Source: Escherichia phage vB_Eco_mar004NP2 | Direction: 5' to 3' (one strand) | DNA: 64,000 bases | Sequence record: NC_048205.1 | In this document: positions 1-64,000 of the stretch, in pieces | Position numbering within the stretch: the stretch's first letter is position 1 | How the letters are laid out: each line of letters starts with the position of its first letter | Notes under the pieces: generated by a model | The model's database searches: none | Told to the model about the DNA's origin: nothing | What the model saw: only the letters and a program-made list of their open reading frames with translations | Program-made: the position numbers and the translations under genes

Positions 1-136
1 CCTTTAATGTTAGCTGGGGGAGTTACAGCGTATTTCACCCTTTTCTCCCCGATACTTATGTACTCAATTTACCCAATAACTATGTATCTAGTTAGGAAAA
101 GATTTATACATGCAGTAGATTAAGATAAAAAAGTAG

Positions 137-165
137 TTGACTTTTAGCCCTAGTTATTATATAAT
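137..165 (+). promoter_or_regulatory. sigma70-type promoter TTGACT-N17-TATAAT
   Basis: -35 at 137-142, -10 at 160-165, 17-bp spacer; followed by conserved ATATACATAAATT box; upstream of ATG 199. Confidence 0.5.
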
Positions 166-198
166 ATATACATAAATTAGTTAAGAGAGGTATATATT

Positions 199-630
199 AT
201 GTCTGATCGTTTCTACACTCAAATGGCGGAACATTTTCGTATACCACATTACGAGCTAAACATTGCACTCCGTGATCATGACTCTCCTGAGTACAAAAAG
301 CTCGAAAAGAAAGCGGAAAAATCTATTGATACAAAGGTAGGTGCATCTATGTCTAAGGGCAAAAAGTTAACTCGTCTTGATCTTAATAAAATTTTAACTG
401 AACTTTTGGGTACTGATATTGAAGGTGCTAAATTACCACTTCTTGTACTAGAGACTATGATTAAAAAGGTCAAAAATAAAGAATATAAGAAGGTAGAAGT
501 CCCAGAGGGCAGATTAAAGGCTCCTTATCAGGAAGCATTAACCGAGTGTTTGGGTGTAAATCTTGATCTGAGCACCGCAACCGTAAAAACTATGAAAAAC
601 TTCTTAGAGGCCATTAATAACTATGAGTAA
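199..630 (+). CDS. hypothetical early protein (143 aa)
   Basis: ORF with RBS GAGAGG upstream; downstream of strong promoter. Confidence 0.6.
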   Translation: MSDRFYTQMAEHFRIPHYELNIALRDHDSPEYKKLEKKAEKSIDTKVGASMSKGKKLTRLDLNKILTELLGTDIEGAKLPLLVLETMIKKVKNKEYKKVEVPEGRLKAPYQEALTECLGVNLDLSTATVKTMKNFLEAINNYE

Positions 631-913
631 ATTAGTCTATCTATTAAAAGGTTCCACCTGTAACCCGTGTAAACTTTTCGAGCCAGTATTTGATAAAGTA
701 GTCAGTGACTATAATTTGGAAATCCATAAAGAGACTGATAATACAGAATTAATGCAGAAATTTGGTGTGCGCCAAGTTCCTGTAGTAGTTCTGGCGGATC
801 GCTTACCTAATGGTCGAGTAGAAGCTAATCATATTCTGATTGGACGTCAGCTTCGTAAAGAAACTATGCACGAAGCTATTAAAAATTTCCTGGATGATAA
901 TCCAGAGGACTAA
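623..913 (+). CDS. thioredoxin-like small redox protein (CNPC motif)
   Basis: 96 aa; C-x-x-C (STCNPCK) followed by KFGVRQVPVVVL, resembling thioredoxin-fold layout; ATGA-type overlap with upstream ORF. Confidence 0.5.
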   Translation: MSKLVYLLKGSTCNPCKLFEPVFDKVVSDYNLEIHKETDNTELMQKFGVRQVPVVVLADRLPNGRVEANHILIGRQLRKETMHEAIKNFLDDNPED

Positions 914-920
914 TAAACAA

Positions 921-952
921 AGCCTGATCTTAGCTGATCAGGCTTTTATTTT
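921..952 (+). terminator. rho-independent terminator
   Basis: hairpin AGCCTGATC..GATCAGGCT followed by TTTTATTTT. Confidence 0.55.
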
Positions 953-954
953 AC

Positions 955-983
955 TTGCTTTTTGCTAAAAATTTTGGTATAAT
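955..983 (+). promoter_or_regulatory. sigma70-type promoter TTGCTT-N17-TATAAT
   Basis: -35 at 955-960, -10 at 978-983; followed by conserved TATAAATTGATGA box. Confidence 0.5.
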
Positions 984-1040
984 ACTTATATAAATTGATG
1001 AAAAGGCTATCTACACACTACAAGAAATAGGGGTATTCCA

Positions 1041-1418
1041 ATGAACTATGCATATCTAATTATTAATAATAACGTAGTTTGTGGTACTCGCGCCGTTGAG
1101 ATGGGTATTACAGAAGAAAAGTATAAGTCACTTCCAGAAAAGGAACAACAATATTATGTTGAAGAAGCTGCTTGGGAATATGCTGATGTTTATCCCGAAC
1201 AGCGTGAAGATCGCGTTACTATTGTTGTCTCTTTGGGGCTGGTTGGCTGTGATACCGAAGTTGATACAGACCTAGAGACTTTAGAAGAGTGGGGAGAATT
1301 AGACATTTCAGCTAAAAACTCTTTAATCCGTGAGGCTTTTTGGGAAGCAGTTGACTGCCATGTTGTCTTTGAGCCTAACGATGAGGAAGCTGAGAAGCAT
1401 ACTAACCACTGGGGATAA
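1041..1418 (+). CDS. hypothetical early protein (125 aa)
   Basis: ORF with RBS AGGGG; acidic protein. Confidence 0.6.
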   Translation: MNYAYLIINNNVVCGTRAVEMGITEEKYKSLPEKEQQYYVEEAAWEYADVYPEQREDRVTIVVSLGLVGCDTEVDTDLETLEEWGELDISAKNSLIREAFWEAVDCHVVFEPNDEEAEKHTNHWG

Positions 1419-1422
1419 TTAA

Positions 1423-1668
1423 ATGTTAGCGGAACAAGCAAAACGTTTAGCTAGGATAAATAGAGCTGCAATTCTTAAGAGCAGAAAGAAACCATATAAG
1501 TATGTTAAAAAGAGAATAGTTTCTTCTGTGGAGATTGGAGGTTCTTTTGTACAGTTTAATCGTGATGAAATTAGTTATGAAGCTATAAAAGCCCTCTATA
1601 AAGAGGGTTATACTCTCCAACTATCTAATGAGTATGGCACAACTATTTTAACTGTTATTTGGGAATAA
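1423..1668 (+). CDS. hypothetical protein (81 aa)
   Basis: ORF tightly packed between neighbours. Confidence 0.5.
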   Translation: MLAEQAKRLARINRAAILKSRKKPYKYVKKRIVSSVEIGGSFVQFNRDEISYEAIKALYKEGYTLQLSNEYGTTILTVIWE

Positions 1669-2534
1669 TTATGAAAAAAGAATTTAATGTACATAAAACT
1701 CTAGTAGTGCCAGATGATGCCAACTTGTTTTTCGTTGGTGATATTCATGGATGCAATGATTTGCTGGAAGATGCGTTGAAATTAGCTGGGTATAATAGCA
1801 AGAAAGATTGCGTAGTATGTGTTGGTGACTTAATTGACCGGGGCACACAAAACTTACAAGTTTTAGCTAAATTCTTATATAATCCACGTTTTTGTAGCGT
1901 TCGTGGAAATCATGACCAGTTTATGATTGTAGGAGATTGGGCTAACTGGATGTATAATGGAGGTATGTGGGCTATGAATGAGCTGGACGCAGATACCATT
2001 AAAAATATTGCCGAAGACATGGCTGAAAAACTTCCAGTATTTATGACTGTGCTGCATCGTGGCAAGAAGTATGGTGTTGTTCATGGTGGTGTACCTTTTA
2101 CATACAAAGAATGTGGTAACGAAGTAGAAACTCCAGTATGGGATAACCTTATTGCACAAGTAGAAGCAGCTAAGGAAGACCCACATGACCATCCTGGATA
2201 CCATGTTGAACCATATTTATGGGATCGAGATGTAATACAAGAAATAGGCTTCCATTTGTCCAAAAATGGTGAGGAACACCCGTATTTCCAGCGTTATTCT
2301 GGGTTTAAAGAAAAATACATGGTAGAAATACCTCCAGTTAGTGGGGTAGACTTTGTGTTTCATGGGCATACTGGAGTACCTTACCCTATTTTACACCAAA
2401 ATCGTGTTTACTTAGATACTGGCGGTGTTTTCAACGGGCAGTTGACGGTTGCGCAAGTTAATGATGAAACTGGCAAAATCACAACATTTACCACGCTTCG
2501 CGAAGATAGCTGTGGCATACAGAGGATTCTTTAA
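1659..2534 (+). CDS. Ser/Thr protein phosphatase (calcineurin-like metallophosphatase)
   Basis: motifs GDIHG, GDLIDRG, GNHD read in translation; 291 aa. Confidence 0.8.
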   Translation: MGIIMKKEFNVHKTLVVPDDANLFFVGDIHGCNDLLEDALKLAGYNSKKDCVVCVGDLIDRGTQNLQVLAKFLYNPRFCSVRGNHDQFMIVGDWANWMYNGGMWAMNELDADTIKNIAEDMAEKLPVFMTVLHRGKKYGVVHGGVPFTYKECGNEVETPVWDNLIAQVEAAKEDPHDHPGYHVEPYLWDRDVIQEIGFHLSKNGEEHPYFQRYSGFKEKYMVEIPPVSGVDFVFHGHTGVPYPILHQNRVYLDTGGVFNGQLTVAQVNDETGKITTFTTLREDSCGIQRIL

Positions 2535-3055
2535 TGAAAGTCTGCTTTTGGAGCGATCTACACTTAGGACATGCAAATATTACTAAATTCAGACCAATCT
2601 TCTCTACTATGGAAGAGCATGATGAATTTATTATGGATACTATTACATCCATGAAAGATAAGCGTACAGTATTTTATATTTTAGGGGATGCATTTGTATC
2701 TAGAAATGGTTTGGAGAAATTCGAAAAACTCTTTAGTAATGTTAGAACTACATTAGTTTTGGGGAACCACGACTTAGAACGAGAAGGGTTATCTTTCAAA
2801 GACTTAGTGGGAGTTGTAGATAACGTACAATCCCTAGTTAAGTATAAAAACTTTTGGCTTTCCCATGCTCCAGTACATCCAGAAGAGTTAAGGGGCAAGA
2901 AGAACTTACATGGGCATACTCACTTTGAGTTAATGGGGGACCCTCGTTATATTAACGTTTGTGTAGAGTATGCAAAATCACCAGTACGCCTGGAAGACAT
3001 CATGAATGGTAAGTACACTTCTCATGATAAAACTAGCTGGATGTTAAATGTCTAA
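2534..3055 (+). CDS. small metallophosphoesterase-like protein
   Basis: DLHLGH, GNHD, HGHTH motifs; 173 aa; start overlaps upstream stop. Confidence 0.55.
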   Translation: MKVCFWSDLHLGHANITKFRPIFSTMEEHDEFIMDTITSMKDKRTVFYILGDAFVSRNGLEKFEKLFSNVRTTLVLGNHDLEREGLSFKDLVGVVDNVQSLVKYKNFWLSHAPVHPEELRGKKNLHGHTHFELMGDPRYINVCVEYAKSPVRLEDIMNGKYTSHDKTSWMLNV

Positions 3056-3163
3056 GTATATAGCTGAGGTTATTATTAAACGAATTATACAGGCGATAGC
3101 AATACTTATAATCATTTGTATTGCTATTGGCACAGGATTAGGCATTTTAATTGAAAGTTTTAT

Positions 3164-3192
3164 TTGCTAAAATGCCTAAGTTTCTGTATAAT
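3164..3192 (+). promoter_or_regulatory. sigma70-type promoter TTGCTA-N17-TATAAT
   Basis: -35 at 3164-3169, -10 at 3187-3192; conserved TTTATAAATTGATGAGAAGG downstream box. Confidence 0.55.
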
Positions 3193-3222
3193 TACTTTAT
3201 AAATTGATGAGAAGGAATCAAA

Positions 3223-3654
3223 ATGAACAAAGTTGATAAAGCTCTAGTTTTCACAGCAGCAGATAAGTTTGAACAAGTTAAGGCAACTTTCCGAACCTTG
3301 TTCCAGTCTTACGTTCAGGATAAGTCTAATCCTATCTCTGAACGTTTGATGGTCTGGGAATGTCATGCATGCAATGCCTTATTAATTGCTGATTATCGTA
3401 GCGATATAGATAAAGATCTGTGCGAAATTCTTATCGCTGAGGAGGCAGAACGTTATCAGTTAATCTCTTTCCAAGATTTGGCAGAGCATATCATTCCCGA
3501 TGATCTTTGGGATAAATACTATGGTGATCCTGAAGATGAAGGAATGACTCCAGAAGCATGCATTGAGCTGATCTGCAAAGATCATCCTGAAATTGCAGAG
3601 AAATTTGAAAAAGTTTTTGCTTCTGAGTTCTCCGGCGTTGTTAACGATTGGTAA
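3223..3654 (+). CDS. hypothetical early protein (143 aa)
   Basis: ORF with RBS GAAGGA. Confidence 0.6.
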   Translation: MNKVDKALVFTAADKFEQVKATFRTLFQSYVQDKSNPISERLMVWECHACNALLIADYRSDIDKDLCEILIAEEAERYQLISFQDLAEHIIPDDLWDKYYGDPEDEGMTPEACIELICKDHPEIAEKFEKVFASEFSGVVNDW

Positions 3655-3671
3655 GTAATTAAAAAATTCAG

Positions 3672-3700
3672 TTGCTTTAAGCCTTAAAATTCTGTATAAT
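3672..3700 (+). promoter_or_regulatory. sigma70-type promoter TTGCTT-N17-TATAAT
   Basis: -35 at 3672-3677, -10 at 3695-3700; same downstream ATAAATTAATGAGAGAGG box. Confidence 0.55.
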
Positions 3701-3714
3701 AAGTTCATAAATTA

Positions 3715-3984
3715 ATGAGAGAGGAAATTCTAATGGAAAACATGACTAAAAATGAAATGGCTAACGTTCTGGCAATTCTCCTCGACATGCAGGGTTTTGA
3801 AGGCCAGCTCATGAAGATGTCTATTCCGGCAATGAAAAAGATGTACGATTCCCTGAATAAGAATGCTATGGCGTTCAACCTTGCAAAACAAGAAGCACGT
3901 TTTGCTAAAGAGCATCAGGCAACTGCCGAACGTCGTGCAGCATCTTTTGAGCGTGAAGTTAAGCAACTGAAAGGTAAGAAATAA
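3715..3984 (+). CDS. hypothetical protein (89 aa)
   Basis: ORF after promoter; basic C-terminus. Confidence 0.55.
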   Translation: MREEILMENMTKNEMANVLAILLDMQGFEGQLMKMSIPAMKKMYDSLNKNAMAFNLAKQEARFAKEHQATAERRAASFEREVKQLKGKK

Positions 3985-4148
3985 TGGAAAGAATATCCAT
4001 TTTTATGCTATCACTCCTTTTAGGAGTGTTAATATATAGTATAGTTTCTCTTCACACACGTTTAGCAGAACTAGACAATTCTATCCACGAGTTAAATGTG
4101 GAGTTGTGTAAACTAGTTCCAAACAATGAAAAATGTAAGGATATTTAA
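3984..4148 (+). CDS. small single-pass membrane protein (54 aa), not in ORF track
   Basis: ATG overlaps upstream stop (TAATG); hydrophobic N-terminal helix then helical tail; coupled to next ORF. Confidence 0.4.
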   Translation: MERISIFMLSLLLGVLIYSIVSLHTRLAELDNSIHELNVELCKLVPNNEKCKDI

Positions 4149-4429
4149 TGTTGATTGAAATTCTTATTGGGTTACTAGTTCTTACTACACTAGTAGCGAT
4201 TGGTGGAGTTATTGGGATTGTGAATGCACGAAAAAACATGGAAAGTATGCTTAGTACTAATGATGGACTACACCACCGTTTGCTAGAGCAAGAGCAAGAT
4301 ATTGAATTAGCACAAAGACGCTCGGATATTCTTAAGGAAAAACTAAATAGTATAGAAGCAATAGTTGGGAATAATAAATTACCGGCTAAAGTAATGCGTA
4401 CACAGATAATCACGGAGATTAAAAAATGA
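4148..4429 (+). CDS. small membrane protein with coiled-coil tail (93 aa)
   Basis: N-terminal TM helix LIEILIGLLVLTTLVAIGGVIGIV then charged helix. Confidence 0.55.
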   Translation: MLIEILIGLLVLTTLVAIGGVIGIVNARKNMESMLSTNDGLHHRLLEQEQDIELAQRRSDILKEKLNSIEAIVGNNKLPAKVMRTQIITEIKK

Positions 4430-4671
4430 TGATGTTTATTCTAGCATTTTATCTAATCGTGGTGGGAGTTCTAGTTACTAAGTACCATACATGGGCACCA
4501 AAGAATGTAGTTAAGGTAGCACTATTTGTTATTCCAGTCCCACTTATTATACTTTCTATGTTACTGGTGATGTTAATTGGTAAAGTGACGAAGACCGATA
4601 TTAAACGCATTGCTGATGAATTGCAACAGTCTTGTGATATGGTAGAGGATATTCTTAAAGATGAAGCTTAA
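4426..4671 (+). CDS. small two-TM membrane protein (81 aa)
   Basis: two hydrophobic segments; ATGA overlap with upstream gene. Confidence 0.55.
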   Translation: MMMFILAFYLIVVGVLVTKYHTWAPKNVVKVALFVIPVPLIILSMLLVMLIGKVTKTDIKRIADELQQSCDMVEDILKDEA

Positions 4672-4987
4672 TTTTAATGAATTAAATACCTTACATGAGA
4701 TACTACAGTTTGTGAATAATAATATTAGCATTCCAGATGACACGCTAGAAGTTCTCATGTTAATCGAGAAAAAGGTAGGAATTGAAATTGAGGATTCTTG
4801 GAAACCACTTTCTGTATTAACACCACTTAATATGAAAGTGATAGTTAAAAATATTGATACTGGTGAAGAGTGTGAAATGATTCGTAAAGAACTAGCTGAT
4901 AGCTATTCACCAAAGTCTGTAGTAATGTACCATGATGATACCGCTAAGACTCTACAGACAGCTAATTATGTATGGCGTCTCCCATGA
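4661..4987 (+). CDS. hypothetical protein (108 aa)
   Basis: ORF. Confidence 0.5.
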   Translation: MKLNFNELNTLHEILQFVNNNISIPDDTLEVLMLIEKKVGIEIEDSWKPLSVLTPLNMKVIVKNIDTGEECEMIRKELADSYSPKSVVMYHDDTAKTLQTANYVWRLP

Positions 4988-5130
4988 TTGATTTAGTACC
5001 AATTACTGCGGGGCTAATAGCACTATTAGTGCTCGCAGTTTTCATTATTGTGGAGCAGGCCAAAGTAATAAGGAGACTTAAAAACAATGGTAAAACGTCT
5101 TGTTTATCAGGCACCAAAGATTGTAACTGA
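4984..5130 (+). CDS. possible small membrane protein (48 aa), not in ORF track
   Basis: ATGA overlap with upstream stop; hydrophobic core; overlaps next ORF start in another frame, so uncertain. Confidence 0.25.
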   Translation: MIDLVPITAGLIALLVLAVFIIVEQAKVIRRLKNNGKTSCLSGTKDCN

Positions 5131-5287
5131 GTATTTTGTATTACTGCCTCAGATTGTATTTCTAACAGCATTATTTAATATACTTTTTCGACATCTAGGA
5201 ATAACGGAAAATATCTTCTACACTTCTGGGCTACTTCCTTTTATGTACGAAGGCATCATCGTGGCAATTAACGGAGTTCGTAAATGA
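5087..5287 (+). CDS. small membrane protein (66 aa)
   Basis: strong RBS AAGGAGA; hydrophobic segment. Confidence 0.5.
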   Translation: MVKRLVYQAPKIVTEYFVLLPQIVFLTALFNILFRHLGITENIFYTSGLLPFMYEGIIVAINGVRK

Positions 5288-5745
5288 CAGCACTACAACA
5301 ACTACAGAATTACTGGTTTGATAACCAATTTAACGATCTCTTCATCCAGTTGTTTGTCGAAACGAACGGACGCTTCAACTACCGATTCTTTAATAAGTTT
5401 CACGAAACAAAATTCTCGCATACAGAAATTAATGCAGCAATCCAAGACCTAACTGGTTCTAAAGTAATTCAGTATCGTGAAGTAGACTTCACACCAGATT
5501 GTTTTGGGTTTGAATTGTTTAAGAAAGCGTATAAATTTGGTAAGTTTGAGGATGCTCGTCAATGGGTTCATGATTTCTGGTACAACACCGATATTGTCCC
5601 TAGTCGCGTGCTGATTCTTAACTGGATTGCTAAGCAACATCCACCTAAAACGCAATCATCCTTCTTACCGACTGACACAGGAAACCTCTACCATGACAGA
5701 AAAGAAAAACCCATTATTGGAGCAGATGAAGGAGTGGGAGAGTAA
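5284..5745 (+). CDS. hypothetical protein (153 aa)
   Basis: ORF, ATGA overlap with upstream gene. Confidence 0.55.
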   Translation: MTALQQLQNYWFDNQFNDLFIQLFVETNGRFNYRFFNKFHETKFSHTEINAAIQDLTGSKVIQYREVDFTPDCFGFELFKKAYKFGKFEDARQWVHDFWYNTDIVPSRVLILNWIAKQHPPKTQSSFLPTDTGNLYHDRKEKPIIGADEGVGE

Positions 5746-6064
5746 TATTGAAACTGGTCTAATAGACGGTGAAGATATTGTCAACTCCATGCTAGAAGTA
5801 ACAGTAGATAATATTAATCCTATTTTGGCTGGAGAAACCTCAGATCTTATAGGACTCTCTAGCACATTTGATTCTTTGGCTAAATTAGCTTTAGACGATG
5901 AAGATATAACCAAAGAAGATCTCGCTACAGCTATGAATATGGCTATTAATGCTTACATCGGTAAACGTACTGATGAACTTGGTAAACAGATCAATAAGCG
6001 TGATGCTACGCTAGGTCTTATGGAAACGGCCACTATGTTAAGAAGTGGTAAACAACTTCATTAA
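5693..6064 (+). CDS. hypothetical protein (start trimmed to MTEKK)
   Basis: ORF track start 5627 overlaps upstream gene by >100 nt; internal ATG with AGGA upstream chosen. Confidence 0.45.
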   Translation: MTEKKNPLLEQMKEWESNIETGLIDGEDIVNSMLEVTVDNINPILAGETSDLIGLSSTFDSLAKLALDDEDITKEDLATAMNMAINAYIGKRTDELGKQINKRDATLGLMETATMLRSGKQLH

Positions 6065-6071
6065 TTTTAGG

Positions 6072-6104
6072 AGGCCAGGACTTAGTTGTTCTGGCCTTTT
6101 ATGT
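6072..6104 (+). terminator. rho-independent terminator
   Basis: hairpin GGCCAGGAC..TCTGGCC followed by TTTTATGTTTT. Confidence 0.55.
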
Positions 6105-6120
6105 TTTCAAGGAACTTCAA

Positions 6121-6324
6121 ATGCAAGTATATGTCCTTACTAGAGATATAAATGAGTATAATCAGGATGGTGAGTATTTTGTAAAAGTATTCGCTGAAAA
6201 GCCAAGTAAACAACAATTATTAGATGCGGGGGTACCCGAAGACCAGGCTAAGTGTATACTACAAGATAAAGAGTTTACCGGGGATGCTTACGAATGTTTC
6301 TACCTTAACTGTGAGACTATTTAA
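6121..6324 (+). CDS. hypothetical protein (67 aa)
   Basis: ORF after terminator. Confidence 0.45.
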   Translation: MQVYVLTRDINEYNQDGEYFVKVFAEKPSKQQLLDAGVPEDQAKCILQDKEFTGDAYECFYLNCETI

Positions 6325-6325
6325 T

Positions 6326-6772
6326 ATGAGAGAGAAAGTAAATGAATTATTAATCGAGGAAGCTAACAACTTTCCAATAAATAGGTTCATCAAATCGGAT
6401 GGATCTATTAATAGAACTAAAATTAAGCAGCTACATCCCGACTTCCAACAAGAAGCACTAAACCTTATATTTATCAAGAAAGCTGTTGCAGCTCATGGAG
6501 CTTTCTTCGGGTATGAGCGTGTAAATTATAAGACAATGCAACAGCAAGTTGAGATCTATTGTCCAGATCACGATGGTTATTACTGGCAAACTGCTAGATC
6601 TCATTTAGAAGGTCATGGATGTCGACTGTGCGCACACAAGGTTGTGCAGCGTGTCACGGATTATGGAACTTATACCGTACCAGCATGTTACCATAAATTT
6701 GTAATTGACGATAATCATATAGTTTGGTATAATAAGTTTTCAAAGCTAAGAATGGAGATAAGTAGTGAGTAG
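6326..6772 (+). CDS. zinc-ribbon protein with homing-endonuclease-type CxxH..GxGCxxC motif
   Basis: YERVNYKTMQQQVEIYCPDHDGYYWQTARSHLEGHGCRLCAHK; same motif class as ORFs at 24721-25394; start trimmed to ATG 6326. Confidence 0.45.
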   Translation: MREKVNELLIEEANNFPINRFIKSDGSINRTKIKQLHPDFQQEALNLIFIKKAVAAHGAFFGYERVNYKTMQQQVEIYCPDHDGYYWQTARSHLEGHGCRLCAHKVVQRVTDYGTYTVPACYHKFVIDDNHIVWYNKFSKLRMEISSE

Positions 6773-7055
6773 CTATATTGTATGGTCAAACCCACTAGCA
6801 GCACTTAGTAACAAACTATTTAAAACAACGTGGGGGTATAATGAAATAGACTTAGGTAGTCGCCCAATACCAAACAAACACCCCTTAGTTCCAGAGCTGT
6901 ATAAGGTAGTGATAAATGGCACGGAGTATTTGGTTGATAAATTTGACAGAAAACGTTTACTAGAGGGTATCTACGATAATTCTACATCGATAAATGAATT
7001 AGTAGAACATGCCCAAATATACGATAAGAGCTGGATGTTAATATGGAGATCATAG
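6765..7055 (+). CDS. hypothetical protein (96 aa)
   Basis: ORF. Confidence 0.5.
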   Translation: MSSYIVWSNPLAALSNKLFKTTWGYNEIDLGSRPIPNKHPLVPELYKVVINGTEYLVDKFDRKRLLEGIYDNSTSINELVEHAQIYDKSWMLIWRS

Positions 7056-7276
7056 TAATTATTTTAGCAGTTATGTTATTTATTGTAACATTTGTATCGT
7101 TTGCTATTATGCGCAGAGCTATAGAACTAGCGGAAGATATAACAAAATTACGCGGTGAGTTGGCTGCTCTTAAACTACAACGTGAAGCCCTCAAGCTATT
7201 TGTAGCTCAAGGTAGCGTAGAGCATACAGCAGAAGACTTCATCATATATCTCAAACGTTACATGGGAGTTAAATAA
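7043..7276 (+). CDS. small membrane protein with coiled coil (77 aa)
   Basis: N-terminal TM helix plus heptad-like helix. Confidence 0.5.
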   Translation: MEIIVIILAVMLFIVTFVSFAIMRRAIELAEDITKLRGELAALKLQREALKLFVAQGSVEHTAEDFIIYLKRYMGVK

Positions 7277-7461
7277 TGGAAACTCTTTTTCTTTTAATGC
7301 TCGTAGGTTCCTTGCTAGTTATATTAGCACTTCTACTGATCTGCAATATTCTTAATAATAAGAATCTAGAGCTAAAGTGTGAGAACCAAATCCTTAACCG
7401 TGAACTTAAACAATATAATCTAGCAGCCCATAAACTGTTAGACAAACTGGAGAATAAATAA
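7276..7461 (+). CDS. small membrane protein with coiled coil (61 aa)
   Basis: TM helix LFLLMLVGSLLVILALLLI plus helical tail; coupled start. Confidence 0.5.
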   Translation: METLFLLMLVGSLLVILALLLICNILNNKNLELKCENQILNRELKQYNLAAHKLLDKLENK

Positions 7462-8063
7462 TGTTTACACAACAACCTATTCAAGTAGTACCAGACCATG
7501 AACTGAACACATGGGATTATAGCCTTAAAGATTTAACTGCTACTGTACAATTCAAATCTATGAAGCTAACATTTGCACACACTGACCTTAGAGCCTGTAA
7601 AGATCTTGAAGGTAAGCTCGAAGATGCTCGTAGGATTTTTGGCACGGCTCGCATCCCGGCTGATAACCTGATTAATGCACTAATCGATGCGGGATACAAA
7701 CTCGTGAAGACTGAGGTGAACCGCCCCAATACTCCAGTGACTATTAGAGACCCGTGGCAGTCAGGGCCAAATACAATGTGGAACAGCCCTAAAATAACGT
7801 CGGATTTGCACAATGTTCCTTGTGGGGGTGTGGTAAGTAGTACGAAGTCATATAAGTTTGGTGAAGATTATGGGCCTTCTGTACAGTTAAAGCATACCCA
7901 AGAAGCTCTTGAATCTGACATGAAAAGCGTAGCGCCTGCGGATACTGAAGGTTTTAGAAGTCCCATCTATGTTACTCACTTTAATAATCTTAGACCTGGG
8001 AGTATAAATGATACTATCCTTGAGGCGTTGGGAGCTGCTCTTAATGAGAGTAAAAAGGATTAA
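7461..8063 (+). CDS. hypothetical protein (200 aa)
   Basis: ORF, ATGA-type coupling. Confidence 0.55.
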   Translation: MFTQQPIQVVPDHELNTWDYSLKDLTATVQFKSMKLTFAHTDLRACKDLEGKLEDARRIFGTARIPADNLINALIDAGYKLVKTEVNRPNTPVTIRDPWQSGPNTMWNSPKITSDLHNVPCGGVVSSTKSYKFGEDYGPSVQLKHTQEALESDMKSVAPADTEGFRSPIYVTHFNNLRPGSINDTILEALGAALNESKKD

Positions 8064-8143
8064 TAATTTCCTAATACATGAGCCTCTACGGAGGCTCTAA
8101 AATAAAAAGAAGGTCATCCAGACCTTAAAAACGGGAGATAATA

Positions 8144-9028
8144 ATGTATAACTTTAAAGATAAACTAAGACAAAATGCTGGTAAAACAAAACCTAAAGAG
8201 AATAATAATGTTCCTAATGCCAAAGTATTACCATTTCCAGAACTGTCTCAAGAAGAAAAAGATAAGTTAGCATTTATGTTTGATGCTCTTCTAGGGCTAA
8301 GTGGACGTTTATATTCCTCACTCAATATTAATGAGAAACGTCTAGTAGAGATGTTCTGTAAACGTTACCAAGTTACTTCAAAGGGCAATTCTTATAAAGA
8401 AGGTGAAAAAGCATTTACAGTCTTAAAGATTAGCGCATATGCACATCGTTTCTTAGTTTATGGATTGCAAATGGAATACTTCACCATCCCATCATTTAGC
8501 TCTTTCCATATCTTTGAAGATGAACGAATGAATATTGATGATCTCTATGGGGATACGTACAAATACTCAGGAAGTCCATTCCACGATGCATTAAGGAGCT
8601 ACCCTACTAGTTACTTACCAGTTAGGGCATCTCAAGGTAAAGCTAGCGTTTTTGCTGTTTACTCAGGATCTAAAGCATCGGATCTAGAAACTTATATATT
8701 TAAAGAGCGTAAATCTGTACTTCCAGATGAAGCATTGTATAGCAATCCATTGCTTCCAGAAAAAGAACCAGAGAAAATTGATGTAACCCCACCAATCCCA
8801 TCTGATTCTCAATATTTAATTTATGAGAAACAAGTTAAGTTATCCCTAGAAATTGGGTTAGTTACACCGCTTGCTGCAGCGTTCATAAATAGATACCTAG
8901 AAATCCCAGATGAGTTCCACCAACGTTATAATACGAATATTCAGATAACGGATGAATTAATTGCGTTAGCAAAAGATACACCTACTGACACTGAGGCGTA
9001 TCAAAAAGCATACCAAGAGTTATTATAA
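8144..9028 (+). CDS. hypothetical protein (294 aa)
   Basis: ORF with RBS GGGAGA. Confidence 0.6.
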   Translation: MYNFKDKLRQNAGKTKPKENNNVPNAKVLPFPELSQEEKDKLAFMFDALLGLSGRLYSSLNINEKRLVEMFCKRYQVTSKGNSYKEGEKAFTVLKISAYAHRFLVYGLQMEYFTIPSFSSFHIFEDERMNIDDLYGDTYKYSGSPFHDALRSYPTSYLPVRASQGKASVFAVYSGSKASDLETYIFKERKSVLPDEALYSNPLLPEKEPEKIDVTPPIPSDSQYLIYEKQVKLSLEIGLVTPLAAAFINRYLEIPDEFHQRYNTNIQITDELIALAKDTPTDTEAYQKAYQELL

Positions 9029-9561
9029 TATTCTGCATGTCTCGGTGCACAATACCTGTACCGAGACTCAAATACAAACTCTCGTTGACAGATAGCTAAA
9101 TGTATGTTATCATAACTCTATGAGTTAATAGAATTAACCATTTAGAGTTGCCACACAGAAGGTGTGGTGGTTCAGTAATTTAAAATTACTAACTTGTAGC
9201 GGAGGATACGGAGCGACAGGACAAGTTAATAAGTAATTTAATATAAATTGCTAGAAACATCACGAGACCTTCTGGCGGGGGCAAAGCTCTATATGAGAAC
9301 CCTGGGGGATCTTATATTTAAAATAAAAGTAAAACTTTTGACCATATAATTTACATTCAAGATGATACACCTGTTGCCGCTCATCTGCTAGGATGGCACA
9401 ACACTTTCTTCTAGACTCCTAAGTTTCTAGGAAAACTCTTACACTCTAGGGCAGTTTCTCTCCAACGTTACATATCCTAGGCCGGTTTAATACAGGGCGG
9501 TTATTGGGAGGGCGGTTATTTCTAGAAGACATTTTTCCAAAACACATTTCCAGAAATTACT

Positions 9562-10163
9562 GTCGGATTCGCACATTGTGTTTCTAGAAATTTATGGTCG
9601 GATTTGCACAATTGCCTAAGTTTTCATGGACACATAATCTCCTGAAAATGGCAGCATTATTTCGGGCCGAAGGCCCATGATTGCCTGAGTTTTTAGAGCC
9701 ACAAGAATTTTCACTTGTCAAGCTATTTTGCCACCTTTAGCAAATAAAATTTTACTTTATCTCCACTAATCTCAAATTAACCCAAATCTTCTCAACTCTT
9801 CCCCCAAAAACGCAGCAAATCAGGCGTTGCACGCCACCCATGCTGCTCCTCCAGTTTCTCCACTTATTTTCTCTCGCTCTCTCATCTTCTCCTCAAACCT
9901 ATACAATCACACACCCTCCAATCGAAGTCACAAAAATCTTGTCGGATTCGCACATCTTAATCCTAGAAAAACCGTGTCGGATTTGCACATATCCCACAGG
10001 ATTCGAACGCAGTTCGAGATTGCTGGAGTTTTTGGGAAAATTCATTGTCGGATTTGCACACTATAAAAATTTTTGGGGTCGGATTTGCACACTACCAAAA
10101 ATTGTCGGATTCGCACATACACGCCCGCGCGTAATCCATGGTGGCAAATGTCGGATTTGCACA
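9562..10163 (+). repeat. array of 8 direct 14-bp iterons GTCGGATT(C/T)GCACA
   Basis: copies at 9562, 9597, 9941, 9976, 10047, 10078, 10104, 10150, all same orientation, irregular spacing. Confidence 0.85.
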
Positions 10164-10189
10164 AAAGCGCAGGGCAATTGCCCTGCGCT
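10164..10189 (-). terminator. perfect GC-rich palindrome; likely terminator for the minus-strand cassette
   Basis: AGCGCAGGGCAATTGCCCTGCGCT, 11-bp stem; on minus strand followed by TTTTGTG. Confidence 0.45.
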
Positions 10190-10190
10190 A

Positions 10191-10400
10191 AATACGAATG
10201 ATAATGAGAATCATTCGTATTTAAAAAGCGGAATAAGAATGATAATAGTTCTCATTTAGAAAGTGAAATGAGAATCAATCTCATTTAAGAAAGGGAATGA
10301 GAACTATTCAAAAAATGAAATGATTCTCATTTAAAAAATGGAATGATTATCGGTTAGATAGTGAAATGCGAATGATAATGATTCTCATTTAAGAATGGAA
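10191..10400. repeat. cluster of short palindromes AATGAGA-N-TCTCATT (hairpin/operator-like)
   Basis: at least 5 palindromic units read directly; extra copies at 10727-10747 and 19721-19738. Confidence 0.75.
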
Positions 10401-10420
10401 GCGAGAAACACTATTATTTA

Positions 10421-10530
10421 AGTTACCCACAGACTTATTAACAGCACGATTTGATTTGACAGAATCCTAGCCATTTTGAGGCGTTATCAACAGACTTATC
10501 CACAGCTTATCCTACTGTATAAATATACAG
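10421..10530. repeat. left arm of ~110-bp inverted repeat with DnaA-box-like sites and 16-bp palindrome
   Basis: reverse complement of 14001-14110 aligns with identical blocks AGTTAYCCACA..TTATTAACAGCAC and ACTTATCCACAG..TTATCCTACTGTATAAATATACAG. Confidence 0.8.
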
Positions 10531-10788
10531 TATTCCTACGCAGTGAATAATTCTAATATAGCGTTAAAACGTCCTAAATCGCATTCTAACGCGCTTAATT
10601 TTGATGGGGATACTAAAACAAGGGCAAAATTGGAGGAGGCTTAAAAATTAGTTAGCTTGCTAACGATCACACAAGGCGACACGTAACACCCTAATCATTA
10701 GCAGGCTAACCATCACGGGCGCGGTTAAATGAGAATCACTCTCATTTGAGAATTGGGGGCACTCCCTGGTAGTTGCGCCCCGTTATTA

Positions 10789-10983
10789 TTAGTCTGGTAG
10801 TCGATGCGTGATCTTTTCCTCCTCCCCGTAGGAATCCACCAAATGCTGATAATAACCATCGTGATCATAAATCACTTTATCATACTCGCCACGCTCGACC
10901 GCTTGTCGGTTTTCCGGCGTATCGGGCACGTAAAAAACATCAACCATTGTACTGATTTTGGTTACAACAATTTTATTGCTCAT
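10789..10983 (-). CDS. hypothetical protein (start trimmed to MSNKIVV)
   Basis: ORF; RBS AGGGG before internal ATG. Confidence 0.45.
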   Translation of the reverse strand: MSNKIVVTKISTMVDVFYVPDTPENRQAVERGEYDKVIYDHDGYYQHLVDSYGEEEKITHRLPD

Positions 10984-11085
10984 AATAACCCCTAGTAAAT
11001 ATATTTTTGCCAATAGTGGCGAACGTTATCGCCACCAGCGGAATCATTTGCAGCCTCAACATTACCCGCGAAAATATATATAATC

Positions 11086-11430
11086 TCATTGCGCCACCTT
11101 TCGAAACGCTGTTTCAATACTATCCGCAGTGGATTGAATATACGCGCCTTTCATTATCAGGCGCTCGGTGCATATCTTGCGAAAAATATTAATAAAATCA
11201 TCTTCATTTTCTGCAATTAACGCCTCACCCATGACCTGAACGTCGCAAGATGCAAAGGTCAAAAATTGAAACGCTAGTTCACGGGCAACGACCGCATTGA
11301 TTTTATAATGCGCCTTGCCTTCATAAATATTAATAACGCCCTTATAAGCTGGGGAAAGCTGATTTAAGTAGTTTGCTAGTAATGCCGGACGGCAATTAGC
11401 AACAAAACGATTGCCTTCATAAATTACCAT
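11086..11430 (-). CDS. hypothetical protein (start trimmed to MVIYEG)
   Basis: ORF; RBS GGGGAG before ATG 11430; abuts upstream gene. Confidence 0.5.
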   Translation of the reverse strand: MVIYEGNRFVANCRPALLANYLNQLSPAYKGVINIYEGKAHYKINAVVARELAFQFLTFASCDVQVMGEALIAENEDDFINIFRKICTERLIMKGAYIQSTADSIETAFRKVAQ

Positions 11431-11431
11431 T

Positions 11432-11644
11432 TTATAGCACTCCCCGAAACGCAGCGTAAAAGGTGGCAAAATGTTTAACTGTTTCAGCTATCACGTTGCC
11501 CCGTTTATCGAATTTTTTCTCGGTAACACGGAAGGCGTTTTTATTTCGCGCTACATATTCAATTTTACAATCTTCCCGCTCGAACGTGTTAACGTCCACC
11601 AGCTTAAAGCCTTTTGAACGTGCAAGGGAAACGTTACGAATCAT
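11432..11644 (-). CDS. hypothetical protein (70 aa)
   Basis: ORF. Confidence 0.5.
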   Translation of the reverse strand: MIRNVSLARSKGFKLVDVNTFEREDCKIEYVARNKNAFRVTEKKFDKRGNVIAETVKHFATFYAAFRGVL

Positions 11645-11646
11645 TT

Positions 11647-11796
11647 TTATTCTCCTTTACTAGTCATGCAGCCCAGCAGATAAGAAAATACAGCGATACC
11701 CGCACCAATAATAACCGCGTGAACGCCGAAAGCTATTGCAAAAAGTGATAAAATAGCGCCCAAGATACCTGCTAGAATAGCTCGAAAAATAACCAT
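11647..11796 (-). CDS. small membrane protein (49 aa), not in ORF track
   Basis: perfect RBS AGGAGG 6 nt before ATG; hydrophobic throughout. Confidence 0.45.
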   Translation of the reverse strand: MVIFRAILAGILGAILSLFAIAFGVHAVIIGAGIAVFSYLLGCMTSKGE

Positions 11797-11845
11797 TTGT
11801 GATAGCCTCCTAGTTATCGGGGGATATTATATCCCCCGTTATTAA

Positions 11846-12109
11846 TTACATTAAAACAATTTTTGCAGCTTGTTTTTTGGTGCAATGTTCCGCCTTCAGG
11901 GTATCCAGCAAAAAGCCAGCCGTTTGCTGATCGATTTTATCGGCGTTATATAGTTCCTGAATGGTATTATAGGTTTTAGCAATACCGAACTCCTGCACCA
12001 TTTCATAGATGACAGCACGATTAGATACCCAGCCTTGCGCGGTAAACAGATGACTAGCAGAAGAATAAGCAACCATTTTAAGCCTCCAAATTTTTGGGAA
12101 AATTTTCAA
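11846..12109 (-). CDS. hypothetical protein (87 aa)
   Basis: ORF. Confidence 0.5.
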   Translation of the reverse strand: MKIFPKIWRLKMVAYSSASHLFTAQGWVSNRAVIYEMVQEFGIAKTYNTIQELYNADKIDQQTAGFLLDTLKAEHCTKKQAAKIVLM

Positions 12110-12182
12110 CCGTCCTTAAACGGTGTAAAGGCATTATAACAAAAAAGGCCACCAATTATGGCGACCTTTACAAAACTTTACA

Positions 12183-12677
12183 TTAAACTACTTGTAATGT
12201 TTCAATATTGAAACATCGTTTCAATTCGTCATGCAAAACAGCGTATTCATCCCATCGGGTACTATCAGGGATATAAACAAGCTGTTTTAGTCGGTTTGCG
12301 TATATTACCGCTTTATTTCCGATTATTTCAGCGCCACCATATTTAATAATTAATTTCATGACGGAATTAATAGGATCGCCGCCGTTTACATATGTGCCGG
12401 ATTTACTTAATTGATAATGATAAAGGCTTGCATATACATTATCATTCTCATACCATTCGCCCGTTTCCTCATCTTCATAGCCATCGCTACCAAAACGAGA
12501 AGCATTATCAACAGCCATTTCATGAGCGAAAGCGTCGAGATCCGTACCAGCAGGAACAAAATATTCCTCAGTATTCCCTTCACCGCAATAGCCAGTATGA
12601 CAATCGACCAAAATGATCATATCATGTTTAGCCTTGCTCACTTCCCCTAGCGAAAACCCATATTTTTCCTCAGCCAT
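12183..12677 (-). CDS. hypothetical acidic protein (164 aa)
   Basis: ORF with RBS AGGAGG; Asp/Glu-rich. Confidence 0.6.
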   Translation of the reverse strand: MAEEKYGFSLGEVSKAKHDMIILVDCHTGYCGEGNTEEYFVPAGTDLDAFAHEMAVDNASRFGSDGYEDEETGEWYENDNVYASLYHYQLSKSGTYVNGGDPINSVMKLIIKYGGAEIIGNKAVIYANRLKQLVYIPDSTRWDEYAVLHDELKRCFNIETLQVV

Positions 12678-12742
12678 TTATTAGCCTCCTATTAATTAAT
12701 AAGGGAATAGTAAAGCGGGGAAACAATCCCCGCTAAATATTA

Positions 12743-13735
12743 TTACTCGCTTTCGGTGCTAGTGGTAAAAGTAGAAATATCGATACCTTTCACCATTTCA
12801 TCAATCATTTCAGCGATGTTAAAACTTTGCACCATTTCTAGCATTGCCGCTTCCATAGCTGCGCCTGCTACCGCTTTCGCTTTCTGGTTATTCGGGGCGT
12901 ACTGGTCAACCGCTACGCTCAGCAGGTTAGCAATAACTACCCGACCAATCGGCGTATCAATATAACCTTTAATCATAAACGGCGCTTTTTTAGCCGCTAC
13001 TTTCGTGATTTGAGTCAATGCAATTTTGCCAGCTTCCAGTTTTGCAGCATTTACAACAGCGGATTTATTAGCGGCAACGATATTAGCGATCTTGGTCATG
13101 GTATTATTTCCTTTGTTTTCAGTAGTTTGAGTGTTAACGCTTTGAGTGTTAGAATTTACAGCATGTTTTTCCGTGTTGTCAATAGGCTGATCTTCCTCCT
13201 TCCAGAAAGAAAAGCCCGCGCTTTCAATATCCCCATCATATACATAAGGGTACACTTCCGACGGTAACAAAAAATTACCGTTATCATCAAAGGCCATTAC
13301 AGCCGCGAAACGATACCCGTCACAATCCGACCGATTCCAGCCAACTGATAAATAACGCCAAAATGAATCAAGAAAATTTTCAATATCATAAAGATCATTG
13401 GGGTTGGCTTCATAATTTTCTATTGAAAAAACTTCTAAGCCTGCCCCAGTATCATAGGCTTTTACTGTGCTACCTTTTACGATTATGAAATCAGTATCCG
13501 GCCCTCGACTAGTGAGCAATTGATAATCTTGATTATATAAAACAAGCGTTGCCCCTTGTTTATATAACGGTAGAAAACTATTCATATCATAGGCATCGAA
13601 ATCACCAAAAAAGTTTTGGTGAATAGTTTCAGCCTTGTTAATAAAATGTTTAATGCTGGTTGTTCTGCTACCGTCCAGCAGGTTACGCAGCGCACCTTTT
13701 AAGACGGTTGCGTTATCTGGTTTATATAGCCTCAT
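12743..13735 (-). CDS. hypothetical protein (330 aa)
   Basis: ORF with RBS GAGGGAGG; first gene of minus-strand cassette. Confidence 0.6.
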   Translation of the reverse strand: MRLYKPDNATVLKGALRNLLDGSRTTSIKHFINKAETIHQNFFGDFDAYDMNSFLPLYKQGATLVLYNQDYQLLTSRGPDTDFIIVKGSTVKAYDTGAGLEVFSIENYEANPNDLYDIENFLDSFWRYLSVGWNRSDCDGYRFAAVMAFDDNGNFLLPSEVYPYVYDGDIESAGFSFWKEEDQPIDNTEKHAVNSNTQSVNTQTTENKGNNTMTKIANIVAANKSAVVNAAKLEAGKIALTQITKVAAKKAPFMIKGYIDTPIGRVVIANLLSVAVDQYAPNNQKAKAVAGAAMEAAMLEMVQSFNIAEMIDEMVKGIDISTFTTSTESE

Positions 13736-14000
13736 TTGTTGGCCTCCCTCGTTAATCGGTGAGTGAATGATAAAGGCAATTTTCTAGCATAGGCAAATAT
13801 TATTTTACCTTTTTATTTTCCTTGCCTAGCGCCTAGTTTTATGCTAACCGCGCAGCGGTACAGTAAAGAGCAAAACACGGTGAAGCCACCAGGGCGACGG
13901 GTGAAGGCTTCACTTTAATATTACCCCACCGCATTTAGCTCGTTAGAAAGCGTTTTAGGCCGCCTAAAATTGATTGCAGTTGTTAACACTACCTTTTTAC

Positions 14001-14110
14001 CCTGTATATTTATACAGTAGGATAACATGTGGATAAGTCTGTGGATAAGTCCTTATATCGTCGCCTATCGTGTCAAATCATTTTGTGCTGTTAATAAACT
14101 TGTGGATAAC
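14001..14110. repeat. right arm of ~110-bp inverted repeat with DnaA boxes
   Basis: TGTGGATAA at 14027-14035, 14039-14047, 14100-14108; palindrome CTGTATATTTATACAG 14001-14016. Confidence 0.8.
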
Positions 14111-14392
14111 TTAAATGATAGTGGTTCTCACTTAGGACGATAGTTTCTTATAGTTATTATTTCTATCGGTTACGATTTCTTATAATTATTATTTCTCATT
14201 AATTTATAAGTATATTATATATCATGAAATAGTTAGTTGGCTAATGAGATTTTCCGTGATTAATAGTCTGCTAACAGTTCCGGCTGTTACAATCCACCAG
14301 CATGATTATCATCCTAGCAACTATTAGTCTGCTATCTTTCCGATGCATACTAACAAATAAAAGTCAATTAATTTATTTCATAAAATAAGTAG

Positions 14393-14425
14393 TTATCCAC
14401 TGGAAAATAAAAGTCAAGTGGATAA
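14393..14425. promoter_or_regulatory. inverted pair of DnaA boxes
   Basis: AGTTATCCAC..N17..GTGGATAACT, perfect 10-bp inverted repeat matching DnaA-box consensus TTATCCACA. Confidence 0.6.
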
Positions 14426-14826
14426 CTAGGAAAATTTCATTTTTGCTTTTGGGGATAAGTTATCAACAAGGCTAGAATGCGCCTAAAACGCCCTATAACG
14501 CGATGAAGTTTTTAGCCATGCCATTGCATTGCCTACCCTCGTTTATCGCTACCACGAGCTTTTTAGTTTTTGTCAAGTAGGGCAAGGCAAATATAAATGA
14601 AAAAATTACTTGCCAACCTGCTGGGTTTTATGGTATTCGCGCGCCCGTTTCCTTTAATTTTAGTGCGCCGCGCCCAGGTCGCCGCACGGTGTCCGGTGGC
14701 ATTTTGTCTTTACGTTTCTTTACAAAAATAAGGTTGCGCCATTTTTACTATTTGCTATTATTTATCTCGTAGGGCGGCAATGACGAACTACACGGCGGGA
14801 AGTTTACCGCCGCGCTCTTTAAAAAT

Positions 14827-15116
14827 TGGGTACATCTTAAAGTCTATCGGCGGTAAACTTATATTATAAGGAATCGCAGATATGAAACAAACTTTATTGA
14901 TCACTGGTAAACCAGCTAAAAAATTAGATGGTACTACTAAAAAATTGTTGACAATAGCCCAGCAATCCGTAAAATACCGATTTGCTCAGTACAAGAAAGG
15001 CCGCCAGCAGGGTTTAGAAATGATCTGGCGTAATATTATGATCGACCTGAAAGAAAATCATAAAAAACTGCAAAAAACAGTTTGACACCCTAGCCGATAG
15101 GCTTTAAGATGTACCC
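14827..15116. repeat. 24-bp inverted repeat pair flanking the 67-aa gene
   Basis: GGGTACATCTTAAAGTCTATCGGC (14827-14850) versus GCCGATAGGCTTTAAGATGTACCC (15093-15116), 1 mismatch. Confidence 0.7.
14882..15085 (+). CDS. small basic protein (67 aa)
   Basis: ORF with RBS AAGGAA; Lys-rich. Confidence 0.5.
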   Translation: MKQTLLITGKPAKKLDGTTKKLLTIAQQSVKYRFAQYKKGRQQGLEMIWRNIMIDLKENHKKLQKTV

Positions 15117-15315
15117 AGTTCGATGAGAGCGATAACTTGATACAATTTGACGGTTAGGTGATTCCCCATAAATCATCCTGCCCCCTAACTGGGATATAGC
15201 AGCCTGCGTGGAGTTCCTTAAATTGATTATAGCGGTGAGCGGATTGTTGCTTATTACCTGCTACTTTCTAGCAGGTAATGCGGAACAATCCCCTAAATAA
15301 CTTGGAGTTTATACT

Positions 15316-15567
15316 ATGCAAAACGTTATTACCGCGCCTAAAATTGGTCAATCCGTTTTTATTCCTTTCGTTACTAAAACGGATGAACTAACCGGAAAAG
15401 CCGAACGTATTAAAGGTGCGGCGCTTATGCCGTTTGATACAATCGACGCGGTATACGCTGAAAATGAACGTAGTAACAACGGCAAAACCGTTTTTAGCGT
15501 TCGCGTTAAATCCGGCGACGTTGTAAAGGTTGTACAGCGTAACGAAAAATGGGAAGCTGTAGCGTAA
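15316..15567 (+). CDS. hypothetical pre-early protein (83 aa)
   Basis: ORF with conserved upstream box ..CCCCTAAAT..GGAGTTT.. Confidence 0.55.
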   Translation: MQNVITAPKIGQSVFIPFVTKTDELTGKAERIKGAALMPFDTIDAVYAENERSNNGKTVFSVRVKSGDVVKVVQRNEKWEAVA

Positions 15568-15663
15568 TAGTGTTACTTTTATATCCCCCAGTAGTTCGGG
15601 GGATATAACGATTAACATTATGTTAATCTTATCCCTTAAATTAAACTAATAGGAGTTTTTACC

Positions 15664-16071
15664 ATGACTAACGTTAAAACCGCAAAATTTGCTTGGAATG
15701 AAGAAAACACTCAAAAAGCTGTTTCTATGTACCAGCAGTTAATTAATGAAAACGGTTTAGATTTCGCAAATAGCGACGGTTTAAAAGAGATTGCAAAAGC
15801 AGTGGGCGCGTCTTCTCCCGTGTCTGTTCGCTCAAAATTGACCAGCGCAAAAGCGTATCAGAAAAGCGATAAGCCTCGCAAAGTTGGCGGCGGTAGCTCA
15901 ATCCGCAAAGCTCACTATGTACGCGTTATCGCTAAACATGCTATTGATTCCGGCATTATTAAAGACGCCGACGATCTGGCAAGTCTGGAAAGTGCAAAAC
16001 TTGAAACGCTGGACGCCGTAGCGCAACTGTTAGGCGTTGCCGATGAAGTAAAACAGGCCGCAGGTGAATAA
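15664..16071 (+). CDS. hypothetical pre-early protein (135 aa)
   Basis: ORF with conserved upstream box. Confidence 0.6.
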   Translation: MTNVKTAKFAWNEENTQKAVSMYQQLINENGLDFANSDGLKEIAKAVGASSPVSVRSKLTSAKAYQKSDKPRKVGGGSSIRKAHYVRVIAKHAIDSGIIKDADDLASLESAKLETLDAVAQLLGVADEVKQAAGE

Positions 16072-16127
16072 ATTTAATTAGTGGGGAATATTCCCCACTA
16101 TAATTTCCCTTTGACTGGAGTTTTAAA

Positions 16128-16325
16128 ATGATCTTTTACCCCACTGAATCGTTAATTTTAGGCTTATTTATTATGGCGGCCTCGTTATTATTCGCTTATT
16201 TTCAAAATGATTTAGACTCATATTATTTTAAACGTAAGTCTAAATTGGCAAAGCGTTTAGGTCTGATTTGTTTTATTGCCGCCATTGCTTGTGGTGTTAG
16301 TTCTAGCCTTATGCCTTTAAATTAA
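16128..16325 (+). CDS. small membrane protein (65 aa)
   Basis: two hydrophobic segments; conserved upstream box. Confidence 0.5.
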   Translation: MIFYPTESLILGLFIMAASLLFAYFQNDLDSYYFKRKSKLAKRLGLICFIAAIACGVSSSLMPLN

Positions 16326-16422
16326 TGTTGCAAATTATAACGCCTATTATTCAAGGCGTTATATTTGGCAATATTTGCCAATAACAAACGTTTTTTAATC
16401 CCTTTAATGGAGTTTTATTAAT

Positions 16423-18087
16423 ATGATTATTTCCGCAGAAAAACAAACCGTTATCCTGAAAATGGCCGCTGACTTTAATTTCTATGGTAAACGTCTGCGC
16501 GCTACTAAACTGGAGGTCTGCGACGATATATCAAAAGCGGTCTACGATACAACAAAACACTCGACCGCTATCTGCGACTGGTTGGAAGCAAATAAACCAG
16601 CTAAACCGAAAGCGGCGAAAGTAGCAAAAGCCATTAAAAACGATGAGCGTCCAGAAGCGGCGGGGATTGTTTCTAGCACGGTTGAGCAATGGGAAGTAAA
16701 GCAGGGTAAACGCTTTATTATTACGTCGATTCAGAATAATACTTTCCCGCATAAAAACTTTTTAGCCTCATTGGAGCAATTTGCTAAATATATCGGCGCT
16801 GATTTGCTGGTTAGCAAGTTTATTTATAACAAAAACGGTTTTCAAAATGGCGAGGGTGCAGAAGGAATAAAATATGATTCCGCATTTGACAAATATATCT
16901 GCAATAAAAACGTGTTTTTAAATAACCGCCGTTTTGCTTTCATGGCTGAAATTAACGTTTTGCCAACCGCAGATTATCCGCTTTCTGGATTCGCTGAAAC
17001 TGCAACGGCGCTTAATCTGGAAGGTCTGGCAATTGGTCACGCTAAAATTACCGCTGAAAGCGTGCCAGCTTTAAAAGGTGAAGTAGTGCGCCGTATGTAC
17101 TCAACCGGAACGGCAACGCTCAAAAACTACATTCAGCAGAAAGCAGGACAAAAGGCCGAGGCGCTGCATAACTTCGGTGCGCTAATTGTCGAGTTCGACG
17201 AGGACGGGGAATTTTTTGTACGCCAGCTCGAAACGATGGACGAAAGCGGGGTATTTTATGATCTGAATGTGTGCGCTACTCCTGCCGGATGCTATGAGAC
17301 ATCGGGGCATGTTTTAGGCTTGCAATACGGCGATATTCACGCAGAAAAACTAGATGATGATTGTGCCGTTGCGTCATGGGCTGGCGAAAATAGCTTGCTT
17401 GATATTCTCAAGCCTAAATATCAGTTTATCCATGACGTGCATGATTTTACATCACGCAACCATCACAACCGCGCATCCGGTGTATTCCTAGCAAAACAAT
17501 ACGCCGCCGGACGTGATAAGGTATTAGATGATCTTATCGATACGGGGCGCGTGCTGGAATCAATGGAACGTGATTTCTCGCAAACAATCATTGTTGAATC
17601 TAATCACGATTTGGCGCTATCCCGTTGGCTTGATGATCGTAATGCTAACATTAAAGACGATCCAGCAAACGCGGAACTATATCACCGCCTAAATGCCGCG
17701 ATTTATGGAGCTATTGCAGAAAAAGACGATACTTTCAACGTGCTAGATTATGCGCTGCGCAAGGTTGCAGGTTGTGAGTTTAACGCCATTTTTCTAACTA
17801 CTGACCAATCTTTCAAGATTGCAGGCATTGAATGCGGCGTACACGGTCACAACGGCATTAACGGCAGCCGTGGCAATCCTAAACAATTTAAGAAATTGGG
17901 CAAATTAAACACCGGACACACTCACACCGCCAGCATTTATGGCGGCGTGTATACCGCTGGCGTAGCTGGTAGTCTGGACATGGGTTACAACGTTGGCGCG
18001 TCAAGCTGGACGCAAACGCATTTAATTACCTATGCAAACGGTCAGCGCACTTTGATTGACTTTAAAAACGGTAAATTCTTTGCGTAA
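16423..18087 (+). CDS. A1: A1-like pre-early protein (554 aa)
   Basis: size and position next to dmp-like gene as in T5 pre-early region; GDIH and GHNG motifs compatible with phosphoesterase-like fold (recalled, not searched). Confidence 0.6.
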   Translation: MIISAEKQTVILKMAADFNFYGKRLRATKLEVCDDISKAVYDTTKHSTAICDWLEANKPAKPKAAKVAKAIKNDERPEAAGIVSSTVEQWEVKQGKRFIITSIQNNTFPHKNFLASLEQFAKYIGADLLVSKFIYNKNGFQNGEGAEGIKYDSAFDKYICNKNVFLNNRRFAFMAEINVLPTADYPLSGFAETATALNLEGLAIGHAKITAESVPALKGEVVRRMYSTGTATLKNYIQQKAGQKAEALHNFGALIVEFDEDGEFFVRQLETMDESGVFYDLNVCATPAGCYETSGHVLGLQYGDIHAEKLDDDCAVASWAGENSLLDILKPKYQFIHDVHDFTSRNHHNRASGVFLAKQYAAGRDKVLDDLIDTGRVLESMERDFSQTIIVESNHDLALSRWLDDRNANIKDDPANAELYHRLNAAIYGAIAEKDDTFNVLDYALRKVAGCEFNAIFLTTDQSFKIAGIECGVHGHNGINGSRGNPKQFKKLGKLNTGHTHTASIYGGVYTAGVAGSLDMGYNVGASSWTQTHLITYANGQRTLIDFKNGKFFA

Positions 18088-18143
18088 ATAATTAATCCCC
18101 TAGCGGCTTGAAATATAGCCGCTATTACAGGAGCTAAATTAGA

Positions 18144-18401
18144 ATGAAAGTTACATTACCCAAAACGCTAGACGAAAAAGCATTTATTTCACCGGATGAA
18201 ATGGAATCCGATAAAGTTTACAGCTTCGGGCCTATTCTAGCCGCCAAAACTAATACTGATGGGATTATTACGGTCGATTATCGTGATAATGATATTGTAC
18301 CCTTTGACGATGATGGTGCTTTTTATGAGTGGCTAAGCGATAATAATTTACCCGTAAACGGTGAATTAACGCCGTACCAGATGCAGATTATTATCAAATA
18401 A
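18144..18401 (+). CDS. hypothetical pre-early protein (85 aa)
   Basis: ORF. Confidence 0.5.
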   Translation: MKVTLPKTLDEKAFISPDEMESDKVYSFGPILAAKTNTDGIITVDYRDNDIVPFDDDGAFYEWLSDNNLPVNGELTPYQMQIIIK

Positions 18402-18439
18402 ATTAAATCCATTATTAAACTAATTGGAGTTTTATAAAC

Positions 18440-18832
18440 ATGAAAAAGCAAAATATTCCATTTGACCGCGCTCAATCCTCAATTGTTCTGGTTTATTCTA
18501 ATGGTGAGCGTTACCACGTCGAGGCGGGGCACGTTATTGATGAATTGCTAGATTTCAATGACGCTTTGCAGGTTACAACATTTGCATATATGCAAGGCAA
18601 ACTAACTAGCCATATTAAAGCAAAAGGCGTTTATGTTGACACGGTGAAACAAGAAACGATTATCATCGACGCAGTAAAATCCGGTCTAACCTTTGCAGTT
18701 GTCGCGCCTTGCCCCGCTTGCCTTGATGATCAATTGATTTCTGCAAAAGTATATACTTGTGCGGGGATTCGTTCCCATGTATCAGGTGAGGATGTTAGTT
18801 TTATCGCCGATGCGTTGGCTTATGGTCTTTAA
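18440..18832 (+). CDS. hypothetical pre-early protein (130 aa), possibly A2-like by size
   Basis: ORF between A1-like and dmp-like genes; assignment positional only. Confidence 0.5.
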   Translation: MKKQNIPFDRAQSSIVLVYSNGERYHVEAGHVIDELLDFNDALQVTTFAYMQGKLTSHIKAKGVYVDTVKQETIIIDAVKSGLTFAVVAPCPACLDDQLISAKVYTCAGIRSHVSGEDVSFIADALAYGL

Positions 18833-18911
18833 TAGTTAATTTATTATTACCCGCTTATAAATAGCGGGTAATGCTGAATTAATCTAATCCCTTAAATGGA
18901 GAACGTAACAA

Positions 18912-19646
18912 ATGAATAAAGCTATCATGAATCTTTCCCGCAGCTTCCCGCATATTTCCCGCGTCATGATTTGGGATTTAGACGGCACTATCATTAATTC
19001 TTTCCATCGTGTAGCACCCTGCTTTGATAGCGAGGGCAATTTAGATTTAAATAAGTATAAAAATGAAGCGTGTAAACACCATTTAATAATGCAAGATACT
19101 TTATTGCCATTGGTTGAATATATGCGCCAGTGCATGAATGACGCAAATACTTTAAACATTATTTGCACCGCTCGACTGATGAGTAAGTCGGACTATTATT
19201 TCTTGCGTAAACAAGGGTTGCGCGGTCGTGGTAATAGTAATATCCGCGTATTTTCCCGCGATACACTACACAAATATTTTAAAGCTGATAAGGTTAGCGA
19301 AATATACCACAGCAAAGACGCAGTATATAAATCTTATTATTTTGAATTATTTAAACAGTTATATCCTAACGCTGATTTTACAATGATTGATGATCATAAA
19401 GGCGTGCTATCAGCGGCAGCGTCATACGGATTTAAAACGCTGGACGCACAAGCCGTTAATGATATTCTATCAATCGGCGTGGCATTGATAGGTGAAACCT
19501 TTATTGATGAATCTCTCGACGATGATAATGATTATCAATTCCTAGCTGACCGTTTAAAATTATGCTGGGAAGGTATGACCGAGGAAGAACGCGCAGAATA
19601 TAGTTGCAGTCCTCAACAATATATTGAGAAATTAAAAGTTGCCTAA
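18912..19646 (+). CDS. dmp: HAD-family 5'-deoxyribonucleotidase (dmp-like)
   Basis: N-terminal HAD motif I MIWDLDGTI; 244 aa. Confidence 0.7.
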   Translation: MNKAIMNLSRSFPHISRVMIWDLDGTIINSFHRVAPCFDSEGNLDLNKYKNEACKHHLIMQDTLLPLVEYMRQCMNDANTLNIICTARLMSKSDYYFLRKQGLRGRGNSNIRVFSRDTLHKYFKADKVSEIYHSKDAVYKSYYFELFKQLYPNADFTMIDDHKGVLSAAASYGFKTLDAQAVNDILSIGVALIGETFIDESLDDDNDYQFLADRLKLCWEGMTEEERAEYSCSPQQYIEKLKVA

Positions 19647-19798
19647 CAATTAAAGTTGAAATAGTCACGGTGTGTAATGATACCATGCCGTGACTATTAG
19701 CCTGCTAAGTACCGGGCGGTAATGAGACTCATTCTCATCTGGGGGGCCACTGGACACACCCACGCGTACGTAATCCAAAGAAATTGGCAAAAGTCAAA

Positions 19799-20044
19799 TT
19801 AGCGCATAGAAGGGTCATCAAACCTGTATTCTGGTCTGAACTCACGGAATCTCTTCCGCGACGCCCGAGATCCATCCGACCACTCCCGCTCAAACTCCGC
19901 ACGTTTCTCGTCAAACTTCCGCTCCCTTTCCGCAATCTCCCGCGTCACTCCCGCAATATATTTACGATGCTTATTGATTGCCGCAGTCGTCCCGAAAACT
20001 CCCGTGAGTATCCCGATAATAAAAGCAATTACAATACTAAACAT
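19799..20044 (-). CDS. small membrane protein with charged helical tail (81 aa)
   Basis: TM helix FSIVIAFIIGILTGVFGTTAA; 8-nt overlap with upstream ORF. Confidence 0.5.
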   Translation of the reverse strand: MFSIVIAFIIGILTGVFGTTAAINKHRKYIAGVTREIAERERKFDEKRAEFEREWSDGSRASRKRFREFRPEYRFDDPSMR

Positions 20045-20231
20045 CTAATTCCCTCTCAATTTGCAGAATACGGGTACTATCACAGCGTTGAAGCTCTACT
20101 AATTTTTCTAGTGCAAATTGTTGCTGCTTTACCTGGGCCTCTAGAGTTTTTAGGCGAACATACGCGGTATAAGAAACAATGAAAATTGCCCAGATTAATA
20201 TTACTATTAATGTAGCTGCCACTTCCATCAT
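20037..20231 (-). CDS. small membrane protein with coiled coil (64 aa)
   Basis: TM helix plus heptad-like tail; ATGA overlap with upstream ORF. Confidence 0.5.
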   Translation of the reverse strand: MMEVAATLIVILIWAIFIVSYTAYVRLKTLEAQVKQQQFALEKLVELQRCDSTRILQIERELDV

Positions 20232-20335
20232 TTACGTTTCTCCAGCAATAAAGTTTCAATTCTAGCTAAGTGATTATCTAAAATACATTGCCCAATAATC
20301 ACAATCCCTAATAGTGCAATAATTACCCATTCCAT
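20228..20335 (-). CDS. tiny membrane protein (35 aa), not in ORF track
   Basis: translated by hand; TAATG overlap with upstream ORF, ATGA with downstream. Confidence 0.35.
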   Translation of the reverse strand: MEWVIIALLGIVIIGQCILDNHLARIETLLLEKRK

Positions 20336-20463
20336 TAAATCCACCCCGCCATAGCTGCTAACCAAAAACCTACGAAAATAAAGAATAGGAGAGTTCCGAA
20401 CCCAAAACTATTTATCCAACTCTCATACACCTCTCCGCGTCTATTATTTCTTTTGTTTGACAT
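20335..20463 (-). CDS. tiny membrane protein (42 aa), not in ORF track
   Basis: translated by hand; RBS GGAG upstream; hydrophobic C-terminal half. Confidence 0.35.
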   Translation of the reverse strand: MSNKRNNRRGEVYESWINSFGFGTLLFFIFVGFWLAAMAGWI

Positions 20464-20630
20464 ATCTTTCGTGCTCCCATAAATGTGATATTTTAAAATA
20501 TGTGCATAACCAACCGTGCTTGTGGACTCCTAGAAGGACTTCTACTTTTCTTACATAGTGGTTTCTGCCAATATACCATCCAAGAAATAAAAAATTTAGT
20601 TTACTTGGATGTCTTTTTGTTTTATACTAA

Positions 20631-20897
20631 TTACAGGTAATTAGATTGCTCTAGTTTAAATTTACAATCACCATATTTAAGGTCAAACTGACTGAGATCC
20701 CACCACCCAAATTTAGTACGGAGCTGTACTACTGGAAAGCGATCTCCCTTAATACGAACTTTTTGAACCTTGAGACCGTAATATTCTTCTCCCGCACCAC
20801 CAAAAGATTTTACAAATCCCGTACAAAATGGTTTGGGAGCAGGTACACAACCAGATAATATAACTGTGGCAACTAGTGCAATTACAAACTTTTTCAT
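20631..20897 (-). CDS. llp: Llp-like lipoprotein (receptor-blocking, superinfection exclusion)
   Basis: signal peptide plus lipobox LSGC; 88 aa; divergent from receptor-binding protein gene, as in T5 llp/oad. Confidence 0.65.
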   Translation of the reverse strand: MKKFVIALVATVILSGCVPAPKPFCTGFVKSFGGAGEEYYGLKVQKVRIKGDRFPVVQLRTKFGWWDLSQFDLKYGDCKFKLEQSNYL

Positions 20898-20982
20898 ATT
20901 TATCTCTCCATTTCTAATTTATGAATTTATTATAGCAAAATAGAGGGATGAAAGCAAATACATTTTTATAATAGGAGATTAT

Positions 20983-22740
20983 ATGGGTTTTTTCGCTGGA
21001 AAGTATAGCGATGGTAAGACCGTACTATCTTTAAATACTGAATCTGGGGGTGACATTAATCGTCACTATAGTCCAAGTAATAATAGTATTTTTCATAGTG
21101 ATATGCCATTTGTTCTAGTTGAGGGTACTTATGAGGCAGGATTAGGTGATGCCGGGAATGGGTTTTTCGTATGTCAGATGCCTCCTGATATAGTAAATAT
21201 TAAATCTAATGATCCTGGTAGAGTTATACTAACTGCTATTGAGATTAATGGTACTCACAGAGCTTTTCTTAATGGTACTCAGAGTAAAGTTGGTCAAACT
21301 ATAGTTGCCACTCAAGCAGACCCCTTTAGATCTTTTGCTAGTGTTTCTCAAACCAGTGGATTTGCATTTGGTAATAGTCTAGCATCTGGAACTTATAATT
21401 ATAACCCATCGATAGGGCACGAAGAATCTATCTCTAGGAGTGGTACAGGTGGTACTACGTTACATAGTACCTACCATGGGATAGTTAGGCCTGGTGCGGG
21501 AGCTCCTGTAGGTGTTACTGTTGCAGAAGCCTTTGCACAATTAGGTTTTCCTACTAATAGTAGCACAGTACCTGTAGATGGGAATAACCCGTACTATTGG
21601 GATCCTGGATGGATGTCGCCTCTAGGAGCAGCACATAGAGGGCATGATTGGTTTTATGTTTGCAACTCTAATATACGTGGATACGGTGGGGTTAGACAAG
21701 GGCTCCCAGGTAATGTAAATACTATGTACCACGACGGTGGGAACAGATTTGTTTGTAGGGGATCTACTACTAATTTAGCTAACCAGTCGGGTGACTCTAC
21801 AATACTACAGGATTGGTATAATATAACCCCTACTAAGGTTATTTGGTATGTTCTTAATTTAAGGTACTCTAATGGTGGAATGAGTATTTCAGGCAACCCC
21901 TTTACTGGTTCTGATATTCTTATATCTCCTTCTAATTTCATAATTAAAGGGGTAAGTCTCCCTAATACCGGGTATAAATTTATAAATCAGAATGCTTTTG
22001 GTAACCTAGGTTACCGTCCTGATATGGAGTATATAGGAAATAACGCAGCGTATACCGGGGTTTTTGGGGATACCACGGCAAGGTGTGAACTTGTAGGGTC
22101 TAGTAATGGAGGATTATGGTCTCCTGTAGACTATGGTGGAGCTAAATCCCAAATTAGCATTTACAAATTCGGAGCTGGTAAGCAATGGTATGTAAACTCT
22201 AGGGATAATACTATCGGTAATGAACACGGGGTTGTTTGGGGACCATCAGCAGTTCCATTACGACTTTTTGGTGGAAATGTAGGTAGCTCTTACATGGGGG
22301 ATGATATTACTCCCAGCTACCCGGGAACAGGGGATAGATACGTTGGTTTATCAACTATTGGGCTAGGTATACCGGGTGGCAATGCTACAGTAATTCTTAC
22401 CACTGAAGTTATATCAGGTAACCTTAACTGTGCAGGTGTTCCTGCTAATACATGGAATAACGGTGTGTTTCAAGTGCAAGGAAGAAGAGCATATAGCTAT
22501 AGTAATGGAGATGCAATATTCCACCAGATTTTAACATTACCAGTAGGGTATTTAGTACCTTTTCATACTACATCTGCTTTTAGGTACACACCTAACAATG
22601 CCCTAAGTAGAAATAGTTTTATATATACTGCTAAAAATCTGGGGAATGGAAATGTAGAGTTAGGGGTAGTTATGCACGTAAGTTTAGGTAGTGCAGTTTT
22701 CCTACCGAGATTAAGAGTAACAGTTCAACGCCTTACCTAA
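20983..22740 (+). CDS. receptor-binding tail protein (pb5/Oad-like)
   Basis: 585 aa Gly/Asn/Ser-rich protein divergent from llp-like gene; first gene of late block. Confidence 0.6.
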
Positions 22741-22750
22741 AGGAGGAAAT

Positions 22751-23233
22751 ATGGCAAATGATGTATTAGTACCAGATCTTATGTCCCCTGAAGGGATGGA
22801 TGTAATTGAAGCATATTTACAGTGTGGCAGCGATGTGCCTTCTGCCGCACGTAGTCTTGGGATGTCCGAAATTGCTTTTCGAGATATTATGAATCGTAGT
22901 GAAGTTAAGAACTACTTAAATGATATTTTTATGGAGAGTGGTTTCCGTAACAGAGATCGTTTATTTGGTGTTCTGGATGAAGTTATCAAGCGTAAACTAG
23001 AGGAACTAGAAGAAACTGGCATGGGTTCTGACCAAGATATTATGGATATTCTCTGGAAAGCACATAAAATGAAAATGGAAGAAATGAAAATGATGGTAGA
23101 ACTGGAGAAAGTGAAGGCAGCAGCCCGTACTCCAGCTAACCAGACCAACATCCAGAATAATATTATTGCTGGAGCTGGGGATCAAAACTACATGGACTTA
23201 ATTACTTCCCTAGCTACTGGAGGTAAGAAGTAA
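22751..23233 (+). CDS. putative terminase small subunit (160 aa)
   Basis: immediately upstream of and coupled to terminase large subunit; positional. Confidence 0.4.
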
Positions 23234-24549
23234 TGGAAGTATCAAGACCTTACGTTAATACAGTAGATGTTATTGATTTCGGAATAGATAAACGTTTCTT
23301 TCGTCTACCTGTTTCGGGAATACTAGCACAAGAAGGTATTACACCTAATGGTCCTCAAATAGCGATTATTAATGCTCTAGAGGATCCTAGACATCGTTTT
23401 GTAACGGCGTGTGTATCACGCCGTGTAGGTAAATCCTTCATCGCATATACTCTTGGGTTCCTAAAATTGCTGGAACCTAATGTGAAGGTGTTAGTAGTTG
23501 CTCCTAACTATTCACTGGCCAACATCGGATGGTCTCAGATTCGTGGTCTTATTAAAAAATATGGCCTACAAACTGAACGTGAGAACGCTAAAGATAAGGA
23601 AATTGAGTTAGCTAATGGTTCTCTGTTTAAACTAGCTTCCGCTGCTCAGGCTGACTCCGCGGTTGGACGTTCATATGATTTTATCATCTTTGACGAGGCG
23701 GCAATTTCCGATGTGGGTGGTGATGCCTTCAGGGTTCAGCTGCGTCCTACTCTAGATAAACCTAATTCTAAGGCTCTATTTATTTCCACACCTCGTGGAG
23801 GTAACTGGTTTAAAGAGTTTTACGCCTACGGATTTGATGATACGTTGCCTAACTGGGTATCTATTCATGGTACATATCGTGATAACCCTCGTGCTGACCT
23901 GAATGATATAGAAGAAGCACGTCGTACGGTTAGTAAAAACTACTTCCGCCAGGAATATGAAGCTGACTTCTCTGTATTTGAAGGTCAGATTTTTGATACT
24001 TTCAATGCTATTGACCATGTTAAAGACCTTAAGGGTATGCGTCATTTCTTTAAAGATGATGAAGCATTCGAAACGTTGCTTGGTATCGACGTTGGTTATC
24101 GTGATCCTACAGCAGTTCTTACTATTAAGTATCATTACGATACGGATACTTACTATGTATTAGAAGAGTATCAGCAGGCGGAGAAAACTACAGCTCAGCA
24201 TGCTGCTTACATTCAGCACTGTATAGATCGTTATAAAGTTGATCGTATTTTTGTTGACTCCGCGGCAGCTCAGTTCCGTCAAGACTTAGCTTATGAGCAT
24301 GAAATTGCATCAGCTCCAGCTAAAAAATCTGTCCTAGATGGCCTAGCATGCCTGCAAGCACTGTTCCAACAGGGTAAGATTATTGTAGATGCCTCATGCT
24401 CCTCCTTAATTCATGCACTGCAGAACTATAAGTGGGACTTCCAAGAAGGTGAAGAGAAATTATCACGTGAAAAACCACGTCATGATGCTAATTCTCACCT
24501 TTGTGATGCGCTGCGCTATGGAATTTACTCTATTTCCCGTGGTAAATAA
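23233..24549 (+). CDS. terL: terminase large subunit
   Basis: 438 aa; Walker A-like SRRVGKS; position upstream of portal. Confidence 0.8.
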   Translation: MEVSRPYVNTVDVIDFGIDKRFFRLPVSGILAQEGITPNGPQIAIINALEDPRHRFVTACVSRRVGKSFIAYTLGFLKLLEPNVKVLVVAPNYSLANIGWSQIRGLIKKYGLQTERENAKDKEIELANGSLFKLASAAQADSAVGRSYDFIIFDEAAISDVGGDAFRVQLRPTLDKPNSKALFISTPRGGNWFKEFYAYGFDDTLPNWVSIHGTYRDNPRADLNDIEEARRTVSKNYFRQEYEADFSVFEGQIFDTFNAIDHVKDLKGMRHFFKDDEAFETLLGIDVGYRDPTAVLTIKYHYDTDTYYVLEEYQQAEKTTAQHAAYIQHCIDRYKVDRIFVDSAAAQFRQDLAYEHEIASAPAKKSVLDGLACLQALFQQGKIIVDASCSSLIHALQNYKWDFQEGEEKLSREKPRHDANSHLCDALRYGIYSISRGK

Positions 24550-24827
24550 ATAAGTATAGGATGGGATACTACTCAGTTGGTATCCCATTCCTGCATTTTA
24601 AAATCCCCTTTACAAATTCGATACGATTATGTATACTATATTCATTGATCGGGAGAACTTCTCCCATAATAGAACGTAAACAAGAAAAATTAATGCTCTA
24701 CATGGGGTGTAGGAGATTCTATGGGTCGACAAAAGCTAACAATAAAAGATATAAATATTAGATTAGCTGATCGTGGAATCCAAATTGTCGGTGAGTATGT
24801 AAACCAACGTACAAAAACAGTATTTAA

Positions 24828-25394
24828 ATGCCAGAGAGCACATGTTTGGGAAGCAACACACATTCTATACTCCATATGGGGAGAGGTTGTCCACACTGCT
24901 CCAATAATACAATATCGTTAGATGAAGTTAATAACAGAATATCTAATATAGGGTATACTCTGTTAAGCAGCTATACTAATGCTAAAACAAAACTACATCT
25001 ACGCTGCAATAAGGGGCATGACTGTTTACTTACCTTAGATGGATTGACTCAAGGTAAGAGATGTCCTTATTGTTCTCTTAAGTGGGAGAATGGCGGATTC
25101 CTCTATATCATGTCCTCCTCTAGTGGTACTAAAGTAGGCATAAGCTTATACCCTGAGAAACGGCTGAATGAAGTTAAAAGAGAATCTGGATTTTCTGACC
25201 TATACTTGTTCACCATGTATCATCTGCCAGATAGAGAGACTGCTTTAGATTTAGAAAAGGAAGTTCACAGAGAATATTATAATAAAAACTGTGGGTTTTC
25301 TAATTTTACAGGAAGCACGGAATTTTTTAATGTTGCTCCTGAGGATATAGTAATCTTTCTAAGTAGCTTTGGATTGGAGGATTATGGCCACTAA
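24828..25394 (+). CDS. homing-endonuclease-like protein (zinc ribbon plus GIY-YIG-like/T5orf172-type region)
   Basis: CPHCS..CPYCS zinc motifs; GFLYIMSSSSGTKVGIS resembles GIY-YIG-like core; upstream 24721-24921 fragment in another frame has the same motif. Confidence 0.5.
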   Translation: MPESTCLGSNTHSILHMGRGCPHCSNNTISLDEVNNRISNIGYTLLSSYTNAKTKLHLRCNKGHDCLLTLDGLTQGKRCPYCSLKWENGGFLYIMSSSSGTKVGISLYPEKRLNEVKRESGFSDLYLFTMYHLPDRETALDLEKEVHREYYNKNCGFSNFTGSTEFFNVAPEDIVIFLSSFGLEDYGH

Positions 25395-25821
25395 TACTAA
25401 GTACAAACGTGATGCCATTTCCATAATGAGGGATGGTATAAAATCTAGGTATAGTAAGGATGGTTGCTGTGCTATATGTGGTAGTAGTGAAGACCTAGAA
25501 CTTCACCATTATCATACTATATCTCAGCTAATAAAAAAATTTGCTAAAGAACTCCAGCTGGATTTCACTGATGAGAATATCGTCCTTTCAAATAGGGAAG
25601 CATTCTACAAGAAATATGAGCATGAGTTAGTTAGGGACGTGGTAACATTGTGCCAGCACCATCACCAATTATTACATAAGGTTTACACAAAAGAACCTCC
25701 TTTATTTTCTGCTAATAAGCAAAAAGCGTGGGTTCAAAAGCAGAAAGACAAATTACAGAATCCTCAAGAAAAGACACAAGTCAAGACTGAAACAAAATCA
25801 GGATTCGCAAGGTTCTTATAA
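25369..25821 (+). CDS. HNH endonuclease
   Basis: CAICGSSEDLELHH and LCQHHHQLLHK motifs. Confidence 0.7.
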   Translation: MDWRIMATNTKYKRDAISIMRDGIKSRYSKDGCCAICGSSEDLELHHYHTISQLIKKFAKELQLDFTDENIVLSNREAFYKKYEHELVRDVVTLCQHHHQLLHKVYTKEPPLFSANKQKAWVQKQKDKLQNPQEKTQVKTETKSGFARFL

Positions 25822-27032
25822 TGGGTTTAAAAAGCTGGATTACTGAAAAGTTAAATCCGGGTCAACGTATTATAAGAGACATGGAACCAGTTAGTCATCG
25901 CACTAACCGTAAGCCTTTTACCACTGGACAAGCCTACAGTAAAATTGAGATTCTCAATAGAACTGCTAATATGGTTATAGATAGTGCGGCGGAGTGTTCT
26001 TATACTGTCGGAGATAAATATAATATTGTTACGTACGCTAATGGCGTCAAAACAAAGACTCTAGACACTCTCTTAAATGTACGACCTAATCCATTCATGG
26101 ATATAAGCACATTCCGTAGACTTGTAGTCACTGACCTACTTTTTGAAGGTTGTGCATACATCTATTGGGATGGCACATCGCTTTACCATGTCCCGGCTGC
26201 TCTTATGCAGGTCGAGGCAGATGCCAATAAGTTTATCAAAAAGTTTATATTTAATAATCAGATAGACTATCGCGTAGATGAGATTATCTTTATAAAGGAT
26301 AACAGTTACGTGTGTGGCACAAATTCTCAAATTTCTGGACAATCTCGTGTTGCTACTGTTATTGATTCTCTTGAAAAGCGTTCTAAGATGCTTAACTTTA
26401 AAGAGAAATTCCTAGATAACGGAACCGTGATTGGTCTTATTCTTGAGACGGATGAAATCCTGAACAAGAAATTGCGTGAGCGTAAACAAGAAGAATTACA
26501 ACTCGATTATAATCCTAGTACTGGTCAGTCTTCTGTCCTGATTCTAGATGGTGGTATGAAAGCTAAACCGTACTCCCAAATATCCTCTTTTAAAGATCTA
26601 GACTTTAAGGAAGACATTGAAGGATTTAATAAATCTATCTGTCTAGCCTTTGGTGTTCCGCAAGTGTTGCTTGATGGGGGTAATAATGCGAACATTCGAC
26701 CAAACATCGAACTGTTCTATTATATGACTATCATTCCTATGCTGAACAAACTGACTAGTTCTCTTACTTTCTTTTTTGGTTATAAGATCACTCCGAATAC
26801 TAAGGAAGTCGCAGCATTAACACCAGATAAAGAAGCAGAGGCTAAACATTTAACCTCATTGGTTAATAATGGTATTATAACCGGTAACGAAGCTCGTTCA
26901 GAGCTGAACCTTGAACCTTTAGATGATGAGCAGATGAATAAGATCCGTATTCCTGCTAACGTCGCTGGTTCTGCAACAGGTGTATCTGGTCAAGAAGGTG
27001 GTAGACCCAAGAGTTCCACCGAGGGAGATTAA
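25821..27032 (+). CDS. portal protein
   Basis: 403 aa; between terminase and prohead protease. Confidence 0.7.
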   Translation: MGLKSWITEKLNPGQRIIRDMEPVSHRTNRKPFTTGQAYSKIEILNRTANMVIDSAAECSYTVGDKYNIVTYANGVKTKTLDTLLNVRPNPFMDISTFRRLVVTDLLFEGCAYIYWDGTSLYHVPAALMQVEADANKFIKKFIFNNQIDYRVDEIIFIKDNSYVCGTNSQISGQSRVATVIDSLEKRSKMLNFKEKFLDNGTVIGLILETDEILNKKLRERKQEELQLDYNPSTGQSSVLILDGGMKAKPYSQISSFKDLDFKEDIEGFNKSICLAFGVPQVLLDGGNNANIRPNIELFYYMTIIPMLNKLTSSLTFFFGYKITPNTKEVAALTPDKEAEAKHLTSLVNNGIITGNEARSELNLEPLDDEQMNKIRIPANVAGSATGVSGQEGGRPKSSTEGD

Positions 27033-27034
27033 GA

Positions 27035-27520
27035 ATGATTGATTATAGTGGTCTGAGGACCATTTTTGGTGAAAAACTGCCAGAATCTCATATCTTCTTT
27101 GCTACGGTTGCTGCGCATAAATATGTTCCTAGCTATGCTTTTCTGCGTAGAGAACTAGGGCTTTCATCTGCGCATACTAATCGTAAAGTATGGAAGAAAT
27201 TTGTAGAGGCTTATGGTAAAGCAATTCCTCCGGCTCCACCATTAACTCTTTCTAAAGATTTAACTGCGAGCATGTCAGTTGAAGAGGGAGCAGCATTAAC
27301 ACTTTCTGTTACTGCAACTGGGGGTACTGGTCCATATACTTATGCATGGACTAAAGATGGTTCTCCTATTCCTGGTGCTTCAGGAGCTACCTATACTAAG
27401 CCTACAGCAGCAGCTGAGGATGCCGGCTCTTATAAAGTAACTGTAACAGATAGTAAGCAAGTAAGTAAGGATTCTACTGCATGTGCTGTAACAGTTAATC
27501 CTACTGTTCCTGGAGGCTAA
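27035..27520 (+). CDS. capsid decoration protein with Ig-like domain (pb10-like)
   Basis: 161 aa; C-terminal Ig-like repeat TGGTGPYTYAWTKDGSPIPGASGATY. Confidence 0.6.
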   Translation: MIDYSGLRTIFGEKLPESHIFFATVAAHKYVPSYAFLRRELGLSSAHTNRKVWKKFVEAYGKAIPPAPPLTLSKDLTASMSVEEGAALTLSVTATGGTGPYTYAWTKDGSPIPGASGATYTKPTAAAEDAGSYKVTVTDSKQVSKDSTACAVTVNPTVPGG

Positions 27521-27523
27521 TAA

Positions 27524-28156
27524 ATGACACAAGCTGCTATTGACTATAACAAGTTAAAATCAGCACCGGTTCATTTAGATGCTTATATTAAATCTATTGA
27601 TAGCGAATCCAAAGAGGGTGTTGTAAAAATACGTGGATTCGCTAATACAATTAGTAAAGATCGCGCTGGTGATGTAATTCCTGCTTCTGCATGGAAAACA
27701 TCTAATGCACTTACTAACTACATGAAAAACCCGATTATTCTTTTCGGACACGATCATCGTCGTCCAATCGGTAAGTGTATTGATCTTAACCCCACTGAAA
27801 TGGGTCTCGAAATCGAATGCGAGATCTATGAAAGTTCTGACCCGGCTATCTTTTCACTAATTAAAAACGGTGTACTGAAAACTTTTAGTATCGGATTCCG
27901 CTGCCTAGATGCAGAGTGGGATGAAGCTACTGATATATTTATTATTAAAGATTTAGAACTATACGAAGTTTCGGTAGTTTCTGTACCTTGTAATCAGGAC
28001 TCAACATTCAATCTCGCTAAGAGCATGAATGGTCATGATTATACTGAATGGCGTAAATCTTTTACTGCAATAAGTTCTAAAGCTGTCCCAGCTCAAGAAC
28101 GTAATCTTTCTGAACTAGAAAAACTTGCGATAGCTTTAGGCTACGTTAAAGAATAA
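27524..28156 (+). CDS. prohead protease
   Basis: 210 aa immediately upstream of major capsid gene. Confidence 0.65.
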   Translation: MTQAAIDYNKLKSAPVHLDAYIKSIDSESKEGVVKIRGFANTISKDRAGDVIPASAWKTSNALTNYMKNPIILFGHDHRRPIGKCIDLNPTEMGLEIECEIYESSDPAIFSLIKNGVLKTFSIGFRCLDAEWDEATDIFIIKDLELYEVSVVSVPCNQDSTFNLAKSMNGHDYTEWRKSFTAISSKAVPAQERNLSELEKLAIALGYVKE

Positions 28157-28173
28157 CGGAGAATTATTTAAAA

Positions 28174-29550
28174 ATGACTATTGATATTAATAAGCTGAAA
28201 GAAGAACTTGGTCTGGGTGATCTGGCTAAATCTCTGGAAGGTCTGACCGCTGCTCAGAAAGCCCAGGAAGCTGAACGTATGCGTAAAGAGCAGGAAGAAA
28301 AAGAACTGGCTCGTATGAATGACCTGGTTTCTAAAGCAGTTGGCGAAGATCGTCAGAAACTGGAACAAGCTCTGGAACTGGTTAAGTCCCTGGATGAAAA
28401 ATCTAAGAAGAGCGCAGAACTGTTCGCACAGACTGTAGAAAAGCAGCAGGAAACCATTGTTGGTCTTCAGGATGAAATTAAATCTCTGCTAGCAGCTCGT
28501 GAAGGTCGTTCCTTCGTCGGTGATAGCGTAGCTAAAGCACTGTATGGTACTCAGGAAGCTTTTGAAGATGAAGTTGAAAAACTAGTTCTCCTGTCTTATA
28601 TGATGGAGAAGGACGTATTTGAAACTGAACATGGTAAAGCCCACGTTAAAGCTGTTAATACTTCTTCCTCTGTACAGGTTTCCAGTGAAAACTACGAAAC
28701 TATTTTCTCTACCCGTATCCTTCGTGACCTGCAGAAAGAGTTAGTAGTTGGTGCACTGTTCGATGAACTGCCAATGTCCAGCAAAATTCTTACTATGCTG
28801 GTTGAGCCTGAAGCTGGAAAAGCTACTTGGGTAGATGCTGGTTCCTACGGTACTGATGCTACTGTTGGTAACGAAGTTAAAGGTACTCTGACTGAAATTA
28901 GTTTTAAAACCTACAAACTGGCTGCTAAGTCCTTCATTACTGATGAAACTGAAGAAGATGCAATCTTCTCCCTGCTGCCGCTGCTGCGTAAGCGTCTGAT
29001 TGAAGCACATGCTGTTTCTATCGAAGAAGCTTTTATGACTGGTGATGGTACTGGTAAGCCGAAAGGTCTGTTGAAACTGGCTGAAGATGATGGTGCTAAA
29101 GTTACTACTGAAGCTAAAGCTGATGGTACTGTTCTGGTAACTGCTAAAACTATCTCTAAACTGCGTCGTAAACTGGGTCGTCATGGTCTGAAACTGAGCA
29201 AACTGGTACTGATAGTATCTATGGATGCTTACTACGATCTGCTGGAAGACGAAGAATGGCAGGATGTTGCACAGGTTGGTAACGATGCTGTTAAACTGCA
29301 AGGTCAGGTTGGTCGTATCTATGGTCTTCCGGTTGTAGTTTCTGAATACTTCCCAGCTAAAGCAGCAGATAAAGAGTTCGCAGTTATTGTTTATAAAGAT
29401 AACTTCGTAATGCCGCGTCAGCGTGCTGTTACTGTTGAACGTGAGCGCCAAGCTGGTAAACAGCGTGATGCGTACTACGTTACTCAGCGTGTTAACCTGC
29501 AACGTTACTTCGAAAACGGCGTTGTATCTGGTGCTTACGCTGCATCTTAA
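28174..29550 (+). CDS. major capsid protein precursor (pb8-like, with N-terminal scaffold domain)
   Basis: 458 aa; coiled-coil N-terminal ~150 aa; very optimal codon usage; followed by terminator. Confidence 0.85.
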   Translation: MTIDINKLKEELGLGDLAKSLEGLTAAQKAQEAERMRKEQEEKELARMNDLVSKAVGEDRQKLEQALELVKSLDEKSKKSAELFAQTVEKQQETIVGLQDEIKSLLAAREGRSFVGDSVAKALYGTQEAFEDEVEKLVLLSYMMEKDVFETEHGKAHVKAVNTSSSVQVSSENYETIFSTRILRDLQKELVVGALFDELPMSSKILTMLVEPEAGKATWVDAGSYGTDATVGNEVKGTLTEISFKTYKLAAKSFITDETEEDAIFSLLPLLRKRLIEAHAVSIEEAFMTGDGTGKPKGLLKLAEDDGAKVTTEAKADGTVLVTAKTISKLRRKLGRHGLKLSKLVLIVSMDAYYDLLEDEEWQDVAQVGNDAVKLQGQVGRIYGLPVVVSEYFPAKAADKEFAVIVYKDNFVMPRQRAVTVERERQAGKQRDAYYVTQRVNLQRYFENGVVSGAYAAS

Positions 29551-29562
29551 TACAGGCTTTTC

Positions 29563-29596
29563 AGCCGATAAGGAGAGCTTCGGCTCTCCTTTTTTA
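29563..29596 (+). terminator. rho-independent terminator
   Basis: AAGGAGAGC-TTCG-GCTCTCCTT then TTTTTTATT. Confidence 0.7.
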
Positions 29597-29609
29597 TTGG
29601 GAAAAATAA

Positions 29610-30122
29610 ATGCAAATCATCACAGCCGAAGATTATAGATTATATGGTGGTTTAAAACGACCTGAATTAGAATCTGGTGTAGAAATGATGATTACTGCTG
29701 CCAATGCGCTGATCACAAGCCTTCTAGGCATGGATGACGCTGATGCGGTAGACCAGTTAATCAATACAAAACCTACACGTAGGAAATATTTTCTGAGCTC
29801 ACCATCTGCTACCTCCGTAACTAAAGTGACGATTAACGATAATGAGATTGACCCAGAGCAGTATAGGCTATACTCTGACGGTATTATCCTTCTCAAATTT
29901 AATCCTCCAGAAGGTTATATGGATGTAGCATATACACAAGGTGGATTCAATCCAATACCTGAAGATCTCAAACTTGCAGCATGTATGTTAGTAGATCATT
30001 GGCACAAACAAGATTATCGCCAAGCTAAAACAATTGGTGGTGAAACAGTAACCTTCAATAGCACTAAGTCTGGTATTCCAGAGCATATTCGTACTATTAT
30101 TGAAGTATATAGGAGAGTATAA
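29610..30122 (+). CDS. head completion/adaptor protein (170 aa)
   Basis: position after capsid gene. Confidence 0.45.
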   Translation: MQIITAEDYRLYGGLKRPELESGVEMMITAANALITSLLGMDDADAVDQLINTKPTRRKYFLSSPSATSVTKVTINDNEIDPEQYRLYSDGIILLKFNPPEGYMDVAYTQGGFNPIPEDLKLAACMLVDHWHKQDYRQAKTIGGETVTFNSTKSGIPEHIRTIIEVYRRV

Positions 30123-30889
30123 TGTCTCTTTCCGATCTAGCTAAACAAATTATTAAAGAGCAGCTAGATACTGCAGGACGATCTGAAAATAATAAGAATA
30201 CTGTTGTATACTCTGTTGAAACAGGGCTAAAAGATCCTACCAGAGATGGTACTGTTGCTCAAGTATCTTTTAAGTTTTCAAAGCCTGTATCCCAAGATCT
30301 TCTTGATGTTAGAACAGCCTCTATACTAAAAGCTGTATCCTCTAGTTTAGATCTTTCGGGAGATTTAGGTGCTTTAGAGAATTTAATACAAGCAACCGCT
30401 GGTAAAAAATCTGCTGTAGGTAAAAAACGTTCTACAGGCAGAGTACAGGTAAACTTTGGGGATCCTAGAGACGTAGAGGATGGATACTCAGGTGCAATAA
30501 CAGGTGCTTCCGGACGTTTTGTATCAAATAGCAATATGAAGGTTATATTAGAGATAGTTGCTAAAGAGTACTTAATAAAGGATATGAAAAAGACAGGAGC
30601 GCCATTAAAATTTAGAACCGGTCGCTTTGCAAATTCTCTGAAAATTAAGGATGTTATACTTAGAGATGCAGAGACTAGTAAAGGCTCTCCTGAATTGAAC
30701 GTAACATATAATTATATGACTCGTCCATATTCTGTATTCAACCCTGCAGTATCTACGTATAGAAGATTATCTCTAAGACCTTATCCTGGCGCTAGAAATC
30801 CACAAAAACTTATTGGTGAGGCTATAGCAAAAGCTGCAAGAGACCTGATTCACTCTAGATATAAAATCAAGGTTAATCAAGGAACCTAA
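30122..30889 (+). CDS. head-tail connector protein (255 aa)
   Basis: position; coupled start. Confidence 0.4.
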   Translation: MSLSDLAKQIIKEQLDTAGRSENNKNTVVYSVETGLKDPTRDGTVAQVSFKFSKPVSQDLLDVRTASILKAVSSSLDLSGDLGALENLIQATAGKKSAVGKKRSTGRVQVNFGDPRDVEDGYSGAITGASGRFVSNSNMKVILEIVAKEYLIKDMKKTGAPLKFRTGRFANSLKIKDVILRDAETSKGSPELNVTYNYMTRPYSVFNPAVSTYRRLSLRPYPGARNPQKLIGEAIAKAARDLIHSRYKIKVNQGT

Positions 30890-30892
30890 TAA

Positions 30893-31378
30893 ATGGACCA
30901 TAGAACAAGTATTGCACAAGCTCTGGTTGACCGTATATCTAAACAGTTGGACGGTTCTCAACCTGACGAATATTTTAATAACCTATATGGAAACGTTTCT
31001 CGTCAAACTTATAAATTTGAGGAAATACGAGAGTTTCCTTATGTGGCAGTTCATATCGGAACTGAAACTGGGCAGTATCTTCCTTCAGGCCAACAGTGGA
31101 TGTTTTTAGAACTTCCAATCCTGGTGTATGATAAAGAGAAAACAGACATTCAAGAGCAACTTGAAAAACTCGTAGCGGATATAAAAACCGTTATTGACAC
31201 AGGTGGAAATTTAGAATATACTGTTAGTAAACCTAATGGATCGACCTTCCCATGTGAGGCAACTGATATGATCATTACATCAGTTAGTACAGATGAGGGT
31301 CTACTGGCCCCATATGGTTTAGCAGAAATAAATGTAACAGTGAGGTATCAGCCTCCACGTAGGTCACTTCGCAGATAA
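30893..31378 (+). CDS. tail completion/terminator protein (161 aa)
   Basis: position upstream of tail tube gene. Confidence 0.4.
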   Translation: MDHRTSIAQALVDRISKQLDGSQPDEYFNNLYGNVSRQTYKFEEIREFPYVAVHIGTETGQYLPSGQQWMFLELPILVYDKEKTDIQEQLEKLVADIKTVIDTGGNLEYTVSKPNGSTFPCEATDMIITSVSTDEGLLAPYGLAEINVTVRYQPPRRSLRR

Positions 31379-31404
31379 GTTACAGATTAGGAGAAAATAA
31401 TTAA

Positions 31405-32814
31405 ATGTCTTTACAACTATTACGTAATACTCGAATCTTCGTGTCTACGGTTAAGACTGGTCATAATAAGACCAACACGCAAGAGATTCTAGTTCAGGAT
31501 GATATTTCTTGGGGTCAGGACAGTAACTCAACAGATATTACTGTTAATGAAGCTGGTCCGCGTCCAACTCGTGGTTCTAAACGTTTTAATGACTCTTTAA
31601 ACGCGGCTGAGTGGAGTTTCTCTACTTATATCCTGCCATATAAAGATAAAACTACTAACAAACAGATTGTCCCTGACTATATGTTATGGCATGCTCTTTC
31701 TAGCGGTAAAGCTCTTAACCTAGAAGGTGATACAGGAGCACATAATAACGAAACCAATTTTATGGTTAACTTTAAAGATAACGCGTACCACGAACTGGCA
31801 ATGCTGCATATCTACATCCTGACTGACAAAGCATGGAGTTACATCGACTCTTGCCAGATCAACCAGGCAGAAGTTAACGTTGATATTGAGGATATTGGTC
31901 GTGTAACTTGGTCAGGTAATGGTAACCAGCTTATTCCTTTGGATGAGCAACCATTTGATCCTGATACTGTAGGTATTGATGATGAAACTTATATGACTAT
32001 TCAGAGTTCTTATATCAAGAACAAATTGACTATCCTGAAAATTAAGGATATGGATTCTGATAAGGCATATGATATCCCTATTACTGGAGGTACTTTCACC
32101 ATTAATAACAATATTACGTACCTAACCCCCAATATTATGTCCCGTGTAAATATTCCGATCGGTTCATTTACTGGTGCGTTTGAACTAACTGGTTCTCTGA
32201 CAGCTTACCTTAATGATAAAGCTCTAGGATCTATGGAGCTATATAAAGATCTAATTAAAACTCTTAAGGTAGTTAACAAGTTTGAAGTTGCACTTATCCT
32301 TGGTGGTGAATATGATGATGAACGTCCGGCAGCTGTGTTAGTTGCTAAACAGGCGCATGTTAATATTCCTACTATTGAGACTGATGATGTACTTGGTACT
32401 TCAGTAGAGTTTAAAGCTATCCCTACAGATCTGGATACTGGTGATGAAGGTTATCTTGGTTTTTCTAACAAGTATACTAAAACCACTGTGGCTAATCTGA
32501 TTGCTACAGGAGATGGCGCTAAAACTCCACCAAAACTAGTTGAATCAATCACAGTTAAATCAGCTGGTAATGTCACTTCAGTGGAGAATAGCAATACTCT
32601 ACAGATGTCTGTTGAAGTAACTCCGCCAGATGCTACTAATAGTGCTGTAACTTGGTCTATTTCTAGCGGTGATGCAGCTACAATTGATCCAGAATCTGGT
32701 CTATTAACTGCGGATACTACTAAGACTGGAGAAGTTACTGTGAAAGCTGTAGCTAAAGACGGTTCTGGTGTAGAAGGTACTAAGAGCATTACAGTTACTG
32801 GTTCTGGTGGCTAA
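31405..32814 (+). CDS. major tail tube protein with C-terminal Ig-like (Big_2-type) domain (pb6-like)
   Basis: 469 aa; C-terminal VTWSISSGDAATIDPESGLLTA..VTVKAVAKDGSG. Confidence 0.7.
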   Translation: MSLQLLRNTRIFVSTVKTGHNKTNTQEILVQDDISWGQDSNSTDITVNEAGPRPTRGSKRFNDSLNAAEWSFSTYILPYKDKTTNKQIVPDYMLWHALSSGKALNLEGDTGAHNNETNFMVNFKDNAYHELAMLHIYILTDKAWSYIDSCQINQAEVNVDIEDIGRVTWSGNGNQLIPLDEQPFDPDTVGIDDETYMTIQSSYIKNKLTILKIKDMDSDKAYDIPITGGTFTINNNITYLTPNIMSRVNIPIGSFTGAFELTGSLTAYLNDKALGSMELYKDLIKTLKVVNKFEVALILGGEYDDERPAAVLVAKQAHVNIPTIETDDVLGTSVEFKAIPTDLDTGDEGYLGFSNKYTKTTVANLIATGDGAKTPPKLVESITVKSAGNVTSVENSNTLQMSVEVTPPDATNSAVTWSISSGDAATIDPESGLLTADTTKTGEVTVKAVAKDGSGVEGTKSITVTGSGG

Positions 32815-32818
32815 TTAA

Positions 32819-33721
32819 ATGTACTACTCTCTAATGAGAGAGTCAAAAGTTATAGTTGAGTATGATGGTAGGGCATTTCATTTTGATGCCCTATCAAACT
32901 ATGATATACAGACTTCCTACGAGGAATTCAAGACTCTTCGTAGGACTGTTCATCGTAGAACTAACTATGCAGACTCTATTATAAATGCTCAAACCCCCTC
33001 TTCTATCTCTCTAGCAGTAAATTTCAGTAATACTCTTACGGAGGCTAACTTCTTTGAATGGTTAGGTTTTGATAGAAAAGGTAATACTTTCTTACTCCCA
33101 CTATATAGTAATAATATTGAACCTATTATGTTTAATATCTATATAGTAAATAAAGATAATAACTGTGTATATTTTGAAAACTGCTATGTATCTACAGTAG
33201 ATTTTTCTTTAGATAAGAACATACCAATTCTTAATGTTGGTATTGAGTCTGGGAAATTCTCAGAAGTATCTACCTATAGAGAAGCAGCTTCTATTATACA
33301 GGGTGAAGTAATGTCTTACAGCCCAGTAATAGCTTCTACTAATGGCAGCATCTTACCCGGTCTTATTTCTGCCTCTTTATCTTTCCAGCAGCAGTGCTCT
33401 TGGAGAGAGGATAAGAGTGTTTTTGATATAAATAAAATTTATAATAATAAAAGAGCCTATGTAACTGAAATGAATGCTTCGGCAACCCTTTCTTTGTATT
33501 ACTTAAAACGTTTTGCAGGGGATATGGTTTATAATATAGAACCGGAGACAGATGTACCTTTAAATATAAGAAATAATAATATTTCTATAGATTTTCCTTC
33601 AGCACGTATTACAAAACGCCTAGATTTCTCAGATGTGTATAGAGTTGAGTGGGATATTATACCTACTGCTTCCTCAGACCCAGTGAGAATAGATTTCTTT
33701 GGAGAAATTAAAAATGATTAA
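32819..33721 (+). CDS. tail structural protein (300 aa)
   Basis: position between tube and tape measure genes. Confidence 0.4.
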   Translation: MYYSLMRESKVIVEYDGRAFHFDALSNYDIQTSYEEFKTLRRTVHRRTNYADSIINAQTPSSISLAVNFSNTLTEANFFEWLGFDRKGNTFLLPLYSNNIEPIMFNIYIVNKDNNCVYFENCYVSTVDFSLDKNIPILNVGIESGKFSEVSTYREAASIIQGEVMSYSPVIASTNGSILPGLISASLSFQQQCSWREDKSVFDINKIYNNKRAYVTEMNASATLSLYYLKRFAGDMVYNIEPETDVPLNIRNNNISIDFPSARITKRLDFSDVYRVEWDIIPTASSDPVRIDFFGEIKND

Positions 33722-34118
33722 TTTAAAAGATATTACTCTTGATACTCGTACTATTACTCTTTCCTACCCAGGTATGCCGAACTTTAAACTAGAACTTAAC
33801 TATATGTCTCGTGCTACCTCTAAACGTGTTATTTCTTCTGCTAAACGCGATGAATGGGTTAATGGTACTTTGATTCAGGTACAGGATGATGATAAGTTCA
33901 TTGAAGCCTTCGTTGACGCAGCTATTAAAGGTTGGACCGGTTTGACTGTAGGTGACGTTGAAAAACTGATGCTGATTGAAACAGATGCTGATCCTGCTAC
34001 TGAAGTTCCTTTTAGCCGCGATAATGCTGTAATGCTCATGCAGAACTCTGCTGCGTTTGACTCTTGGATCAACCAGACAGTGTTCCACTTAGACACTTTT
34101 CGTAGCCCAAAAGCGTAA
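33699..34118 (+). CDS. tail assembly chaperone (139 aa)
   Basis: acidic small protein upstream of tape measure gene. Confidence 0.45.
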   Translation: MEKLKMINLKDITLDTRTITLSYPGMPNFKLELNYMSRATSKRVISSAKRDEWVNGTLIQVQDDDKFIEAFVDAAIKGWTGLTVGDVEKLMLIETDADPATEVPFSRDNAVMLMQNSAAFDSWINQTVFHLDTFRSPKA

Positions 34119-34179
34119 AGAACTCCTAGATGCTGTTGCTGATTTTGCAGATAAATGTATTAAAAGCTCAGCATCTAAA

Positions 34180-34548
34180 ATGACCAAACAACAATATTTA
34201 ATACTTTGTGAGTCAATGGGTATAGAACCTGATCCTAAGGCTATGCCTGTTGAGCTTGAAGATTTTCCACCTATTGTAGCTATTAGTATGAATATTTATA
34301 ATAGTCTAGTTGACTGTTTCATACCTGGTGACTTTCCTATCTTTATAGGTAAAGATAAAGCTGCTCTAGGTGTTTTATTTGATATTTATGGGATTACCGA
34401 TCCTATAGAAAAAGAATTTGTTCTACACATTATCAATATATTTGATGCTAAAGCTGTAGACGCTGCACGTAAACGTGCCGAGAAGCATAAACCGCAAAAC
34501 GGAAGAATACCTAACGTTAAGCCACATGCTAGATCTCGGGCGCGATAA
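34180..34548 (+). CDS. tail assembly protein/chaperone (122 aa)
   Basis: position. Confidence 0.4.
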   Translation: MTKQQYLILCESMGIEPDPKAMPVELEDFPPIVAISMNIYNSLVDCFIPGDFPIFIGKDKAALGVLFDIYGITDPIEKEFVLHIINIFDAKAVDAARKRAEKHKPQNGRIPNVKPHARSRAR

Positions 34549-34583
34549 AAGTTTCCTCCAATGGGCGTTCCACGATGAGGCTT

Positions 34584-34616
34584 GGCTCTGGGTGATTTGC
34601 CCAGAGCCTTTTTTAT
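34584..34616 (+). terminator. rho-independent terminator
   Basis: GGCTCTGGG-TGATTTG-CCCAGAGCC then TTTTTTATT. Confidence 0.7.
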
Positions 34617-34631
34617 TGGGAAAAATAAAAT

Positions 34632-37600
34632 ATGACTGATAAGCTAATACGAGAATTACTGATAGACGTTAAACAGAAGGGGGCAACTCGTACTGCAAAG
34701 TCTATTGAAAACGTATCTGATGCATTAGAGAATGCTGCTGCGGCTTCTGAGCTAACGAATGAACAGTTAGGTAAAATGCCCAAAACTCTATACTCCATTG
34801 AGAGAGCAGCAGACAGGGCAGCAAAAAGTCTTACTAAAATGCAAGCTAGTAGGGGTATGGCTGGTATCACTAAATCCATTGATGGTATTGGTGATAAGCT
34901 AGATTACCTGGCTATCCAACTTATTGAAGTAACAGATAAGCTAGAAATTGGATTCGACGGAGTTTCTAGATCTGTTAAAACAATGGGCAATGATGTTGCA
35001 GCTGCAACAGAGAAAGTTCAAGATAGATTGTATGACACCAATAGAGTTTTAGGCGGTACAACTAGAGGTTTTAATGACACTGCAGGTGCCGCTGGTAGAG
35101 CTTCTAGAGCTATTGGTAATACTTCTGGTTCGGCACGTGGGGCTACCCGTGATTTTGCAGCAATGGCTAAGATCGGTGGTAGTTTACCTATTATGTATGC
35201 AGCTCTTGCTTCCAACATCTTCGTTTTGCAATCTGCATTCGAACAACTTAAGTTAGGTGATCAGCTAAATCGTCTAGAAAAATTTGGTGTTATAGTAGGT
35301 ACTCAGACAGGTACTCCTGTTCAGTCTCTTGCTAGATCACTACAAGAAGCTGCCGGATATGCTATCTCCTTTGAAGAAGCAATGAGACAAGCATCCTCTG
35401 CTTCTGCGTACGGATTTGATGCTGAACAACTTAATAAATTTGGTCTAGTAGCTCGTCGTGCTGCTGCTGTTCTTGGCGTTGATATGACTGATGCACTTAA
35501 CCGTGTAATTAAGGGTGTATCTAAACAAGAAATCGAACTTCTGGATGAACTTGGTGTTACTATTCGTCTTAATGACGCATATGCTGATTACGTTAAACAG
35601 TTGAATGCTGCAAACACAGGTATAACATATAATATTAATAGCCTTACTACCTTCCAGAAACAGCAAGCGTATGCTAATGCTGTTATAGCAGAGTCTACTA
35701 AACGTTTTGGTTACTTAGATGAAGTTTTACGTGCTACTCCGTGGGAGCAGTTTGCCGCTAATGCTGATGCCGCACTGAGAAAGATTCAGCAGGCTGCTGC
35801 TAAGTATTTAGGGCCGGTAATTGATGCTATCAACACAGTATTTTATACTTCTCAGGCTTCTATATCTGCTGAAGCAGCTAGAGCTCAAGAAAAAACCAAT
35901 AGACAGATAGATCCTACCAACGTTGGTGCTGTTGCTTTAAGTTTGGCCGCTTCTGAAGAAGGCTATAATAAAGCTCTAGATATGTACAAGGAATCTCTTG
36001 ATAAGCGTAATAAGCTAAAATCCGAATTCGATAAACGAATGGAGCAAGCGGATTTCTATACAAGATTAGCCATACGTCAAGTTGGTGAAGGTATTCCTGT
36101 TGGTCTTGCTGCTGCTGGTGCTTCCGAAGCTAATAAAAAGTTCGTAGAAGAAACTGCGGCTATGGGTCTACAAGTAACCAGACTAGGTAAGGAAGTAGAA
36201 GATTCTACTGAAAACCTTAATGCTTGGAAGTCAGCCTATCAAGCTGCGGGTGCTGCTGCTGCAAAAGCTAATCCAGAGTTTCAGAAACAGATTAATCTAC
36301 AGAGAGATACTACTGATCCTGGTGCTGTATATGACTTTAACTCCACAGTATTAAAAGGACTAACTGAACAACAGAAAGCATATAATCAAACTAAGAAAAC
36401 TGCTAGTGACTTAGCTAATGATATACAGAACGTTGCTCAGAATACAGATACTGCTGCTAAAACTAGTGCTACTTTAGCAGATGCTATAAAAAACATAGAA
36501 TCTCTATCCTTAGGCACTGGTAAGAGTGCCGATGAGTATGTTAAAAACCTTAACCTGGGCTATAACACACTGTCTGAAATGAAAACTGCATCTCAGGCTC
36601 TATCTGAGTATGTTAAACTAACTGGTAATGAAACTAAAAATCAGTTAGCAGTTCAACAGAAAATAGCTGATGTGTACAACCAAACTAAGGATAAGGAAAA
36701 GGCTCAGGAAGCGGGTAGACGTTTAGAGTTGCAACAGTTAGAAGAGCAAGAAGCTGCTTTACGCCGTGTTCTTCAAACAAACCAGGGAAATAAAGCTGTT
36801 GAGAAAGAAATTGAAAAAATTCAGCTGGAGAAACTTAGACTTACCAATCAGGGTATGGAAGCCCAGAAGAAGGTCAAGGATTACACAGATAAAATTCTTG
36901 GTGTAGATCGTGAGATAGCTCTCCTGAATGACCGTACTATGACTACTACTCAATATAGATTAGCTCAGCTAAAACTAGAACTAACTGTAGAGAAAGAGAA
37001 GTACGAATGGTATACAAAACAAGCGGACAAACAGAAAGAGGCGGAACAGTCTAGACGTGCGCAAGCACAAATAAGCCGGGAGTTATGGGAAGCGGAGAAG
37101 CAGGCAACTGCCTCACATGTATCAGCTCTCATGGATGCACTAGAAGTCAGCCAAACACAAAGAAATGTTACTGGCCAAGCTCAGATTCTTACGGAAAGAT
37201 TATCTGTTTTGCAAGAACAGCTAGAACTATCTAAGGGCAATACCGAAGAAGAGATCAAGTATCGTAATGAGATCTATAAAACTGCTGCTGCTCTAGAGCA
37301 ACTTAGAAAGCAAAGAGAAGGCCAAATGCAGCAACAGGTAGGATCTTCTGTGGGTGCTGTGTACACTCCTACAACTGGACTATCTGGGGAAGACAAAGAT
37401 TTTGCAGATATGCAAAATAGAATGGCTTCTTATGATCAGGCAATCTCTAAGCTATCTGAATTAAATTCTGAAGCAACCGCTGTGGCTCAAAGTATGGGTA
37501 ACTTAACTAACGCTATGATTCAGTTCTCTCAGGGATCCTTAGATACTACCTCCTTGATTGCTTCTGGCATGCAAACTGTATCTTCTATGATTCAGTATAG

Positions 37601-38312
37601 TACTAGTCAACAGGTTAGTGCTATTGATGCAGCTATCGCAGCGGAGCAGAAACGTGATGGTAAATCAGAAGCATCTAAAGCTAAATTGAAGAAGCTAGAA
37701 GCTGAAAAGCTGAAGATTCAACAAGACGCAGCTAAGAAGCAGATTATCATCCAAACTGCGGTAGCAGTAATGCAAGCGGCAACAGCTGTACCGTACCCGT
37801 TCTCTATTCCTTTGATGGTGGCGGCAGGTTTAGCAGGTGCCTTAGCTCTTGCTCAAGCATCTTCTGCTTCTGGTATGTCAAGTATTGCTGATTCTGGAGC
37901 GGATACAACTAGTTACTTAACCTTAGGAGAGCGTCAGAAGAATATAGATGTGTCTATGTCTGCTAATGCTGGTGAATTATCTTATATCCGTGGTGATAAA
38001 GGCATAGGCGGTGCTAACTCTTTCGTTCCTCGTGCTGAGGGTGGTAATATGTACCCTGGGGTTAGCTATCAAATGGGTGAGCATGGTACAGAAGTAGTTA
38101 CCCCTATGGTTCCTATGAAAGCTACGCCTAATGATGAGCTAAAAACCTCATCTAACTCAACTTCAGGAAGACCTATCATCCTGAATATTAGTGCTATGGA
38201 TGCTGCAAGTTTTAGAGAGTTTGCTTCTAGTAATAGTAGTGCTCTAAGAGACGCAGTGGAATTAGCTCTGAATGAGAACGGTGCTAGTCTGAAAACATTA
38301 GGAAATTCTTAA
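34632..38312 (+). CDS. tape measure protein (pb2-like)
   Basis: 1226 aa, extensive coiled coil, hydrophobic Ala/Gly-rich segment near C-terminus. Confidence 0.9.
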   Translation: MTDKLIRELLIDVKQKGATRTAKSIENVSDALENAAAASELTNEQLGKMPKTLYSIERAADRAAKSLTKMQASRGMAGITKSIDGIGDKLDYLAIQLIEVTDKLEIGFDGVSRSVKTMGNDVAAATEKVQDRLYDTNRVLGGTTRGFNDTAGAAGRASRAIGNTSGSARGATRDFAAMAKIGGSLPIMYAALASNIFVLQSAFEQLKLGDQLNRLEKFGVIVGTQTGTPVQSLARSLQEAAGYAISFEEAMRQASSASAYGFDAEQLNKFGLVARRAAAVLGVDMTDALNRVIKGVSKQEIELLDELGVTIRLNDAYADYVKQLNAANTGITYNINSLTTFQKQQAYANAVIAESTKRFGYLDEVLRATPWEQFAANADAALRKIQQAAAKYLGPVIDAINTVFYTSQASISAEAARAQEKTNRQIDPTNVGAVALSLAASEEGYNKALDMYKESLDKRNKLKSEFDKRMEQADFYTRLAIRQVGEGIPVGLAAAGASEANKKFVEETAAMGLQVTRLGKEVEDSTENLNAWKSAYQAAGAAAAKANPEFQKQINLQRDTTDPGAVYDFNSTVLKGLTEQQKAYNQTKKTASDLANDIQNVAQNTDTAAKTSATLADAIKNIESLSLGTGKSADEYVKNLNLGYNTLSEMKTASQALSEYVKLTGNETKNQLAVQQKIADVYNQTKDKEKAQEAGRRLELQQLEEQEAALRRVLQTNQGNKAVEKEIEKIQLEKLRLTNQGMEAQKKVKDYTDKILGVDREIALLNDRTMTTTQYRLAQLKLELTVEKEKYEWYTKQADKQKEAEQSRRAQAQISRELWEAEKQATASHVSALMDALEVSQTQRNVTGQAQILTERLSVLQEQLELSKGNTEEEIKYRNEIYKTAAALEQLRKQREGQMQQQVGSSVGAVYTPTTGLSGEDKDFADMQNRMASYDQAISKLSELNSEATAVAQSMGNLTNAMIQFSQGSLDTTSLIASGMQTVSSMIQYSTSQQVSAIDAAIAAEQKRDGKSEASKAKLKKLEAEKLKIQQDAAKKQIIIQTAVAVMQAATAVPYPFSIPLMVAAGLAGALALAQASSASGMSSIADSGADTTSYLTLGERQKNIDVSMSANAGELSYIRGDKGIGGANSFVPRAEGGNMYPGVSYQMGEHGTEVVTPMVPMKATPNDELKTSSNSTSGRPIILNISAMDAASFREFASSNSSALRDAVELALNENGASLKTLGNS

Positions 38313-38316
38313 AACT

Positions 38317-38346
38317 GGAGGAGGACTTTGAGTCCTCCTTTTCTTT
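38317..38346 (+). terminator. rho-independent terminator
   Basis: GGAGGACT-TTG-AGTCCTCC then TTTTCTTT. Confidence 0.65.
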
Positions 38347-38421
38347 ATGGAAAAATAAAAATTTCTTGATAAAATTTTCTAATACTATTATAATATTGTT
38401 ATTAAAGAGGAGAAATTAACT

Positions 38422-39036
38422 ATGAGATTACCAGACCCATACACGAATCCAGAACTTTCAGGCTTAGGATTCGAAAGTGTTAACCTGATTGATAATGACC
38501 CAGTAATTCGTGATGAGTTACCAAATGGTAAAGTTAACGAAGTTAAGGTATCTGCTCAATACTGGGGTATAAATATTTCTTATCCAGAATTATTTCCAGA
38601 TGAATATAGTGTTCTAGATGCATTTATTCTAGAATACAAAAGGACTGGTGGTTATATAGATGTTATATTACCACAATACGAAGCTTTTAGAGTTAGAGGT
38701 AATACTAGCCTAGTAAATATACCTGCTGGACAGAAGGGTTCTAATATAACTATGGATACAAAAGGACTTCTCACAGGTATTCCAAAACCAGGGGATCTAT
38801 TTAAGCTATCTAACCATCCAAAAGTATATAAAATAACATCATTCAATAAATCAGGCAATACGTGGTCTATAAACTTATACCCTGATTTATTTATAACTAC
38901 TACTGGGGCTGAGAAACCAGTGTTTAACGGAATACTATTTAGAACAAAACTCATGAATGGTGATGCTTTCGGATCTACATTAAATAATAACGGAACATAT
39001 TCCGGCATCTCATTAAATTTACGGGAAAGTTTATGA
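38422..39036 (+). CDS. distal tail protein (Dit, pb9-like)
   Basis: 204 aa directly after tape measure gene. Confidence 0.6.
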   Translation: MRLPDPYTNPELSGLGFESVNLIDNDPVIRDELPNGKVNEVKVSAQYWGINISYPELFPDEYSVLDAFILEYKRTGGYIDVILPQYEAFRVRGNTSLVNIPAGQKGSNITMDTKGLLTGIPKPGDLFKLSNHPKVYKITSFNKSGNTWSINLYPDLFITTTGAEKPVFNGILFRTKLMNGDAFGSTLNNNGTYSGISLNLRESL

Positions 39037-41882
39037 AGAAAATACTAGATAGTGCTAGAAACTACTTAAAAAATAATAGCAGAATAAAAACTGCTAGTCT
39101 AATTTCCCTAGAATTACCTGGCTCTACTGGTACTAGTACTGCTTTTATTTATTTAACTGATTATTTTAGAGATGTACTATATAATGGTATTTTGTACCAG
39201 GCCGGTAAGGTTAAGTCCATTAGCACACATAAACAAAATAGAGATTTATCTATTGGCAGTCTATCTTTTACTATTACGGGTACAGCGCAGGATGAAGTAC
39301 TGAAATTAGTGCAGAATGGTGTGTCCTTTTTAGATAGAATAGTAACAATCCACCAAGCAATTATTACAGAGGATGGTTCTATTTTACCTGTAGACCCAGA
39401 CACAAATGGCCCTTTATTATACTTTAGAGGGAGAATTACCGGTGGGGGTATTAAGGACAACATTAGTACTTCTGGGGTTGGAACCTCCACAATTACTTGG
39501 AATTGTTCTAACCAATTCTATGACTTTGATAGGGTTAACGGTAGATTTACTGATGATGCTTCTCATAGAGGGCTTGAGGTTGTAGCAGGGCAATTAGTTC
39601 CATCTAACGGGGCTAAAAGACTTGAGTACCAAGAAGATTATGGGTTCTTTCATGCTAATAAAAGTATCTCTATTTTAGCAAAATATCAGGTACAGGAAGA
39701 GAGATACAAGCTAAAGTCTAAGAAAAAGCTATTTGGCCTATCTAGAAGCTATAGTCTTAAAAAGTATTATGAGACTGTTACTAAAGAAGTAGATATAGAT
39801 TTTAACCTTGCTGCTAAGTATATACCAGTAGTTTATGGTGTACAGAAAATACCAGGAATACCTATTTTTGCGGATACGGAACTACACAATCCTAATATAG
39901 TTTATGTAGTATACGCCTTTGCTGAAGGGGAGATAGACGGTTTTCTTGACTTTTCCTTCGGGGATAACCCTATGATTTGTATGGACTCTAATGATAGCTC
40001 TGCTAGAACCTGTTTCGGTGTTAAAAAAGTAGCAGGAGACACCATGCAAAGAATAGCATCAGGAATATCTTCTAGTAGTCCTTCTGTGCATGGTCAGGAA
40101 TATAAGTATAATGATGGTAATGGTGATATAAGGATTTGGACTTATCATGGAAAAGCTGATCAAACGGCTTCTGAAGTATTAGTAGACATAGCGAAAGAAC
40201 GTGGGTTCTACCTTCAGAATATGAATGGCAATGGACCGGAGTACTGGGATGCTAGGTATAAACTACTAGATACTGCATACGCAGTGGTGCGCTTCACTAT
40301 TAATGAAAATAGGACTGAGATTCCTGAAGTTAGTGCTGAAATTCAAGGTAAAAAAGTAAAAGTCTATCATTCTGATGGTAGAGTAACTGCTAATAGTACT
40401 AGTTTAAATGGTATTTGGCAAACACTTGACTACTTAACCTCCGATAGATACGGTGCTAATATTACCATTGATCAGTTCCCTCTTCAGCAATTAATACAGG
40501 AAGCAGCTATTTTAGATATTATAGATGAATCCTATCAGGTATCTTGGCAGCCATATTGGAGATACGTTGGGTGGACTGATCCACTAGCAGAAAATAGACA
40601 AATAGTACAAATGAATACTATTCTGGATACATCTGAATCAGTATTTAAAAATGTGCAAGGTTTATTAGAGTCCTACGGTGGGGCTATTAACAACTTATCT
40701 GGCCAGTACAGGATTACTGTAGAAAAATACTCTAATACTCCATTAGAGATTAATTTTCTAGATACTTACGGTGATTTGGAGCTATCAGATACTACTGGTA
40801 GAAATAAATTCAACTCAGTTCAAGCATCTATCGTAGATCCAGCCCTTAGCTGGAAAACTAATTCCATTACATTCTATAACTCCAAGTATAAGGAACAGGA
40901 CAAGAACCTAGACAAAAAATTACAATTATCTTTTGCAAATATAACTAACTACTATACTGCTAGAAGTTTTGCAGACAGAGAACTTAAGAAATCTAGGTAT
41001 TCTAGAACCCTCTCATTTTCTTTACCATATCAATTCATTGGTATTGAGCCTAATGATGCTATTGCATTTACATACGACCGTTACGGATGGGATAAGAAGT
41101 ACTTTTTAGTAGATGAAGTCGAAAACTCTAGGGAAGGAAAGATAAATGTTACTCTACAGGAGTATGGAAAAGATGTATTCATCAACTCTGATCAAGTAGA
41201 TAATAGTGGTAATGATATACCAGATATTAGTAACAACGTTCTTCCTCCTAGAGATTTTAAGTATACTCCTACACCCGGTGGCTTAGTTGGTTCTATAGGT
41301 AAAAATGGTGAGTTATCCTGGCTTCCGAGTCTAACCAATAATGTAGTTTATTACTCTATTGTGCACTCAGGCCATGCCGAACCTTACATAGTACAACAGT
41401 TAGAGACCAATCCTAACGAACGTATGATCCAAGAAATAATTGGGGAACCAGCAGGTCTGGCTATATTTGAGATAAGAGCAGTAGATATTAATGGTAGAAG
41501 AAGTTCCCCGGTGACTCTGTCTATAGAACTTAACTCTGCTAAAAACCTTAGTGTAGTATCTAATTTTAGGGTAACTAATACTGCTTCTGGAGATGTAACT
41601 GAGTTTGTTGGCCCAGATGTAAAACTAGCTTGGGATAGAATACCTGAAGAAGATATAATAGAGAGTATATTTTATACACTTGAAATACACGATTCGCAAA
41701 ATAGGATGTTAAGAAGTGTACGTATTGAAAATCAGTATACTTATGACTATTTATTAACATATAATAAGGCAGACTTTGCTCTCCAGAACAGCGGTGCTCT
41801 AGGTATAAATAGAAAATTGTATTTTCGTATTAGGGCTGAAGGGGATGATGGAGAACAGTCTGTGGAGTGGGCATCCATTTAA
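39033..41882 (+). CDS. baseplate hub/tail tip protein (pb3-like)
   Basis: 949 aa following Dit. Confidence 0.65.
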   Translation: MKKILDSARNYLKNNSRIKTASLISLELPGSTGTSTAFIYLTDYFRDVLYNGILYQAGKVKSISTHKQNRDLSIGSLSFTITGTAQDEVLKLVQNGVSFLDRIVTIHQAIITEDGSILPVDPDTNGPLLYFRGRITGGGIKDNISTSGVGTSTITWNCSNQFYDFDRVNGRFTDDASHRGLEVVAGQLVPSNGAKRLEYQEDYGFFHANKSISILAKYQVQEERYKLKSKKKLFGLSRSYSLKKYYETVTKEVDIDFNLAAKYIPVVYGVQKIPGIPIFADTELHNPNIVYVVYAFAEGEIDGFLDFSFGDNPMICMDSNDSSARTCFGVKKVAGDTMQRIASGISSSSPSVHGQEYKYNDGNGDIRIWTYHGKADQTASEVLVDIAKERGFYLQNMNGNGPEYWDARYKLLDTAYAVVRFTINENRTEIPEVSAEIQGKKVKVYHSDGRVTANSTSLNGIWQTLDYLTSDRYGANITIDQFPLQQLIQEAAILDIIDESYQVSWQPYWRYVGWTDPLAENRQIVQMNTILDTSESVFKNVQGLLESYGGAINNLSGQYRITVEKYSNTPLEINFLDTYGDLELSDTTGRNKFNSVQASIVDPALSWKTNSITFYNSKYKEQDKNLDKKLQLSFANITNYYTARSFADRELKKSRYSRTLSFSLPYQFIGIEPNDAIAFTYDRYGWDKKYFLVDEVENSREGKINVTLQEYGKDVFINSDQVDNSGNDIPDISNNVLPPRDFKYTPTPGGLVGSIGKNGELSWLPSLTNNVVYYSIVHSGHAEPYIVQQLETNPNERMIQEIIGEPAGLAIFEIRAVDINGRRSSPVTLSIELNSAKNLSVVSNFRVTNTASGDVTEFVGPDVKLAWDRIPEEDIIESIFYTLEIHDSQNRMLRSVRIENQYTYDYLLTYNKADFALQNSGALGINRKLYFRIRAEGDDGEQSVEWASI

Positions 41883-43939
41883 TGATTTCAAATAATGCAC
41901 CAGCCAAAATGGTCTTAAATAGTATAATGACTGGATATACTTTGGCTTATGTCCAGCACTCCATTTATACTGATTATGATGTTATTGGTAGATCTTTTTG
42001 GTTAAAAATAGGAGAAAGTATAGATAGACGTGATTACACCGGTATAGATACTTTCTTCGTAATGATTAATAATTTAACCCCCTCTACCTCCTATGAGATT
42101 CAGGGGGCTTTCTATGACTCAATTATTGACTCAGAGTTACTAGAAGCTAAGATTGGTATCAACCTCTCTAATGAAACTAACTTTAGAACAAAGGAAAAGC
42201 CAATAATTACTGCAGCAAGATCTGAATCAGAACCCGTTGACGTTGGTGTTGGTGCTCCAATAGTTGTTGTAGAGACTGCTGGTGAGGCTAGTTACTGCAC
42301 TATTGAATTAAAAAGTACTGCATCAGAAGATAGTGAATGGGTTAAATATTACATAGGAGCACTGGGACCTACTATCAAATTTGGTGGTGTTCCTGTTGGC
42401 AACTATAAGATCAGAATATCTGGTCAAGTTACTATGCCAGATGGTGTTACAGTTGACTCATCTGGCTATTATGAATATCCTAGCGTTTTCACTGTAGCTT
42501 ATAATTTCGTACCACCTACTGCACCTACTAACATTGACTTTAAAGCTGCACGAATCGCAGACGGTAAGGAACGATATGATGTTAGAATAGAGTGGGACTG
42601 GGAACGTGGTGCTGGTGCTAATGTCCGTGAATTTCTGGTTACTTATATAAACTCTGAAGAATATTCTAAGACTGGCTGGGCTAAAGCTCAAAAGATAAAC
42701 GTTGGTGCTGCCAGAGCCGCAACGATTATATCATTCCCATGGAAAGTTGAGCATACTTTTAAGGTATCATCAATTGCCTGGGGACCAAATAAGCAAGATA
42801 TAGCAGAATCAGCTCCTGTAACGTTTATACTTAATGAAGATACTCCTCTAGACAACAGCTTTGTCAATGAGACTGGTATTGATGTTAACTATGCCTTTAT
42901 TAAGGGCAGCATGAAAGATGGAGAAATCTGGAGACAGACATTCTTAATCGACGCAGCTACTGGTGCTATTAACATTGGTCTGCTAGATGAAGAAGGAAAA
43001 GCACCTATTTCTTTTGACCCTATAAACCGTGTTGTTAACGTTGATGGTAAAGTAATTACTAGAGATATTAATGCTGCGAACTTTATCATGACTAACTTAT
43101 CTGGTAAGGATAATCCAGCAATTTACACTCAAGGTAAATCTTGGGGTGATAATAACTCCGGTATTTGGATGGGTATGGATAATACTTCTGCCAAAGCTAA
43201 ACTAGACATTGGTAACGCCACACAATGGATACGTTATGATGGTGATGTGCTACGTATTTCTAGTGGAGTAGTTATTGGAACTCCTAATGGCGATGTAGAT
43301 CTGGGTACTGGTATGCAAGGTAAGCAAACAGTATTTGTTTATAAGTTAGCAACATCTCTACCTGCTAAACCACTAGAACAAGATTATCCGCCTCCTGGTT
43401 GGTCAAAAACTCCACCTAACCGTACAGATATGACACAAAATATCTATACCACTACAGGTACGCTTGATCCAGTTACTAATAGGTTATTAGAGGGTACTAG
43501 CTGGTCGGATGTAGTTCAGTGGAGTGGTACTGAAGGTACTATAGGGCATGATGGACAACGTGGTCCTGGGATGTATTCTGTAGGTATAGCAGGTTTAGGT
43601 GGTTGGGATGATGGACAAGCTAATTCCTTCTTTCAAAGTAACTTCGGTTCTCCACCAGTTAAATACGATGTATTAACTGAATTTAATAGTAATGCCCCCC
43701 AATCAGCATTTACAAGGCAATGGAATGGGTCTGGTTGGGTTAACCCTGCAATGGTTCTCCATGGAAACATGATTGTTAATGGGACGGTGACGGCAGATAA
43801 AATTGTAGCAGGAAATGCTTTCTTATCTCAGATCGGTGTTAACATCATTTATGATAGGAATGCTGCATTATCGGGAAACCCTGAGGCATACTACAAGATG
43901 AAGATAGACCTAAATAGTGGGTATATCCATATAAGGTAA
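41867..43939 (+). CDS. central tail fibre/straight fibre protein (pb4-like)
   Basis: 690 aa following hub gene. Confidence 0.55.
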   Translation: MGIHLMISNNAPAKMVLNSIMTGYTLAYVQHSIYTDYDVIGRSFWLKIGESIDRRDYTGIDTFFVMINNLTPSTSYEIQGAFYDSIIDSELLEAKIGINLSNETNFRTKEKPIITAARSESEPVDVGVGAPIVVVETAGEASYCTIELKSTASEDSEWVKYYIGALGPTIKFGGVPVGNYKIRISGQVTMPDGVTVDSSGYYEYPSVFTVAYNFVPPTAPTNIDFKAARIADGKERYDVRIEWDWERGAGANVREFLVTYINSEEYSKTGWAKAQKINVGAARAATIISFPWKVEHTFKVSSIAWGPNKQDIAESAPVTFILNEDTPLDNSFVNETGIDVNYAFIKGSMKDGEIWRQTFLIDAATGAINIGLLDEEGKAPISFDPINRVVNVDGKVITRDINAANFIMTNLSGKDNPAIYTQGKSWGDNNSGIWMGMDNTSAKAKLDIGNATQWIRYDGDVLRISSGVVIGTPNGDVDLGTGMQGKQTVFVYKLATSLPAKPLEQDYPPPGWSKTPPNRTDMTQNIYTTTGTLDPVTNRLLEGTSWSDVVQWSGTEGTIGHDGQRGPGMYSVGIAGLGGWDDGQANSFFQSNFGSPPVKYDVLTEFNSNAPQSAFTRQWNGSGWVNPAMVLHGNMIVNGTVTADKIVAGNAFLSQIGVNIIYDRNAALSGNPEAYYKMKIDLNSGYIHIR

Positions 43940-43945
43940 TAAATA

Positions 43946-44368
43946 ATGAGTACTGAAAATAGAGTTATAGACTTAGTAATAGATGAAAAAGTACCTTATG
44001 GTCTAATGATGCAATTCTTAGATGTTGATGATAGTACTTATCCACCTACAAATACCCCTGTTAACTTAACAGGGTATTCCCTAAGGGGTACTATAAAGGC
44101 GGGGCTTGATGAGAACGCGGAAACTTTGGCATCTTTTACTACTAAAATTATTGATGCTGCTCAAGGTGCTATAGCTATAAGTTTACCTGTAGAGGCGGTA
44201 GATAATATTGGTGAAAAAGCTACCAAAGAGAGAGATAAGTATAACCCTCGCCAACGTTTTGCAGGATACTATGATATAATTATGACACGAGATGTCATAG
44301 GATCAGCTATTAGCTCTTTTCGTATAATGGAGGGTAAAGTATTTATCAGTGATGGGGTAACTAGATAA
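43946..44368 (+). CDS. tail collar protein (140 aa)
   Basis: position. Confidence 0.4.
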
Positions 44369-46758
44369 TGGCAATAACTACTAAGATTATTGTACAACAA
44401 ATATTAAATATTGATGATACTAAAGCTACTGCTAGTAAATTTCCTAGATACACAGTAACTCTTGGAAATTCTATTAGCTCTATTACTGCTAATGAGTTAG
44501 TATCTTCTATAGAGGCTGCTGCTAAATCTGCTGCGGCTGCAAAAGATTCTGAAATAGCTGCTAAAACCTCAGAACTTAATGCTAAGAACTCTGAACAGAA
44601 AGCTGCTATTTCTGCTGGAGCTTCTGAAGCTTCTGCTACTCAGTCTGCTACCTCTGCTACTCAGTCTGCCACTTCTGCTACTAAATCCGCAGAATCAGCT
44701 GCAGCTGCAAAAACCTCTGAAACCAATGCTAAGTCTAGTGAAACAAAAGCTAAAACTAGCGAAACTAATGCAAAAGCTAGTGAAACAAAAGCTAAAACTA
44801 GCGAAACTAATGCAAAAGCTAGTGAGGATAAGGCAAAGGCTAGTGAAACCAACGCTGCTGCTTCCGCTGCTGCTGCAAAAATTAGCGAAACTAACGCTAA
44901 AATTAGTGAGACTAATGCTGCTGCGTCTGCTGCCGATTCTAAAGGTTTTAGGGATGAAGCAGAAACATTCGCTAGACAAGCTGCAACATCTGCATCCGCT
45001 GCTAAAGTATCCGAGACTAATGCAAAAGCTAGTGAGACTAAAGCCAAAGCTAGTGAGACTAAAGCCAAAGCTAGTGAGACTAACGCAGCTAGTTCCGCAA
45101 CTTCAGCTAGTCAGTCAGTAACTACTATTCAAGGCTTAAAATCAGATGTTGAGCAGCTAAAATCAGATACTCAGGCCATTAAAAACAGTGCTGTAACAGA
45201 GACAACAGCTATAAAGGCAGATGTTGCGCAGTTAAAAACAGACACACAAGGCATTAAGAATAGCGCGATAACAGAAACTACCACGCTAAAAAACCAAGCT
45301 GCTAATTCTGCAACTAGTGCTGCTAATTCTGCTACTGAAGCAGGAAAACAAGCTACTAATGCTGCTAATAGTGCTAATACTGCTAAAACTGAAGCCGATC
45401 GTTCAAAAACTGAGGCTGATAGATCAGAAGCTGCTGCTAATTCTACCCCCGACATTCAACCTCTTCCAGATGTATGGATACCGTTTAACGATTCTCTAGA
45501 TATGATCACCGGCTTTGCGCCAGGCTATAAAAAAATAACAGTCGGTGATGAGGAAATAACACTGCCCAGTGACAAGATTGTTAGCTTTACACGTGCATCA
45601 ACTGCGACATATATTAATAAATCAGGTGTATTAACTGTTGCGGGGATTGATGAACCTAGATTTGAAAAGGATGGTTTGCTCATTGAGGGGCAAAGAACTA
45701 ACTATCATCTTAACTCACTTACGCCATCTAAGTGGGGAGCTACAACAAGTGTAACTATAACAGAAAGTGGTGTTGATGAGTTTGGATTTACTTATGGGCG
45801 GTTTCAAATAAAGGACGAAAAAATTGGGACAAATACGGCAATGAATATCGCTGCGATTTCAGGAGGAAGAGGTGTCGATGTTACCGGAACTGAAAAGTAT
45901 GTTACAACATCATGTCGTGTAAAAAGCGATAGTGCTAATATACAATGTCGTATAAGATTTGAAAGATATGACGGATCCGCATATTTTTATCTAGCAGATG
46001 CATATCTTAATATAACAGATATGTCCATTAGAAAAACGGGAGTAGGGGCTGCAAGAATAACCGCCCGAGCGGAGAAAGAATCTAATGGATGGATTTATTT
46101 CGAGGTTACATATCAATCTGAAGCTATTGATAATATGGTTGGCTCTCAGATCCAAATTGCTCCACCTGTTTCACCTGGCACTTATTCTGGTGGAGAGTAC
46201 TTACAGGTAGCTACCCCTCAAGTTGAAGGCGGGGCGTGCGCTTCATCGTTTATTATTACAGAAGCGACTCCAGTAACACGGGCAAGCGATATGGTCACAT
46301 TACCAATAAAAAACAACCTTTACAATTTGCCGTTTACAGTACTTGTGGAAGCTCATAAAAACTGGAGTATAACGCCAAATGCAGCGCCACGTGTTTTTGA
46401 TACCAGCGGTCATCAAACCGGAGCGGCTATTATTCTTGCTTTCGGATCTGCCGAAGGCGATAATGATGGTTTCCCTTATTGCGATATAGGTAAATCAAAC
46501 AGAAGGGTTTACGAGAATGCAAAACTAAAAAAGATGATCATGGGAATGAGAGTAAAGAGTGATTACAATACTTGCTGTGTAAGTAATGCCAGAATATCAA
46601 GCGAAACAAAAACGGAATGGAGATACATACAATCAACGGCTACTATAAGGATTGGAGGACAAACAACTACGGGCGAACGTCATCTTTTCGGGCACGTTAG
46701 AAACTTTAGAATCTGGCATAAGGAACTAACTGATAGACAAATGAAGGAGTATGTATGA
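44368..46758 (+). CDS. L-shaped tail fibre protein A with N-terminal tandem repeats and C-terminal LamG-like domain
   Basis: 796 aa; SETNAKASETKAKT repeats; C-terminal RNFRIWHKELTDRQMKEY resembles LamG/ConA-like domain ending. Confidence 0.6.
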   Translation: MAITTKIIVQQILNIDDTKATASKFPRYTVTLGNSISSITANELVSSIEAAAKSAAAAKDSEIAAKTSELNAKNSEQKAAISAGASEASATQSATSATQSATSATKSAESAAAAKTSETNAKSSETKAKTSETNAKASETKAKTSETNAKASEDKAKASETNAAASAAAAKISETNAKISETNAAASAADSKGFRDEAETFARQAATSASAAKVSETNAKASETKAKASETKAKASETNAASSATSASQSVTTIQGLKSDVEQLKSDTQAIKNSAVTETTAIKADVAQLKTDTQGIKNSAITETTTLKNQAANSATSAANSATEAGKQATNAANSANTAKTEADRSKTEADRSEAAANSTPDIQPLPDVWIPFNDSLDMITGFAPGYKKITVGDEEITLPSDKIVSFTRASTATYINKSGVLTVAGIDEPRFEKDGLLIEGQRTNYHLNSLTPSKWGATTSVTITESGVDEFGFTYGRFQIKDEKIGTNTAMNIAAISGGRGVDVTGTEKYVTTSCRVKSDSANIQCRIRFERYDGSAYFYLADAYLNITDMSIRKTGVGAARITARAEKESNGWIYFEVTYQSEAIDNMVGSQIQIAPPVSPGTYSGGEYLQVATPQVEGGACASSFIITEATPVTRASDMVTLPIKNNLYNLPFTVLVEAHKNWSITPNAAPRVFDTSGHQTGAAIILAFGSAEGDNDGFPYCDIGKSNRRVYENAKLKKMIMGMRVKSDYNTCCVSNARISSETKTEWRYIQSTATIRIGGQTTTGERHLFGHVRNFRIWHKELTDRQMKEYV
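44560..45110 (+). repeat. tandem 21-nt (7-aa) coding repeats inside tail-fibre gene
   Basis: repeated GCTAGTGAAAC(A/T)AA(A/T)GC(T/A)AAA units. Confidence 0.8.
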
Positions 46759-47033
46759 GAGATATAATCCTAAAATTCACGGATAAATCAGCATATAAAG
46801 ATTTTCTCTTAAAAATAGAGTGGGATACTAATGAAAATTTGCAAAACCAAATAATGCTTGACGAAATTGGATATACTTATACTGAAATCTCTCCGCTAGG
46901 TGATGAGGAACCTAGATGCATCCGTAATGAAGGGTATTATATTAATGTAAGGATTCTTGATGAATCCTTTACTTACGAATCCTTCGAGCCTTTTATAGTT
47001 CAGCTAGAACAGCCTCTTAGAGTATGGGCATAA
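46755..47033 (+). CDS. hypothetical protein (92 aa)
   Basis: ORF coupled between the two fibre genes. Confidence 0.45.
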   Translation: MRDIILKFTDKSAYKDFLLKIEWDTNENLQNQIMLDEIGYTYTEISPLGDEEPRCIRNEGYYINVRILDESFTYESFEPFIVQLEQPLRVWA

Positions 47034-47042
47034 GGTTTTATA

Positions 47043-48812
47043 ATGGTAACTAAAACAGTAATTCCTACGGATATTACAAAACTTAAAAATGAGTCACTTA
47101 ATAAAAATAATAACCTGAGTGACTTAGCAGACCGTGCAGCAGCATGGCTAAATGTGCGTCCTATTGGATCTACCCCTCTTGCTGGAGATCCTGTTAGTGA
47201 CTATGATGCCGCAACTAAGCGTTGGGTGGAGAACAAACTTAATACTGGCACAGTAGGACCCACAATGAATGGTGTTATGAACTACGGGGTGGGGGATTTT
47301 CATCTTCGAGATAGCCGTGCGTATATTCAACCTTATGAGGTAGTTTCTGATGGGCAGCTTCTTAACAGGGCTGACTGGCCTGAACTTTGGGCGTATGCAC
47401 AAATGGTTGGAGCTATAGATGATTCAGTTTGGTTAGCAGATGTAGGACAACGTGGGAAATATTCTACGGGAGATGGTACCACTACTTTCCGCGTCCCAGA
47501 TCGTAATGGTGTGCAACTAAATTCAATCAAAGGGTTATTCGCTCGTGGTGACGGTGGGGGGGATGCTGGTCAAGCTGGTTCAATATCAGAAGCTGCAGCA
47601 CCCAATATTACTGGTAGTTTTCCTGGCGCTATTGCTGGTGCATATGAAGAAGCGCTTAATAGATATTCATCTAGATTTGGTCTTATTGGGGCGATTGGTG
47701 GTGAAAACGGCTTAGGTGCCGCTCCTGGAGGTGCATCTAAATCATTCGCCGTAGTTAATCCTGATAACCAATACGGATTTAGTTTTGATGCAAACTTAGC
47801 GGACCCTGTTTATGGGCGTTATGGAATAAAAGGTACTATTATTCCAAACAGCTTTATAGGTGTCTGGGTAATCCGTGCTTCTGGTGGGTTCGTGGCTGCA
47901 AAGACTTCGTGGAGTGTTATTAGTGGTGATGCTGTCAAACCTAATACTGGTACTACTGTTTATGGCGGGAGTGTACTATCTGAGTATAAAGTAGGTACTA
48001 GTAGTGAGGCTGTAAGTACACTACGAGCTAAAGCTACTATTGGTGGCACCTACTCTACTGAACTACTAATAGACAATAAATCTACCGGTAAATCGAATTC
48101 CGCCCAGCTTGTAGATAATGGGGATTTTGTAACGGATCGTTTTAAAGCTAGATTAGTTACTGGCATGGCGTGGTCTCAGACTGGCTGGGTACAAGGTACT
48201 CTTTCTCAGAACGAGGTCAATATAGGTAGTACATTTAACTTTAATAGTATATTGAGCGGTTCCCAGTCTTCTTCCGCAGGGTATAAGACATCTGCACATT
48301 TTGGATTAATTCATAATGACTTAGGCTCATTTGCAGATTCTTGTTGGCAGGTAGCGGGAGATGATGATAATAAATTTGGTGTGCGTTTAAAAATTCAGCC
48401 GAATAATAATAGTATTTATTTTTATTCTTGGTGGCCAGGTGCTTCAGCAACCTATACTTTGCAATTAAATGCTGTATCTGATTCTCGCTTAAAGCATGAT
48501 ATTAAGGCTATAGACGCAACTAAGTCCATCGAGGTATTAAAAGGATTAGAATTCCAATCCTTTGTATATAATAACGATGAAAAATCTCGTGTCCGACGTG
48601 GGGTTATTGCTCAGCAAGTAGAGACTATAGAACCACTTTATGTAAAAACTAGAAAATTTTATAATGATGACGGAATAGAGCAGGAGCAAAAGGAATTAGA
48701 TACAACTCCAATGCTTCTTGACACTATGCATGTTGTGCAAGATCTTATTAAACGGATTGAAGATCTAGAGAAAGAGCTTGAGCAATTAAAGGTACAATTA
48801 GTATCACAATAA
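47043..48812 (+). CDS. tail fibre protein B with C-terminal intramolecular chaperone (S74-type autoproteolytic domain)
   Basis: 589 aa; SDSRLKHDI motif and C-terminal coiled coil. Confidence 0.65.
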   Translation: MVTKTVIPTDITKLKNESLNKNNNLSDLADRAAAWLNVRPIGSTPLAGDPVSDYDAATKRWVENKLNTGTVGPTMNGVMNYGVGDFHLRDSRAYIQPYEVVSDGQLLNRADWPELWAYAQMVGAIDDSVWLADVGQRGKYSTGDGTTTFRVPDRNGVQLNSIKGLFARGDGGGDAGQAGSISEAAAPNITGSFPGAIAGAYEEALNRYSSRFGLIGAIGGENGLGAAPGGASKSFAVVNPDNQYGFSFDANLADPVYGRYGIKGTIIPNSFIGVWVIRASGGFVAAKTSWSVISGDAVKPNTGTTVYGGSVLSEYKVGTSSEAVSTLRAKATIGGTYSTELLIDNKSTGKSNSAQLVDNGDFVTDRFKARLVTGMAWSQTGWVQGTLSQNEVNIGSTFNFNSILSGSQSSSAGYKTSAHFGLIHNDLGSFADSCWQVAGDDDNKFGVRLKIQPNNNSIYFYSWWPGASATYTLQLNAVSDSRLKHDIKAIDATKSIEVLKGLEFQSFVYNNDEKSRVRRGVIAQQVETIEPLYVKTRKFYNDDGIEQEQKELDTTPMLLDTMHVVQDLIKRIEDLEKELEQLKVQLVSQ

Positions 48813-48817
48813 AAGAA

Positions 48818-48850
48818 AACCCCAGTGGACAAAATCCACTGGGGTTTATT
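48818..48850. terminator. bidirectional rho-independent terminator
   Basis: CCCCAGTGGA-CAAAAT-TCCACTGGGG with T-tract on plus and A-tract upstream. Confidence 0.75.
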
Positions 48851-48868
48851 ATTTATTTTATATGTAGA

Positions 48869-49315
48869 TTACTTACTTCCTGAACTTCCAAATCCTCCTT
48901 CTCCACGTACAGTCTCTTCTAACTCATCAACGATTTCAAAATTATGAGTTGAGTAATGTGGCAATACCACTAGCTGACAAAGTCTCTCGAAATTCTCCAG
49001 AGTTTGCATTTCAGAACCGTAATTATAGAGGTTCATCTTAATAGTACCACGATAGTCCGAGTCGATCACCCCTGCGGTGTTTGCAATCATCAAATAGCGC
49101 TTACCTAAAGAGCTACGAGGAACCACCAAACCGAACCAACCTCGCGGAATTTCTACCGCGACACCGGTGTCAATCATTAGGGATTTGCCTGGCGCAATAG
49201 CACGTAAATCTGCGGCAGGGTTTGTACCAAAGAATGCTCGCAGATCCATACCTGCGGCATCTTCGGAACCAATCTTAGGCATACAATCTGGATGAGTTAA
49301 TTTAATTTTAATCAT
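48869..49315 (-). CDS. dut: dUTPase
   Basis: 148 aa; motifs VPRSSLG and GVIDSDYRG. Confidence 0.85.
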   Translation of the reverse strand: MIKIKLTHPDCMPKIGSEDAAGMDLRAFFGTNPAADLRAIAPGKSLMIDTGVAVEIPRGWFGLVVPRSSLGKRYLMIANTAGVIDSDYRGTIKMNLYNYGSEMQTLENFERLCQLVVLPHYSTHNFEIVDELEETVRGEGGFGSSGSK

Positions 49316-50187
49316 TGTTCTGCAATCTCCAAAATATCTTTTGTAAACTTATCTAATACATCTTGACCTACAGCAGCAATAGCGTCCACACAGTAGGTAG
49401 GTAAATCAACTAAAATTAGGTTTCGATAAAGCAATTCTTCCGAAGCATTTAAATTCTGTATATATTTCTGTTTTCCAGGTAGTGGAAGCTGATCAATAAT
49501 ATCCAGAACGTTACCAAATTCACGAATAATATTATACCCGCGTTTTGCCCCAATACCTTCAACACCACGGATATTATCCCCTAAATCACCCATAATTGCT
49601 TTCAGAGAGATAAACTGCTCTACATCGTCAACATTATGGTGCTCATACATATCACGAAGATGATATTCACGACGTGTTGTAAAAGAGAAGCGAGAAACTT
49701 TATCAGTTAATAAAGTATCCCAGTCACCATCGGTAGAAATTAGCCAAACATGATCATATAGATGCCCAATCAGCTTAACAATATAAGCTGCCATATCATC
49801 TGCTTCTACACCACGAATAGTGAAGGTTGGGAATGTAGTTTCACATAGTTCGAAAGCATCTTTCAAATACTCGAAAAACTGCTCATCTAACGCTTTTTCC
49901 TCTTCCGTACGCTGAGAGTATTTCTCATCTCGATTCCCTTTATACTCTGGAAGATGCTCTAGGCGGAATGCAGACTTTCCTTTATCCCCTAAAACTATTG
50001 TAGTTCTAGCAGAATAAGATTTTGCTAGAGACTGAATAGTGGAAACATAACTTGAGGCAAATGGTTTTTTACTATTGTTATGTTTGAAGCGGAAGCCTAA
50101 GTTAGTTCCATCAACAATCATTAGGTTACGACGGGAAGCCATTTCAGCTTCCTCTTCTTCAATAAATTTTCCCCAGGATTTACTCAT
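49312..50187 (-). CDS. flap endonuclease/5'-3' exonuclease (D15-like)
   Basis: 291 aa; N-terminal LMIVDGTNLGFR PIN-like motif. Confidence 0.8.
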   Translation of the reverse strand: MSKSWGKFIEEEEAEMASRRNLMIVDGTNLGFRFKHNNSKKPFASSYVSTIQSLAKSYSARTTIVLGDKGKSAFRLEHLPEYKGNRDEKYSQRTEEEKALDEQFFEYLKDAFELCETTFPTFTIRGVEADDMAAYIVKLIGHLYDHVWLISTDGDWDTLLTDKVSRFSFTTRREYHLRDMYEHHNVDDVEQFISLKAIMGDLGDNIRGVEGIGAKRGYNIIREFGNVLDIIDQLPLPGKQKYIQNLNASEELLYRNLILVDLPTYCVDAIAAVGQDVLDKFTKDILEIAEQ

Positions 50188-50669
50188 TATTTAATTAAGT
50201 CCTCAACAGATGCATGATGTAGCCACGGTTCAAATAAACCAATTACGATTTCCATGTCTTTCTTATTTAACACCATATGGGTACGACTCATTAAGTTGTC
50301 AACCATCGGGTCTGCGCTATCCAAAGCTATTAACCACTGTCCTCTGTCTTTTTTGAATATTAATGCAGACTTGGAGTTCATCTGCTCACCTTCACGTGAG
50401 CATTGCTGCCACCACTTCTCTAGAGTGGATTCACCGACATTAAATAAATTACTTGATATATTATCATCTTTATACCACTTAACTTCGAAGCAGTATTTAC
50501 TAATGTGTCCGCTTTGTGGTGGAAGGTAGATGTCACCTTTCAGTCCGTGGCTCTGGCCAAAAGCACCAGAGCCAGGAACACGTTCCCACTCAAGACCTGT
50601 ACGCTCGCGTAGAATATCTCTTACCTGATATTCACCACGTTTACCTTTCTCTCTACTATCTACAGCCAT
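50187..50669 (-). CDS. hypothetical replication-module protein (160 aa)
   Basis: ORF coupled to neighbours. Confidence 0.55.
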   Translation of the reverse strand: MAVDSREKGKRGEYQVRDILRERTGLEWERVPGSGAFGQSHGLKGDIYLPPQSGHISKYCFEVKWYKDDNISSNLFNVGESTLEKWWQQCSREGEQMNSKSALIFKKDRGQWLIALDSADPMVDNLMSRTHMVLNKKDMEIVIGLFEPWLHHASVEDLIK

Positions 50670-50672
50670 GTT

Positions 50673-52511
50673 TTATTCTAAGTAGGAAAATCCTTCTGCA
50701 TCTTTTTTGACAGTAATCTTATGGGCCAATGGATGCGTATGCCCATGAGAAACAATGATAGAGTTTAGACTTTCTTCCTCATTTAATAATTCAACAAGGG
50801 TGTCAAGTCCTTTCGTATCAATAAAGCTAATTACTTCATCAAGGAATAGAAGATTAATATTAACTTTACTAATAGATGTTAGTAGCATTCGAATAGCTAA
50901 CAGAGTTGCTAGGTTGATTCGACTTTGCTGACCAGTAGAGCAGTTCTCCATACTGGTACGGTTTCCATCATTGAAGATTACTACTTGTAATTTTGTTTCA
51001 TCAAGTTCAAATCCAAGTGCGAACTTACCACCAGTCATAATGGAAAGGTATTTATTAATTAGTTCTTCAAATACTTTCACACTATGCTCTAGCTTATACC
51101 CTACCAGATTTTTCAATGCGGCGATCAGAATATCGAGATCAGCAACAGCTTCTGATACTTCATCCAGTTTGGAAGTAATCTCAGACATTTCTGCCTCAGC
51201 TTTCTCAATCTGTTCTAGTTTCGCTTTATATTTTGCATTGGCTAATTCAACATTTGCATTATGCTCTTTGGCAATTGCAACCTTAGAACGTCCATCAGCA
51301 ATTTCCTGTTCTAATTGTCGTATTTGCACCTGTAGGTTTTGCACATTGAGTTCTTCAAAAGAAGCATCACTCATTGAATTTTTGAACTCGTCTCTAGCTG
51401 CTACTGCTTTATCCAAAGCATCCTTTGCTCTAATATACGTAGTGTACTCAAGTTGTTCTTTCTTCAGCTGTTCTAGCTTGGTTTCAAGAGATTGCTTCTC
51501 TTTGAACAGAGGATCATATTCTGTTCTAGCCATATCCATTGCTTTTTGAGCAGCAGTTGTATCCAGGTGAGTACCACAAGTAGGACATTCAGTATTTGAA
51601 GCCTCTTGCTTGAACTTCTGATAACGTTTCTTGACTTCGCCCGCACGTGAGGTCACAATCGTTAGGTCACGCGTAACACTCGAGATCTCTTCATTTTGGT
51701 CGGTGGGCGCAGGCAAATTTTTGAAAGGCTCGAAAGATTGTTCGGCAACTTGTACAGCTTTGTCCAAATTACGCAATTTAGTAATATTAGCCTCTTGAGA
51801 CTTGGCTAATGCCGCCTTAATTTTCGATTCTGTAAGTTCTTGTGCTAATGGTTCTTCATCAAATTCTGGTACTTCGACTGGTTCTTGTAAGGTTCCCAAG
51901 TTATTCTTTCCATTAAGGATTTTTGTAATTACAGCCATTTGGCCCTGCAAATTATTTAAGGTATTTGCTATTTCTTTACGGTCAGCCTTAATAGTTTCTG
52001 ACATTTCTTTATACTGTTCTTGATTGAACAAGTTAACAAGAAAAGCCTTACGTGTTGCATCTGTTGCTTTGAGGAAGTCTAGATTGGAACCAACAGATTG
52101 ATAGATTAGTTTAGTGAATGTTTGGAAGTCACCACCCATAATCTCTTCAATCATCTTGTACGTTTGAGTTGCTGTGTGTCCACTGATATCTTCTCCATTC
52201 TTAATCAGTGTAACCTTAGCAGTTGATTTAACTACTTTATGCAATTCATACTCATCTTCATCTTTCGAGAAGTAAGCATGCATATCATACTCTTTCTTCG
52301 GAGAACCCCAAGAGAATAGGGCGTCCTTCTTGATACCACGTGAGTTCTTGTTATAAAACAATTCCTCAATAACAGTAGCAATAGTGGACTTCCCTAGACC
52401 GTTTCCTCCGATTAACTGAGTAACTGGATTCTTATCGAAATGAATTACGATGTCCCTACCGTAAGACATAACGTTACTAAATTTTAGTGTCTTAATTGTA
52501 ATCTTTGACAT
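50673..52511 (-). CDS. SbcC/Rad50-like ATPase
   Basis: Walker A GGNGLGKST, long coiled-coil middle, C-terminal D-loop LFLDEV; start trimmed to MSKITIKTLKF. Confidence 0.8.
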   Translation of the reverse strand: MSKITIKTLKFSNVMSYGRDIVIHFDKNPVTQLIGGNGLGKSTIATVIEELFYNKNSRGIKKDALFSWGSPKKEYDMHAYFSKDEDEYELHKVVKSTAKVTLIKNGEDISGHTATQTYKMIEEIMGGDFQTFTKLIYQSVGSNLDFLKATDATRKAFLVNLFNQEQYKEMSETIKADRKEIANTLNNLQGQMAVITKILNGKNNLGTLQEPVEVPEFDEEPLAQELTESKIKAALAKSQEANITKLRNLDKAVQVAEQSFEPFKNLPAPTDQNEEISSVTRDLTIVTSRAGEVKKRYQKFKQEASNTECPTCGTHLDTTAAQKAMDMARTEYDPLFKEKQSLETKLEQLKKEQLEYTTYIRAKDALDKAVAARDEFKNSMSDASFEELNVQNLQVQIRQLEQEIADGRSKVAIAKEHNANVELANAKYKAKLEQIEKAEAEMSEITSKLDEVSEAVADLDILIAALKNLVGYKLEHSVKVFEELINKYLSIMTGGKFALGFELDETKLQVVIFNDGNRTSMENCSTGQQSRINLATLLAIRMLLTSISKVNINLLFLDEVISFIDTKGLDTLVELLNEEESLNSIIVSHGHTHPLAHKITVKKDAEGFSYLE

Positions 52512-53469
52512 ATTTCGCAGCTCTAGCCAAGATTCTATCAATGTCGCCTTGAGACAGCTTCTCGACTTCACGGAAGTAAAGTTCAAGTTCCCCTAACATA
52601 TCAAGATCAACAAGATTTAACTTAGCGTCTTTAGTAACTCGATGGTTAATCTTCTTATCTAACAAATCAGAGTCTTTAATAGACTTTAATTGAACAACGT
52701 CACCAGTAACTTCATAGACTACACGATCATAATCACTAGGTTCCATCTCTTCACCTGCTCCGATTGTTTTACGAATCAGTTGTGGTAAATCACCTAGTTC
52801 AATCCATTCTACTTTTAATGTGTCGGTATCAATGATAAAGCAACCATTTGTACCTTTTGTGCGTTCTCTATGGAACGATGTAGTTAATGGAGATCCTGGG
52901 TAGAGAAGTCTAGTAGATCCGATAGTCTGGCTATTAGTATAAGAATGTAAATCGCCAGCAATTACAGTATCATAACAGTTGTACTTAGTTAGATCAATTT
53001 CTGGTTTTACATGTGGAGGGATTTCACCACGAACATGCGTGAAACATAGTTTTGATACAGGAGGTTTCCACTTAGATTTATGGATTTCGTCATATGGAAC
53101 AATATCAAATTCAGGGGAACGATATGGTTTGGTAATTACTTCCCACTTACCACTCGTTACTTTATTAATAACTCCTGCATAATGATATAGGCATGAAATA
53201 GTCTTAGTTATTAATTCATGATTACCTGTAAATACCATTCCTATATGATCTAGCCTAGACATAAATTTTTCTAGAAGTTCTACTTCTTCCGACGACGGGT
53301 CGGAATGATCAAATAAATCACCACCAATAATATGCAAATCACAGTTATGATTATGGAATATATCATTTAACCGTTCTCCTAGCATCAGGAAGCGACGCTT
53401 CTGCCATTCTTTGGGTATCTTATCTTGGCCCAGCTTAATATGATGATCAGCACTAAATAATATTCTCAT
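52492..53469 (-). CDS. SbcD/Mre11-like nuclease
   Basis: MRILFSADHH and GDLFD metallophosphatase motifs; 325 aa. Confidence 0.8.
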   Translation of the reverse strand: MRILFSADHHIKLGQDKIPKEWQKRRFLMLGERLNDIFHNHNCDLHIIGGDLFDHSDPSSEEVELLEKFMSRLDHIGMVFTGNHELITKTISCLYHYAGVINKVTSGKWEVITKPYRSPEFDIVPYDEIHKSKWKPPVSKLCFTHVRGEIPPHVKPEIDLTKYNCYDTVIAGDLHSYTNSQTIGSTRLLYPGSPLTTSFHRERTKGTNGCFIIDTDTLKVEWIELGDLPQLIRKTIGAGEEMEPSDYDRVVYEVTGDVVQLKSIKDSDLLDKKINHRVTKDAKLNLVDLDMLGELELYFREVEKLSQGDIDRILARAAKYVKDYN

Positions 53470-53477
53470 AAGTTAAA

Positions 53478-53497
53478 AAGAAAGGGGCCGAAGCCCC
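53478..53497 (-). terminator. terminator-like hairpin on minus strand
   Basis: AGGGGC-TTCG-GCCCCT followed on minus strand by TTCTTTTT. Confidence 0.5.
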
Positions 53498-53505
53498 TCT
53501 ATTTA

Positions 53506-54279
53506 TTAGTCGTCCAGATCGCTTGCAGCTTCTGTGTCAATACCTTTCTGGGAGCCTGCATTGCTATTACCAGATTTGGCATCATCATCTTTATTCTCAC
53601 GACCCTCCATGAAGGCTTGAATTGCTTCTTTCTGCTCTTCATAGGTAGGAACCGGATAGGTTTGTTCCAGAGAAGGAACTTTTTCGAACTTAATGATGTC
53701 GCCATCTTCATCACACATAGCTTCACCGATCAGATCTACATCTGCAGCATATTGCTTAGATTCTGCACTGTTAGGATCTTGCAGCTTAATCTGGAACTGC
53801 ATAGCAGCAATCTGCTGTACATCATACTCAGTATCGAAACCTTTACCTTTTTTCTCGATAGAAATATCAATATCAAACGGAGTTGCCAGATTCAACTGCT
53901 TCATGATAGACTGGATGCCTTTCAGAATAGTAGCCTTGACTTCCATTACTTTCAGTTTGTTATCAGAACGGTCGATAACAAAAGCGATATAGTTTTTCTT
54001 CGGTTTCAGCGGAACACGATTACCGTCTTTATCCAGCTCTTTCTCGAAGAAGCCCATCTCATGAACCGGATCAGCTTTACCACGAACAAAGCTCTCTTTG
54101 TCACGGTTAAAACGGAGACATTCAAAAGGAGCTACGTTACCCTCTTTATTAGTCAGCCAATAGACATAACGTGGAAGAACACCAGAAACGATACGGACAC
54201 GAGTGATACCGTTGTTGAACTTCAGGAATTCGATTTTATCGTTAGAACCGCCAGTAGTTTCGCCCCAAGACTTAGCCAT
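53506..54279 (-). CDS. hypothetical replication-associated protein (257 aa)
   Basis: ORF with acidic C-terminus. Confidence 0.6.
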   Translation of the reverse strand: MAKSWGETTGGSNDKIEFLKFNNGITRVRIVSGVLPRYVYWLTNKEGNVAPFECLRFNRDKESFVRGKADPVHEMGFFEKELDKDGNRVPLKPKKNYIAFVIDRSDNKLKVMEVKATILKGIQSIMKQLNLATPFDIDISIEKKGKGFDTEYDVQQIAAMQFQIKLQDPNSAESKQYAADVDLIGEAMCDEDGDIIKFEKVPSLEQTYPVPTYEEQKEAIQAFMEGRENKDDDAKSGNSNAGSQKGIDTEAASDLDD

Positions 54280-54556
54280 ATTTTATTTCCTCTTTAAAGA
54301 TTAATTTCGATTTGTTAATTGCGATTAGTGGGTTAGTGTCGATTACTAAACGTGGTATCCATACTGGAACATATTGTATGTTCAAACTAGGATCGTTTGT
54401 AAACTTGTATTCGGCATAATTTCGTAGACTTAAAATTCCTAGATATTCTGCCAGTTGTCTATTAGACAATTTATTTGGATTATCAACTATTGTTGACTCA
54501 TTCAAAATGAATGAGGAACCGACCAATAATTGGTGAGCATCAGGCTCTATGAGCAT
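54272..54556 (-). CDS. hypothetical protein (94 aa)
   Basis: ORF downstream of two promoters. Confidence 0.5.
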   Translation of the reverse strand: MLIEPDAHQLLVGSSFILNESTIVDNPNKLSNRQLAEYLGILSLRNYAEYKFTNDPSLNIQYVPVWIPRLVIDTNPLIAINKSKLIFKEEIKYG

Positions 54557-54663
54557 TCTTTTGAATAACTTAATAATTAGGTCGGAATTTCCTCTAGCTA
54601 GTAAGTATAGCTTTTCATAATCGAAGAATTTAATTTTTGTTTTCTCCTCGAATTTATGTATAT

Positions 54664-54693
54664 ATTATACTAGATTTCGAGAGAATTTAGCAA
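54664..54693 (-). promoter_or_regulatory. sigma70-type promoter TTGCTA-N18-TATAAT (minus strand)
   Basis: reverse complement read directly; contains conserved TATAATATATACATAAATT element. Confidence 0.5.
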
Positions 54694-54764
54694 CTAAAAT
54701 TTTTATTTTTCTGCTTCGGACTTTCTTATCAATCCGAAACTTTCTCTCTCAAATTTATGTATAT

Positions 54765-54793
54765 ATTATACATCATTTATGAGCTGTTGCCAA
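54765..54793 (-). promoter_or_regulatory. sigma70-type promoter TTGGCA-N17-TATAAT (minus strand)
   Basis: second copy of TATAATATATACATAAATT element; overlaps 3' end of helicase gene. Confidence 0.5.
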
Positions 54794-56129
54794 ATGCAAT
54801 TTTAGCTAATTGAACTGCTTTCTCAGGAGTCATGGTAATAGTTTTCCACCCATTGTTACGATATACTGCCATACGTCCAGAAGCCTGCCTTAGTCCAGTG
54901 CCACCTTTCATAATTAGATCTACAACAATAGGGTCGAGTTTACCATCGACAATACGTTGAACACGTCCTGCAAGCTGTTCAATGAGAGATTCATTATTAA
55001 TGAGGCTTCCCATTATTAAACAAGACAGCTCATTAAGGGAAATACCTTCAGAGAAGATACTTTGAGCTGCTGCAAGTACACAAGGCCCACCTTTTGCTAT
55101 ATCTTCCTGAATTTTTAATCGGTCATCCAAGTGAGTTGCCCCTATAATTTCATATGTTGTAACACCACGTTGTGCAAGAGCTTCTAGTACTGTTTGGATT
55201 AACTCTGTTCTATCACTTACAATGAGTACTTTATGTCCCATATTCACATATAAATGTGCTAGGTTTATAATAGTTTCTCGATATTCAGGATGATTATACA
55301 CATCATTAGCACGTAATGCCCACGGTACGTTTTGGTTTCCAGACAACTCAACTGGTACGGAGTACCTGTGGATTGTAGGTGCAACAGTATTATTAACCGG
55401 TGGGCTAAAGATCTTATATCCAAAGAAATCTTTGAACATAACTTGTAGACCATCTTTACGTTTTAATGTTCCAGATAGCCCAATCTTATAGCGAGCACAT
55501 GATATTTCTAGGAAGTTAGTGAAAGTTGTAGCCACACAATGGTGAACTTCATCAACTATAACAGTACCGAATACTTTAGAAAGATTATTCGCATGTTTAT
55601 TCACTGTTTGAATATTACTGACTACAATTGGTGGATCAATATTGTATTTCCCAGAACCTATAATACCTGGCTCAAATCCAAACCATTTACGAACTTCTGC
55701 TGCCCACATCTCACGAATAGATGTGTTAGTACAAATTACCAGAGTTTTCTGGCCAAATTTATACGCAAGTGCAAGGGCTAGGATAGTTTTGCCAAATCCA
55801 GGCTTACCATTAATAATACAGGTATCATCACACTCTTCATATATTGGGAGCTGGTCTTCTTCACGCAGCTTGAACTTAGGTTTTGGTATATCTACCGGAG
55901 CTAATGTGCGTTTATCGACTAATTCGTATTTTACTCCTTTAGCATCTAGTAAGTCCAGACGCGTAATAGGAATCCACTTAATCTCTTTGGCAACAACACC
56001 ACTATTCTTATACATAATAGGGTATTTACTAGTCATTGTCTCAATGTGATAAGTGGTTTGCTTACTACAATAATCCCAAAGTTCATCATCGGGCTTGAAA
56101 TAGGCTTTATTAGATATAACAACCTTCAT
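54777..56129 (-). CDS. superfamily 2 DNA helicase (DExH)
   Basis: Walker A GKPGFGKT, VIVDEVHH motif; 450 aa. Confidence 0.8.
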   Translation of the reverse strand: MKVVISNKAYFKPDDELWDYCSKQTTYHIETMTSKYPIMYKNSGVVAKEIKWIPITRLDLLDAKGVKYELVDKRTLAPVDIPKPKFKLREEDQLPIYEECDDTCIINGKPGFGKTILALALAYKFGQKTLVICTNTSIREMWAAEVRKWFGFEPGIIGSGKYNIDPPIVVSNIQTVNKHANNLSKVFGTVIVDEVHHCVATTFTNFLEISCARYKIGLSGTLKRKDGLQVMFKDFFGYKIFSPPVNNTVAPTIHRYSVPVELSGNQNVPWALRANDVYNHPEYRETIINLAHLYVNMGHKVLIVSDRTELIQTVLEALAQRGVTTYEIIGATHLDDRLKIQEDIAKGGPCVLAAAQSIFSEGISLNELSCLIMGSLINNESLIEQLAGRVQRIVDGKLDPIVVDLIMKGGTGLRQASGRMAVYRNNGWKTITMTPEKAVQLAKIAFGNSS

Positions 56130-56623
56130 AATTTTATTCTAAGTCTAGGAATTTCAGGCTCCTCTTGATGGACTTGATAAATAACAGGGCTATTATTTAC
56201 CAGAATATAGCTTATATAAGCTGGAACATAGGATAATACAAATGGATAAGGAACTTTAGCCACATAGCATTGGTATTTTCCATTATAAATTCTAGCTGAA
56301 TGCAAAACTTTAGAGGTGACAACATCATAGAACGTAGTTTTCTTCCAGTTAATAAGATTTCCATCAGAATCTATAAATTGGCTACGCTTTGACCCAACTA
56401 ATTGAGACAACATTGATATTCTACCTCTAATAGGGTAGAGCTTGTATGGTAATTCTTTCCGTTTCTCAAATAGAATAAGTCTACGTTGAGAAAACGTGCC
56501 AGGCAACTTCCTGTTATCTAGCACATATTTATTATATCTTGTTGTAATTACGGAATAATCACCTTCTTGCTCAATTGATACAAACGCCCGTAAAGCATAT
56601 ACGGGCAATTTGAAATTAAGCAC
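56126..56623 (-). CDS. hypothetical protein (165 aa)
   Basis: ORF coupled between polymerase and helicase. Confidence 0.5.
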   Translation of the reverse strand: MLNFKLPVYALRAFVSIEQEGDYSVITTRYNKYVLDNRKLPGTFSQRRLILFEKRKELPYKLYPIRGRISMLSQLVGSKRSQFIDSDGNLINWKKTTFYDVVTSKVLHSARIYNGKYQCYVAKVPYPFVLSYVPAYISYILVNNSPVIYQVHQEEPEIPRLRIKL

Positions 56624-59183
56624 CGAGAATCCTTCTCACGTTATCCAAATCTTTACATATAGCAATAAACTTATCATCCTTGTACTTGCTATGATCTGGA
56701 TGCTCTTTATCCATTGCAGCTAGTTTCTTATACTCGAACTCTGCATCAAGTAATACACCCTTGACATAACGAGTATATTCATCATCATCAATACAAGCGA
56801 TTGATGGGTGCTGTTTCTTCATCTTACCACAAGAATAGTCACGAGAACCTCCTGCTTCAGAATCTGAATCAATACCAATCGGACAGCCAGGAATACTAAT
56901 ACCACGGTCTTTCTGAATATTACGAATCAGGATTTCATTGTATTGGTCGATCAAGTCTTCACGAACAATAGCAACTACGGAGTCATGAACTAGCATAACA
57001 ATCTTCATCTCTTGTTCTAGGCCAAGAGAAATGATCTCATTATCTGCATCTACAGCACCTAAAAGGAGACTGTCGGAAGAAGCAGACTGAATGATTGCGT
57101 TAAATCCAGAACGGATTTCTTCACCCTGAACACCACGGTCTTCGGAATGGATATTATGCAGACGACGTTTACGACCAAAGTGACTATAGATAAATCCATG
57201 ATTCTTGATCTGGTCGTGACACTTATCAATCCAACGCTTAAGCTGCGGGAACTGACCGAAGTAAGTTTCGATATAGTCCTTCGCATCCGCAACAGTACAC
57301 TCTACAAACGGTTCACCTGTCTTAGCAGCCTGTTCCAGAAGAGCTTCGTTAACAGAATGAGCTACTTTAGCCGGGCCAGAACCATACAGAATACCAAAGG
57401 TGATTGCTTTAGCAGCCTGACGCAGAGCTGGGAATAACTTTTTAACATCACGAGGCTCGCATTGGAGTTTAAATACCATGTGTGCGATGTTAGAGTGGAA
57501 GTCAGGGTATTTATCAGGTTCATTTCTCATGTTGATAAATACTTGTTGCATATTTCTATCACCAGATAGAACAGCAGCATAATAAACTTCCGCAGTTGTT
57601 AAGTCCCATGCAATTACACGATACCCGGGAGGAGCTACTACACAACCCTTGATAATAGATTCATCACGAGGTAACTGTTGCAGGTTCAGTTTACCAGAAG
57701 AACTCAGACGACCAGAAGTAGTCATATGTTCATGGAAACCAGTACGAATGCAACCATCTGCATCAATACTCAGAAGAATCTTCTCAACATAAGTAGAGAT
57801 CAGCTTAGTCAGCTTACGAATCTCTAGTAGAGTCTTAGCAATTGGATGCTGCGTAGCCAGTTCATTCAGAGCTTCTGCATCTGTAGAGTCTGCCCCAGTA
57901 TCCGTCAATTTACCTGTTGGAGTTAAGCCAACATAATCAAACAGAAGAACACGCAGTTGCTTAACAGAGTTTGGGTTAAACGCCTCGTTCTGGTCTTTTT
58001 CTAGCTGAACGACTTCTGGATAAGTATACAGTTTCTCACGAGCCTTATTCAGATTATGGGTTAACTGGTACTGAGCTTCTTTTAAACGATCAATAGAAAT
58101 AGGTACACCACGATCCTCAACACGCTGGAGAAATACACAACCAGGCATTAGGACATCATAATACAGACTGCAAAGTTTTTCATTCTTCTCAATTTTTGGT
58201 AAGAAGAAGTTGTGCAAACGTATGGTGGCATCGGTATCTTTTGCAGCGTAAGGCCACATAATATCAAACGGAATTAAATCATAGGTGAAATCTTCTTTCT
58301 TGATTTTATGTGCTTTGCAGTAATCCTCCTTGAACTTATCTAGTTCAAAGTCATAGTCGCCCATATCGGTATACTTCATTGCTAGAGATTTCAAGCCATG
58401 AGTACCACGACGCTCATCTAGAACATAATGCTGCAACATGGTATCATGGAGCCTGCGTTCTTTATGTGCTTTATCAAAAGTAAGTCCCAGATGGTACTTA
58501 TAAAAGTGCATATCAAACTTCAAGTTGTGAAAAACAATAGTGTGGTTTTCACTATCCAGAATTTTCTGGAGATAATATACTGCAACCTCTGTGAGACAAT
58601 CAGAATCGATATATACACCCTGATACTCTTGGTGAGACATAGAAACACCAAGCAGATAACCATCTCGACAGTATAGTGCTGAGGTTTCGGAGTCGAATGC
58701 GACAGGTCCGATAACCATATTATACACCATCTTGATATATTCTTCCGCCTCGTCAGGGTCAGTAATAGGACGGTAATCACCAGCTTTTGCAATCTTCTCA
58801 CGACCATTGATAATATCGTGGATATTCTCTACTGTTGCATCGAAAACTGGTTTCATTTCAGGCTTAAAGTGTAACTGGGCGGGGCTGATACTCGCAATCC
58901 AGTTAGCATATCCATTATACTCTACACGTTTACCAGTATAGTCACCAATGCCTTTCTTACCTGCAAAGTACAGGAAAGGCTCGGCACCTACCAGTATAAC
59001 AAAATCATAATCATTCGGGTCAAATGGGTTTTCCGGAGTCCCGATAGTAATATGCTTTTTGAGCAAACGACCGGATAACTTCTCGTTACACATATGGAAT
59101 ACATCAACTTCCTCGCCGTATAGCTGGAAATGTTTATCATAACGAGTGTTATTTAGAGCTTTATCAACTACTGCGATTTTCAA
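56616..59183 (-). CDS. DNA polymerase, family A, with 3'-5' exonuclease domain
   Basis: 855 aa; motifs FDSETS and ITFGILYGSG; apparent TTG start with GGAGA RBS. Confidence 0.85.
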   Translation of the reverse strand: MKIAVVDKALNNTRYDKHFQLYGEEVDVFHMCNEKLSGRLLKKHITIGTPENPFDPNDYDFVILVGAEPFLYFAGKKGIGDYTGKRVEYNGYANWIASISPAQLHFKPEMKPVFDATVENIHDIINGREKIAKAGDYRPITDPDEAEEYIKMVYNMVIGPVAFDSETSALYCRDGYLLGVSMSHQEYQGVYIDSDCLTEVAVYYLQKILDSENHTIVFHNLKFDMHFYKYHLGLTFDKAHKERRLHDTMLQHYVLDERRGTHGLKSLAMKYTDMGDYDFELDKFKEDYCKAHKIKKEDFTYDLIPFDIMWPYAAKDTDATIRLHNFFLPKIEKNEKLCSLYYDVLMPGCVFLQRVEDRGVPISIDRLKEAQYQLTHNLNKAREKLYTYPEVVQLEKDQNEAFNPNSVKQLRVLLFDYVGLTPTGKLTDTGADSTDAEALNELATQHPIAKTLLEIRKLTKLISTYVEKILLSIDADGCIRTGFHEHMTTSGRLSSSGKLNLQQLPRDESIIKGCVVAPPGYRVIAWDLTTAEVYYAAVLSGDRNMQQVFINMRNEPDKYPDFHSNIAHMVFKLQCEPRDVKKLFPALRQAAKAITFGILYGSGPAKVAHSVNEALLEQAAKTGEPFVECTVADAKDYIETYFGQFPQLKRWIDKCHDQIKNHGFIYSHFGRKRRLHNIHSEDRGVQGEEIRSGFNAIIQSASSDSLLLGAVDADNEIISLGLEQEMKIVMLVHDSVVAIVREDLIDQYNEILIRNIQKDRGISIPGCPIGIDSDSEAGGSRDYSCGKMKKQHPSIACIDDDEYTRYVKGVLLDAEFEYKKLAAMDKEHPDHSKYKDDKFIAICKDLDNVRRILGA

Positions 59184-59276
59184 ATTTAATCTCCTCTTGG
59201 TAAGTAAGTATAACTTCAGTGTTTCTTCTCTAACTTACCAATATATTATATCAAAATATTGGGATAATAGCAAATA

Positions 59277-59606
59277 CTATTTATAGGTGTGAAGTAATTT
59301 ACGCATTTCATTGCGCTGCTTTTCTAGTACCCGAAATTCTTCATCTATACGCAGAAAAGCATCTAGCGCTTTCATAGATTGCTCAGTATTTTCTACAACA
59401 GCCCAATCATATGTTAGGTATACCTCTTGACCTGTATCTTTTACTTTAAAGTAAATATAAGATGCAGGTAATTTAGGATCACCAAATAAATGGAAATTCT
59501 TTCGTTTATTAAGGGACTCCAGTGTTGTAAACCGCTCTAGTTTAACCTCTTTGTGTGTTACACTATCATACACTGGAACATCCGCATAAATATATACATA
59601 TTCCAT
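59277..59606 (-). CDS. hypothetical protein (109 aa)
   Basis: ORF. Confidence 0.5.
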   Translation of the reverse strand: MEYVYIYADVPVYDSVTHKEVKLERFTTLESLNKRKNFHLFGDPKLPASYIYFKVKDTGQEVYLTYDWAVVENTEQSMKALDAFLRIDEEFRVLEKQRNEMRKLLHTYK

Positions 59607-59632
59607 AGTAGCTCCTCAGTTATTTAGGACTA

Positions 59633-60523
59633 TTATACCAAATCTTTAAGCGATTCAGCAACTAAAATTTCAATACGTTTTGCTAACATATCAATTTCAT
59701 CTTTGTTTAAATCACCTGGATCTTTGCCTTCAGGTAGGAGAAAGTTAGCAACTACAGGTGTTAAACGCGTTTTTGTACGAATTAGCTTAGCCAATGCTTG
59801 TGCAGCTTTATTACCAGAAGCATCATTATCTAGTAAGATAACAACAACTTTTACACCAGCAATAATATAAGGACTGAACTTATCTGCAATGTTATCCGAA
59901 GTAAACTGATGTGTACCAAAGCAGCAAGAAGCATAGTCTATACCATTATCCTCTAGGTTCAGCATATCAAAGATACCTTCAACTAGAATAAGAACTGGAG
60001 TATTATATCGTACAGGGAAAATCGGTGGTGAAACTTGTTTTGGTTTTACTAAGTATTTAGGAGGGGCAGAACTGTTTATAGAACGACCCAAAAATAGGAT
60101 ATTGCGTCCAACAGCATCTGTGATTGGGAATACAATTCTGCCTTCCCAGTCTGCTTGGTGTTGGAAAGCAAAATATTTCTTCAAGGTCTTAGAACTTATA
60201 CCTCGGAAATCACCTTCGAAAAGGTAAGCAGATTCAGGAATTGCAAGATTCGTAGATCCATTCCTAATCTCTGAAATCTTTTTACGTACCTGCGATAGTC
60301 TTGGAGACTGTCGGTACTGAGTCTCATTAAAATAATGGTAAATGCTCGGTATACCTTTACCGAAGCCACAACTCAAGCAGTGCATAATACCTGTTTCAGG
60401 GTCAATACGCAAACTTGGGTGTTTATCGTCATGATCTGGATTGAGACAACAGATGAGGATGTCCCCACCTGTGTCTTTATATTCAATGCCTTTCAGATCA
60501 AGTAGTTCTGTTATTCTACTCAT
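59633..60523 (-). CDS. DNA primase (zinc-binding plus TOPRIM)
   Basis: CCLNPDHDDKHPS..HCLSCG zinc motif; VILLDNDASG TOPRIM-like. Confidence 0.75.
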   Translation of the reverse strand: MSRITELLDLKGIEYKDTGGDILICCLNPDHDDKHPSLRIDPETGIMHCLSCGFGKGIPSIYHYFNETQYRQSPRLSQVRKKISEIRNGSTNLAIPESAYLFEGDFRGISSKTLKKYFAFQHQADWEGRIVFPITDAVGRNILFLGRSINSSAPPKYLVKPKQVSPPIFPVRYNTPVLILVEGIFDMLNLEDNGIDYASCCFGTHQFTSDNIADKFSPYIIAGVKVVVILLDNDASGNKAAQALAKLIRTKTRLTPVVANFLLPEGKDPGDLNKDEIDMLAKRIEILVAESLKDLV

Positions 60524-61992
60524 ATATCGCTGGCCTGTTCACCTGTTGAATTTTCAGCTTTGTCTTTCTTAGCACGTTTAGATTGAGCCGGCTTATCCTT
60601 CTCAATAGGGATAACGAACTCAGCTTCCATTTGAGATATATCTTCCATTGCTAGGTTGGTAGTGTTATCCATCCGCAGGGTTTCCCAGTTCATTTTAGGC
60701 ATAAACTTCACGCTATCAGAAGAACGAGTCTTAACGAAGTCAAACATAATAGCACCTTGACCATTATCAGCTTTTGCAGCATTAAGATTAGCAGCCATGT
60801 CTGCAGAATCAAGAATCCCCTTTGACATACGTGTTCTACCATCTTGATCGATCTGGTAAGGAGCTACACCAGCCACGTTATGTTTCTGGCAGATGGATTT
60901 GAAAGACGAGCTAACAACCATCTGTTCTTTCCAGTCATACATATCAATGGTTTTAGAGTCTGGAAGTCTGGTTTGGTTAATATAGTCCAGTAAAGCTACT
61001 GTAACTTTATCCCCATATCTAGCAACTAATTTATTTAATTCTACATCAACTGTTGTAATAGACAGCTCAGGGTCATAAACAATAATCATAGGAGTATGTA
61101 GCTCATACCCTTCTATTAGCTTACTCTCCATATCGTAGAAATCACTCATCTTAGCCATTGTGTACTGTTTAACGAAGTTGTCGAAAAGCTCTTCACCACC
61201 ATTAAACATTCTAGCTCTAGTTCTGGCTAATCTCAACAGAGCTGCACCTTCTAGAGTATTATTACGCATTGCTAGTGCTGATACACCAGCTAACATGGCT
61301 AGATTACGTCTAAATACTTCATGTTCTTTCATCTCAATTGAGAAGTATGGAGCAATATCTCCATTCAAATATTGCTGAACCTGTATGTTTGAACAGATAA
61401 TGGATTTACCAGTACCACGCCAACCACCAAGCAGTAACGTTTCTGTGCGAGCTAAACCAATTTGAGCGTCGAACTCATTACAAATACCAAGAGCGATTAA
61501 ATTCAGTTTGGTATCTTCTTCTCTCTGGAAAATACGCATGTTATCTGCGTTGAATACTTTTCCAGTATTCGTTACTTTCTCTTCTAATTTTAAGTGAAGG
61601 GAGGCAACTCGGTTGAGAATTTCTCCCTGATCCAGCATTGTTAAATCTTGAAGCACGTCTGTTTCTAGAAGCTTCAGGAATAAATCCTGTGTATATTCAG
61701 CCTCTAGGACTTCAAGTGCCTGTTCCATGCTCACTTCTGGAATTTGAGTGTTAGCTAAGACGACTAGAGCTTGAGAAAGGCGGGCGTTTCTATTAGCTTC
61801 AAGCATAAGTGCGTCAATGGACGGCATTGTGTTATATTTTTTATAATAATTCTGGACGGCTTGGTAAATTGAGGAGAAAGCGTCATTAAAATGATCTTTA
61901 TGCAGTTTTGAGAATGTTTCCAATGCTATTTGCTTCTGTTCGGAAGCTAGAAGCATCTTCAACACTACAGCTTGCACGTTAAACAAGGTCAT
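60520..61992 (-). CDS. replicative helicase/RecA-fold ATPase (DnaB-like)
   Basis: Walker A GGWRGTGKS; start trimmed to MTLFNV with RBS AAAGGAGA. Confidence 0.65.
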   Translation of the reverse strand: MTLFNVQAVVLKMLLASEQKQIALETFSKLHKDHFNDAFSSIYQAVQNYYKKYNTMPSIDALMLEANRNARLSQALVVLANTQIPEVSMEQALEVLEAEYTQDLFLKLLETDVLQDLTMLDQGEILNRVASLHLKLEEKVTNTGKVFNADNMRIFQREEDTKLNLIALGICNEFDAQIGLARTETLLLGGWRGTGKSIICSNIQVQQYLNGDIAPYFSIEMKEHEVFRRNLAMLAGVSALAMRNNTLEGAALLRLARTRARMFNGGEELFDNFVKQYTMAKMSDFYDMESKLIEGYELHTPMIIVYDPELSITTVDVELNKLVARYGDKVTVALLDYINQTRLPDSKTIDMYDWKEQMVVSSSFKSICQKHNVAGVAPYQIDQDGRTRMSKGILDSADMAANLNAAKADNGQGAIMFDFVKTRSSDSVKFMPKMNWETLRMDNTTNLAMEDISQMEAEFVIPIEKDKPAQSKRAKKDKAENSTGEQASDI

Positions 61993-62027
61993 TCTCCTTT
62001 GCACGCTTTCGTGCCTTCTAAATGCAA

Positions 62028-62058
62028 AAAGGGGAAGGAGCATAGCCCCCTCCCCTTA
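62028..62058 (-). terminator. terminator-like hairpin on minus strand
   Basis: GGGGAAGGAG..CCCCCTCCCC imperfect stem, followed on minus strand by TTTTTGC. Confidence 0.45.
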
Positions 62059-62074
62059 GGTTTAATTTACCAGA

Positions 62075-62842
62075 TTATTCAGCAGCCGCAGCTTTTGCAT
62101 CCAGTTTAGCACGCTTAGCGGCACCATCATAGTCCTTAGCAACCAGACCACGACGAGACAGCATAGATTTAACACCACGCTCAGACTTGCCAGTTTTCTC
62201 AGCGATCTCAGCAACAGTCATGTTAACCAGATCCAGACCCTCTAACAGATCTTCACGAGTTTTAGCACTTGAGGTTTCCTGTACCGGCATAGCCGCGATA
62301 CGACCTTCACGAAGCAGGCTCAGAGCTTTACCACGGATCTGCTTGATATTACGACCGAAGTGAGCAGCGATAGCTTCAATAGTAGCACCAGCAACAACCT
62401 GATTAACAAAATCAGTTTCTTCATCCGGAGTGAAGGAACGAACAGCAGCAGCTTTTTCGGTTGGCTTAACAGAAGCGGTCATTTCCAGACTCAGAATCTT
62501 ACCCTGTACCTGTTTAGCACCGAACTGACCACCAGCTACAGCAGCAGCGATTTCAGCATAGGTATACTGACCAGCATGAGCGTTCAGGAAATCAACCAGT
62601 TCAGCTTCCTGCTCAGGAGTCCACGGGGATTTCTGTACTTCGTTAGCTTTTTGTACTTCAAAACCTTCTTTACGCAGCTTAGAGCCAACAGAGCGAGCGG
62701 TAACGTCTTTGCCAGTTTCAGCAGCCAGTTCAGCAGCGATAGCAGCTACTTGTTCTTGAGAGATTACAGCAACACCCAGAGCAGTGGCTTTTGCTTTCAG
62801 AGACTCGGTTACACCTTCTACGTTCCAGTTCAGTTTAGACAT
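62075..62842 (-). CDS. putative DNA-binding protein, Ala/Lys-rich (255 aa)
   Basis: ORF; helix-rich; function positional guess. Confidence 0.5.
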   Translation of the reverse strand: MSKLNWNVEGVTESLKAKATALGVAVISQEQVAAIAAELAAETGKDVTARSVGSKLRKEGFEVQKANEVQKSPWTPEQEAELVDFLNAHAGQYTYAEIAAAVAGGQFGAKQVQGKILSLEMTASVKPTEKAAAVRSFTPDEETDFVNQVVAGATIEAIAAHFGRNIKQIRGKALSLLREGRIAAMPVQETSSAKTREDLLEGLDLVNMTVAEIAEKTGKSERGVKSMLSRRGLVAKDYDGAAKRAKLDAKAAAAE

Positions 62843-63617
62843 TATTATTTTTCTCCAATAGTTCTTTAATCGACAGGATTTCTATCCCATTCGTTTCGGC
62901 TTTCTTATAAGATGAGGAAGAACGTTTTGATTCATCCTCACAGATTAGGTATTTGACGTCTTTAGTAACTGATTTCTTAACCGTATACCCTAGACCTTCT
63001 AAATAGTTTGTTGCATCCGTTCGATTTGCAAAATCTTGCAAAGATCCGGTAATACATACCGCGATTCCATTTGGCTGGGCAACTAATTCATCTGTAATGA
63101 TGACGTCAGCTTTAGTGCCCTTAATACCAGTTGAAAATTTCCACGGTAGTTCGATAACATCCTTGCCTTGTGGGGAATTTAGCCAGGCTTTGTAATTTTC
63201 TCCAGCCTTGCCGTCAGCCTTCACATCATGGAAGCTAGTGCAATTTTGGGATAATTTCTTTGCTGCAACCTCTCCAATTAGAGGGATTCCTAAAGAACCG
63301 AGAACTGAACCAAAGTCAATGTCTCCGCGAACTTTAGTATTTAATTCGCTAATTAACTTAGCGGCAACCTTGCTACCCACGGCTCTAACCAAATCTTCTT
63401 CGGTTAGGTAAAATAGTTCTGAAATCTTCGTCAGCTCCAGCTTCTCAATAGTTTTTGGGCCAAAGCCCTTTAACTTCATTTTTGAACAGAAGTTCTCAAT
63501 TAACTTACTTGATTGCGCTGGACAGTTGGACTTATTCCGACAGAATAATTGTCCGTTGACAAGATCTAGCTTAGAACCACAAGAGGGACATTGTGTTGGA
63601 ATTTCGATTTTCATCAA
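62835..63617 (-). CDS. NAD-dependent DNA ligase, C-terminal subunit (zinc finger, HhH, BRCT-like)
   Basis: N-terminal CPSCGS..C..C zinc motif aligns with LigA zinc finger; 260 aa. Confidence 0.6.
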   Translation of the reverse strand: MMKIEIPTQCPSCGSKLDLVNGQLFCRNKSNCPAQSSKLIENFCSKMKLKGFGPKTIEKLELTKISELFYLTEEDLVRAVGSKVAAKLISELNTKVRGDIDFGSVLGSLGIPLIGEVAAKKLSQNCTSFHDVKADGKAGENYKAWLNSPQGKDVIELPWKFSTGIKGTKADVIITDELVAQPNGIAVCITGSLQDFANRTDATNYLEGLGYTVKKSVTKDVKYLICEDESKRSSSSYKKAETNGIEILSIKELLEKNNNV

Positions 63618-63644
63618 ATTTCTTCCTTATCAATTTATATAAAT

Positions 63645-63673
63645 ATTATAGCAAGTATTTAAGCATTTAGCAA
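63645..63673 (-). promoter_or_regulatory. sigma70-type promoter TTGCTA-N17-TATAAT (minus strand)
   Basis: reverse complement read directly; between the two ligase ORFs. Confidence 0.55.
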
Positions 63674-63774
63674 CTACAATTTTAACTAACTTTGCTTACC
63701 CTCGCCATAACTTTCTATCCCTCAACTGAATGATAATAGTATATACCTAAGCGGCGAAAATGTCAATAACCACT

Positions 63775-64000
63775 TTATAATTCCGATATGGTAGATGGGT
63801 AGCAAAGGGTTATGTATTAATCGTATACTCGCTCTACTATACACGGGATTACACCACCAGCACGAATCACTCGAATCTGGCAACCGATCTCTAGATCGAG
63901 AGAGTTAATATAATCAACGTTATTAAGAGTCGCCTTAACAATTGTAGCATCATCAATAATTACCGGTTCGAAATAGCCAACTGGAGTTACTTTACCAGAA
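63775..64000 (-). CDS. NAD-dependent DNA ligase, N-terminal subunit (3' end only; 5' end beyond window)
   Basis: hand translation gives OB-domain segment [37 protein letters not shown], then 22 unrelated residues and a stop. Confidence 0.5.

Follow-up and report, generated by a model that had tools for sequence, protein, structure and literature searches.

Promoter of the T5.038 ortholog and two others with the same 19-bp core

At 137-178 on the plus strand of the window (the whole 64,000-nucleotide stretch analyzed, from Escherichia phage vB_Eco_mar004NP2), we identified a promoter upstream of ORF 199-630, which encodes a 143-aa ortholog of T5.038. Its -35 hexamer, TTGACT (137-142), is followed by a 17-bp spacer (143-159), the -10 hexamer TATAAT (160-165), the A/T-rich and partly conserved discriminator ATATAC (166-171; -6 to -1), and, after this 6-nt gap, the initial transcribed block ATAAATT (172-178; +1 to +7), with a predicted start at A172. 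Upstream, the A-tract AAAAAA (127-132) resembles an A/T-rich, UP-like "-43" block, and downstream, a Shine-Dalgarno sequence, GAGAGG (185-190), precedes the ATG (199-201), giving a leader of 27 nt. No Pfam match was obtained for ORF 199-630, and the only match among the promoter-proximal ORFs was DUF7167, in ORF 1041-1418.

The window is T5-like: over the stretches tested, it matches Salmonella phage SPLA5b at 100% identity, its identity to many Tequintavirus genomes is approximately 95-99%, and ~440 T5-like genomes in the phage collection gave matches. The 43 promoters annotated in the T5 st0 record (AY692264) were mapped onto it. The focal promoter is the ortholog of the T5 "promoter" feature at 19368-19442, which is annotated upstream of T5.038 in both T5 records (NC_005859 and AY692264) and is unnamed.

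A search of the window located TATAATATATACATAAATT exactly at 160-178 (+), 54651-54669 (-), and 54752-54770 (-), bearing out the initial annotation, which had described a 19-bp core common to three sites on both strands. By homology to P-N25, the 19-mer spans -12 to +7 and comprises TATAAT, a 6-nt A/T-rich discriminator, and ATAAATT from +1. Judged on sequence, one exact core is that of the T5.038-ortholog promoter, and the other two are those of P31A and P31B. In T5, all three 19-mers recur without mismatch at the orthologous sites, 19381 (-), 67470 (+), and 67571 (+), and comparison of T5 P31A, P31B, and the T5.038 promoter with the window sites showed the same elements in a close relative, with no substantive difference.

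P31A and P31B form a tandem pair downstream of D10. P31A (54752-54793, -) consists of TTGGCA (54793-54788), a 17-bp spacer, TATAAT (54770-54765), ATATAC, and ATAAATT (54758-54752), and its atypical -35 sits inside the 3' end of the D10 helicase gene. P31B (54651-54693, -) consists of TTGCTA (54693-54688), an 18-bp spacer, TATAAT (54669-54664), ATATAC, and ATAAATT (54657-54651). The 281-bp region with both promoters is identical to T5 at 278 of 281 positions, and P31A itself is identical in T5. NC_005859 labels the two "promoter P31A" and "promoter P31B," whereas AY692264 annotates P31B only, as a "putative promoter." P31A was also kept in STG2 and, with a different discriminator (ATCTGT), in Klebsiella phages.

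All three exact sites have a -35 hexamer 17-18 bp before TATAAT (TTGACT at 17 bp in the focal promoter, TTGCTA at 18 bp in P31B, and the atypical variant TTGGCA at 17 bp in P31A) and an A/T-rich block near -43, which is AAAAAA in the focal promoter, AAAAATAAAAATTTT in P31B, and the weaker CTAAAATTGC in P31A. An extended -10 (TGn) was considered and rejected, with TTA, ATG, and TAG preceding TATAAT at the three sites and no TG found by the promoter scan. In many members of the class, TG directly abuts TATAAT, one base out of register for an extended -10.

The leaders of P31A and P31B are each longer than 100 nt. The interval between the two promoters (54694-54740, -) holds a 10-bp hairpin (54740-54713) followed by the A-tract AGAAAAATAAAAATTTTAG, which is the UP-like block of P31B, and the P31A leader folds better than its shuffles (z = -4.5). 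The hairpin had no covariation support, variants among the contigs being wobble-compatible changes and disruptive singletons, and no T-run follows it. In STG2, the outer stem has 2 uncompensated mismatches, and in the Klebsiella phages, the 3' arm of the hairpin is the same and the 5' arm is relocated. A 26-base element within this interval, GAAAGTCCGAAGCAGAAAAATAAAAA, is invariant across 5 phages, with flanks only ~74% identical. A known structured RNA at 54400-54900 was rejected, the best Rfam hit being a chance-level match to SprD (18.9 bits vs a gathering score of 100), as was a conserved micro-ORF in the P31A leader, where T5 and the Klebsiella phages do not have matching reading frames. 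No tRNA was found in the window.

Other promoters of the class and their shared architecture

Several further sites in the window have the same layout. An early promoter at 955-996 (+) reads TTGCTT-N17-TATAAT ACTTAT ATAAATT, the P-F30 ortholog at 3164-3205 (+) reads TTGCTA-N17-TATAAT TACTTT ATAAATT, and another early promoter at 3672-3713 (+), the ortholog of the T5 putative promoter at 16243-16310, reads TTGCTT-N17-TATAAT AAGTTC ATAAATT. On the minus strand, the early promoter at 20916-20957 (TTGCTT-N17-TATAAT AAATTC ATAAATT) lies upstream of ORF 20631-20897 (-); we assigned it as the counterpart of the T5 llp promoter by position only, T5 DNA homology not being detected. The P-K28a ortholog upstream of ligB (63632-63673, -; TTGCTA-N17-TATAAT ATTTAT ATAAATT) is 100% identical to T5. 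Ppol (59232-59273, -; TTGCTA-N17-TATAAT ATATTG GTAAGTT) corresponds to T5 Ppol from the -10 onward, and its upstream part belongs to an inserted cassette.

The core TATAAT ATACTT ATAAATT at 14201-14243 (-), in the ORF-free pre-early repeat region, is preceded at 18 bp by a poor -35, TAGCCA, and lies ~470 bp upstream of the closest same-strand ORF. T5 keeps the counterpart at 6075 (+), where no promoter is annotated, and from its sequence, a promoter function of this core appears doubtful.

A rho-independent terminator hairpin, AAAGCCTGATC...GATCAGGCTTT (919-946, +), precedes the promoter at 955-996, and its T-tract enters the -35. Through this overlap of terminator and promoter (919-960), the T-tract also supplies the promoter's A/T-rich -43 block, and the T5 record in RefSeq shows the same arrangement in its annotation.

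Aligned on the -10, members of the class have, in order, an A-tract near -43, TTGCTw (more rarely TTGACT) at -35, 17-18 bp, TATAAT, a 6-nt discriminator, ATAAATT, a purine-rich stretch with the Shine-Dalgarno sequence, and a start codon ~25 nt from +1. The commonest base at -45 to -42 is A in 8 of the 9 window sites and in 16-17 of 19 T5 sites, and within the discriminator, A at -6 and T at -3 occur in 18 of 19 T5 sites while the remaining positions vary. The 19 bp can thus be read as 2 conserved blocks, TATAAT with A at -6 and ATAAATT at +1 to +7, joined by a semi-free discriminator.

The initial annotation had given the grammar of all recognized promoters as TTG(A/C)(T/C)(A/T)-N17/18-TATAAT. 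This form fits 7 of the 9 motif sites, the exceptions being P31A (TTGGCA) and the 14201 site (TAGCCA), and it describes the early class but not the pre-early and late promoters in the window. All 9 motif sites are co-oriented with the downstream ORF, none lies inside the ~28-kb late structural block, and the ATAAATT block is absent from annotated promoters of the other two classes, pre-early (P-D/E20, P-H22) and late (P-G25, P-J5), which makes the grammar a property of the early class and not of the whole genome.

Occurrence of the 19-mer within and beyond the window

A test that is independent of how the sites were picked took all 102 TATAAT hexamers of the window: for 9 of them, exactly 6 nt separate the hexamer from a downstream ATAAATT (0.03 expected), and the other gap lengths between 0 and 14 gave no case. 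With up to 3 mismatches allowed, the 19-mer had 8 matches against 0.19 expected, a number reached in 0 of 100 dinucleotide-preserving shuffles; the copies with 2-3 mismatches are at 978 (+), 3695 (+), 14201 (-), 20916 (-), and 63632 (-). The shuffles and the gap-specific enrichment ruled out chance in A/T-rich DNA. The exact identity of three copies is not special by itself, because the probability that some discriminator 6-mer recurs 3 times among 9 sites is ~0.05 if the class consensus is assumed. The triple identity is thus only mildly unusual, and the class consensus is the strong signal.

The same spacing was found in other phages. ATAAATT at gap 6 occurred 15 times in T5 (0.05 expected), 21 times in the Epseptimavirus STG2 (0.034 expected), 6 times in a Klebsiella T5-like phage (0.007 expected), and 8 times in Vibrio phage VPT02 of the subfamily Ermolyevavirinae (0.016 expected). 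Gaps other than 6 were essentially empty in the compared genomes, with 51 of 53 cases in 4 genomes at gap 6. The identical 19-mer occurs 4 times in 50 kb of VPT02, with unrelated flanks (7.5e-6 expected by composition). That ATATAC turns up again in this phage suggests a preference for particular discriminator words.

The promoters of VPT02 (1-50000) have further features in common. Eight of them share TATAATAGTTACATAAAGT, and 7 of these also share the subsequent leader TGAGAAACGGAGAT, so that the promoter-leader repeat unit is longer than that of T5; the exact 19-mer is at 4 further promoters. At several promoters, a hairpin spans the -35 and the spacer, as in gggTTGCTTcggcagccc.

We also considered whether the 19-mer copies are remnants of a recent duplication or gene conversion, the sequence itself being unselected. 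P31A and P31B are in tandem, 101 bp apart, and have the same discriminator as each other in T5, the window, and STG2, and a cassette with both junctions on TATAATA (described below) indicates that cores can recombine. However, identity among the three exact copies is limited to 19 bp and ends exactly there, the spacers and downstream leaders being unrelated, and the copies occupy orthologous positions in phages whose coding DNA is 70-86% identical. The same 19-mer is found at non-orthologous Vibrio phage promoters, P31A is unlike P31B in the Klebsiella phages, and Ppol and P-N26 cluster by locus. Such an origin is thus extremely improbable. A dispersed repeat or mobile element was likewise rejected, with flanks unrelated beyond the 19 bp and copies at conserved orthologous positions.

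Conservation of the initial transcribed block

Conservation beyond the -10, which the initial annotation had taken to suggest selection on the initial transcribed region, was measured between orthologous promoters. Ortholog pairs were chosen by TTGNNN-N17/18-TATAAT together with homology of the downstream gene, and +1 to +7 was not used; conservation of the -10 and of TTG in these pairs is circular, both being selection criteria. Across 24 pairs between T5 and STG2, identity was 0.95 at +1 to +7, 0.90 in the discriminator, 0.82 in the spacer, 0.88 at +8 to +20, 0.82 at +21 to +44, and 0.86 in coding DNA. Between T5 and the Klebsiella phage, for which there were only 5 pairs, the corresponding values were 0.89, 0.73, 0.55, 0.58, 0.46, and 0.70. 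Selection past the -10 is supported because +1 to +7 is better conserved than spacer, leader, and coding DNA, in agreement with that earlier suggestion. The STG2 ortholog of the focal promoter kept TTGACT, TATAAT, and ATAAATT, with changes in the spacer, leader, and discriminator (ATTTGT for ATATAC). Deviant +1 words also persist across genera, including GTAAGTT at Ppol (T5, STG2, and the Klebsiella phage) and ATAGTTT at P-N26.

The conserved bases might instead act as RNA, with 5'-pppAUAAAUU forming an unstructured A/U-rich leader for S1-type ribosome recruitment or mRNA stability. Two observations fit such a role: leaders at most motif promoters are very short and uniform, with a median of 25 nt, a usual range of 21-27 nt, and a purine-rich Shine-Dalgarno sequence at +9 to +17, and at 8 promoters of the Vibrio phage, almost the same leader sequence recurs over its full length to the start codon. 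Against it, the distance from ATAAATT to the start codon ranges from 21 to 39 nt, with more than 100 nt at P31A and P31B, where the block is nevertheless kept, whereas the distance to the -10 is fixed. In STG2, one ATAAATT block starts 8 nt before a tRNA gene, which is untranslated, and +8 to +20, the Shine-Dalgarno sequence included, is less conserved than +1 to +7. The fixed spacing to the -10, the variable spacing to the start codon, and the tRNA case tie the block to initiation and not to translation. An RNA role is compatible with a role in initiation, and DNA-level constraint and a function of the RNA 5' end are not separable here because they concern physically the same bases; as the explanation of the block, we regard it as unlikely.

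Probable role of the block in transcription initiation

The three 19-mers are very probably the -12 to +7 cores of sigma70 early promoters, with +1 to +7 selected for a role in initiation. The assignment as sigma70-type early promoters of a T5-like phage, already made in the initial annotation, agrees with the orthologs annotated in the two T5 records and with the architecture of P-N25. T5 P-N25, used in expression vectors as the "T5 promoter" and in promoter-escape work as the model, reads TTGCTT-N17-TATAAT AGATTC ATAAATT TGAGAGAGGAG, a layout that the window sites share, and P31A continues as ATAAATTTGAGAGAGAAAG, nearly the N25 initial transcribed sequence (ITS). The differences are in the discriminator, AGATTC in N25 and ATATAC here, and in the -35, where the focal promoter has TTGACT and P31A has TTGGCA. 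N25 itself lies upstream of D3, outside the window.

N25 initiates with ApU, +1 being the A of ATAAATT, and its +1 to +11 segment has 9 A/T and 2 G/C base pairs (PMC12464699). Because this start and composition fit ATAAATTTGAG, +1 was set at the first A of ATAAATT, and the three exact promoters are predicted to start at 172 (+), 54758 (-), and 54657 (-). The native N25 ITS is described as giving fast promoter escape (PMC12464699), and replacement of N25 +3 to +20 (anti-ITS) as lowering productive output ~10-fold and raising abortive synthesis (PMC12464699, quoting Kammerer 1986 and Hsu).

In the mechanism that we propose, host RNA polymerase holoenzyme would bind the A-tract near -43, the -35 (TTGCTw or TTGACT), and the perfect TATAAT 17-18 bp on, and transcription would begin at the A of ATAAATT, 7 nt past the -10. 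Selection for a role in initiation would retain both the +1 to +7 block and the A/T-rich discriminator with its A at -6 and T at -3; these elements may set the start site at A-U, ease melting, stabilize open complexes, and speed clearance by a very tightly held polymerase, as measured for the native N25 ITS. We infer that escape or open-complex behavior is the selected property. Some consensus sites may be inactive in vivo, because primer-extension products were obtained for only 11 of 19 T5 promoters tested (Klimuk 2020, PMC7472727). A start at the A of ATAAATT is established for P-N25 in vitro and, by primer extension, for a few early promoters (Klimuk 2020), and the early kinetics of the class are known from published work.

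Absence of the block from the annotated pre-early and late promoters also bears on another reading, that the discriminator and +1 block are a class mark through which a phage factor, the RNA polymerase-binding protein gpT5.026 or another, lowers early promoters at the early-to-late switch. The discriminator is the main difference between early and late promoters of T5, ATATT being the discriminator element of the early class, and gpT5.026 weakens polymerase contacts at -5/+2, its loss raising early and lowering late transcripts; the discriminator difference has been proposed as the basis of this differential effect (Klimuk 2020, PMC7472727). Conservation reaching a Vibrio phage with a different host is also in line with a class mark, but operator-like symmetry is absent. 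As T5-promoter expression vectors illustrate, promoters of the N25 type need no phage factor to be extremely strong in uninfected E. coli, so that the block is at least not dependent on such a factor. Recognition by a phage factor is an unlikely, though still live, account of the conservation, either as a rival of a role in initiation or in addition to it.

TAAATT (+2 to +7) matches TATAAT at 4 of 6 positions, including the two key ones (A2 and T6), and could as a -10-like element re-engage sigma70 on the non-template strand, causing a pause at approximately +16 to +18 that would serve as an early-transcript checkpoint. Sigma70 pausing at -10-like elements in the initial transcribed region is established for lambda pR' (PMC4005639). 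The N25 literature examined, however, reports no such pause on the native ITS and describes native N25 as escaping efficiently, and the -10-like reading is not general because other promoters keep the variants ATAAAGT, GTAAGTT, and ATAGTTT. We consider a pause of this kind highly improbable as the reason for conservation.

The published T5-type consensus is very close to what was found here. The consensus of phage AKFV33 (TTGCTw, 17-18 bp, TATAATA, with AAAAATT at -43 and TAAATT at +1; Niu 2012, PMC3326045) gives the grammar of the initial annotation, which had proposed a comparison with published T5 early promoters, almost verbatim. Published consensus logos of T5-like phages do not draw attention to this 19-mer or to its recurrence in the Vibrio phage, and we found no genome-wide start-site map for T5-like phages in the literature. 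Class-specific homologies downstream of +1 were reportedly already noted by Gentz and Bujard in 1985. The observation of the 19-mer is thus confirmed and its interpretation supported, but the sites are annotated in T5, the +1-block consensus is published, and the escape role of the N25 ITS has been studied for decades; it is a correct rediscovery of what is already known and carries little weight as a discovery. The present analysis adds quantitative confirmation that constraint on +1 to +7 is stronger than on spacer, leader, and coding DNA, that the position of the block follows the -10 and not the ribosome-binding site, and that the rule and the very 19-mer reach a Vibrio phage of another subfamily. 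Hundreds of T5-like genomes currently lack regulatory annotation, and these results can help to place promoters and start sites in them.

Polymerase cassette with junctions at promoter cores

Between the primase and polymerase genes, we identified a 376-bp cassette (59256-59631, -) with an ORF of 109 aa (59277-59606) that had no Pfam match. The cassette is absent from T5, STG2, and the Klebsiella T5-like phage. Phage records that contain it number 49, and in both of those checked (BF23 and phiLLS) it occupies this locus; the BF23 annotation marks its promoter as "absent in T5 phage." Both junctions fall exactly on a -10 TATAATA, and the cassette carries its own -35, spacer, and TATAATA at its end. 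Because it starts and ends at TATAATA, the inserted gene uses the old upstream half of Ppol, and pol is left with a hybrid promoter.

Junctions at promoter cores were found for 3 of ~12 unique clean indels, an enrichment that is only suggestive, the proper null being intergenic space and not the whole genome. We tentatively raise the possibility, which we think improbable on present evidence, that promoter cores double as crossover points for the gain and loss of early genes, as mobile "promoter-gene" cassettes in T5-like phages. In the promoter-early stem-loop (PeSL) cassettes of T4-type phages, described by Arbiol and colleagues in 2010, near-identical early promoter units are said to flank small genes in variable regions. 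The likeness here lies in terminator hairpins that abut or overlap promoters (919-960, and the Vibrio phage hairpin) and in one cassette bounded by cores; the differences are another phage family, another consensus, and a gene-shuffling role that is represented by a single clean junction only.

Insertion near position 1000 and the pre-early region

Relative to T5 st0, the window has a 418-bp insertion at 1000-1417 (+), extending from promoter +8 to the Shine-Dalgarno sequence of the next gene. It carries ORF 1041-1418, of 125 aa, with the DUF7167 domain, and in STG2, a gene of similar size occupies the same place after the orthologous promoter.

The ORF-free pre-early region contains a cluster of DnaA boxes, at 14028-14468 and 10423-10504. 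TTATCCACA is exact at 14028, 14040, and 14101, with 4 one-mismatch copies nearby and only 4 exact copies in the whole 64 kb, and inverted repeats and 21-nt direct repeats adjoin the boxes. This cluster has been published, the region being that of the injection-stop signal (Davison, bioRxiv 10.1101/866236).

Follow-up and report, generated by a model that had tools for sequence, protein, structure and literature searches.

Two adjacent metallophosphoesterase genes in a predicted early transcription unit

The window analyzed here, a 64,000-nucleotide stretch of Escherichia phage vB_Eco_mar004NP2 (NC_048205.1), derives from a T5-like phage with 99.9% identity to Salmonella phages SPLA5b and PMBT29. 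Based on the list of open reading frames (ORFs), a scan for promoters and terminators, and the annotation of T5, a packed early transcription unit was delineated on the plus strand (1041..3170) that contains, in order, a 125-aa ORF, an 81-aa ORF (T5.036), two genes referred to here as gene 1 and gene 2, and a 40-aa hydrophobic ORF. The consensus promoter and terminator scan placed a terminator-like hairpin (919-946) and a promoter-like site (3164-3192) at the edges of this unit, and promoters and one terminator are annotated at the equivalent positions of the T5 record. From these sequence features we infer the transcript boundaries of the unit. An initial annotation, made from the DNA letters alone, had described two adjacent metallophosphatase-type genes with the same order of motifs at this locus, and both ORFs proved to be real, with motif matches far beyond those expected by chance.

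Direct reading of the sequence at the junction of the two genes (2521..2536, plus strand) revealed an AGAGGA Shine-Dalgarno sequence for gene 2 at 2521-2526, within the 3' end of gene 1, followed by a TAATG in which the stop codon of gene 1 (2532-2534) and the start codon of gene 2 (2534-2536) overlap by 1 nt. The two genes are likewise annotated with a 1-nt overlap in T5 and chee24. This combination of TAATG and an internal Shine-Dalgarno sequence is an arrangement typical of translational coupling. Annotation of both genes, and of the A1 protein discussed below, already exists in T5 (T5.035, T5.034, and A1) and in hundreds of relatives. The identification is in this respect correct but ordinary, as T5.035 and T5.034 are already labeled Ser/Thr phosphatase and phosphoesterase, respectively, and A1 is in print as a predicted metallo-phosphatase.

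Gene 1 encodes a lambda phosphatase-type enzyme

Gene 1 (1671..2534, plus strand; 864 nt) encodes a 287-aa protein that was assigned from Pfam, PHROG, and Protein Data Bank (PDB) matches as a lambda-phosphatase/NinI-like metallophosphatase of the PPP family. It is the ortholog of T5.035 (orf5c), with 276 of 287 residues identical (96%), and its computed mass of 32.6 kDa agrees with the published 32 kDa. The ORF had initially been drawn from a TTG at 1659; the ORF itself stands, and the ATG at 1671 is the more likely start codon because it lies 2 nt past the upstream stop codon, follows a GGGA at a distance of 6 nt, and corresponds to the start codon of the T5 and chee24 genes.

The protein contains the PPP motifs GDIHG (residues 23-27), GDLIDRG (52-58), and GNHD (79-82), and superfamily motifs I-V occur in order (D24/H26, D53, N80/H81, H138, and H233). 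It matches the Pfam Metallophos family (PF00149) with an E-value of 9.5e-16 (59.2 bits against a gathering cut-off of 21.5) and PHROG 246, annotated as 'NinI-like', with an E-value of 3.4e-92. Lambda phosphatase (PDB 1G5B) was matched with an E-value of 2.8e-32 in two stretches that cover the catalytic core, and this alignment gives D24, H26, D53, R57, N80, H81, H138, and H233 as the catalytic set. By its signatures and its full-length similarity, the protein belongs to the calcineurin-like superfamily and, within it, to the lambda-phosphatase/NinI type of PPP enzymes, which bears out the earlier description of gene 1 as a Ser/Thr phosphatase. Further matches to NCBIfam models of the E. coli PrpA/PrpB type (E-values of 5.8e-28 and 8.9e-22) indicate a relationship only, as the scores of 98.4 bits for NF008516 and 77.8 bits for NF007425 fall far below the respective equivalog cut-offs of 326 and 332 bits. 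Weak resemblance was also detected to ApaH Ap4A hydrolases (E-value of 1.7e-9) and to a Pnkp model (E-value of 1.2e-8).

All of the lambda phosphatase (NinI/ORF221) signatures, namely GDxHG, GDxxDRG, GNH[DE], the motif IV His, and GH, are present in gene 1, but the two proteins are only about 30% identical and lambda phosphatase is 221 aa in length. Gene 1 carries about 65 extra residues between H138 of motif IV and H233 of motif V, compared with about 18 unaligned residues in lambda phosphatase. The genes also differ in location, with gene 1 in the early region of a lytic phage and lambda phosphatase in the nin region. By family resemblance, gene 1 would bind a pair of Mn2+ ions through D24, H26, D53, N80, H138, and H233, with H81 acting as a general acid and R57 binding phosphate, and most likely cleaves phosphomonoesters on proteins. 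Lambda phosphatase itself is also active in vitro on esters other than phosphoproteins, among them 2',3'-cyclic phosphodiesters (PMC2190708). Given these side activities and the weaker similarity to ApaH, it is conceivable that gene 1 acts on a substrate other than a protein.

The classical C2 mutation of T5 has been mapped to ORF T5.035, and C2 is genetically, if indirectly, tied to the composition of the RNA polymerase complex in the switch from early to late genes (PMC7472727). The label in the DT571/2 record also ties the ortholog of gene 1 to C2. Gene 1 is thereby linked to a question about T5 that is decades old, namely how RNA polymerase is switched from early to late genes. The conditional-lethal mutants that defined C2 are in conflict with the lack of a fitness cost upon knock-down of T5.035.

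Gene 2 encodes a small nuclease/phosphodiesterase-like enzyme

Gene 2 (2534..3055, plus strand) encodes a 173-aa, 20.1-kDa protein that was assigned from Pfam, PHROG, and a structural model as a binuclear metallophosphoesterase (MPE) of the aq_1665/PHROG 547 family. It is the ortholog of T5.034 (168 of 173 residues identical), and its motifs follow the same order as those of gene 1: D8-x-H10, G51-D52, G77-N78-H79-D80, H111, and G127-H128-x-H130. The protein scores 29.9 bits against PF00149, above the gathering cut-off of 21.5, and matches PHROG 547, 'phosphoesterase', over its full length (residues 1-171; E-value of 5.1e-55). The family comprises at least 757 homologs. If the second protein had lost its metal-binding residues, its description as a metallophosphatase would have to be abandoned. 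Alignment of 46 diverse homologs (37-95% identity) instead revealed that D8, H10, H13, G51, D52, G77, N78, H79, D80, H111, P113, H115, H128, H130, and Y139 are invariant, a set that includes all seven metal ligands (D8, H10, D52, N78, H111, H128, and H130) and the catalytic H79. The AlphaFold2 model is a complete and confident domain (pLDDT of 96.3) with the MPE fold.

The features of gene 2 are not those of a PPP protein phosphatase, as it has SDLHLGH in place of GDxHG and GDAFVS in place of GDxxDRG, and has no pairwise similarity to gene 1. A motif I of the DLHLG type is typical of Mre11, SbcD, PdeM, and LpxH. When the model was searched with Foldseek, the structural-genomics protein aq_1665 of Aquifex aeolicus (1XM7) was the nearest match (E-value of 2e-10, TM-score of 0.71), followed by Mre11 (5.5e-5) and the Pseudomonas putida nuclease MPE/PdeM (6NVO; 5.9e-5). 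Together with LpxH these matches span E-values of 2e-10 to 5e-4, whereas lambda phosphatase was found only at rank 36 with an E-value of 0.07. A profile of the gene 2 family also matched 1XM7 (E-value of 7.6e-19), and PdeM was the top NCBIfam match (E-value of 3.7e-9). From sequence and modeled structure, gene 2 is accordingly placed in the nuclease/phosphodiesterase-type branch of the superfamily and is not regarded as a second protein phosphatase. The initial description of the 173-aa protein thus holds for the metallophosphoesterase assignment and the intact metal site, and fails with respect to a second protein phosphatase. Because several records name both genes 'serine/threonine phosphatase', this placement amounts to a correction of the annotation of gene 2.

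The D-x-H-x-x-H, GD, GNHD, SH-x-P, and GH-x-H motifs are shared with aq_1665, but this bacterial protein is only 23% identical to gene 2, has an insertion before motif V, and gives no functional clue. Nuclease MPE/PdeM and Mre11/SbcD, the second-best structural matches (E-values of about 5e-5), share the DLHLG-type motif I, and this resemblance suggests phosphodiesterase or nuclease chemistry, but the matches are distant, with TM-scores of only 0.46-0.51. Gene 2 in T5-like phages also lacks a capping domain, a Rad50/SbcC partner, and ligase or helicase neighbors. Assignment as a PdeM/nuclease MPE equivalog (TIGR04123) was rejected on the basis of a score of 36.3 against a 150-bit cut-off and of neighbors that, in T5-like phages, are small genes of unknown function. 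Membership in the mycobacteriophage Gp48/gp47 DNase family was likewise rejected, with hhalign probabilities of 5-9% and alignment of motif V only. By family resemblance, the target of gene 2 is most likely a phosphodiester, located either at the end of a nucleic acid or in a compound derived from nucleotides, rather than a phosphoprotein.

A1 and an SbcD-like protein are further superfamily members in the window

The pre-early protein A1 (16423..18087, plus strand; 554 aa) had been proposed as a possible third member, and its fold and conserved motifs substantiate this. A divergent metallophosphoesterase domain occupies its C-terminal half (approximately residues 297-554; nt 17311-18087, plus strand), with the MPE fold and the conserved ligand-bearing motifs in canonical order. 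Neither Pfam nor NCBIfam returned a Metallophos match for A1, and phmmer and profile searches of the PDB sequences returned no MPE match. The protein shares 94% identity with the A1 proteins of T5-like phages, and its mass of 61.2 kDa agrees with that of the classical 60-kDa RNA polymerase-associated pre-early protein. T5 A1, described in the literature as a predicted metallo-phosphatase involved in host DNA degradation and second-step transfer, is the same protein, and the fold and invariant motifs confirm that prediction. As A1 is reported to be both necessary and sufficient for host DNA degradation, its catalytic domain is likely the DNase that degrades host DNA.

The matches listed for the A1 profile search were all strong and full-length. 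In an hhalign comparison, residues 336-555 of A1 aligned with residues 39-248 of mycobacteriophage Bxb1 gp47 (probability of 87%, E-value of 3.9e-6, 182 columns, 26% identity) with motifs II-V collinear; motif I is excluded from this alignment, and the gp47 profile is shallow, as no member falls below 61% identity to Bxb1 gp47. In the cluster-A mycobacteriophage metallophosphoesterase family to which gp47 belongs (Bxb1 gp47 RDF, L5 gp54, and A10ZJ24 Gp48), the early phage protein Gp48 is a toxic DNase that breaks down host DNA, as A1 is reported to do in vivo. The proteins differ in motif I, which is D10-x-Q12 in gp47 and D304-x-H306 in A1, outside the alignment, and A1 is longer by about 300 residues at its N terminus. 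This tentative profile-level link between the catalytic domain of A1 and the gp47/Gp48 DNase family is possibly new. If it is true, A1 gains a biochemically characterized relative, and metallophosphoesterases that degrade the host chromosome would be a weapon common to very different groups of phages.

A motif scan of the whole window identified a fourth metallophosphoesterase, overlooked in the initial annotation, at 52492-53469 on the minus strand. This 325-aa protein contains the motifs DHH...GGDLFD...GNHE and matches PF00149 with an E-value of 7.9e-9. Its ORF overlaps that of an SbcC/Rad50-like ATPase (50673..52586, minus strand), which was identified by matches to the Pfam families AAA_23 (E-value of 6.3e-11), SMC_N (1.3e-7), and SbcC_Walker_B (4.8e-4). 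With a Metallophos domain and an adjacent SbcC/Rad50-type ATPase, the 325-aa protein is an SbcD-like recombination nuclease subunit of the SbcD/Mre11 type, which probably corresponds to D13 of T5.

The two genes are probably independent accessory functions

Homologs of gene 2 are present in 1,044 phage records and those of gene 1 in 1,325, and their taxonomic spread differs. The genes occur together, separated by 0-3 genes, in Tequintavirus, Epseptimavirus, and Myunavirus. Klebsiella phage Sealy and Vibrio phage D332 have gene 1 without gene 2; in D332, the 161-aa ORF downstream of the phosphatase does not encode a homolog of gene 2. Gene 2, whose neighborhoods were taken from look-ups of individual contigs, is present without gene 1 in phage 7-11, in a Kayvirus, and in four phage contigs from metagenomes, and proteins of its type (PHROG 547) extend from Demerecviridae to Kayvirus and actinophages with the active site always intact. 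Because each gene is found without the other and their spread differs, they were counted as independent. Both T5.034 and T5.035 were scored 'Not Fit' in a CRISPRi-ART knock-down screen of T5, and both genes were therefore counted as accessory. Upon BLASTP comparison, the two proteins had no similarity beyond an HGHT motif (E-value of 2.2), and by sequence we regard them as evolutionarily distinct members of the superfamily rather than related copies.

These observations are best explained, in our view with good probability, by two co-transcribed and translationally coupled early genes that encode distinct binuclear metallophosphoesterases with independent accessory functions, adjacent by happenstance in one phage lineage rather than through duplication or as parts of an obligate module, with A1 as the third and the SbcD-like protein as the fourth member of the superfamily in this phage. 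The conserved gene order, together with the coupling in Tequintavirus, could reflect a functional link, which this explanation discounts. Both genes belong to very common phage enzyme families.

Among the members of the metallophosphoesterase superfamily are cyclic-nucleotide phosphodiesterases, including Rv0805, YfcE, and MJ0936. One or both of the two enzymes could serve in counter-defense, with either gene hydrolyzing immune messengers (cyclic oligonucleotides, cyclic nucleoside monophosphates, or Ap4A-type alarmones) or gene 1 undoing phosphorylation by a host defense kinase. The weaker structural matches to gene 2 include Rv0805 (E-value of 2e-3), gene 1 secondarily resembles ApaH, and both genes are, as is typical of anti-defense genes, early, dispensable on a laboratory host, and patchy among lytic phages. 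We nevertheless consider this reading unlikely, as the better structural neighbors of gene 2 are nucleases and LpxH rather than cyclic-nucleotide phosphodiesterases, a PADLOC scan of all four metallophosphoesterases returned no defense-model matches, and a literature search on the function of T5.034/T5.035, the roles of NinI, and phage phosphatases in defense returned only the C2 mapping, use as a phylogenetic marker, and CRISPRi-ART fitness, with no anti-defense role for either family. Phage enzymes known to degrade such messengers, for example Acb1 and Apyc1, have other folds. The broader suggestion that the phage deploys its phosphoesterases in concert against host phosphoproteins or nucleotide signals found no support in the PADLOC result, in the tie of A1 to host DNA degradation, or in the nuclease character of the fourth member. 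As a speculative extension to which we assign little probability, the T5.034-type enzyme (PHROG 547; more than 1,000 lytic phage genomes) may be a widely used counter-defense phosphodiesterase directed at a nucleotide immune signal or a nucleic acid end made by a defense system, and might act jointly with the translationally coupled C2 phosphatase in T5-like phages.

A functional link of another kind would be a two-step module, for example one in which opening of a cyclic or diester phosphate by the phosphodiesterase is followed by removal of the resulting monoester by the lambda-phosphatase-like enzyme, on broken RNA or tRNA ends or on a nucleotide-derived compound. The 1-nt overlap and the internal Shine-Dalgarno sequence suggest coupled, stoichiometric expression, the order of the genes is conserved in three genera of Demerecviridae, and an unrelated 98-kb phage contig (L004) carries a gene 2 homolog directly adjoining another metallophosphoesterase. 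Lambda phosphatase and the phosphatase domain of Pnkp are 2',3'-cyclic phosphodiesterases/monoesterases (PMC2190708), and there is a weak match between gene 1 and the Pnkp model. Each gene nevertheless occurs without the other, and one to three unrelated small genes intervene in Epseptimavirus and Myunavirus. The second Metallophos gene on contig L004 was rejected as evidence of conserved pairing, as it is MPPED2-like rather than lambda-phosphatase-like, and thus no specific pairing recurs. We regard such a module as quite improbable. Adjacent genes with an identical order of motifs could also have arisen by tandem duplication, with the 173-aa protein as a truncated or degenerate and possibly catalytically dead copy of the phosphatase, but this is refuted almost entirely by the BLASTP result, the separate PHROGs and different structural neighbors of the two proteins, the invariant metal ligands of so large a family, and the completeness of the modeled domain. 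On contig L004, the distant gene 2 homolog also adjoins a DNA ligase and a helicase.

The adjacent phosphatase and phosphoesterase genes

The two adjacent metallophosphatase-type genes described in the initial annotation are both present as open reading frames (ORFs), with matches to the Pfam Metallophos model of 59 bits for the first and 29.9 bits (threshold 21.5) for the second. The 1.9-kb stretch holding them shares 99.9% identity with Salmonella phages SPLA5b and PMBT29 and 93–95% with many T5-like phages (Tequintavirus, Demerecviridae), and T5-like records annotate it as encoding a "serine/threonine protein phosphatase" followed by a "phosphoesterase". The first gene (1671–2534(+); 287 aa, 32.6 kDa) is T5.035 of phage T5, with 276 of 287 residues identical. 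Its start was initially placed at a TTG at 1659, probably 12 nt too early; the ATG at 1671 is preferred because it lies 2 bases after the upstream stop, is preceded by GGGA at a distance of 6 nt, and serves as the annotated start in T5 and chee24. The encoded protein had been called a Ser/Thr phosphatase from the motifs GDIHG (residues 23–27), GDLIDRG (52–58), and GNHD (79–82), and this assignment holds in matches to PHROG 246, "NinI-like serine-threonine phosphatase" (E 3.4e-92), and to lambda phosphatase (1G5B, E 2.8e-32), with every catalytic motif inside the latter alignment. As judged from sequence, it is most likely a PPP phosphomonoesterase that depends on Mn2+ and acts on phosphoproteins. 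It may also act on non-protein substrates, as lambda phosphatase has 2',3'-cyclic phosphodiesterase activity as well (PMC2190708) and the T5.035 protein weakly resembles ApaH.

The second gene (2534–3055(+); 173 aa) is T5.034, with 168 of 173 residues identical, and its product matches PHROG 547, "phosphoesterase" (E 5.1e-55). It starts on the last base of the T5.035 stop codon (TAATG), with an AGAGGA Shine-Dalgarno sequence within the end of the upstream gene. Loss of metal-binding residues from its product, a concern raised in the initial annotation, is not seen: in an alignment of 46 homologs (37–95% identity to the query) from 757 collected, the invariant residues are D8, H10, H13, G51, D52, G77, N78, H79, D80, H111, P113, H115, H128, H130, and Y139, which include the complete canonical ligand set of a binuclear metallophosphoesterase and the catalytic histidine, and the protein therefore looks like an active enzyme. 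Neither gene is a copy of the other, as BLASTP between their products aligned only an HGHT motif (E 2.2), the T5.034 protein has SDLHLGH and GDAFVS at the positions of GDxHG and GDxxDRG in PPP phosphatases, and their structural neighbours differ. The AlphaFold model of the T5.034 protein (pLDDT 96.3, pTM 0.91) best matched Aquifex aq_1665 (E 2e-10, TM 0.71), itself a protein without known function, followed by Pyrococcus furiosus Mre11 (E 5.5e-5), the Pseudomonas putida single-stranded DNA endonuclease MPE (E 5.9e-5), and then Methanocaldococcus jannaschii Mre11 and LpxH; lambda phosphatase was matched with E 0.07 at best. The family profile also matched aq_1665 (E 7.6e-19), and the best NCBIfam model was that of PdeM, a ligase-associated endonuclease, at 36 bits against a cut-off of 150. 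Together, the motifs, structural neighbours, and profile matches point to a small phosphodiesterase/nuclease-type enzyme outside every characterised family, most likely a minimal binuclear phosphodiesterase whose nearest characterised relatives, by comparison of the predicted structure, cut nucleic acids. Records that name it a second "serine/threonine phosphatase" (e.g., IrisVonRoten and SuperGirl) are probably mislabelled.

Distribution and published phenotypes

Searches with tblastn found relatives of the T5.035 ortholog in 1,325 records, including lambda, P7, rV5-like phages, Vibrio phages, and jumbo phages, and relatives of the T5.034 ortholog in 1,044 phage records, spanning T5-like phages, Staphylococcus Kayvirus, Acinetobacter and Aeromonas myoviruses, Bacillus phages, and actinophages. 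Across Demerecviridae the phosphatase gene consistently precedes the phosphoesterase gene; direct overlap of the two genes is specific to Tequintavirus-type genomes, with three small genes intervening in Epseptimavirus SuperGirl and one in Myunavirus My1. Klebsiella phage Sealy and Vibrio phage D332 carry the first gene with no copy of the second within 2.5 kb, and phage 7-11, a Kayvirus, and four metagenomic phage contigs carry the second with no copy of the first nearby. Given these differences in spacing and the separate occurrences, the two genes are accessory functions that can occur apart, not parts of an obligate module. A different pairing is found in an unrelated 98-kb phage-like contig (L004:5001–6112), where the stop codon of a T5.034 homolog overlaps the start codon of a downstream gene for a 212-aa metallophosphoesterase resembling MPPED2 (E 1.6e-42 to the rat protein). 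This pair differs from the T5-like arrangement both in its partner and in its DNA-metabolism context, directly after DNA ligase and helicase genes and before dNMP kinase and DNA polymerase A genes.

T5.035 (orf5c) has previously been used as a phylogenetic marker. Klimuk et al. (PMC7472727) report that the classical C2 mutation maps to the 32-kDa putative Ser/Thr phosphatase ORF; RNA polymerase preparations from C2 mutants lack a 90-kDa early protein (PMC7472727), so any role in transcription control would be indirect. The GenBank record of phage DT571/2 labels the T5.035 ortholog C2. The C2 mutation was reportedly isolated as conditional-lethal. In a CRISPRi-ART screen of T5, both T5.035 and T5.034 were scored "Not Fit" (−4.78 and −3.90), knock-down being harmless on the laboratory host. 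These scores fit accessory genes yet are hard to square with a conditional-lethal C2. A literature search found neither biochemical nor anti-defence data for the two families.

A1 and a fourth metallophosphoesterase

The GDIH-type motifs initially noted in the pre-early protein A1 (16423–18087(+); 554 aa, 61.2 kDa) were borne out: the protein carries YGDIHAE, and G303-D304-x-H306, H337-D338, S393-N394-H395-D396, H474, and H499-x-H501 are retained without exception in 32 aligned homologs, the most distant at 42% identity. Sequence models (Pfam, NCBIfam, and PDB sequences) did not recognize A1 as a metallophosphoesterase, and Foldseek matches to its model were weak (E at least 0.03). The alignment and these weak matches agree with a 2026 preprint in which A1 is predicted to be a metallo-phosphatase sharing features with double-strand-break repair nucleases and with the proofreading subunits of polymerases, and is shown to be both necessary and sufficient for degrading the host chromosome in vivo. 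A1 is most likely the host-DNA-degrading nuclease, the in vivo effect being published and the nuclease activity predicted. According to the preprint, A1 occurs predominantly within Demerecviridae. Clustered at 50% identity, the family has 2,485 representatives with E ≤ 1e-3 (1,626 with E ≤ 1e-30), and is much larger than the T5 relatives alone; one homolog outside Demerecviridae (L012:6001–7680) lies between primase-helicase and DNA polymerase genes on a 45-kb T7-like contig that encodes S-AdoMet lyase, T7 kinase, primase-helicase, and DNA polymerase A.

The A1 catalytic domain (17311–18087, about residues 297–554) aligned by hhalign with gp47 of phage Bxb1 (L003:6021–6788(-)) at 87% probability (E 3.9e-6, 182 columns); in control comparisons, the T5.034 family gave 5% with gp47 and 48%, over 24 columns only, with A1. 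Bxb1 gp47 and A10ZJ24 Gp48 belong to a cluster-A mycobacteriophage metallophosphoesterase/RDF family, and experiments have shown Gp48 to be a toxic early DNase that breaks down host DNA, an activity abolished by D10G, D41V, and H175D. D41 and H175 are invariant in the gp47 alignment and correspond to A1 D338 and H499. A specific relationship between the A1 catalytic domain and the gp47/Gp48 family is suggestive rather than established, as the gp47 profile is shallow and the alignment takes in motifs II–V with motif I unaligned. The link is absent from the 2026 A1 preprint.

A motif scan of all six frames of the window yielded one further candidate, which adds a fourth metallophosphoesterase to the three initially listed: a 325-aa SbcD/Mre11-like protein (52492–53469(-); Pfam Metallophos E 7.9e-9), whose ORF overlaps a gene for an SbcC/Rad50-like ATPase (50673–52586(-)). 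This pair probably corresponds to D13/D12, the recombination nuclease pair of T5. The SbcD-like protein most likely functions as a recombination nuclease. PADLOC models matched none of the four enzymes. The initial suggestion that the phage deploys several phosphoesterases stands; for three of them nothing supports the proposed action on host phosphoproteins or nucleotide signals, and for the T5.035 ortholog it is unproven. The original observation was correct, its interpretation partly so, and its content was already known.

Gene layout around the pair and the terminal repeat

Between the thioredoxin-operon terminator and the T5.036 ortholog lies a 125-aa acidic ORF (1041–1418(+), PHROG 6798) that is present in chee24 and absent from T5, which has a promoter and terminator there. 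Both PHROG 7354 and RefSeq records of T5-like phages give the T5.036 ortholog (1423–1668(+); 81 aa, pI 9.8), just upstream of the phosphatase gene, the label "major head protein"; for an early-region protein of this size, that is almost certainly an annotation error copied from record to record. A 40-aa hydrophobic ORF (3048–3170(+), PHROG 21849) overlaps the end of the T5.034 ortholog by 8 nt; downstream of it come a promoter-like site and the gene for a DUF7020 protein (3223–3654(+), E 2.2e-45). The product of an ORF at 5284–5745(+), 2.2 kb downstream of the C2 phosphatase gene, is identical at 152 of 153 residues to T5.026, whose binding to RNA polymerase and control of the early-to-late switch have been published (PMC7472727).

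The early region runs in the reverse direction relative to T5 and is followed by the pre-early terminal-repeat genes A2 (15664–16071), A1, and dmp (18912–19646(+)), and then by late genes. For the dmp (dNMP phosphatase) ortholog, the PHROG match is to family 415, labelled "polynucleotide kinase" (E 8.6e-57), and Pfam gives only a weak match to a HAD domain. Late genes (19650–23300), comprising a 585-aa ORF and terminase, directly follow dmp, so either the terminal repeat is collapsed in the assembly or the assembly is circularly permuted.

Follow-up and report, generated by a model that had tools for sequence, protein, structure and literature searches.

Small predicted single-span membrane proteins with helical tails in the early and llp-side regions of a T5-like phage

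The early region of Escherichia phage vB_Eco_mar004NP2 contains several very small open reading frames that appear to encode a single N-terminal transmembrane (TM) helix and a polar tail, and two further ORFs near llp resemble them. A first-pass annotation suggested that these proteins might be holin-, antiholin- or spanin-like, or else membrane-targeted host-takeover factors. Are they genuine genes, what do they have in common, and which of these roles is best supported? We addressed these questions in a 64,000-nucleotide stretch of sequence record NC_048205.1, referred to below as the window.

Conserved genes in overlapping chains

The window comes from a T5-like phage (Tequintavirus) that is approximately 94% identical to T5. 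The four early ORFs, whose positions and strand we confirmed, are orthologs of T5.031, T5.030, T5.021 and T5.020 (92–96% protein identity, with lengths, order and overlaps unchanged), and the llp-side pair corresponds to T5.161 and T5.162 (Table 1). All six are thus already known as annotated T5 hypothetical proteins, each with a single transmembrane domain noted in T5 RefSeq NC_005859, and nothing material differs from T5.

Table 1. Features of the window, with PHROG assignments and transcript levels of Bas33 orthologs (PMC13250531). The bas33_0164 row was identified by name (P0180), the others by gene length and synteny.
Feature	Coordinates	Strand	Description	PHROG	Bas33 ortholog (TPM)
Early promoter region, upstream of T5.032 ortholog	3652..3712	+	TTGCTT, 17 nt, TATAAT; ATAAG discriminator region		
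T5.031 ortholog	3984..4148	+	54 aa; predicted N-terminal TM, leucine zipper, C-terminal CX8C	29567 (unknown function)	
T5.030 ortholog	4148..4429	+	93 aa; predicted TM ~5–25	4984	bas33_0155 (~535–623)
T5.029 ortholog	4426..4671	+	81 aa; two predicted TM segments, acidic helical tail; Pfam DUF7442		
52-aa ORF	4972..5130	+	Unannotated in T5 RefSeq; predicted N-terminal TM, short basic tail; VEQAKVIRRLKNN		bas33_0158 (~140)
Sigma-70 promoter-like site, within T5.023 ortholog	6705..6733	+	TTGACG, 17 nt, TATAAT; extended -10 TG		
T5.021 ortholog	7043..7276	+	77 aa; Pfam DUF7237; predicted TM 3–22	6021	bas33_0164 (~154–159)
T5.020 ortholog	7276..7461	+	61 aa; very hydrophobic predicted TM 4–22, helical tail	5799 (unknown function)	bas33_0165 (~366–369)
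T5.162 ortholog	19799..20044	-	81 aa; predicted N-terminal TM, highly charged basic tail	6447	bas33_0187 (~13–22)
T5.161 ortholog	20037..20231	-	64 aa; predicted N-terminal TM, helical tail	5851	bas33_0188 (~408–462)

The early genes had been described as translationally coupled in pairs. Start/stop overlaps do exist (TAATG at 3984, 4148, 7276 and 7461, and ATGA at 4426, the last coupling the T5.029 start to the T5.030 stop), but they join the genes into two unbroken five-gene chains, T5.032>031>030>029>028 and T5.023>022>021>020>019, rather than isolated pairs, and both chains also contain soluble proteins. The first chain would be driven from the putative promoter upstream of T5.032, a region matching promoters annotated in T5 and AKFV33, and T5.022>021>020>019 would be driven from the promoter-like site within T5.023, which agrees with 11 of 12 consensus positions and coincides with a T5-annotated promoter. 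Orthologs are transcribed in Bas33, where at 20 min they stand at TPM 150–620, on par with neighbouring genes (PMC13250531).

Homologs were found in T5-like phages only, as for all 105 homologs of T5.030, and a search of 1.84 billion representatives with T5.021 returned seven matches, five of them true family members. Phage records carrying the short T5.031 number 143 versus 479 for T5.030, and 353 for T5.021 versus 429 for T5.020; given these unequal counts the pairs are not obligate. T5.031 is present in approximately 30% of T5-like records, its gene being a variable, dispensable slot in which relatives carry a different protein, an HNH endonuclease or nothing. Matches to T5.021 and T5.020 are almost restricted to phages of E. 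coli and Salmonella, and the locus fetched from a Klebsiella T5-like phage is without this pair; the T5.032-T5.030-T5.029-T5.028 module, including T5.029, is kept in a Klebsiella T5-like phage. The genes are therefore dispensable or replaceable in related phages. In a CRISPRi-ART screen of T5 all of them scored 'Not Fit', as did the endolysin and structural genes, with only 17 of 162 genes scoring 'Fit' (PMC11879866); the screen is insensitive, and the result therefore carries little weight.

A paralogy test detected no homology among the membrane proteins, and they therefore represent separate lineage-restricted orphan families. No above-threshold match was obtained in Pfam (DUFs aside), PHROGs (other than unknown-function entries), NCBIfam or PADLOC, nor in the PDB by sequence or fold. 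The match of T5.162 to LapA_dom is weak (E = 2e-4; 21.6 bits, under the cutoff of 28).

A common build and its predicted topology

All six proteins, including the llp-side pair to which the first-pass annotation had ascribed the same build, have a strongly hydrophobic N-terminal segment that begins at residue 1–5 and is followed by a polar helical tail. In each early protein a hydrophobic 19-mer with its first position at residue 3–7 combines a Kyte-Doolittle mean of 2.4–3.2 with a summed Hessa free energy below zero, so that by computed hydrophobicity these segments are membrane-competent. Among genes of at most 120 aa in the window, only these six join an N-terminal TM segment to a non-TM tail 25 aa or more in length, a build that occurs in 6 of 32 genes but in 3 of 102 ORFs read in shadow frames (Fisher p = 0.006). 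More tellingly, TM residues differ between orthologs yet remain hydrophobic, under dN/dS of 0.08–0.2.

AT-rich DNA favours hydrophobic codons, and the three shadow-frame ORFs that start with a hydrophobic stretch raise the possibility that the set consists of chance ORFs rather than genes. However, purifying selection acts on all six (dN/dS 0.08–0.23, with dS up to saturation; 0.08–0.2 for T5.030, 0.15 for T5.161 against T5 and 0.23 for T5.162), lengths are exactly kept across genera, and orthologs are transcribed. Together these observations refute the chance reading for T5.030, T5.029, T5.021, T5.020, T5.161 and T5.162; divergence data for T5.031 are thin, and for the set as a whole we give this reading practically no credence. 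The six ORFs are real, conserved genes for tiny predicted inner-membrane proteins with a helical tail. The 52-aa ORF at 4972–5130, annotated in Bas33 as bas33_0158, probably belongs to this architectural class as its seventh member: it is present at every T5-like locus examined, and selection on it is specific to its frame (dN/dS 0.11–0.36, versus 1.0–2.1 in the other two frames).

AlphaFold2 models of T5.030 and T5.021, which are monomers of low pTM (0.43–0.46) and uninformative on assemblies, combine TM segment and stalk in one long helix followed by a short C-terminal helix. These span residues 2–74 and 80–92, separated by a loop, in T5.030 (pLDDT 91.7), and residues 2–55 (TM plus about four heptads) and 63–73, separated by a QGS loop, in T5.021 (pLDDT 85.2). 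When each tail was compared with 2000 shuffles of itself, heptad periodicity was significant in T5.031 (p ~0.001–0.0025) and T5.021 (p ~0.008), marginal in T5.020 (p 0.04–0.10) and T5.162 (p ~0.025), and not significant in T5.030 (p 0.05–0.23) or T5.161 (p 0.07–0.24). These results support an amphipathic helical tail in all six proteins and a coiled coil in two. The proposal that the four early ORFs share a TM helix with an amphipathic or coiled-coil tail thus stands for the helices, but the coiled coil does not extend beyond T5.031 and T5.021.

Invariant tail motifs hold over up to 97 homologs. The T5.031 zipper comprises about three heptads (L23/L27/L30/I34/L37/L41/L44) and precedes an invariant C-terminal CX8C motif, E-x-C-K-x-x-P-x-N-E-K-C; T5.030 carries TN.GL at residues 37–41 and a C-terminal TEIKK. 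In T5.021 the last 35 residues are nearly invariant, and two divergent N-terminal allelic types are fused to this one C-terminus. The conserved tail of T5.020 reads NLEL.CENQILNRELKQ.N.AA.KLLDKLENK, with Leu and Asn at heptad positions.

Across the families no Lys or Arg lies ahead of the TM segment, versus two to five behind it. Applied over up to 97 family members, the positive-inside rule predicts an N-out/C-in orientation, with a cytoplasmic tail, for T5.030, T5.021, T5.020, T5.161 and T5.162. The topology of T5.031 is ambiguous under this rule, and its tail may face the periplasm.

Alternative readings: lysis, exclusion and anti-defence

The idea that the proteins are themselves holin or spanin components fares poorly. 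T5-like genomes encode a complete lysis set upstream of the window, consisting of the holin T5.041/C1, the endolysin T5.040 and the Rz-like o- and i-spanins T5.044/T5.045; T5.041/C1 is a T4-type class III holin (Pfam Phage_holin_T, E = 8e-114). The six proteins show no resemblance to the holin or either spanin of the T5 type and no sequence similarity to spanins, and no lipobox ORF that might serve as o-spanin partner lies within or next to either cluster. The build does recall class III holins and Rz-type i-spanins (lambda Rz, T5.045/Shivani gp47), the latter likewise being small and bitopic in the inner membrane, with their TM helix at the N-terminus and a soluble part that is helical and partly coiled coil. 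However, Rz-type i-spanins adopt an N-in/C-out orientation, and their coiled coil lies in the periplasm and reaches an outer-membrane lipoprotein; the orientation predicted for most of our proteins is the reverse of this, as it is of class III holins and the RI antiholin. Moreover, the T5-type i-spanin has 141 aa, a basic N-flank and a lipobox o-spanin partner, compared with 54–93 aa and no partner lipoprotein here, and helices of 32–68 residues would measure about 5–10 nm (~0.15 nm per residue), short of spanning the periplasm. T5.021 and T5.162 also gave sub-threshold profile matches to the TM-plus-zipper proteins FtsB/DivIC and FtsL (E = 0.03–0.06; 13–15 bits versus curated cutoffs of 29–55), with which they share the gross build of a TM helix and leucine zipper; the divisome proteins FtsB and FtsL insert N-in and carry their zippers in the periplasm, whereas T5.021 and T5.162 are predicted to be N-out/C-in, and the similarity goes no further than composition and architecture. 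We consider the holin or spanin reading largely refuted and very improbable.

The antiholin suggestion keeps some ground as a regulatory role, mainly for T5.031, in which one or more of the proteins would tune lysis timing as a non-homologous antiholin or accessory of the T4-type holin. The T4 antiholins RI, membrane-tethered and periplasmic, and RIII, cytoplasmic, are likewise small accessory proteins in a phage with a T-type holin, and both serve to control this class III holin, T. RI combines a membrane segment at its N-terminus with a small helical domain that carries a pair of Cys residues, features that loosely resemble T5.031, whose invariant CX8C and basic residue ahead of the TM segment are compatible with a periplasmic, disulfide-bonded tail. 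If so, T5.031 could bind the periplasmic domain of the holin, and the N-out/C-in proteins could bind its cytoplasmic N-terminus. The T5-type holin, a Phage_holin_T member, is described as a close homolog of gpt, itself under the control of RI in the periplasm and RIII in the cytoplasm (PMC12894885); RI and RIII are not annotated in T5-like phages, the proteins scanned gave no match to an RI or RIII family, and our early genes share the strand of hol-lys and lie about 3.5–8 kb downstream of it. On the other hand, they do not adjoin the lysis cassette, the T5 proteins have no sequence or profile similarity to RI, RIII or any other antiholin, and cytoplasmic tails are predicted for five of the six. 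T5.031 is patchy in distribution while the holin is described as conserved in the lysis cassette (PMC4342426, PMC12894885), lysis inhibition in T5 has been called ambiguous and probably negative (PMC12737510), and a CRISPRi-ART phenotype, weak evidence in itself, is absent. On balance, holin regulation appears improbable.

Two further readings would place the proteins in conflicts outside lysis. Small inner-membrane exclusion proteins such as T4 Imm, T4 Sp and HK97 gp15 are well known, and our proteins might block DNA entry of T5-like or other phages at the inner membrane, complementing the receptor-blocking Llp. The llp-like lipoprotein gene is directly followed, on its own strand, by T5.159–T5.162, PHROG 6447 of T5.162 ('membrane protein') is classed as 'moron, auxiliary metabolic gene and host takeover', and the genes are dispensable, expressed early and different between relatives. 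Nevertheless, homology to known exclusion proteins is lacking, the early-region genes are not close to llp, and cytoplasmic tails are unsuited to a periplasm-facing Sp-type mechanism, which leaves superinfection exclusion unlikely. The early expression, dispensability on laboratory K-12 and mosaic, fast-turnover loci, exemplified by the alternatives in the T5.031 slot and the two T5.021 N-terminal types, would also suit a role in anti-defence, in which the proteins would neutralise host immune effectors or sensors associated with the membrane. Yet known anti-defence families are unmatched, the PADLOC matches being noise, and T5-like genomes are commonly mosaic near homing endonucleases, irrespective of what the genes there do; we view anti-defence as unlikely, and slightly more so than exclusion.

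A proposed membrane-tethered accessory role

Membrane-targeted host takeover is the most plausible candidate among the roles first suggested, and the features described above permit a mechanism to be outlined. A hydrophobic helix starting near the first residue would anchor each protein in the cytoplasmic membrane and, judging by the T5.030 and T5.021 models, may run unbroken into an extended polar stalk. An acidic N-terminus of very few residues, together with the basic residues that follow the TM segment, points to N-out/C-in insertion of T5.030, T5.021, T5.020, T5.161, T5.162 and ORF 4972–5130, which would leave the tail on the cytoplasmic membrane face. An exposed helix of 30–50 residues is unstable alone, and therefore the tails most likely self-associate or bind a partner, contacts that could be made through the heptad stretches and the invariant C-terminal motifs (TEIKK in T5.030, EDFI.YLKRYMGIK in T5.021 and KLLDKLENK in T5.020). 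Apparently expressed from genes transcribed from early sigma-70 promoters within tightly overlapping chains, the proteins would then modulate a host or phage membrane-associated protein from their tether.

Precedents exist among small bacterial membrane regulators and small phage host-takeover proteins, to which the proposed accessory role would be analogous. AcrZ, MgrB-type proteins, SPO1 gp56 and phiX174 E are about 30–90 aa long, have one TM segment and act through binding to a larger protein of the membrane. An N-out/C-in orientation with a cytoplasmic tail, the topology predicted here, is reported for AcrZ and phiX174 E. None is homologous to the T5 proteins, and we draw the comparison as a mechanistic analogy rather than to place the T5 proteins in a family.

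To the existing T5 annotation this analysis adds a topology prediction, a model of the helical stalk, the invariant motifs of the tails, a paralogy test and family distributions. It shows that the genes are real and conserved, that their orthologs are transcribed, that the proteins have a hydrophobic anchor and a helical tail, and that they have no homology to any characterised protein; their orientation in the membrane, their oligomerisation or binding to a partner and their regulatory role as accessory factors are inferred. With a probability of roughly one half, the six proteins, or seven with ORF 4972–5130, would be membrane-tethered accessory modulators of one build and no detectable common ancestry, standing outside the core lysis machinery of T5-like phages.

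Small conserved genes in the early gene chains

Over positions 3700-7600, the sequence shares 94% identity with phage T5 (reverse strand of NC_005859, 12365-16271), and with other Tequintavirus genomes the identity reaches 98.7%; the genes are numbered here after their T5 orthologs. The T5 record already states 'contains single transmembrane domain' for each of T5.031, T5.030, T5.021 and T5.020. These proteins, their single TM domains and the Pfam family of T5.021 (DUF7237) are known already, and in detecting them the first-pass annotation correctly rediscovered hypothetical membrane proteins that had been annotated before. The four genes had also been described as translationally coupled in pairs. 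Start/stop overlaps are present (TAATG at 3984, 4148, 7276 and 7461; ATGA at 4426), but they link two five-gene chains, T5.032>031>030>029>028 and T5.023>022>021>020>019, each with its own sigma-70 early promoter ahead of it, so that the arrangement goes beyond 'pairs'. On the opposite strand, a longer ORF overlaps T5.020.

Positions of the small membrane genes and neighbouring features
Feature	Position	Strand	Annotation or location
T5.031 ortholog	3984-4148	+	T5 and BF23 annotations, 'hypothetical protein'
T5.030 ortholog	4148-4429	+	T5 and BF23 annotations, 'hypothetical protein'
T5.021 ortholog	7043-7276	+	T5 and BF23 annotations, 'hypothetical protein'
T5.020 ortholog	7276-7461	+	T5 and BF23 annotations, 'hypothetical protein'
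T5.159 to T5.162 orthologs (four tiny membrane ORFs near llp)	19799-20463	-	3' of the 88-aa lipoprotein gene
T5.161 ortholog	20037-20231	-	
T5.162 ortholog	19799-20044	-	
40-aa ORF	3048-3170	+	overlaps the end of the phosphoesterase gene
52-aa ORF	4972-5130	+	unannotated in T5 RefSeq and Shivani
T5.026 ortholog	5284-5745	+	RNA-polymerase-binding protein
Terminator-like hairpin	6068-6101		
T5.024 ortholog	6121-6324	+	directly after the hairpin
Repeat region	9555-10510		terminal-repeat boundary
Lipoprotein, 88 aa	20631-20897	-	adjoins the receptor-binding protein gene
Receptor-binding protein, 585 aa	20983-22740	+	

Orthologs of T5.030, T5.021, T5.020 and the neighbouring T5.029, which has two TM segments, are collinear and of equal length in T5, BF23 and five Epseptimavirus genomes, with dN/dS of 0.08-0.2 at dS values up to saturation; the residues of the TM segment vary among orthologs while its hydrophobicity is kept. 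Near llp, T5.161, T5.162 and T5.159 give dN/dS of 0.09-0.23 against T5. In RNA-seq of the related Tequintavirus Bas33 at 20 min post infection (PMC13250531, Dataset S01), the orthologs are transcribed at levels like those of their neighbours: T5.030 (bas33_0155) at a TPM of about 535-623, T5.020 (bas33_0165) at about 366-369, T5.161 (bas33_0188) at about 408-462 and, at a low level, T5.162 at about 13-22, these four rows being matched by gene length and synteny, and T5.021 (bas33_0164, its identity confirmed by name via P0180) at about 154-159. The Bas33 counterpart of T5.024, bas33_0162, has a TPM of only about 2 between same-strand flanking genes above 700, and this low value could be a mapping or annotation artefact.

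Two further small ORFs were found in the same region. The 52-aa ORF encodes an N-terminal TM segment and a basic tail, VEQAKVIRRLKNN, is kept in all T5-like loci examined, is under purifying selection specific to its frame (dN/dS of 0.11-0.36 in frame versus 1.0-2.1 out of frame), and is annotated in Bas33 as bas33_0158, which is transcribed at a TPM of about 140. The gene is probably genuine but under-annotated. The 40-aa ORF is very hydrophobic; it is annotated in BF23 (BF23_00035), a 40-aa gene is called at the equivalent Bas33 position, and it is 87-90% conserved in Tequintavirus, with a stop codon in the matching Epseptimavirus frame.

In the CRISPRi-ART screen of T5, T5.020, T5.021, T5.030, T5.031 and T5.159-T5.162 were all scored 'Not Fit', i.e., without a fitness effect (PMC11879866, supplementary file 16). 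This is weak evidence for dispensability, because the T5 screen was insensitive: only 17 of 162 genes were 'Fit', and the endolysin and structural genes were missed (PMC11879866). The sole 'Fit' gene of its region was T5.026 (PMC11879866), which encodes the RNA-polymerase-binding protein of Klimuk et al. 2020 (PMC7472727). Natural variation is the more telling pointer to dispensability. T5.031 is swapped out or missing in many relatives, the T5.021/T5.020 pair is absent from the Klebsiella T5-like locus that was fetched, and matches to both members of this pair are nearly restricted to phages of E. coli and Salmonella. Comparison with the equivalent positions in five other loci identified the slot that the T5.032 and T5.030 orthologs flank as a mosaic hotspot, occupied in some phages by a 52-54-aa CX8C protein, in others by a TM protein of 124-140 aa that has two cysteines (PHROG 13127) and in Bas33 by an HNH homing endonuclease, and empty in Klebsiella phage K7_rec13.

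Dense repeats at the terminal-repeat boundary include at least eight copies of GTCGGATT(C/T)GCACA, a second family of Fur-box-like AATGAGAAT...CATT palindromes and DnaA-box-like TTATCCACA, and the region matches the one annotated in T5 as 'injection stop signal'. Next to the llp-side cluster, the receptor-binding protein is not of the T5 pb5 type, and the adjoining lipoprotein (lipobox LSGC) is not of the T5 Llp type; the DNA here has no match to T5. The best matches of the receptor-binding protein are in SPLA5b, poul124 and JLBYU43 (94-100% identity), and the most distant T5-like ones share about 30%. The receptor is therefore probably one other than FhuA.

A common build with helical tails

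All six proteins, that is, the four early ones and the llp-side pair T5.161 and T5.162, carry a hydrophobic 19-mer starting at residue 1-7 (Kyte-Doolittle mean 2.3-3.2) with a negative summed Hessa insertion energy, followed by a polar tail of 30-70 residues; a hydropathy scan found no second hydrophobic segment in any of them. One insertable segment of at least about 19 residues predicts a bitopic (single-pass) inner-membrane protein, in agreement with the T5 annotation. Among the genes of the window encoding up to 120 aa, 6 of 32 have this build, versus 3 of 102 shadow-frame ORFs (Fisher p = 0.006), and the six are exactly those named in the first-pass annotation. The proposed extension to the two largest of the tiny ORFs near llp thus stands, as T5.161 and T5.162 pass both the hydropathy scan and this census.

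The tails had been read as coiled coils. AlphaFold2 models built on family alignments consist of one helix over residues 2-74, a five-residue loop and a helix over 80-92 for T5.030 (pLDDT 91.7), and of a helix over 2-55, a loop and a helix over 63-73 for T5.021 (pLDDT 85.2). For a coiled coil we required heptad periodicity beyond composition over at least 3-4 heptads, judged against 2000 shuffles of each tail. Periodicity was significant in T5.031 (p about 0.001-0.0025), a textbook case of an L-x6-L zipper spanning three heptads, and in T5.021 (p about 0.008), marginal in T5.020 and T5.162, and not significant in T5.030 and T5.161. An N-terminal TM segment with a helical tail therefore describes the build, but the coiled-coil reading is supported only in part, by the periodicity of T5.031 and T5.021.

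Conserved motifs lie in and around these tails. T5.030 has an invariant acidic E4 ahead of the TM segment, TN.GL just past it and a C-terminal TEIKK. T5.021 occurs with two sharply divergent N-terminal halves, comprising the TM and juxtamembrane part (MEIIVIIL... versus MEYVLIIL...), joined to 35 nearly invariant C-terminal residues, QREALKLFVAQGS.EH..EDFI.YLKRYMGIK, which suggests modular recombination inside a single 77-aa gene. T5.020 retains NLEL.CENQILNRE..Q.N.AA.KLLDKLEN, and T5.031 has the invariant motif E-x-C-K-x-x-P-x-N-E-K-C. With such invariant motifs the tails resemble modules for specific interactions more than generic spacers. In the few genomes compared, the TM segment of T5.020 varies in parallel with the N-terminal form of T5.021.

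Charge distribution around the TM segment allowed a prediction of topology. T5.030 (n=97) and T5.021 (n=74), and likewise the smaller sets of T5.020, T5.161 and T5.162, lack K/R ahead of the TM segment, where one acidic residue is usual, and carry 2-5 such basic residues within the 15 positions that follow it. By the positive-inside rule, this bias predicts an N-out/C-in orientation with cytoplasmic tails for these five families. In T5.031 and the longer proteins of its slot, a basic residue precedes the TM segment, the flank that follows is acidic and two cysteines are conserved; this pattern makes a periplasmic tail possible, and the topology of T5.031 is ambiguous.

Relationships and the lysis readings

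The recurrence of this build is one of shared architecture, not paralogy, as judged by sequence comparison. A single paralogous family was rejected, since all-against-all HHalign gave a top probability of only 12.8% and the six proteins fall into six separate PHROGs, none of known function. Of 50,697 phage records searched by tblastn, 479 contain T5.030, among them Klebsiella T5-like phages whose copies share about 38% identity, 429 contain T5.020, 353 T5.021 and only 143 the short T5.031. A word-indexed search of 5.8 billion proteins with T5.030, T5.021 and T5.031 returned nothing beyond T5-like phage proteins. When T5.021 was run exhaustively as an HMMER profile over 1.84 billion representatives, 7 matches came back, five of them genuine family members; the other two were judged spurious, one being due to a repeated tyrosine-phosphatase motif and the other to an apparent giant repetitive protein, so read from its size and 21 matched stretches.

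Searches of Pfam, PHROGs, NCBIfam and PADLOC yielded solely DUFs, families of unknown function and sub-threshold noise, such as FtsL/DivIC, LapA_dom, the MS2 lysis protein and YneF. Membership in FtsB/FtsL/DivIC was rejected at E = 0.03-0.06 and 13-15 bits versus cutoffs of 29-55. Solved structures gave no significant match by sequence or by Foldseek (every E > 0.7); the best shape analogue of the T5.030 model is the EB1-like dimerisation domain, which we take as a hint only. In the collection of papers searched, none mentions the genes in connection with a function, and HIDEN-SEQ does not extend to T5.

Holin- or spanin-like roles had been proposed for these proteins, and on several counts they do not fit: the lysis set lies elsewhere, family matches and a lipobox partner are lacking, and the predicted topology is mostly the opposite one. 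Two annotations, that of the T5-like phage Shivani by CPT and the revised one of T5 used for CRISPRi-ART, put the lysis genes upstream of the window: the holin is T5.041/C1, the endolysin T5.040, the o-spanin T5.044 and the i-spanin T5.045. The T5-type holin, which adjoins lys and is at 11206-11862 in Shivani, outside the window, matches Pfam Phage_holin_T (PF11031; E = 8e-114), the T4 'T holin' family. A holin identity for the focal proteins was rejected for want of any holin-family match, the sole such match being that of T5.029 to Phage_holin_6_1 (E = 0.63). With respect to spanins, the proteins matched no PHROG or Pfam spanin family, BLASTP of the four early ones against the Shivani i- and o-spanins returned nothing, and a six-frame scan of 3600-5400 and 6700-8200 found no o-spanin lipobox ORF; near the third cluster, the only lipobox ORF is the llp-like gene (20631-20897). 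Unlike them, the T5-type i-spanin has 141 aa, a basic N-flank and a partner with a clear lipobox, and the N-in/C-out topology of an Rz-like i-spanin is contradicted by the predicted cytoplasmic tails, T5.031 being ambiguous in this respect. Tails of 32-68 residues and the mostly cytoplasmic predicted orientation depart from the defining features of spanins and class III holins.

Membrane-tethered accessory proteins as the preferred reading

These proteins are most likely several unrelated, lineage-restricted, early-transcribed accessory proteins. Each would anchor a helical interaction module at the inner membrane, mostly on the cytoplasmic side. Since a long helix cannot well stay exposed without partners, they probably form oligomers or attach to a membrane-associated protein of the host or the phage. 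Small membrane regulators of bacteria and small host-takeover proteins of phages offer the closest analogies.

Alternative functions can be envisaged for such tethered modules. They may act in superinfection exclusion, a role for which position favours the llp-side cluster, or in anti-defence. Holin regulation is a further alternative. The T5-type holin has been described as closely homologous to T4 gpt, which is under the control of the antiholins RI and RIII (PMC12894885); none of the T5-like loci examined has an annotated RI/RIII homolog, and lysis inhibition in T5 has been described as ambiguous and probably negative (PMC12737510). T5.031 is the best candidate for such a regulator, because its tail carries the invariant CX8C and may face the periplasm, and a protein with a cytoplasmic tail could act by a second route, on the N-terminus of the holin. 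Nonetheless, we consider it very unlikely that one of these orphan membrane-tethered proteins is a non-homologous regulator of the T-type holin.

Relative to the existing annotation, the additions are incremental: an absence of paralogy, a predicted N-out/C-in topology, helical-stalk models, invariant tail motifs, the variable T5.031 slot and the unannotated 52-aa member. If holin regulation were true, T5 would gain a cryptic control of lysis timing, and the old ambiguity over its lysis inhibition would be closer to settled. A large share of the functional unknowns of virulent phages are small single-pass membrane proteins, with T5 having at least seven in a 64-kb stretch. As those described here are real, conserved, mutually unrelated and not part of the core lysis machinery, the range of useful experiments becomes narrower. 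Should one of them prove to be a regulator of the T-type holin, or to act on a membrane complex of the host, it would represent a new small-protein inhibitor.

Follow-up and report, generated by a model that had tools for sequence, protein, structure and literature searches.

Why should the pre-early genes of a T5-like phage stand in the interior of a continuous sequence, with early genes on one side and late genes on the other, when in T5 (NC_005859) a 10,219-bp direct terminal repeat is annotated at both ends of the record (left, 1-10219; right, 111532-121750)? In the whole 64,000-nucleotide stretch of DNA analysed here (the window), we consider it very probable that this arrangement reflects one copy of a T5-type direct terminal repeat of about 10 kb, in a circularised or collapsed form of a genome with the repeat at both virion ends, and that the window comes from a unit-length, circularly closed Tequintavirus (T5-like phage) genome. 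A preliminary description had claimed the order late to pre-early to early and had read it as a collapsed terminal repeat. The order is confirmed by PHROGs profiles, tblastn against T5 and blastn collinearity, and the reading is supported by collinearity at the junctions, conserved terminal sequences, a terminase with the same protein sequence as in T5, and coverage and PFGE data published for Salmonella phage Kenya-K37.

By whole-window blastn, the window is collinear with the reverse strand of T5, unbroken through both repeat junctions. Window 1-10624 corresponds to T5 19558-9317 and crosses the inner LTR (left terminal repeat) junction at T5 10219 (within it, the segment 6971-10624 matches T5 13000-9317); window 18392-20500 corresponds to T5 112911-110790 and crosses the outer junction of the right terminal repeat (RTR) at T5 111532; and window 22724-64000 corresponds to T5 108443-66152. 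The order is thus that of the T5 early genes, a single pre-early (first-step-transfer) block, and then llp, the receptor-binding gene, the terminase and the late genes, with gene identities assigned by PHROGs profiles and tblastn against T5:

1-9695, plus strand: unique early-gene region, which in virion DNA would come after the left terminal repeat; T5 10220-19558 in reverse orientation by blastn
8144-9028: homologue of the early gene T5.018 (protein 97.3% identical)
9696-19756: putative single T5-type direct terminal repeat (first-step-transfer/pre-early block), 10,061 bp, from relatives' mapped termini
19799-20463, minus strand: small membrane-protein genes, counterparts of T5.159-162, in unique sequence just outside the right terminal repeat
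20631-24549: start of the late region (llp, receptor-binding tail protein, TerS, TerL; PHROGs 1119, 4815, 3802 and 2)
20631-20897, minus strand: llp/Cor-type lipoprotein
20983-22740, plus strand: receptor-binding tail protein
22751-23233: TerS, 160 aa, 100% protein identity to T5.156
23233-24549: TerL, 438 aa, 100% protein identity to T5.155

Among the small membrane-protein genes, homologues of T5.161 and T5.162 were found by tblastn at 84-86% and the two smaller ORFs were recognised from sequence alone; T5 and its relatives annotate four such genes at the matching place. No second copy of the repeat block was found within the 64-kb window, and the single copy has sequence unique to the right end on one side and sequence unique to the left end on the other, as expected of a collapsed assembly. 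The contiguity of early genes, repeat and late genes implies that one copy is represented, in a circularised or collapsed assembly, the structure being the same as that of a concatemer junction.

The gene content of the block is that of the T5 repeat. Two groups of pre-early genes, on opposite strands, were recognised:

10789-13735, minus strand: pre-early genes, homologues of T5.011-T5.017 (ORF list; blastn to T5 6098-8747; PHROG 4263)
12743-13735, minus strand: 330-aa ORF, 78.6% identical to T5.011
14882-19646, plus strand: pre-early operon of small ORFs, A2, a membrane protein, A1, two small ORFs and dmp (PHROGs 1725, 1745 and 415)
15664-16071, plus strand: A2, 98.5% protein identity to T5
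16128-16325, plus strand: 65-aa membrane protein between A2 and A1 in the operon
16423-18087, plus strand: A1, 95.5% protein identity to T5
18912-19646, plus strand: dmp, 93.4% protein identity to T5

The genes dmp, A1 and A2 lie in this order beside the left terminus, as in a T5-type repeat of the Demerecviridae (Markadamsvirinae), and the end of dmp is 110 bp from the mapped terminus at 19756, compared with 123 bp in T5. Gene content and order (dmp, A1, A2 and the homologues of T5.007/008 and T5.011-017) are common to T5 and the window, as are the untranslated repeat regions, the iss palindromes, the DnaA-box pairs, the nick-site sequence, the boundary sequences and the terminase. The two differ in that the T5 record holds both copies at linear ends whereas the window holds one interior copy, that nothing in the window aligns to the T5 interval with the HNH endonuclease gene hegG (T5.010), that a 164-aa ORF at 12183-12677 (minus strand) had no tblastn hit among the T5 pieces that were searched, and that the receptor-binding protein of the window is only 30% identical to T5 pb5.

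The inner end of the block is a large untranslated region, which in T5-type fashion holds the injection stop signal (iss) together with a pair of inverted-repeat arms:

9555-10170, plus strand: direct repeat TGTCGGATTYGCACA (Davison's DRD repeats), eight copies by repeat search
10166-10189, plus strand: perfect 24-nt palindrome AGCGCAGGGCAATTGCCCTGCGCT, by repeat search
10189-10752: palindrome and repeat array of the iss region, by repeat search (T5 iss annotated at 9140-10149)
10399-10530: IRD'-spacer-IRC' arm of a large inverted repeat, with two DnaA/DnaA* box pairs (10423/10435 and 10484/10496)
14002-14133: IRC-spacer-IRD arm, with two DnaA/DnaA* box pairs (14028/14040 and 14089/14101)

The arms are 132 nt long and 80% complementary; in T5, the pairing of an IRD'spacerIRC' of about 131 bp with an IRCspacerIRD in the untranslated region is a hallmark of the first-step-transfer DNA (10.1101/866236). 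Eight DnaA/DnaA* boxes, paired 3 bp apart, were located, four of them agreeing fully with the consensus TTATCCACA and the other four departing from it at one position. The major single-chain interruption of T5 (9748/9749) maps by local alignment onto the 24-nt palindrome with 51 of 52 bases identical; the nick-site sequence A|GCGC is conserved, and a nick, the counterpart of the site-specific single-strand nick at the 7.9% position in T5-type DNA, is expected between positions 10166 and 10167 on the plus strand. Two of the DRD copies lie outside the repeat and six inside, so that the array straddles the early-side boundary. T5 itself has nine copies, and its repeat region extends 270 bp past the end of the LTR (Davison, 10.1101/866236).

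The boundaries themselves were placed by mapping the annotated termini of eight relatives onto the window by alignment. For six of them (T5, Spc35, Stitch, NBEco002, SIA3lw and MM-1), the repeat ends map to 9691-9696 and 19755-19756; the NBEco002 ends were taken from the record start and a motif match, and those of the other five from annotated repeats. The Kenya-K37 ends map to 9725 and 19740, 16-29 bp inside the positions of the six, and pork27, with ends at 9904 and 19662, is an outlier among the eight. These annotations are not unanimous, nor are they fully independent, some having probably been set by homology to T5. Since none of the four relatives at least 97% identical over the stretch (PMBT29, mar004NP2, Baret and SPLA5b) has a record of two-copy length, the boundary positions are transferred from phages 84-96% identical here. 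The following features mark the places concerned:

9650-9724: conserved non-coding block over the early-side boundary, 94-98% column identity to T5, Spc35, Stitch, pork27 and NBEco002
9664-9676: hairpin GGGCCGAAGGCCC, inside this block
19696-19756: left-terminus-proximal sequence ending ...GGGGGGCCACTGGAC(A), from alignments at the terminus

The right end of T5 maps to 9696, within the block that is 94-98% conserved, and its left end to 19756, at the conserved TGGAC|ACACC; window 9651-9741 aligns near-perfectly to the T5 LTR/unique junction, and the alignment of window 19693-19830 runs across the T5 unique/RTR junction. Few parts of the untranslated tract are as well conserved as the block at 9650-9724, whose conservation extends across Tequintavirus and Epseptimavirus. 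From these alignments, we infer that virion DNA has its right physical end at 9696 and its left physical end at 19756, each to within a few tens of bases.

The size of about 10 kb first proposed for the repeat agrees with the roughly 10,061 bp given by these termini, and of the two ranges proposed for its boundaries, 19.7-20.5k contains 19756 at its low edge, whereas 10.2-10.75k lies 0.5-1 kb too far in from about 9696. The repeats and palindromes reported in the latter range do exist, at 10.19-10.75k, where the repeat search found palindromic units of the AATGAGAAnnnnTCTCATT type in seven copies, and the reported DnaA tract likewise exists in the form of the eight boxes. The palindromes are those of the injection-stop-signal region and lie within the repeat, 0.5-1 kb from its boundary. 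Those reported at 19.7-20.5k are weakly present, as a short hairpin 3' of dmp read by eye (19664-19693) and a single AATGAGA...TCTCAT motif (19721-19738), while the repeat search over 19.6-20.65k reported nothing significant. The sequence at 19696-19756 also contains a 46-nt direct repeat of 10697-10748, scoring 33, where 200 shuffles reached at most 28.

The single interior copy would probably have arisen as follows. In the window, the repeat is joined on its early side to the unique early genes that would come after the left copy in virion DNA, and on its late side to the unique llp, receptor-binding, terminase and late genes that would come before the right copy. Reads from two identical copies overlap along their whole length, so that an assembler would merge the copies and the assembly graph would close into a circle, and the circular contig would then be opened at an arbitrary point. 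Junctions in a replicative concatemer share this topology, with one repeat copy between genome units and the terminase regenerating the second during packaging, a step that is established for T7-type direct-terminal-repeat phages and only inferred for T5. In long direct-terminal-repeat packaging of the T7/T3 type, the termini are fixed, the repeat occurs once per concatemer unit and twice in virions, and assemblies show a twofold coverage plateau; T7/T3 differ in repeat length, 160-230 bp compared with about 10 kb in T5. If the single-copy length is about 107 kb, as in the nearest relatives, virions would carry two copies on some 117-118 kb of DNA.

A collapse of this kind has been documented in a relative. 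Kenya-K37 (OQ291034) is T5-like and 90.7% identical over the stretch of this finding; its raw assembly was a circle of about 109 kb in which coverage exceeded twofold in a single region, T5-like LTRs were predicted by PhageTerm, and the true size indicated by PFGE was larger (PMC10783031). Its direct terminal repeat, from PhageTerm and PFGE, is 9,846 bp (PMC10783031). Kenya-K37 differs from the window in that its record has been corrected to both copies and that its PhageTerm boundaries lie inside the T5-type positions. The nearest of 491 matching records are also T5-like phages (PMBT29, 99.1%; SPLA5b, 99.3%). PMBT29 (PP554579), SPLA5b (OR413584), Baret (OR896834) and mar004NP2 (OR896837) are 97-99% identical over the 11-kb stretch and 99-108 kb long, consistent with one repeat copy. 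The early-repeat-late contiguity of PMBT29 is that of the window. The starting points of the four are arbitrary and differ, that of SPLA5b lying inside the repeat at the equivalent of window 10143, and the repeat is annotated in none of them. More widely, the A1 gene was found at 519 places in 443 phage records, which corresponds to about 76 records (17%) with two copies and a single copy in about 83% (five in six) of the database records holding this gene, many of them with A1 in mid-record. Davison has noted that many GenBank T5-like entries misplace dmp, A1 and A2, large terminal repeats being mishandled by assemblers (10.1101/866236). Collapse is a routine and well-known consequence of assembly, already published for Kenya-K37, and it adds no new biological feature.

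Other accounts of the single copy are considerably less probable. First, the window could faithfully represent a real molecule, namely a concatemer junction, or a record from which one copy was deliberately removed and the start rotated, with no assembler collapse. Early-repeat-late is the expected head-to-tail concatemer junction with one shared repeat, T5 replicates in Davison's model via circles and concatemers that are later processed by terminase, and the circle is opened at many different points among database records. No sequence feature, however, separates this account from assembler collapse, and since virion DNA is the normal template of phage genome projects, we regard it as unlikely. 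The sequence does not distinguish assembler collapse from trimming by the submitter or from concatemeric template DNA, and the two accounts differ only in the history of the record and not in biology.

Second, and less likely still, packaging could be headful (pac), with a circularly permuted, terminally redundant genome that lacks a fixed 10-kb repeat and for which a single-copy circular map is correct. One paper, relying on a TerL tree and on restriction fragments in submolar amounts, has claimed such packaging for the T5-like phage phiLLS (107,263 bp; PMC5519627), which is 93.2% identical to the window over the llp/receptor-binding region. These "submolar" bands, however, may come from the natural nicks of T5, which can yield extra gel fragments (BF23 paper). 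Moreover, both terminase subunits are identical to those of T5, whose fixed terminal repeats are annotated in its reference genome, rather than of a headful lineage; the sequences of both T5 termini are conserved at the matching window positions; and in Kenya-K37 the more than twofold coverage is confined to one discrete region and PFGE gives a larger size than the assembly. Finally, a chimera in which the pre-early block is misplaced and the joins at about 9.7k and 19.76k are artefactual is hardly credible, even though Davison has found dmp/A1/A2 in the late region, or late genes in the LTR, among GenBank T5-like entries and blames assembly errors, as at both joins the window follows the genuine T5 junctions base by base and the independent single-copy records PMBT29, Baret and mar004NP2 match the whole stretch.

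With the collapsed T5-type repeat as the preferred reading, its main value lies in annotation hygiene. The true virion genome would exceed the length suggested by the record by about 10 kb, and each virion would hold two copies of dmp, A1, A2 and the other pre-early genes. To correct the record, one should open it anew at window 19756 (in reverse orientation, the left end of T5) and append the repeat at the far end. Known boundaries also prevent genes from being annotated in the untranslated iss/DRD tract, an example being a 139-aa ORF at 9840-10259 for which no family match was found. As for the tract itself, the DRD array together with the conserved 75-nt block at 9650-9724 and its GGGCCGAAGGCCC hairpin could, tentatively, be the recognition and cutting signal of the T5 terminase, in which case a repeat tract currently treated only as an injection stop signal would also serve as the packaging site.

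The gene order across window positions 9500-20500, where the pre-early (first-step-transfer) block lies between the early and the late genes, is very probably that of a single-copy, circularly closed record of a genome with a T5-type direct terminal repeat (DTR). This 11-kb stretch has matches in 491 phage records, nearly all of them from T5-like phages of Salmonella and Escherichia; the best matches are Salmonella phages PMBT29 (99.1%) and SPLA5b (99.3%), with Escherichia phages mar004NP2 and Baret 97-99% identical over it; the relatives that carry a taxonomy line belong to Demerecviridae, Markadamsvirinae, genus Tequintavirus. Genes were called with PHROGs profiles and by tblastn against T5, and collinearity was taken from blastn of the whole window, which is oriented in reverse to the T5 reference, against four T5 pieces.

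Genes around the pre-early block, with protein identity to T5
8144-9028, plus strand: T5.018 homologue, early (97.3%)
15664-16071, plus strand: A2 (98.5%)
16423-18087, plus strand: A1 (95.5%)
18912-19646, plus strand: dmp (93.4%)
20631-20897, minus strand: llp, Cor-type lipoprotein (without tblastn hit in T5)
20983-22740, plus strand: receptor-binding tail protein (30%)
22751-23233, plus strand: terminase small subunit (100%)
23233-24549, plus strand: terminase large subunit (100%)

The order late, pre-early, early, as read in the preliminary description, is borne out by PHROGs, by tblastn and by the blastn alignment to T5, which forms a single unbroken reverse-strand path. T5 19558-9317 corresponds to window 1-10624, crossing T5 10219, the inner limit of the left terminal repeat; T5 112911-110790 corresponds to window 18392-20500, crossing T5 111532, where the right terminal repeat begins; and T5 108443-66152 corresponds to window 22724-64000, with terminase, head and tail genes followed by replication genes. 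T5 5419-6098 is unaligned (gap at window 14132-14363), and in T5 this interval holds hegG (HNH endonuclease, T5.010, 5411-5929), which splits Repeat Regions 1 and 2 and is absent from most T5-like phages (Davison, 10.1101/866236). Near window 60520 the alignment also lacks the T5 interval with hegJ (69614-70147).

In T5 virion DNA, as annotated in the reference, the pre-early block stands at both ends. A single copy between left-end and right-end unique sequence implies a unit-length, circularly closed form, such as would arise if an assembler merged two identical repeat copies; a concatemer junction would have the same topology. No second copy of the pre-early block was found within the 64-kb window, so the duplication is not directly visible. 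The proposal that a repeat had been collapsed is supported, with one boundary corrected, by T5 collinearity through the junctions, the identical terminase and the conserved termini. Because the terminase is identical and the terminal sequences are conserved, the phage very likely packages its DNA in the T5 manner. A published case of such a collapse is phage Kenya-K37 (90.7% identical over the stretch), which assembled as a circle of about 109 kb containing one region covered more than twofold, and for which T5-like repeats were predicted by PhageTerm and a larger true size was found by PFGE (PMC10783031). In many GenBank entries for T5-like phages dmp, A1 and A2 are misplaced, which Davison puts down to the inability of assemblers to deal with the large terminal repeats (10.1101/866236). 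Among 443 phage-collection records the A1 gene occurs at 519 places, with two copies in only about 76 records (17%) and a mid-record position in many single-copy ones. The single-copy form is nothing unusual among records of T5-like genomes and has been described before. Because the assembly graph of a DTR genome is circular and unbranched, contigs would not be expected to break at the repeat edges, and the ends of public metagenome and viral contigs were dropped as evidence for the edges on that account.

The sequence does not reveal whether the single copy reflects assembler collapse, deliberate trimming or a concatemeric template, and the biology is unchanged either way. A headful, circularly permuted genome, as claimed for the T5-like phage phiLLS (PMC5519627), is highly improbable here, since a terminase identical to that of T5, conserved termini and the K37 results all speak against it. 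True misassembly is unlikely in the extreme, as each junction corresponds to a genuine one in T5 and the stretch is matched over its whole length, at 97-99%, by several independent records.

To place the repeat boundaries, we took those relatives that have both repeat copies in their records and mapped their ends onto the window; the early-side boundary corresponds to the right physical end of virion DNA and the late-side boundary to the left.

Repeat boundaries of relatives in window coordinates (early-side; late-side)
T5: 9696; 19756
Spc35: 9696; 19755
Stitch (genus Epseptimavirus): 9691; 19755
SIA3lw: 9696; about 19755
MM-1: 9696; 19755
NBEco002: about 9696 (motif match only); 19755
Kenya-K37 (PhageTerm): 9725; 19740
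pork27 (outlier): 9904; 19662

Position 9696 is also where the EASG3 and HASG4 records end. The pork27 values, at odds with those of the other relatives, were read as imprecise annotation and not as evidence of another terminus. These mapped termini place the repeat equivalent at window 9696-19756, a length of 10,061 bp as against 10,219 bp in T5, which agrees with the size of about 10 kb first proposed. The boundaries are carried over from phages 84-96% identical here, some of whose annotations were probably set by T5 homology, and we hold their positions to be exact to within about 30 bp with somewhat less confidence than the single-copy DTR explanation itself.

The preliminary description had set the edges near palindromes at 10.2-10.75k and 19.7-20.5k. 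The former lies 0.5-1 kb too far in, its palindromes being repeats of the injection stop signal (iss) region inside the terminal repeat. The latter range does contain the late-side boundary, at its lower edge and within the conserved sequence ...CCACTGGAC/ACACC..., but the remainder encodes small membrane proteins homologous to T5.159-162, which in T5 are unique sequence directly outside the right repeat; a repeat search of the range gave nothing significant, and a terminator scan gave no hit. The only motif common to both termini was a short GCCAC near each, too short to be meaningful. A direct repeat of 46 nt (ATTAGC..GCTAA..GCGGT..AATGAGAnTCAnTCTCAT; 19696-19741 and 10697-10748) scored 33, whereas 200 shuffles reached at most 28; one copy sits some 15 nt in from the left terminus and the other on the inner margin of the iss region. 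Its terminus-proximal version is common to K37, NBEco002 and Stitch, whereas T5, MM-1, SIA3lw and Spc35 have a different sequence there.

The untranslated tract at about 9.43k-10.79k is the equivalent of Davison's 'Repeat Region 3', which in T5 holds iss and extends 270 bp past the end of the repeat (10.1101/866236). Six of its eight copies of Davison's direct repeats (DRD, TGTCGGATTYGCACA) lie inside the early-side boundary and two outside. The sequence of the major nick annotated in T5, A/GCGC, is conserved within a perfect 24-nt palindrome at 10166-10189; seven AATGAGAAnnnnTCTCATT-type units follow at 10199-10424 and 10724-10752, and a 132-nt IRD'spacerIRC' arm (10399-10530) pairs with IRCspacerIRD (14002-14133). 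Across both arms are eight DnaA/DnaA* boxes in four pairs, 3 bp apart within each pair, an arrangement described for 25 T5-like phages (Davison, 10.1101/866236). The repeats and palindromes of this tract are thus something other than markers of the repeat ends. A 139-aa ORF crossing the DRD/palindrome tract (9840-10259, plus strand) is without PHROG match and most likely spurious; PMBT29 has a hypothetical protein annotated at about this position. The SPLA5b record (OR413584; A1 and llp/pb5 100% identical) opens at window 10143, inside the terminal repeat and about 25 bp from the nick-site palindrome, and is another single-copy record, arbitrarily opened.

The early-side boundary is spanned by a non-coding block (9650-9724) with 94-98% identity to T5, Spc35, Stitch, pork27 and NBEco002; it ranks among the best-conserved parts of the tract in these five relatives and contains a hairpin, GGGCCGAAGGCCC, at 9664-9676. 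No T5 terminase cut site was defined in the literature consulted; we speculate that the block and the DRD repeats could form a terminase recognition (packaging) signal.

Elsewhere, the llp/receptor-binding pair (20631-22740) matches that of SPLA5b with 100% identity and that of DT57C with about 77% DNA identity. The 585-aa receptor-binding protein shares just 30% identity with T5 pb5, and no T5 hit was obtained for llp by tblastn; the receptor-specificity module appears to have been swapped relative to T5, and the outer-membrane receptor therefore probably differs from that of T5. A 164-aa pre-early ORF (12183-12677, minus strand) had no tblastn match in the T5 pieces searched, and pork27, Stitch and SIA3lw each have an annotated ORF of the same length (495 nt) at the equivalent position. 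Finally, a periodic repeat of 21 nt (7 codons) occurs in fourteen overlapping copies (44686-45108) at the start of a stretch without blastn match to T5 (44680-48868). Since the flanking segments match T5 tail genes on one side and T5 81412 on the other, this stretch is probably part of a divergent L-shaped tail-fibre gene.
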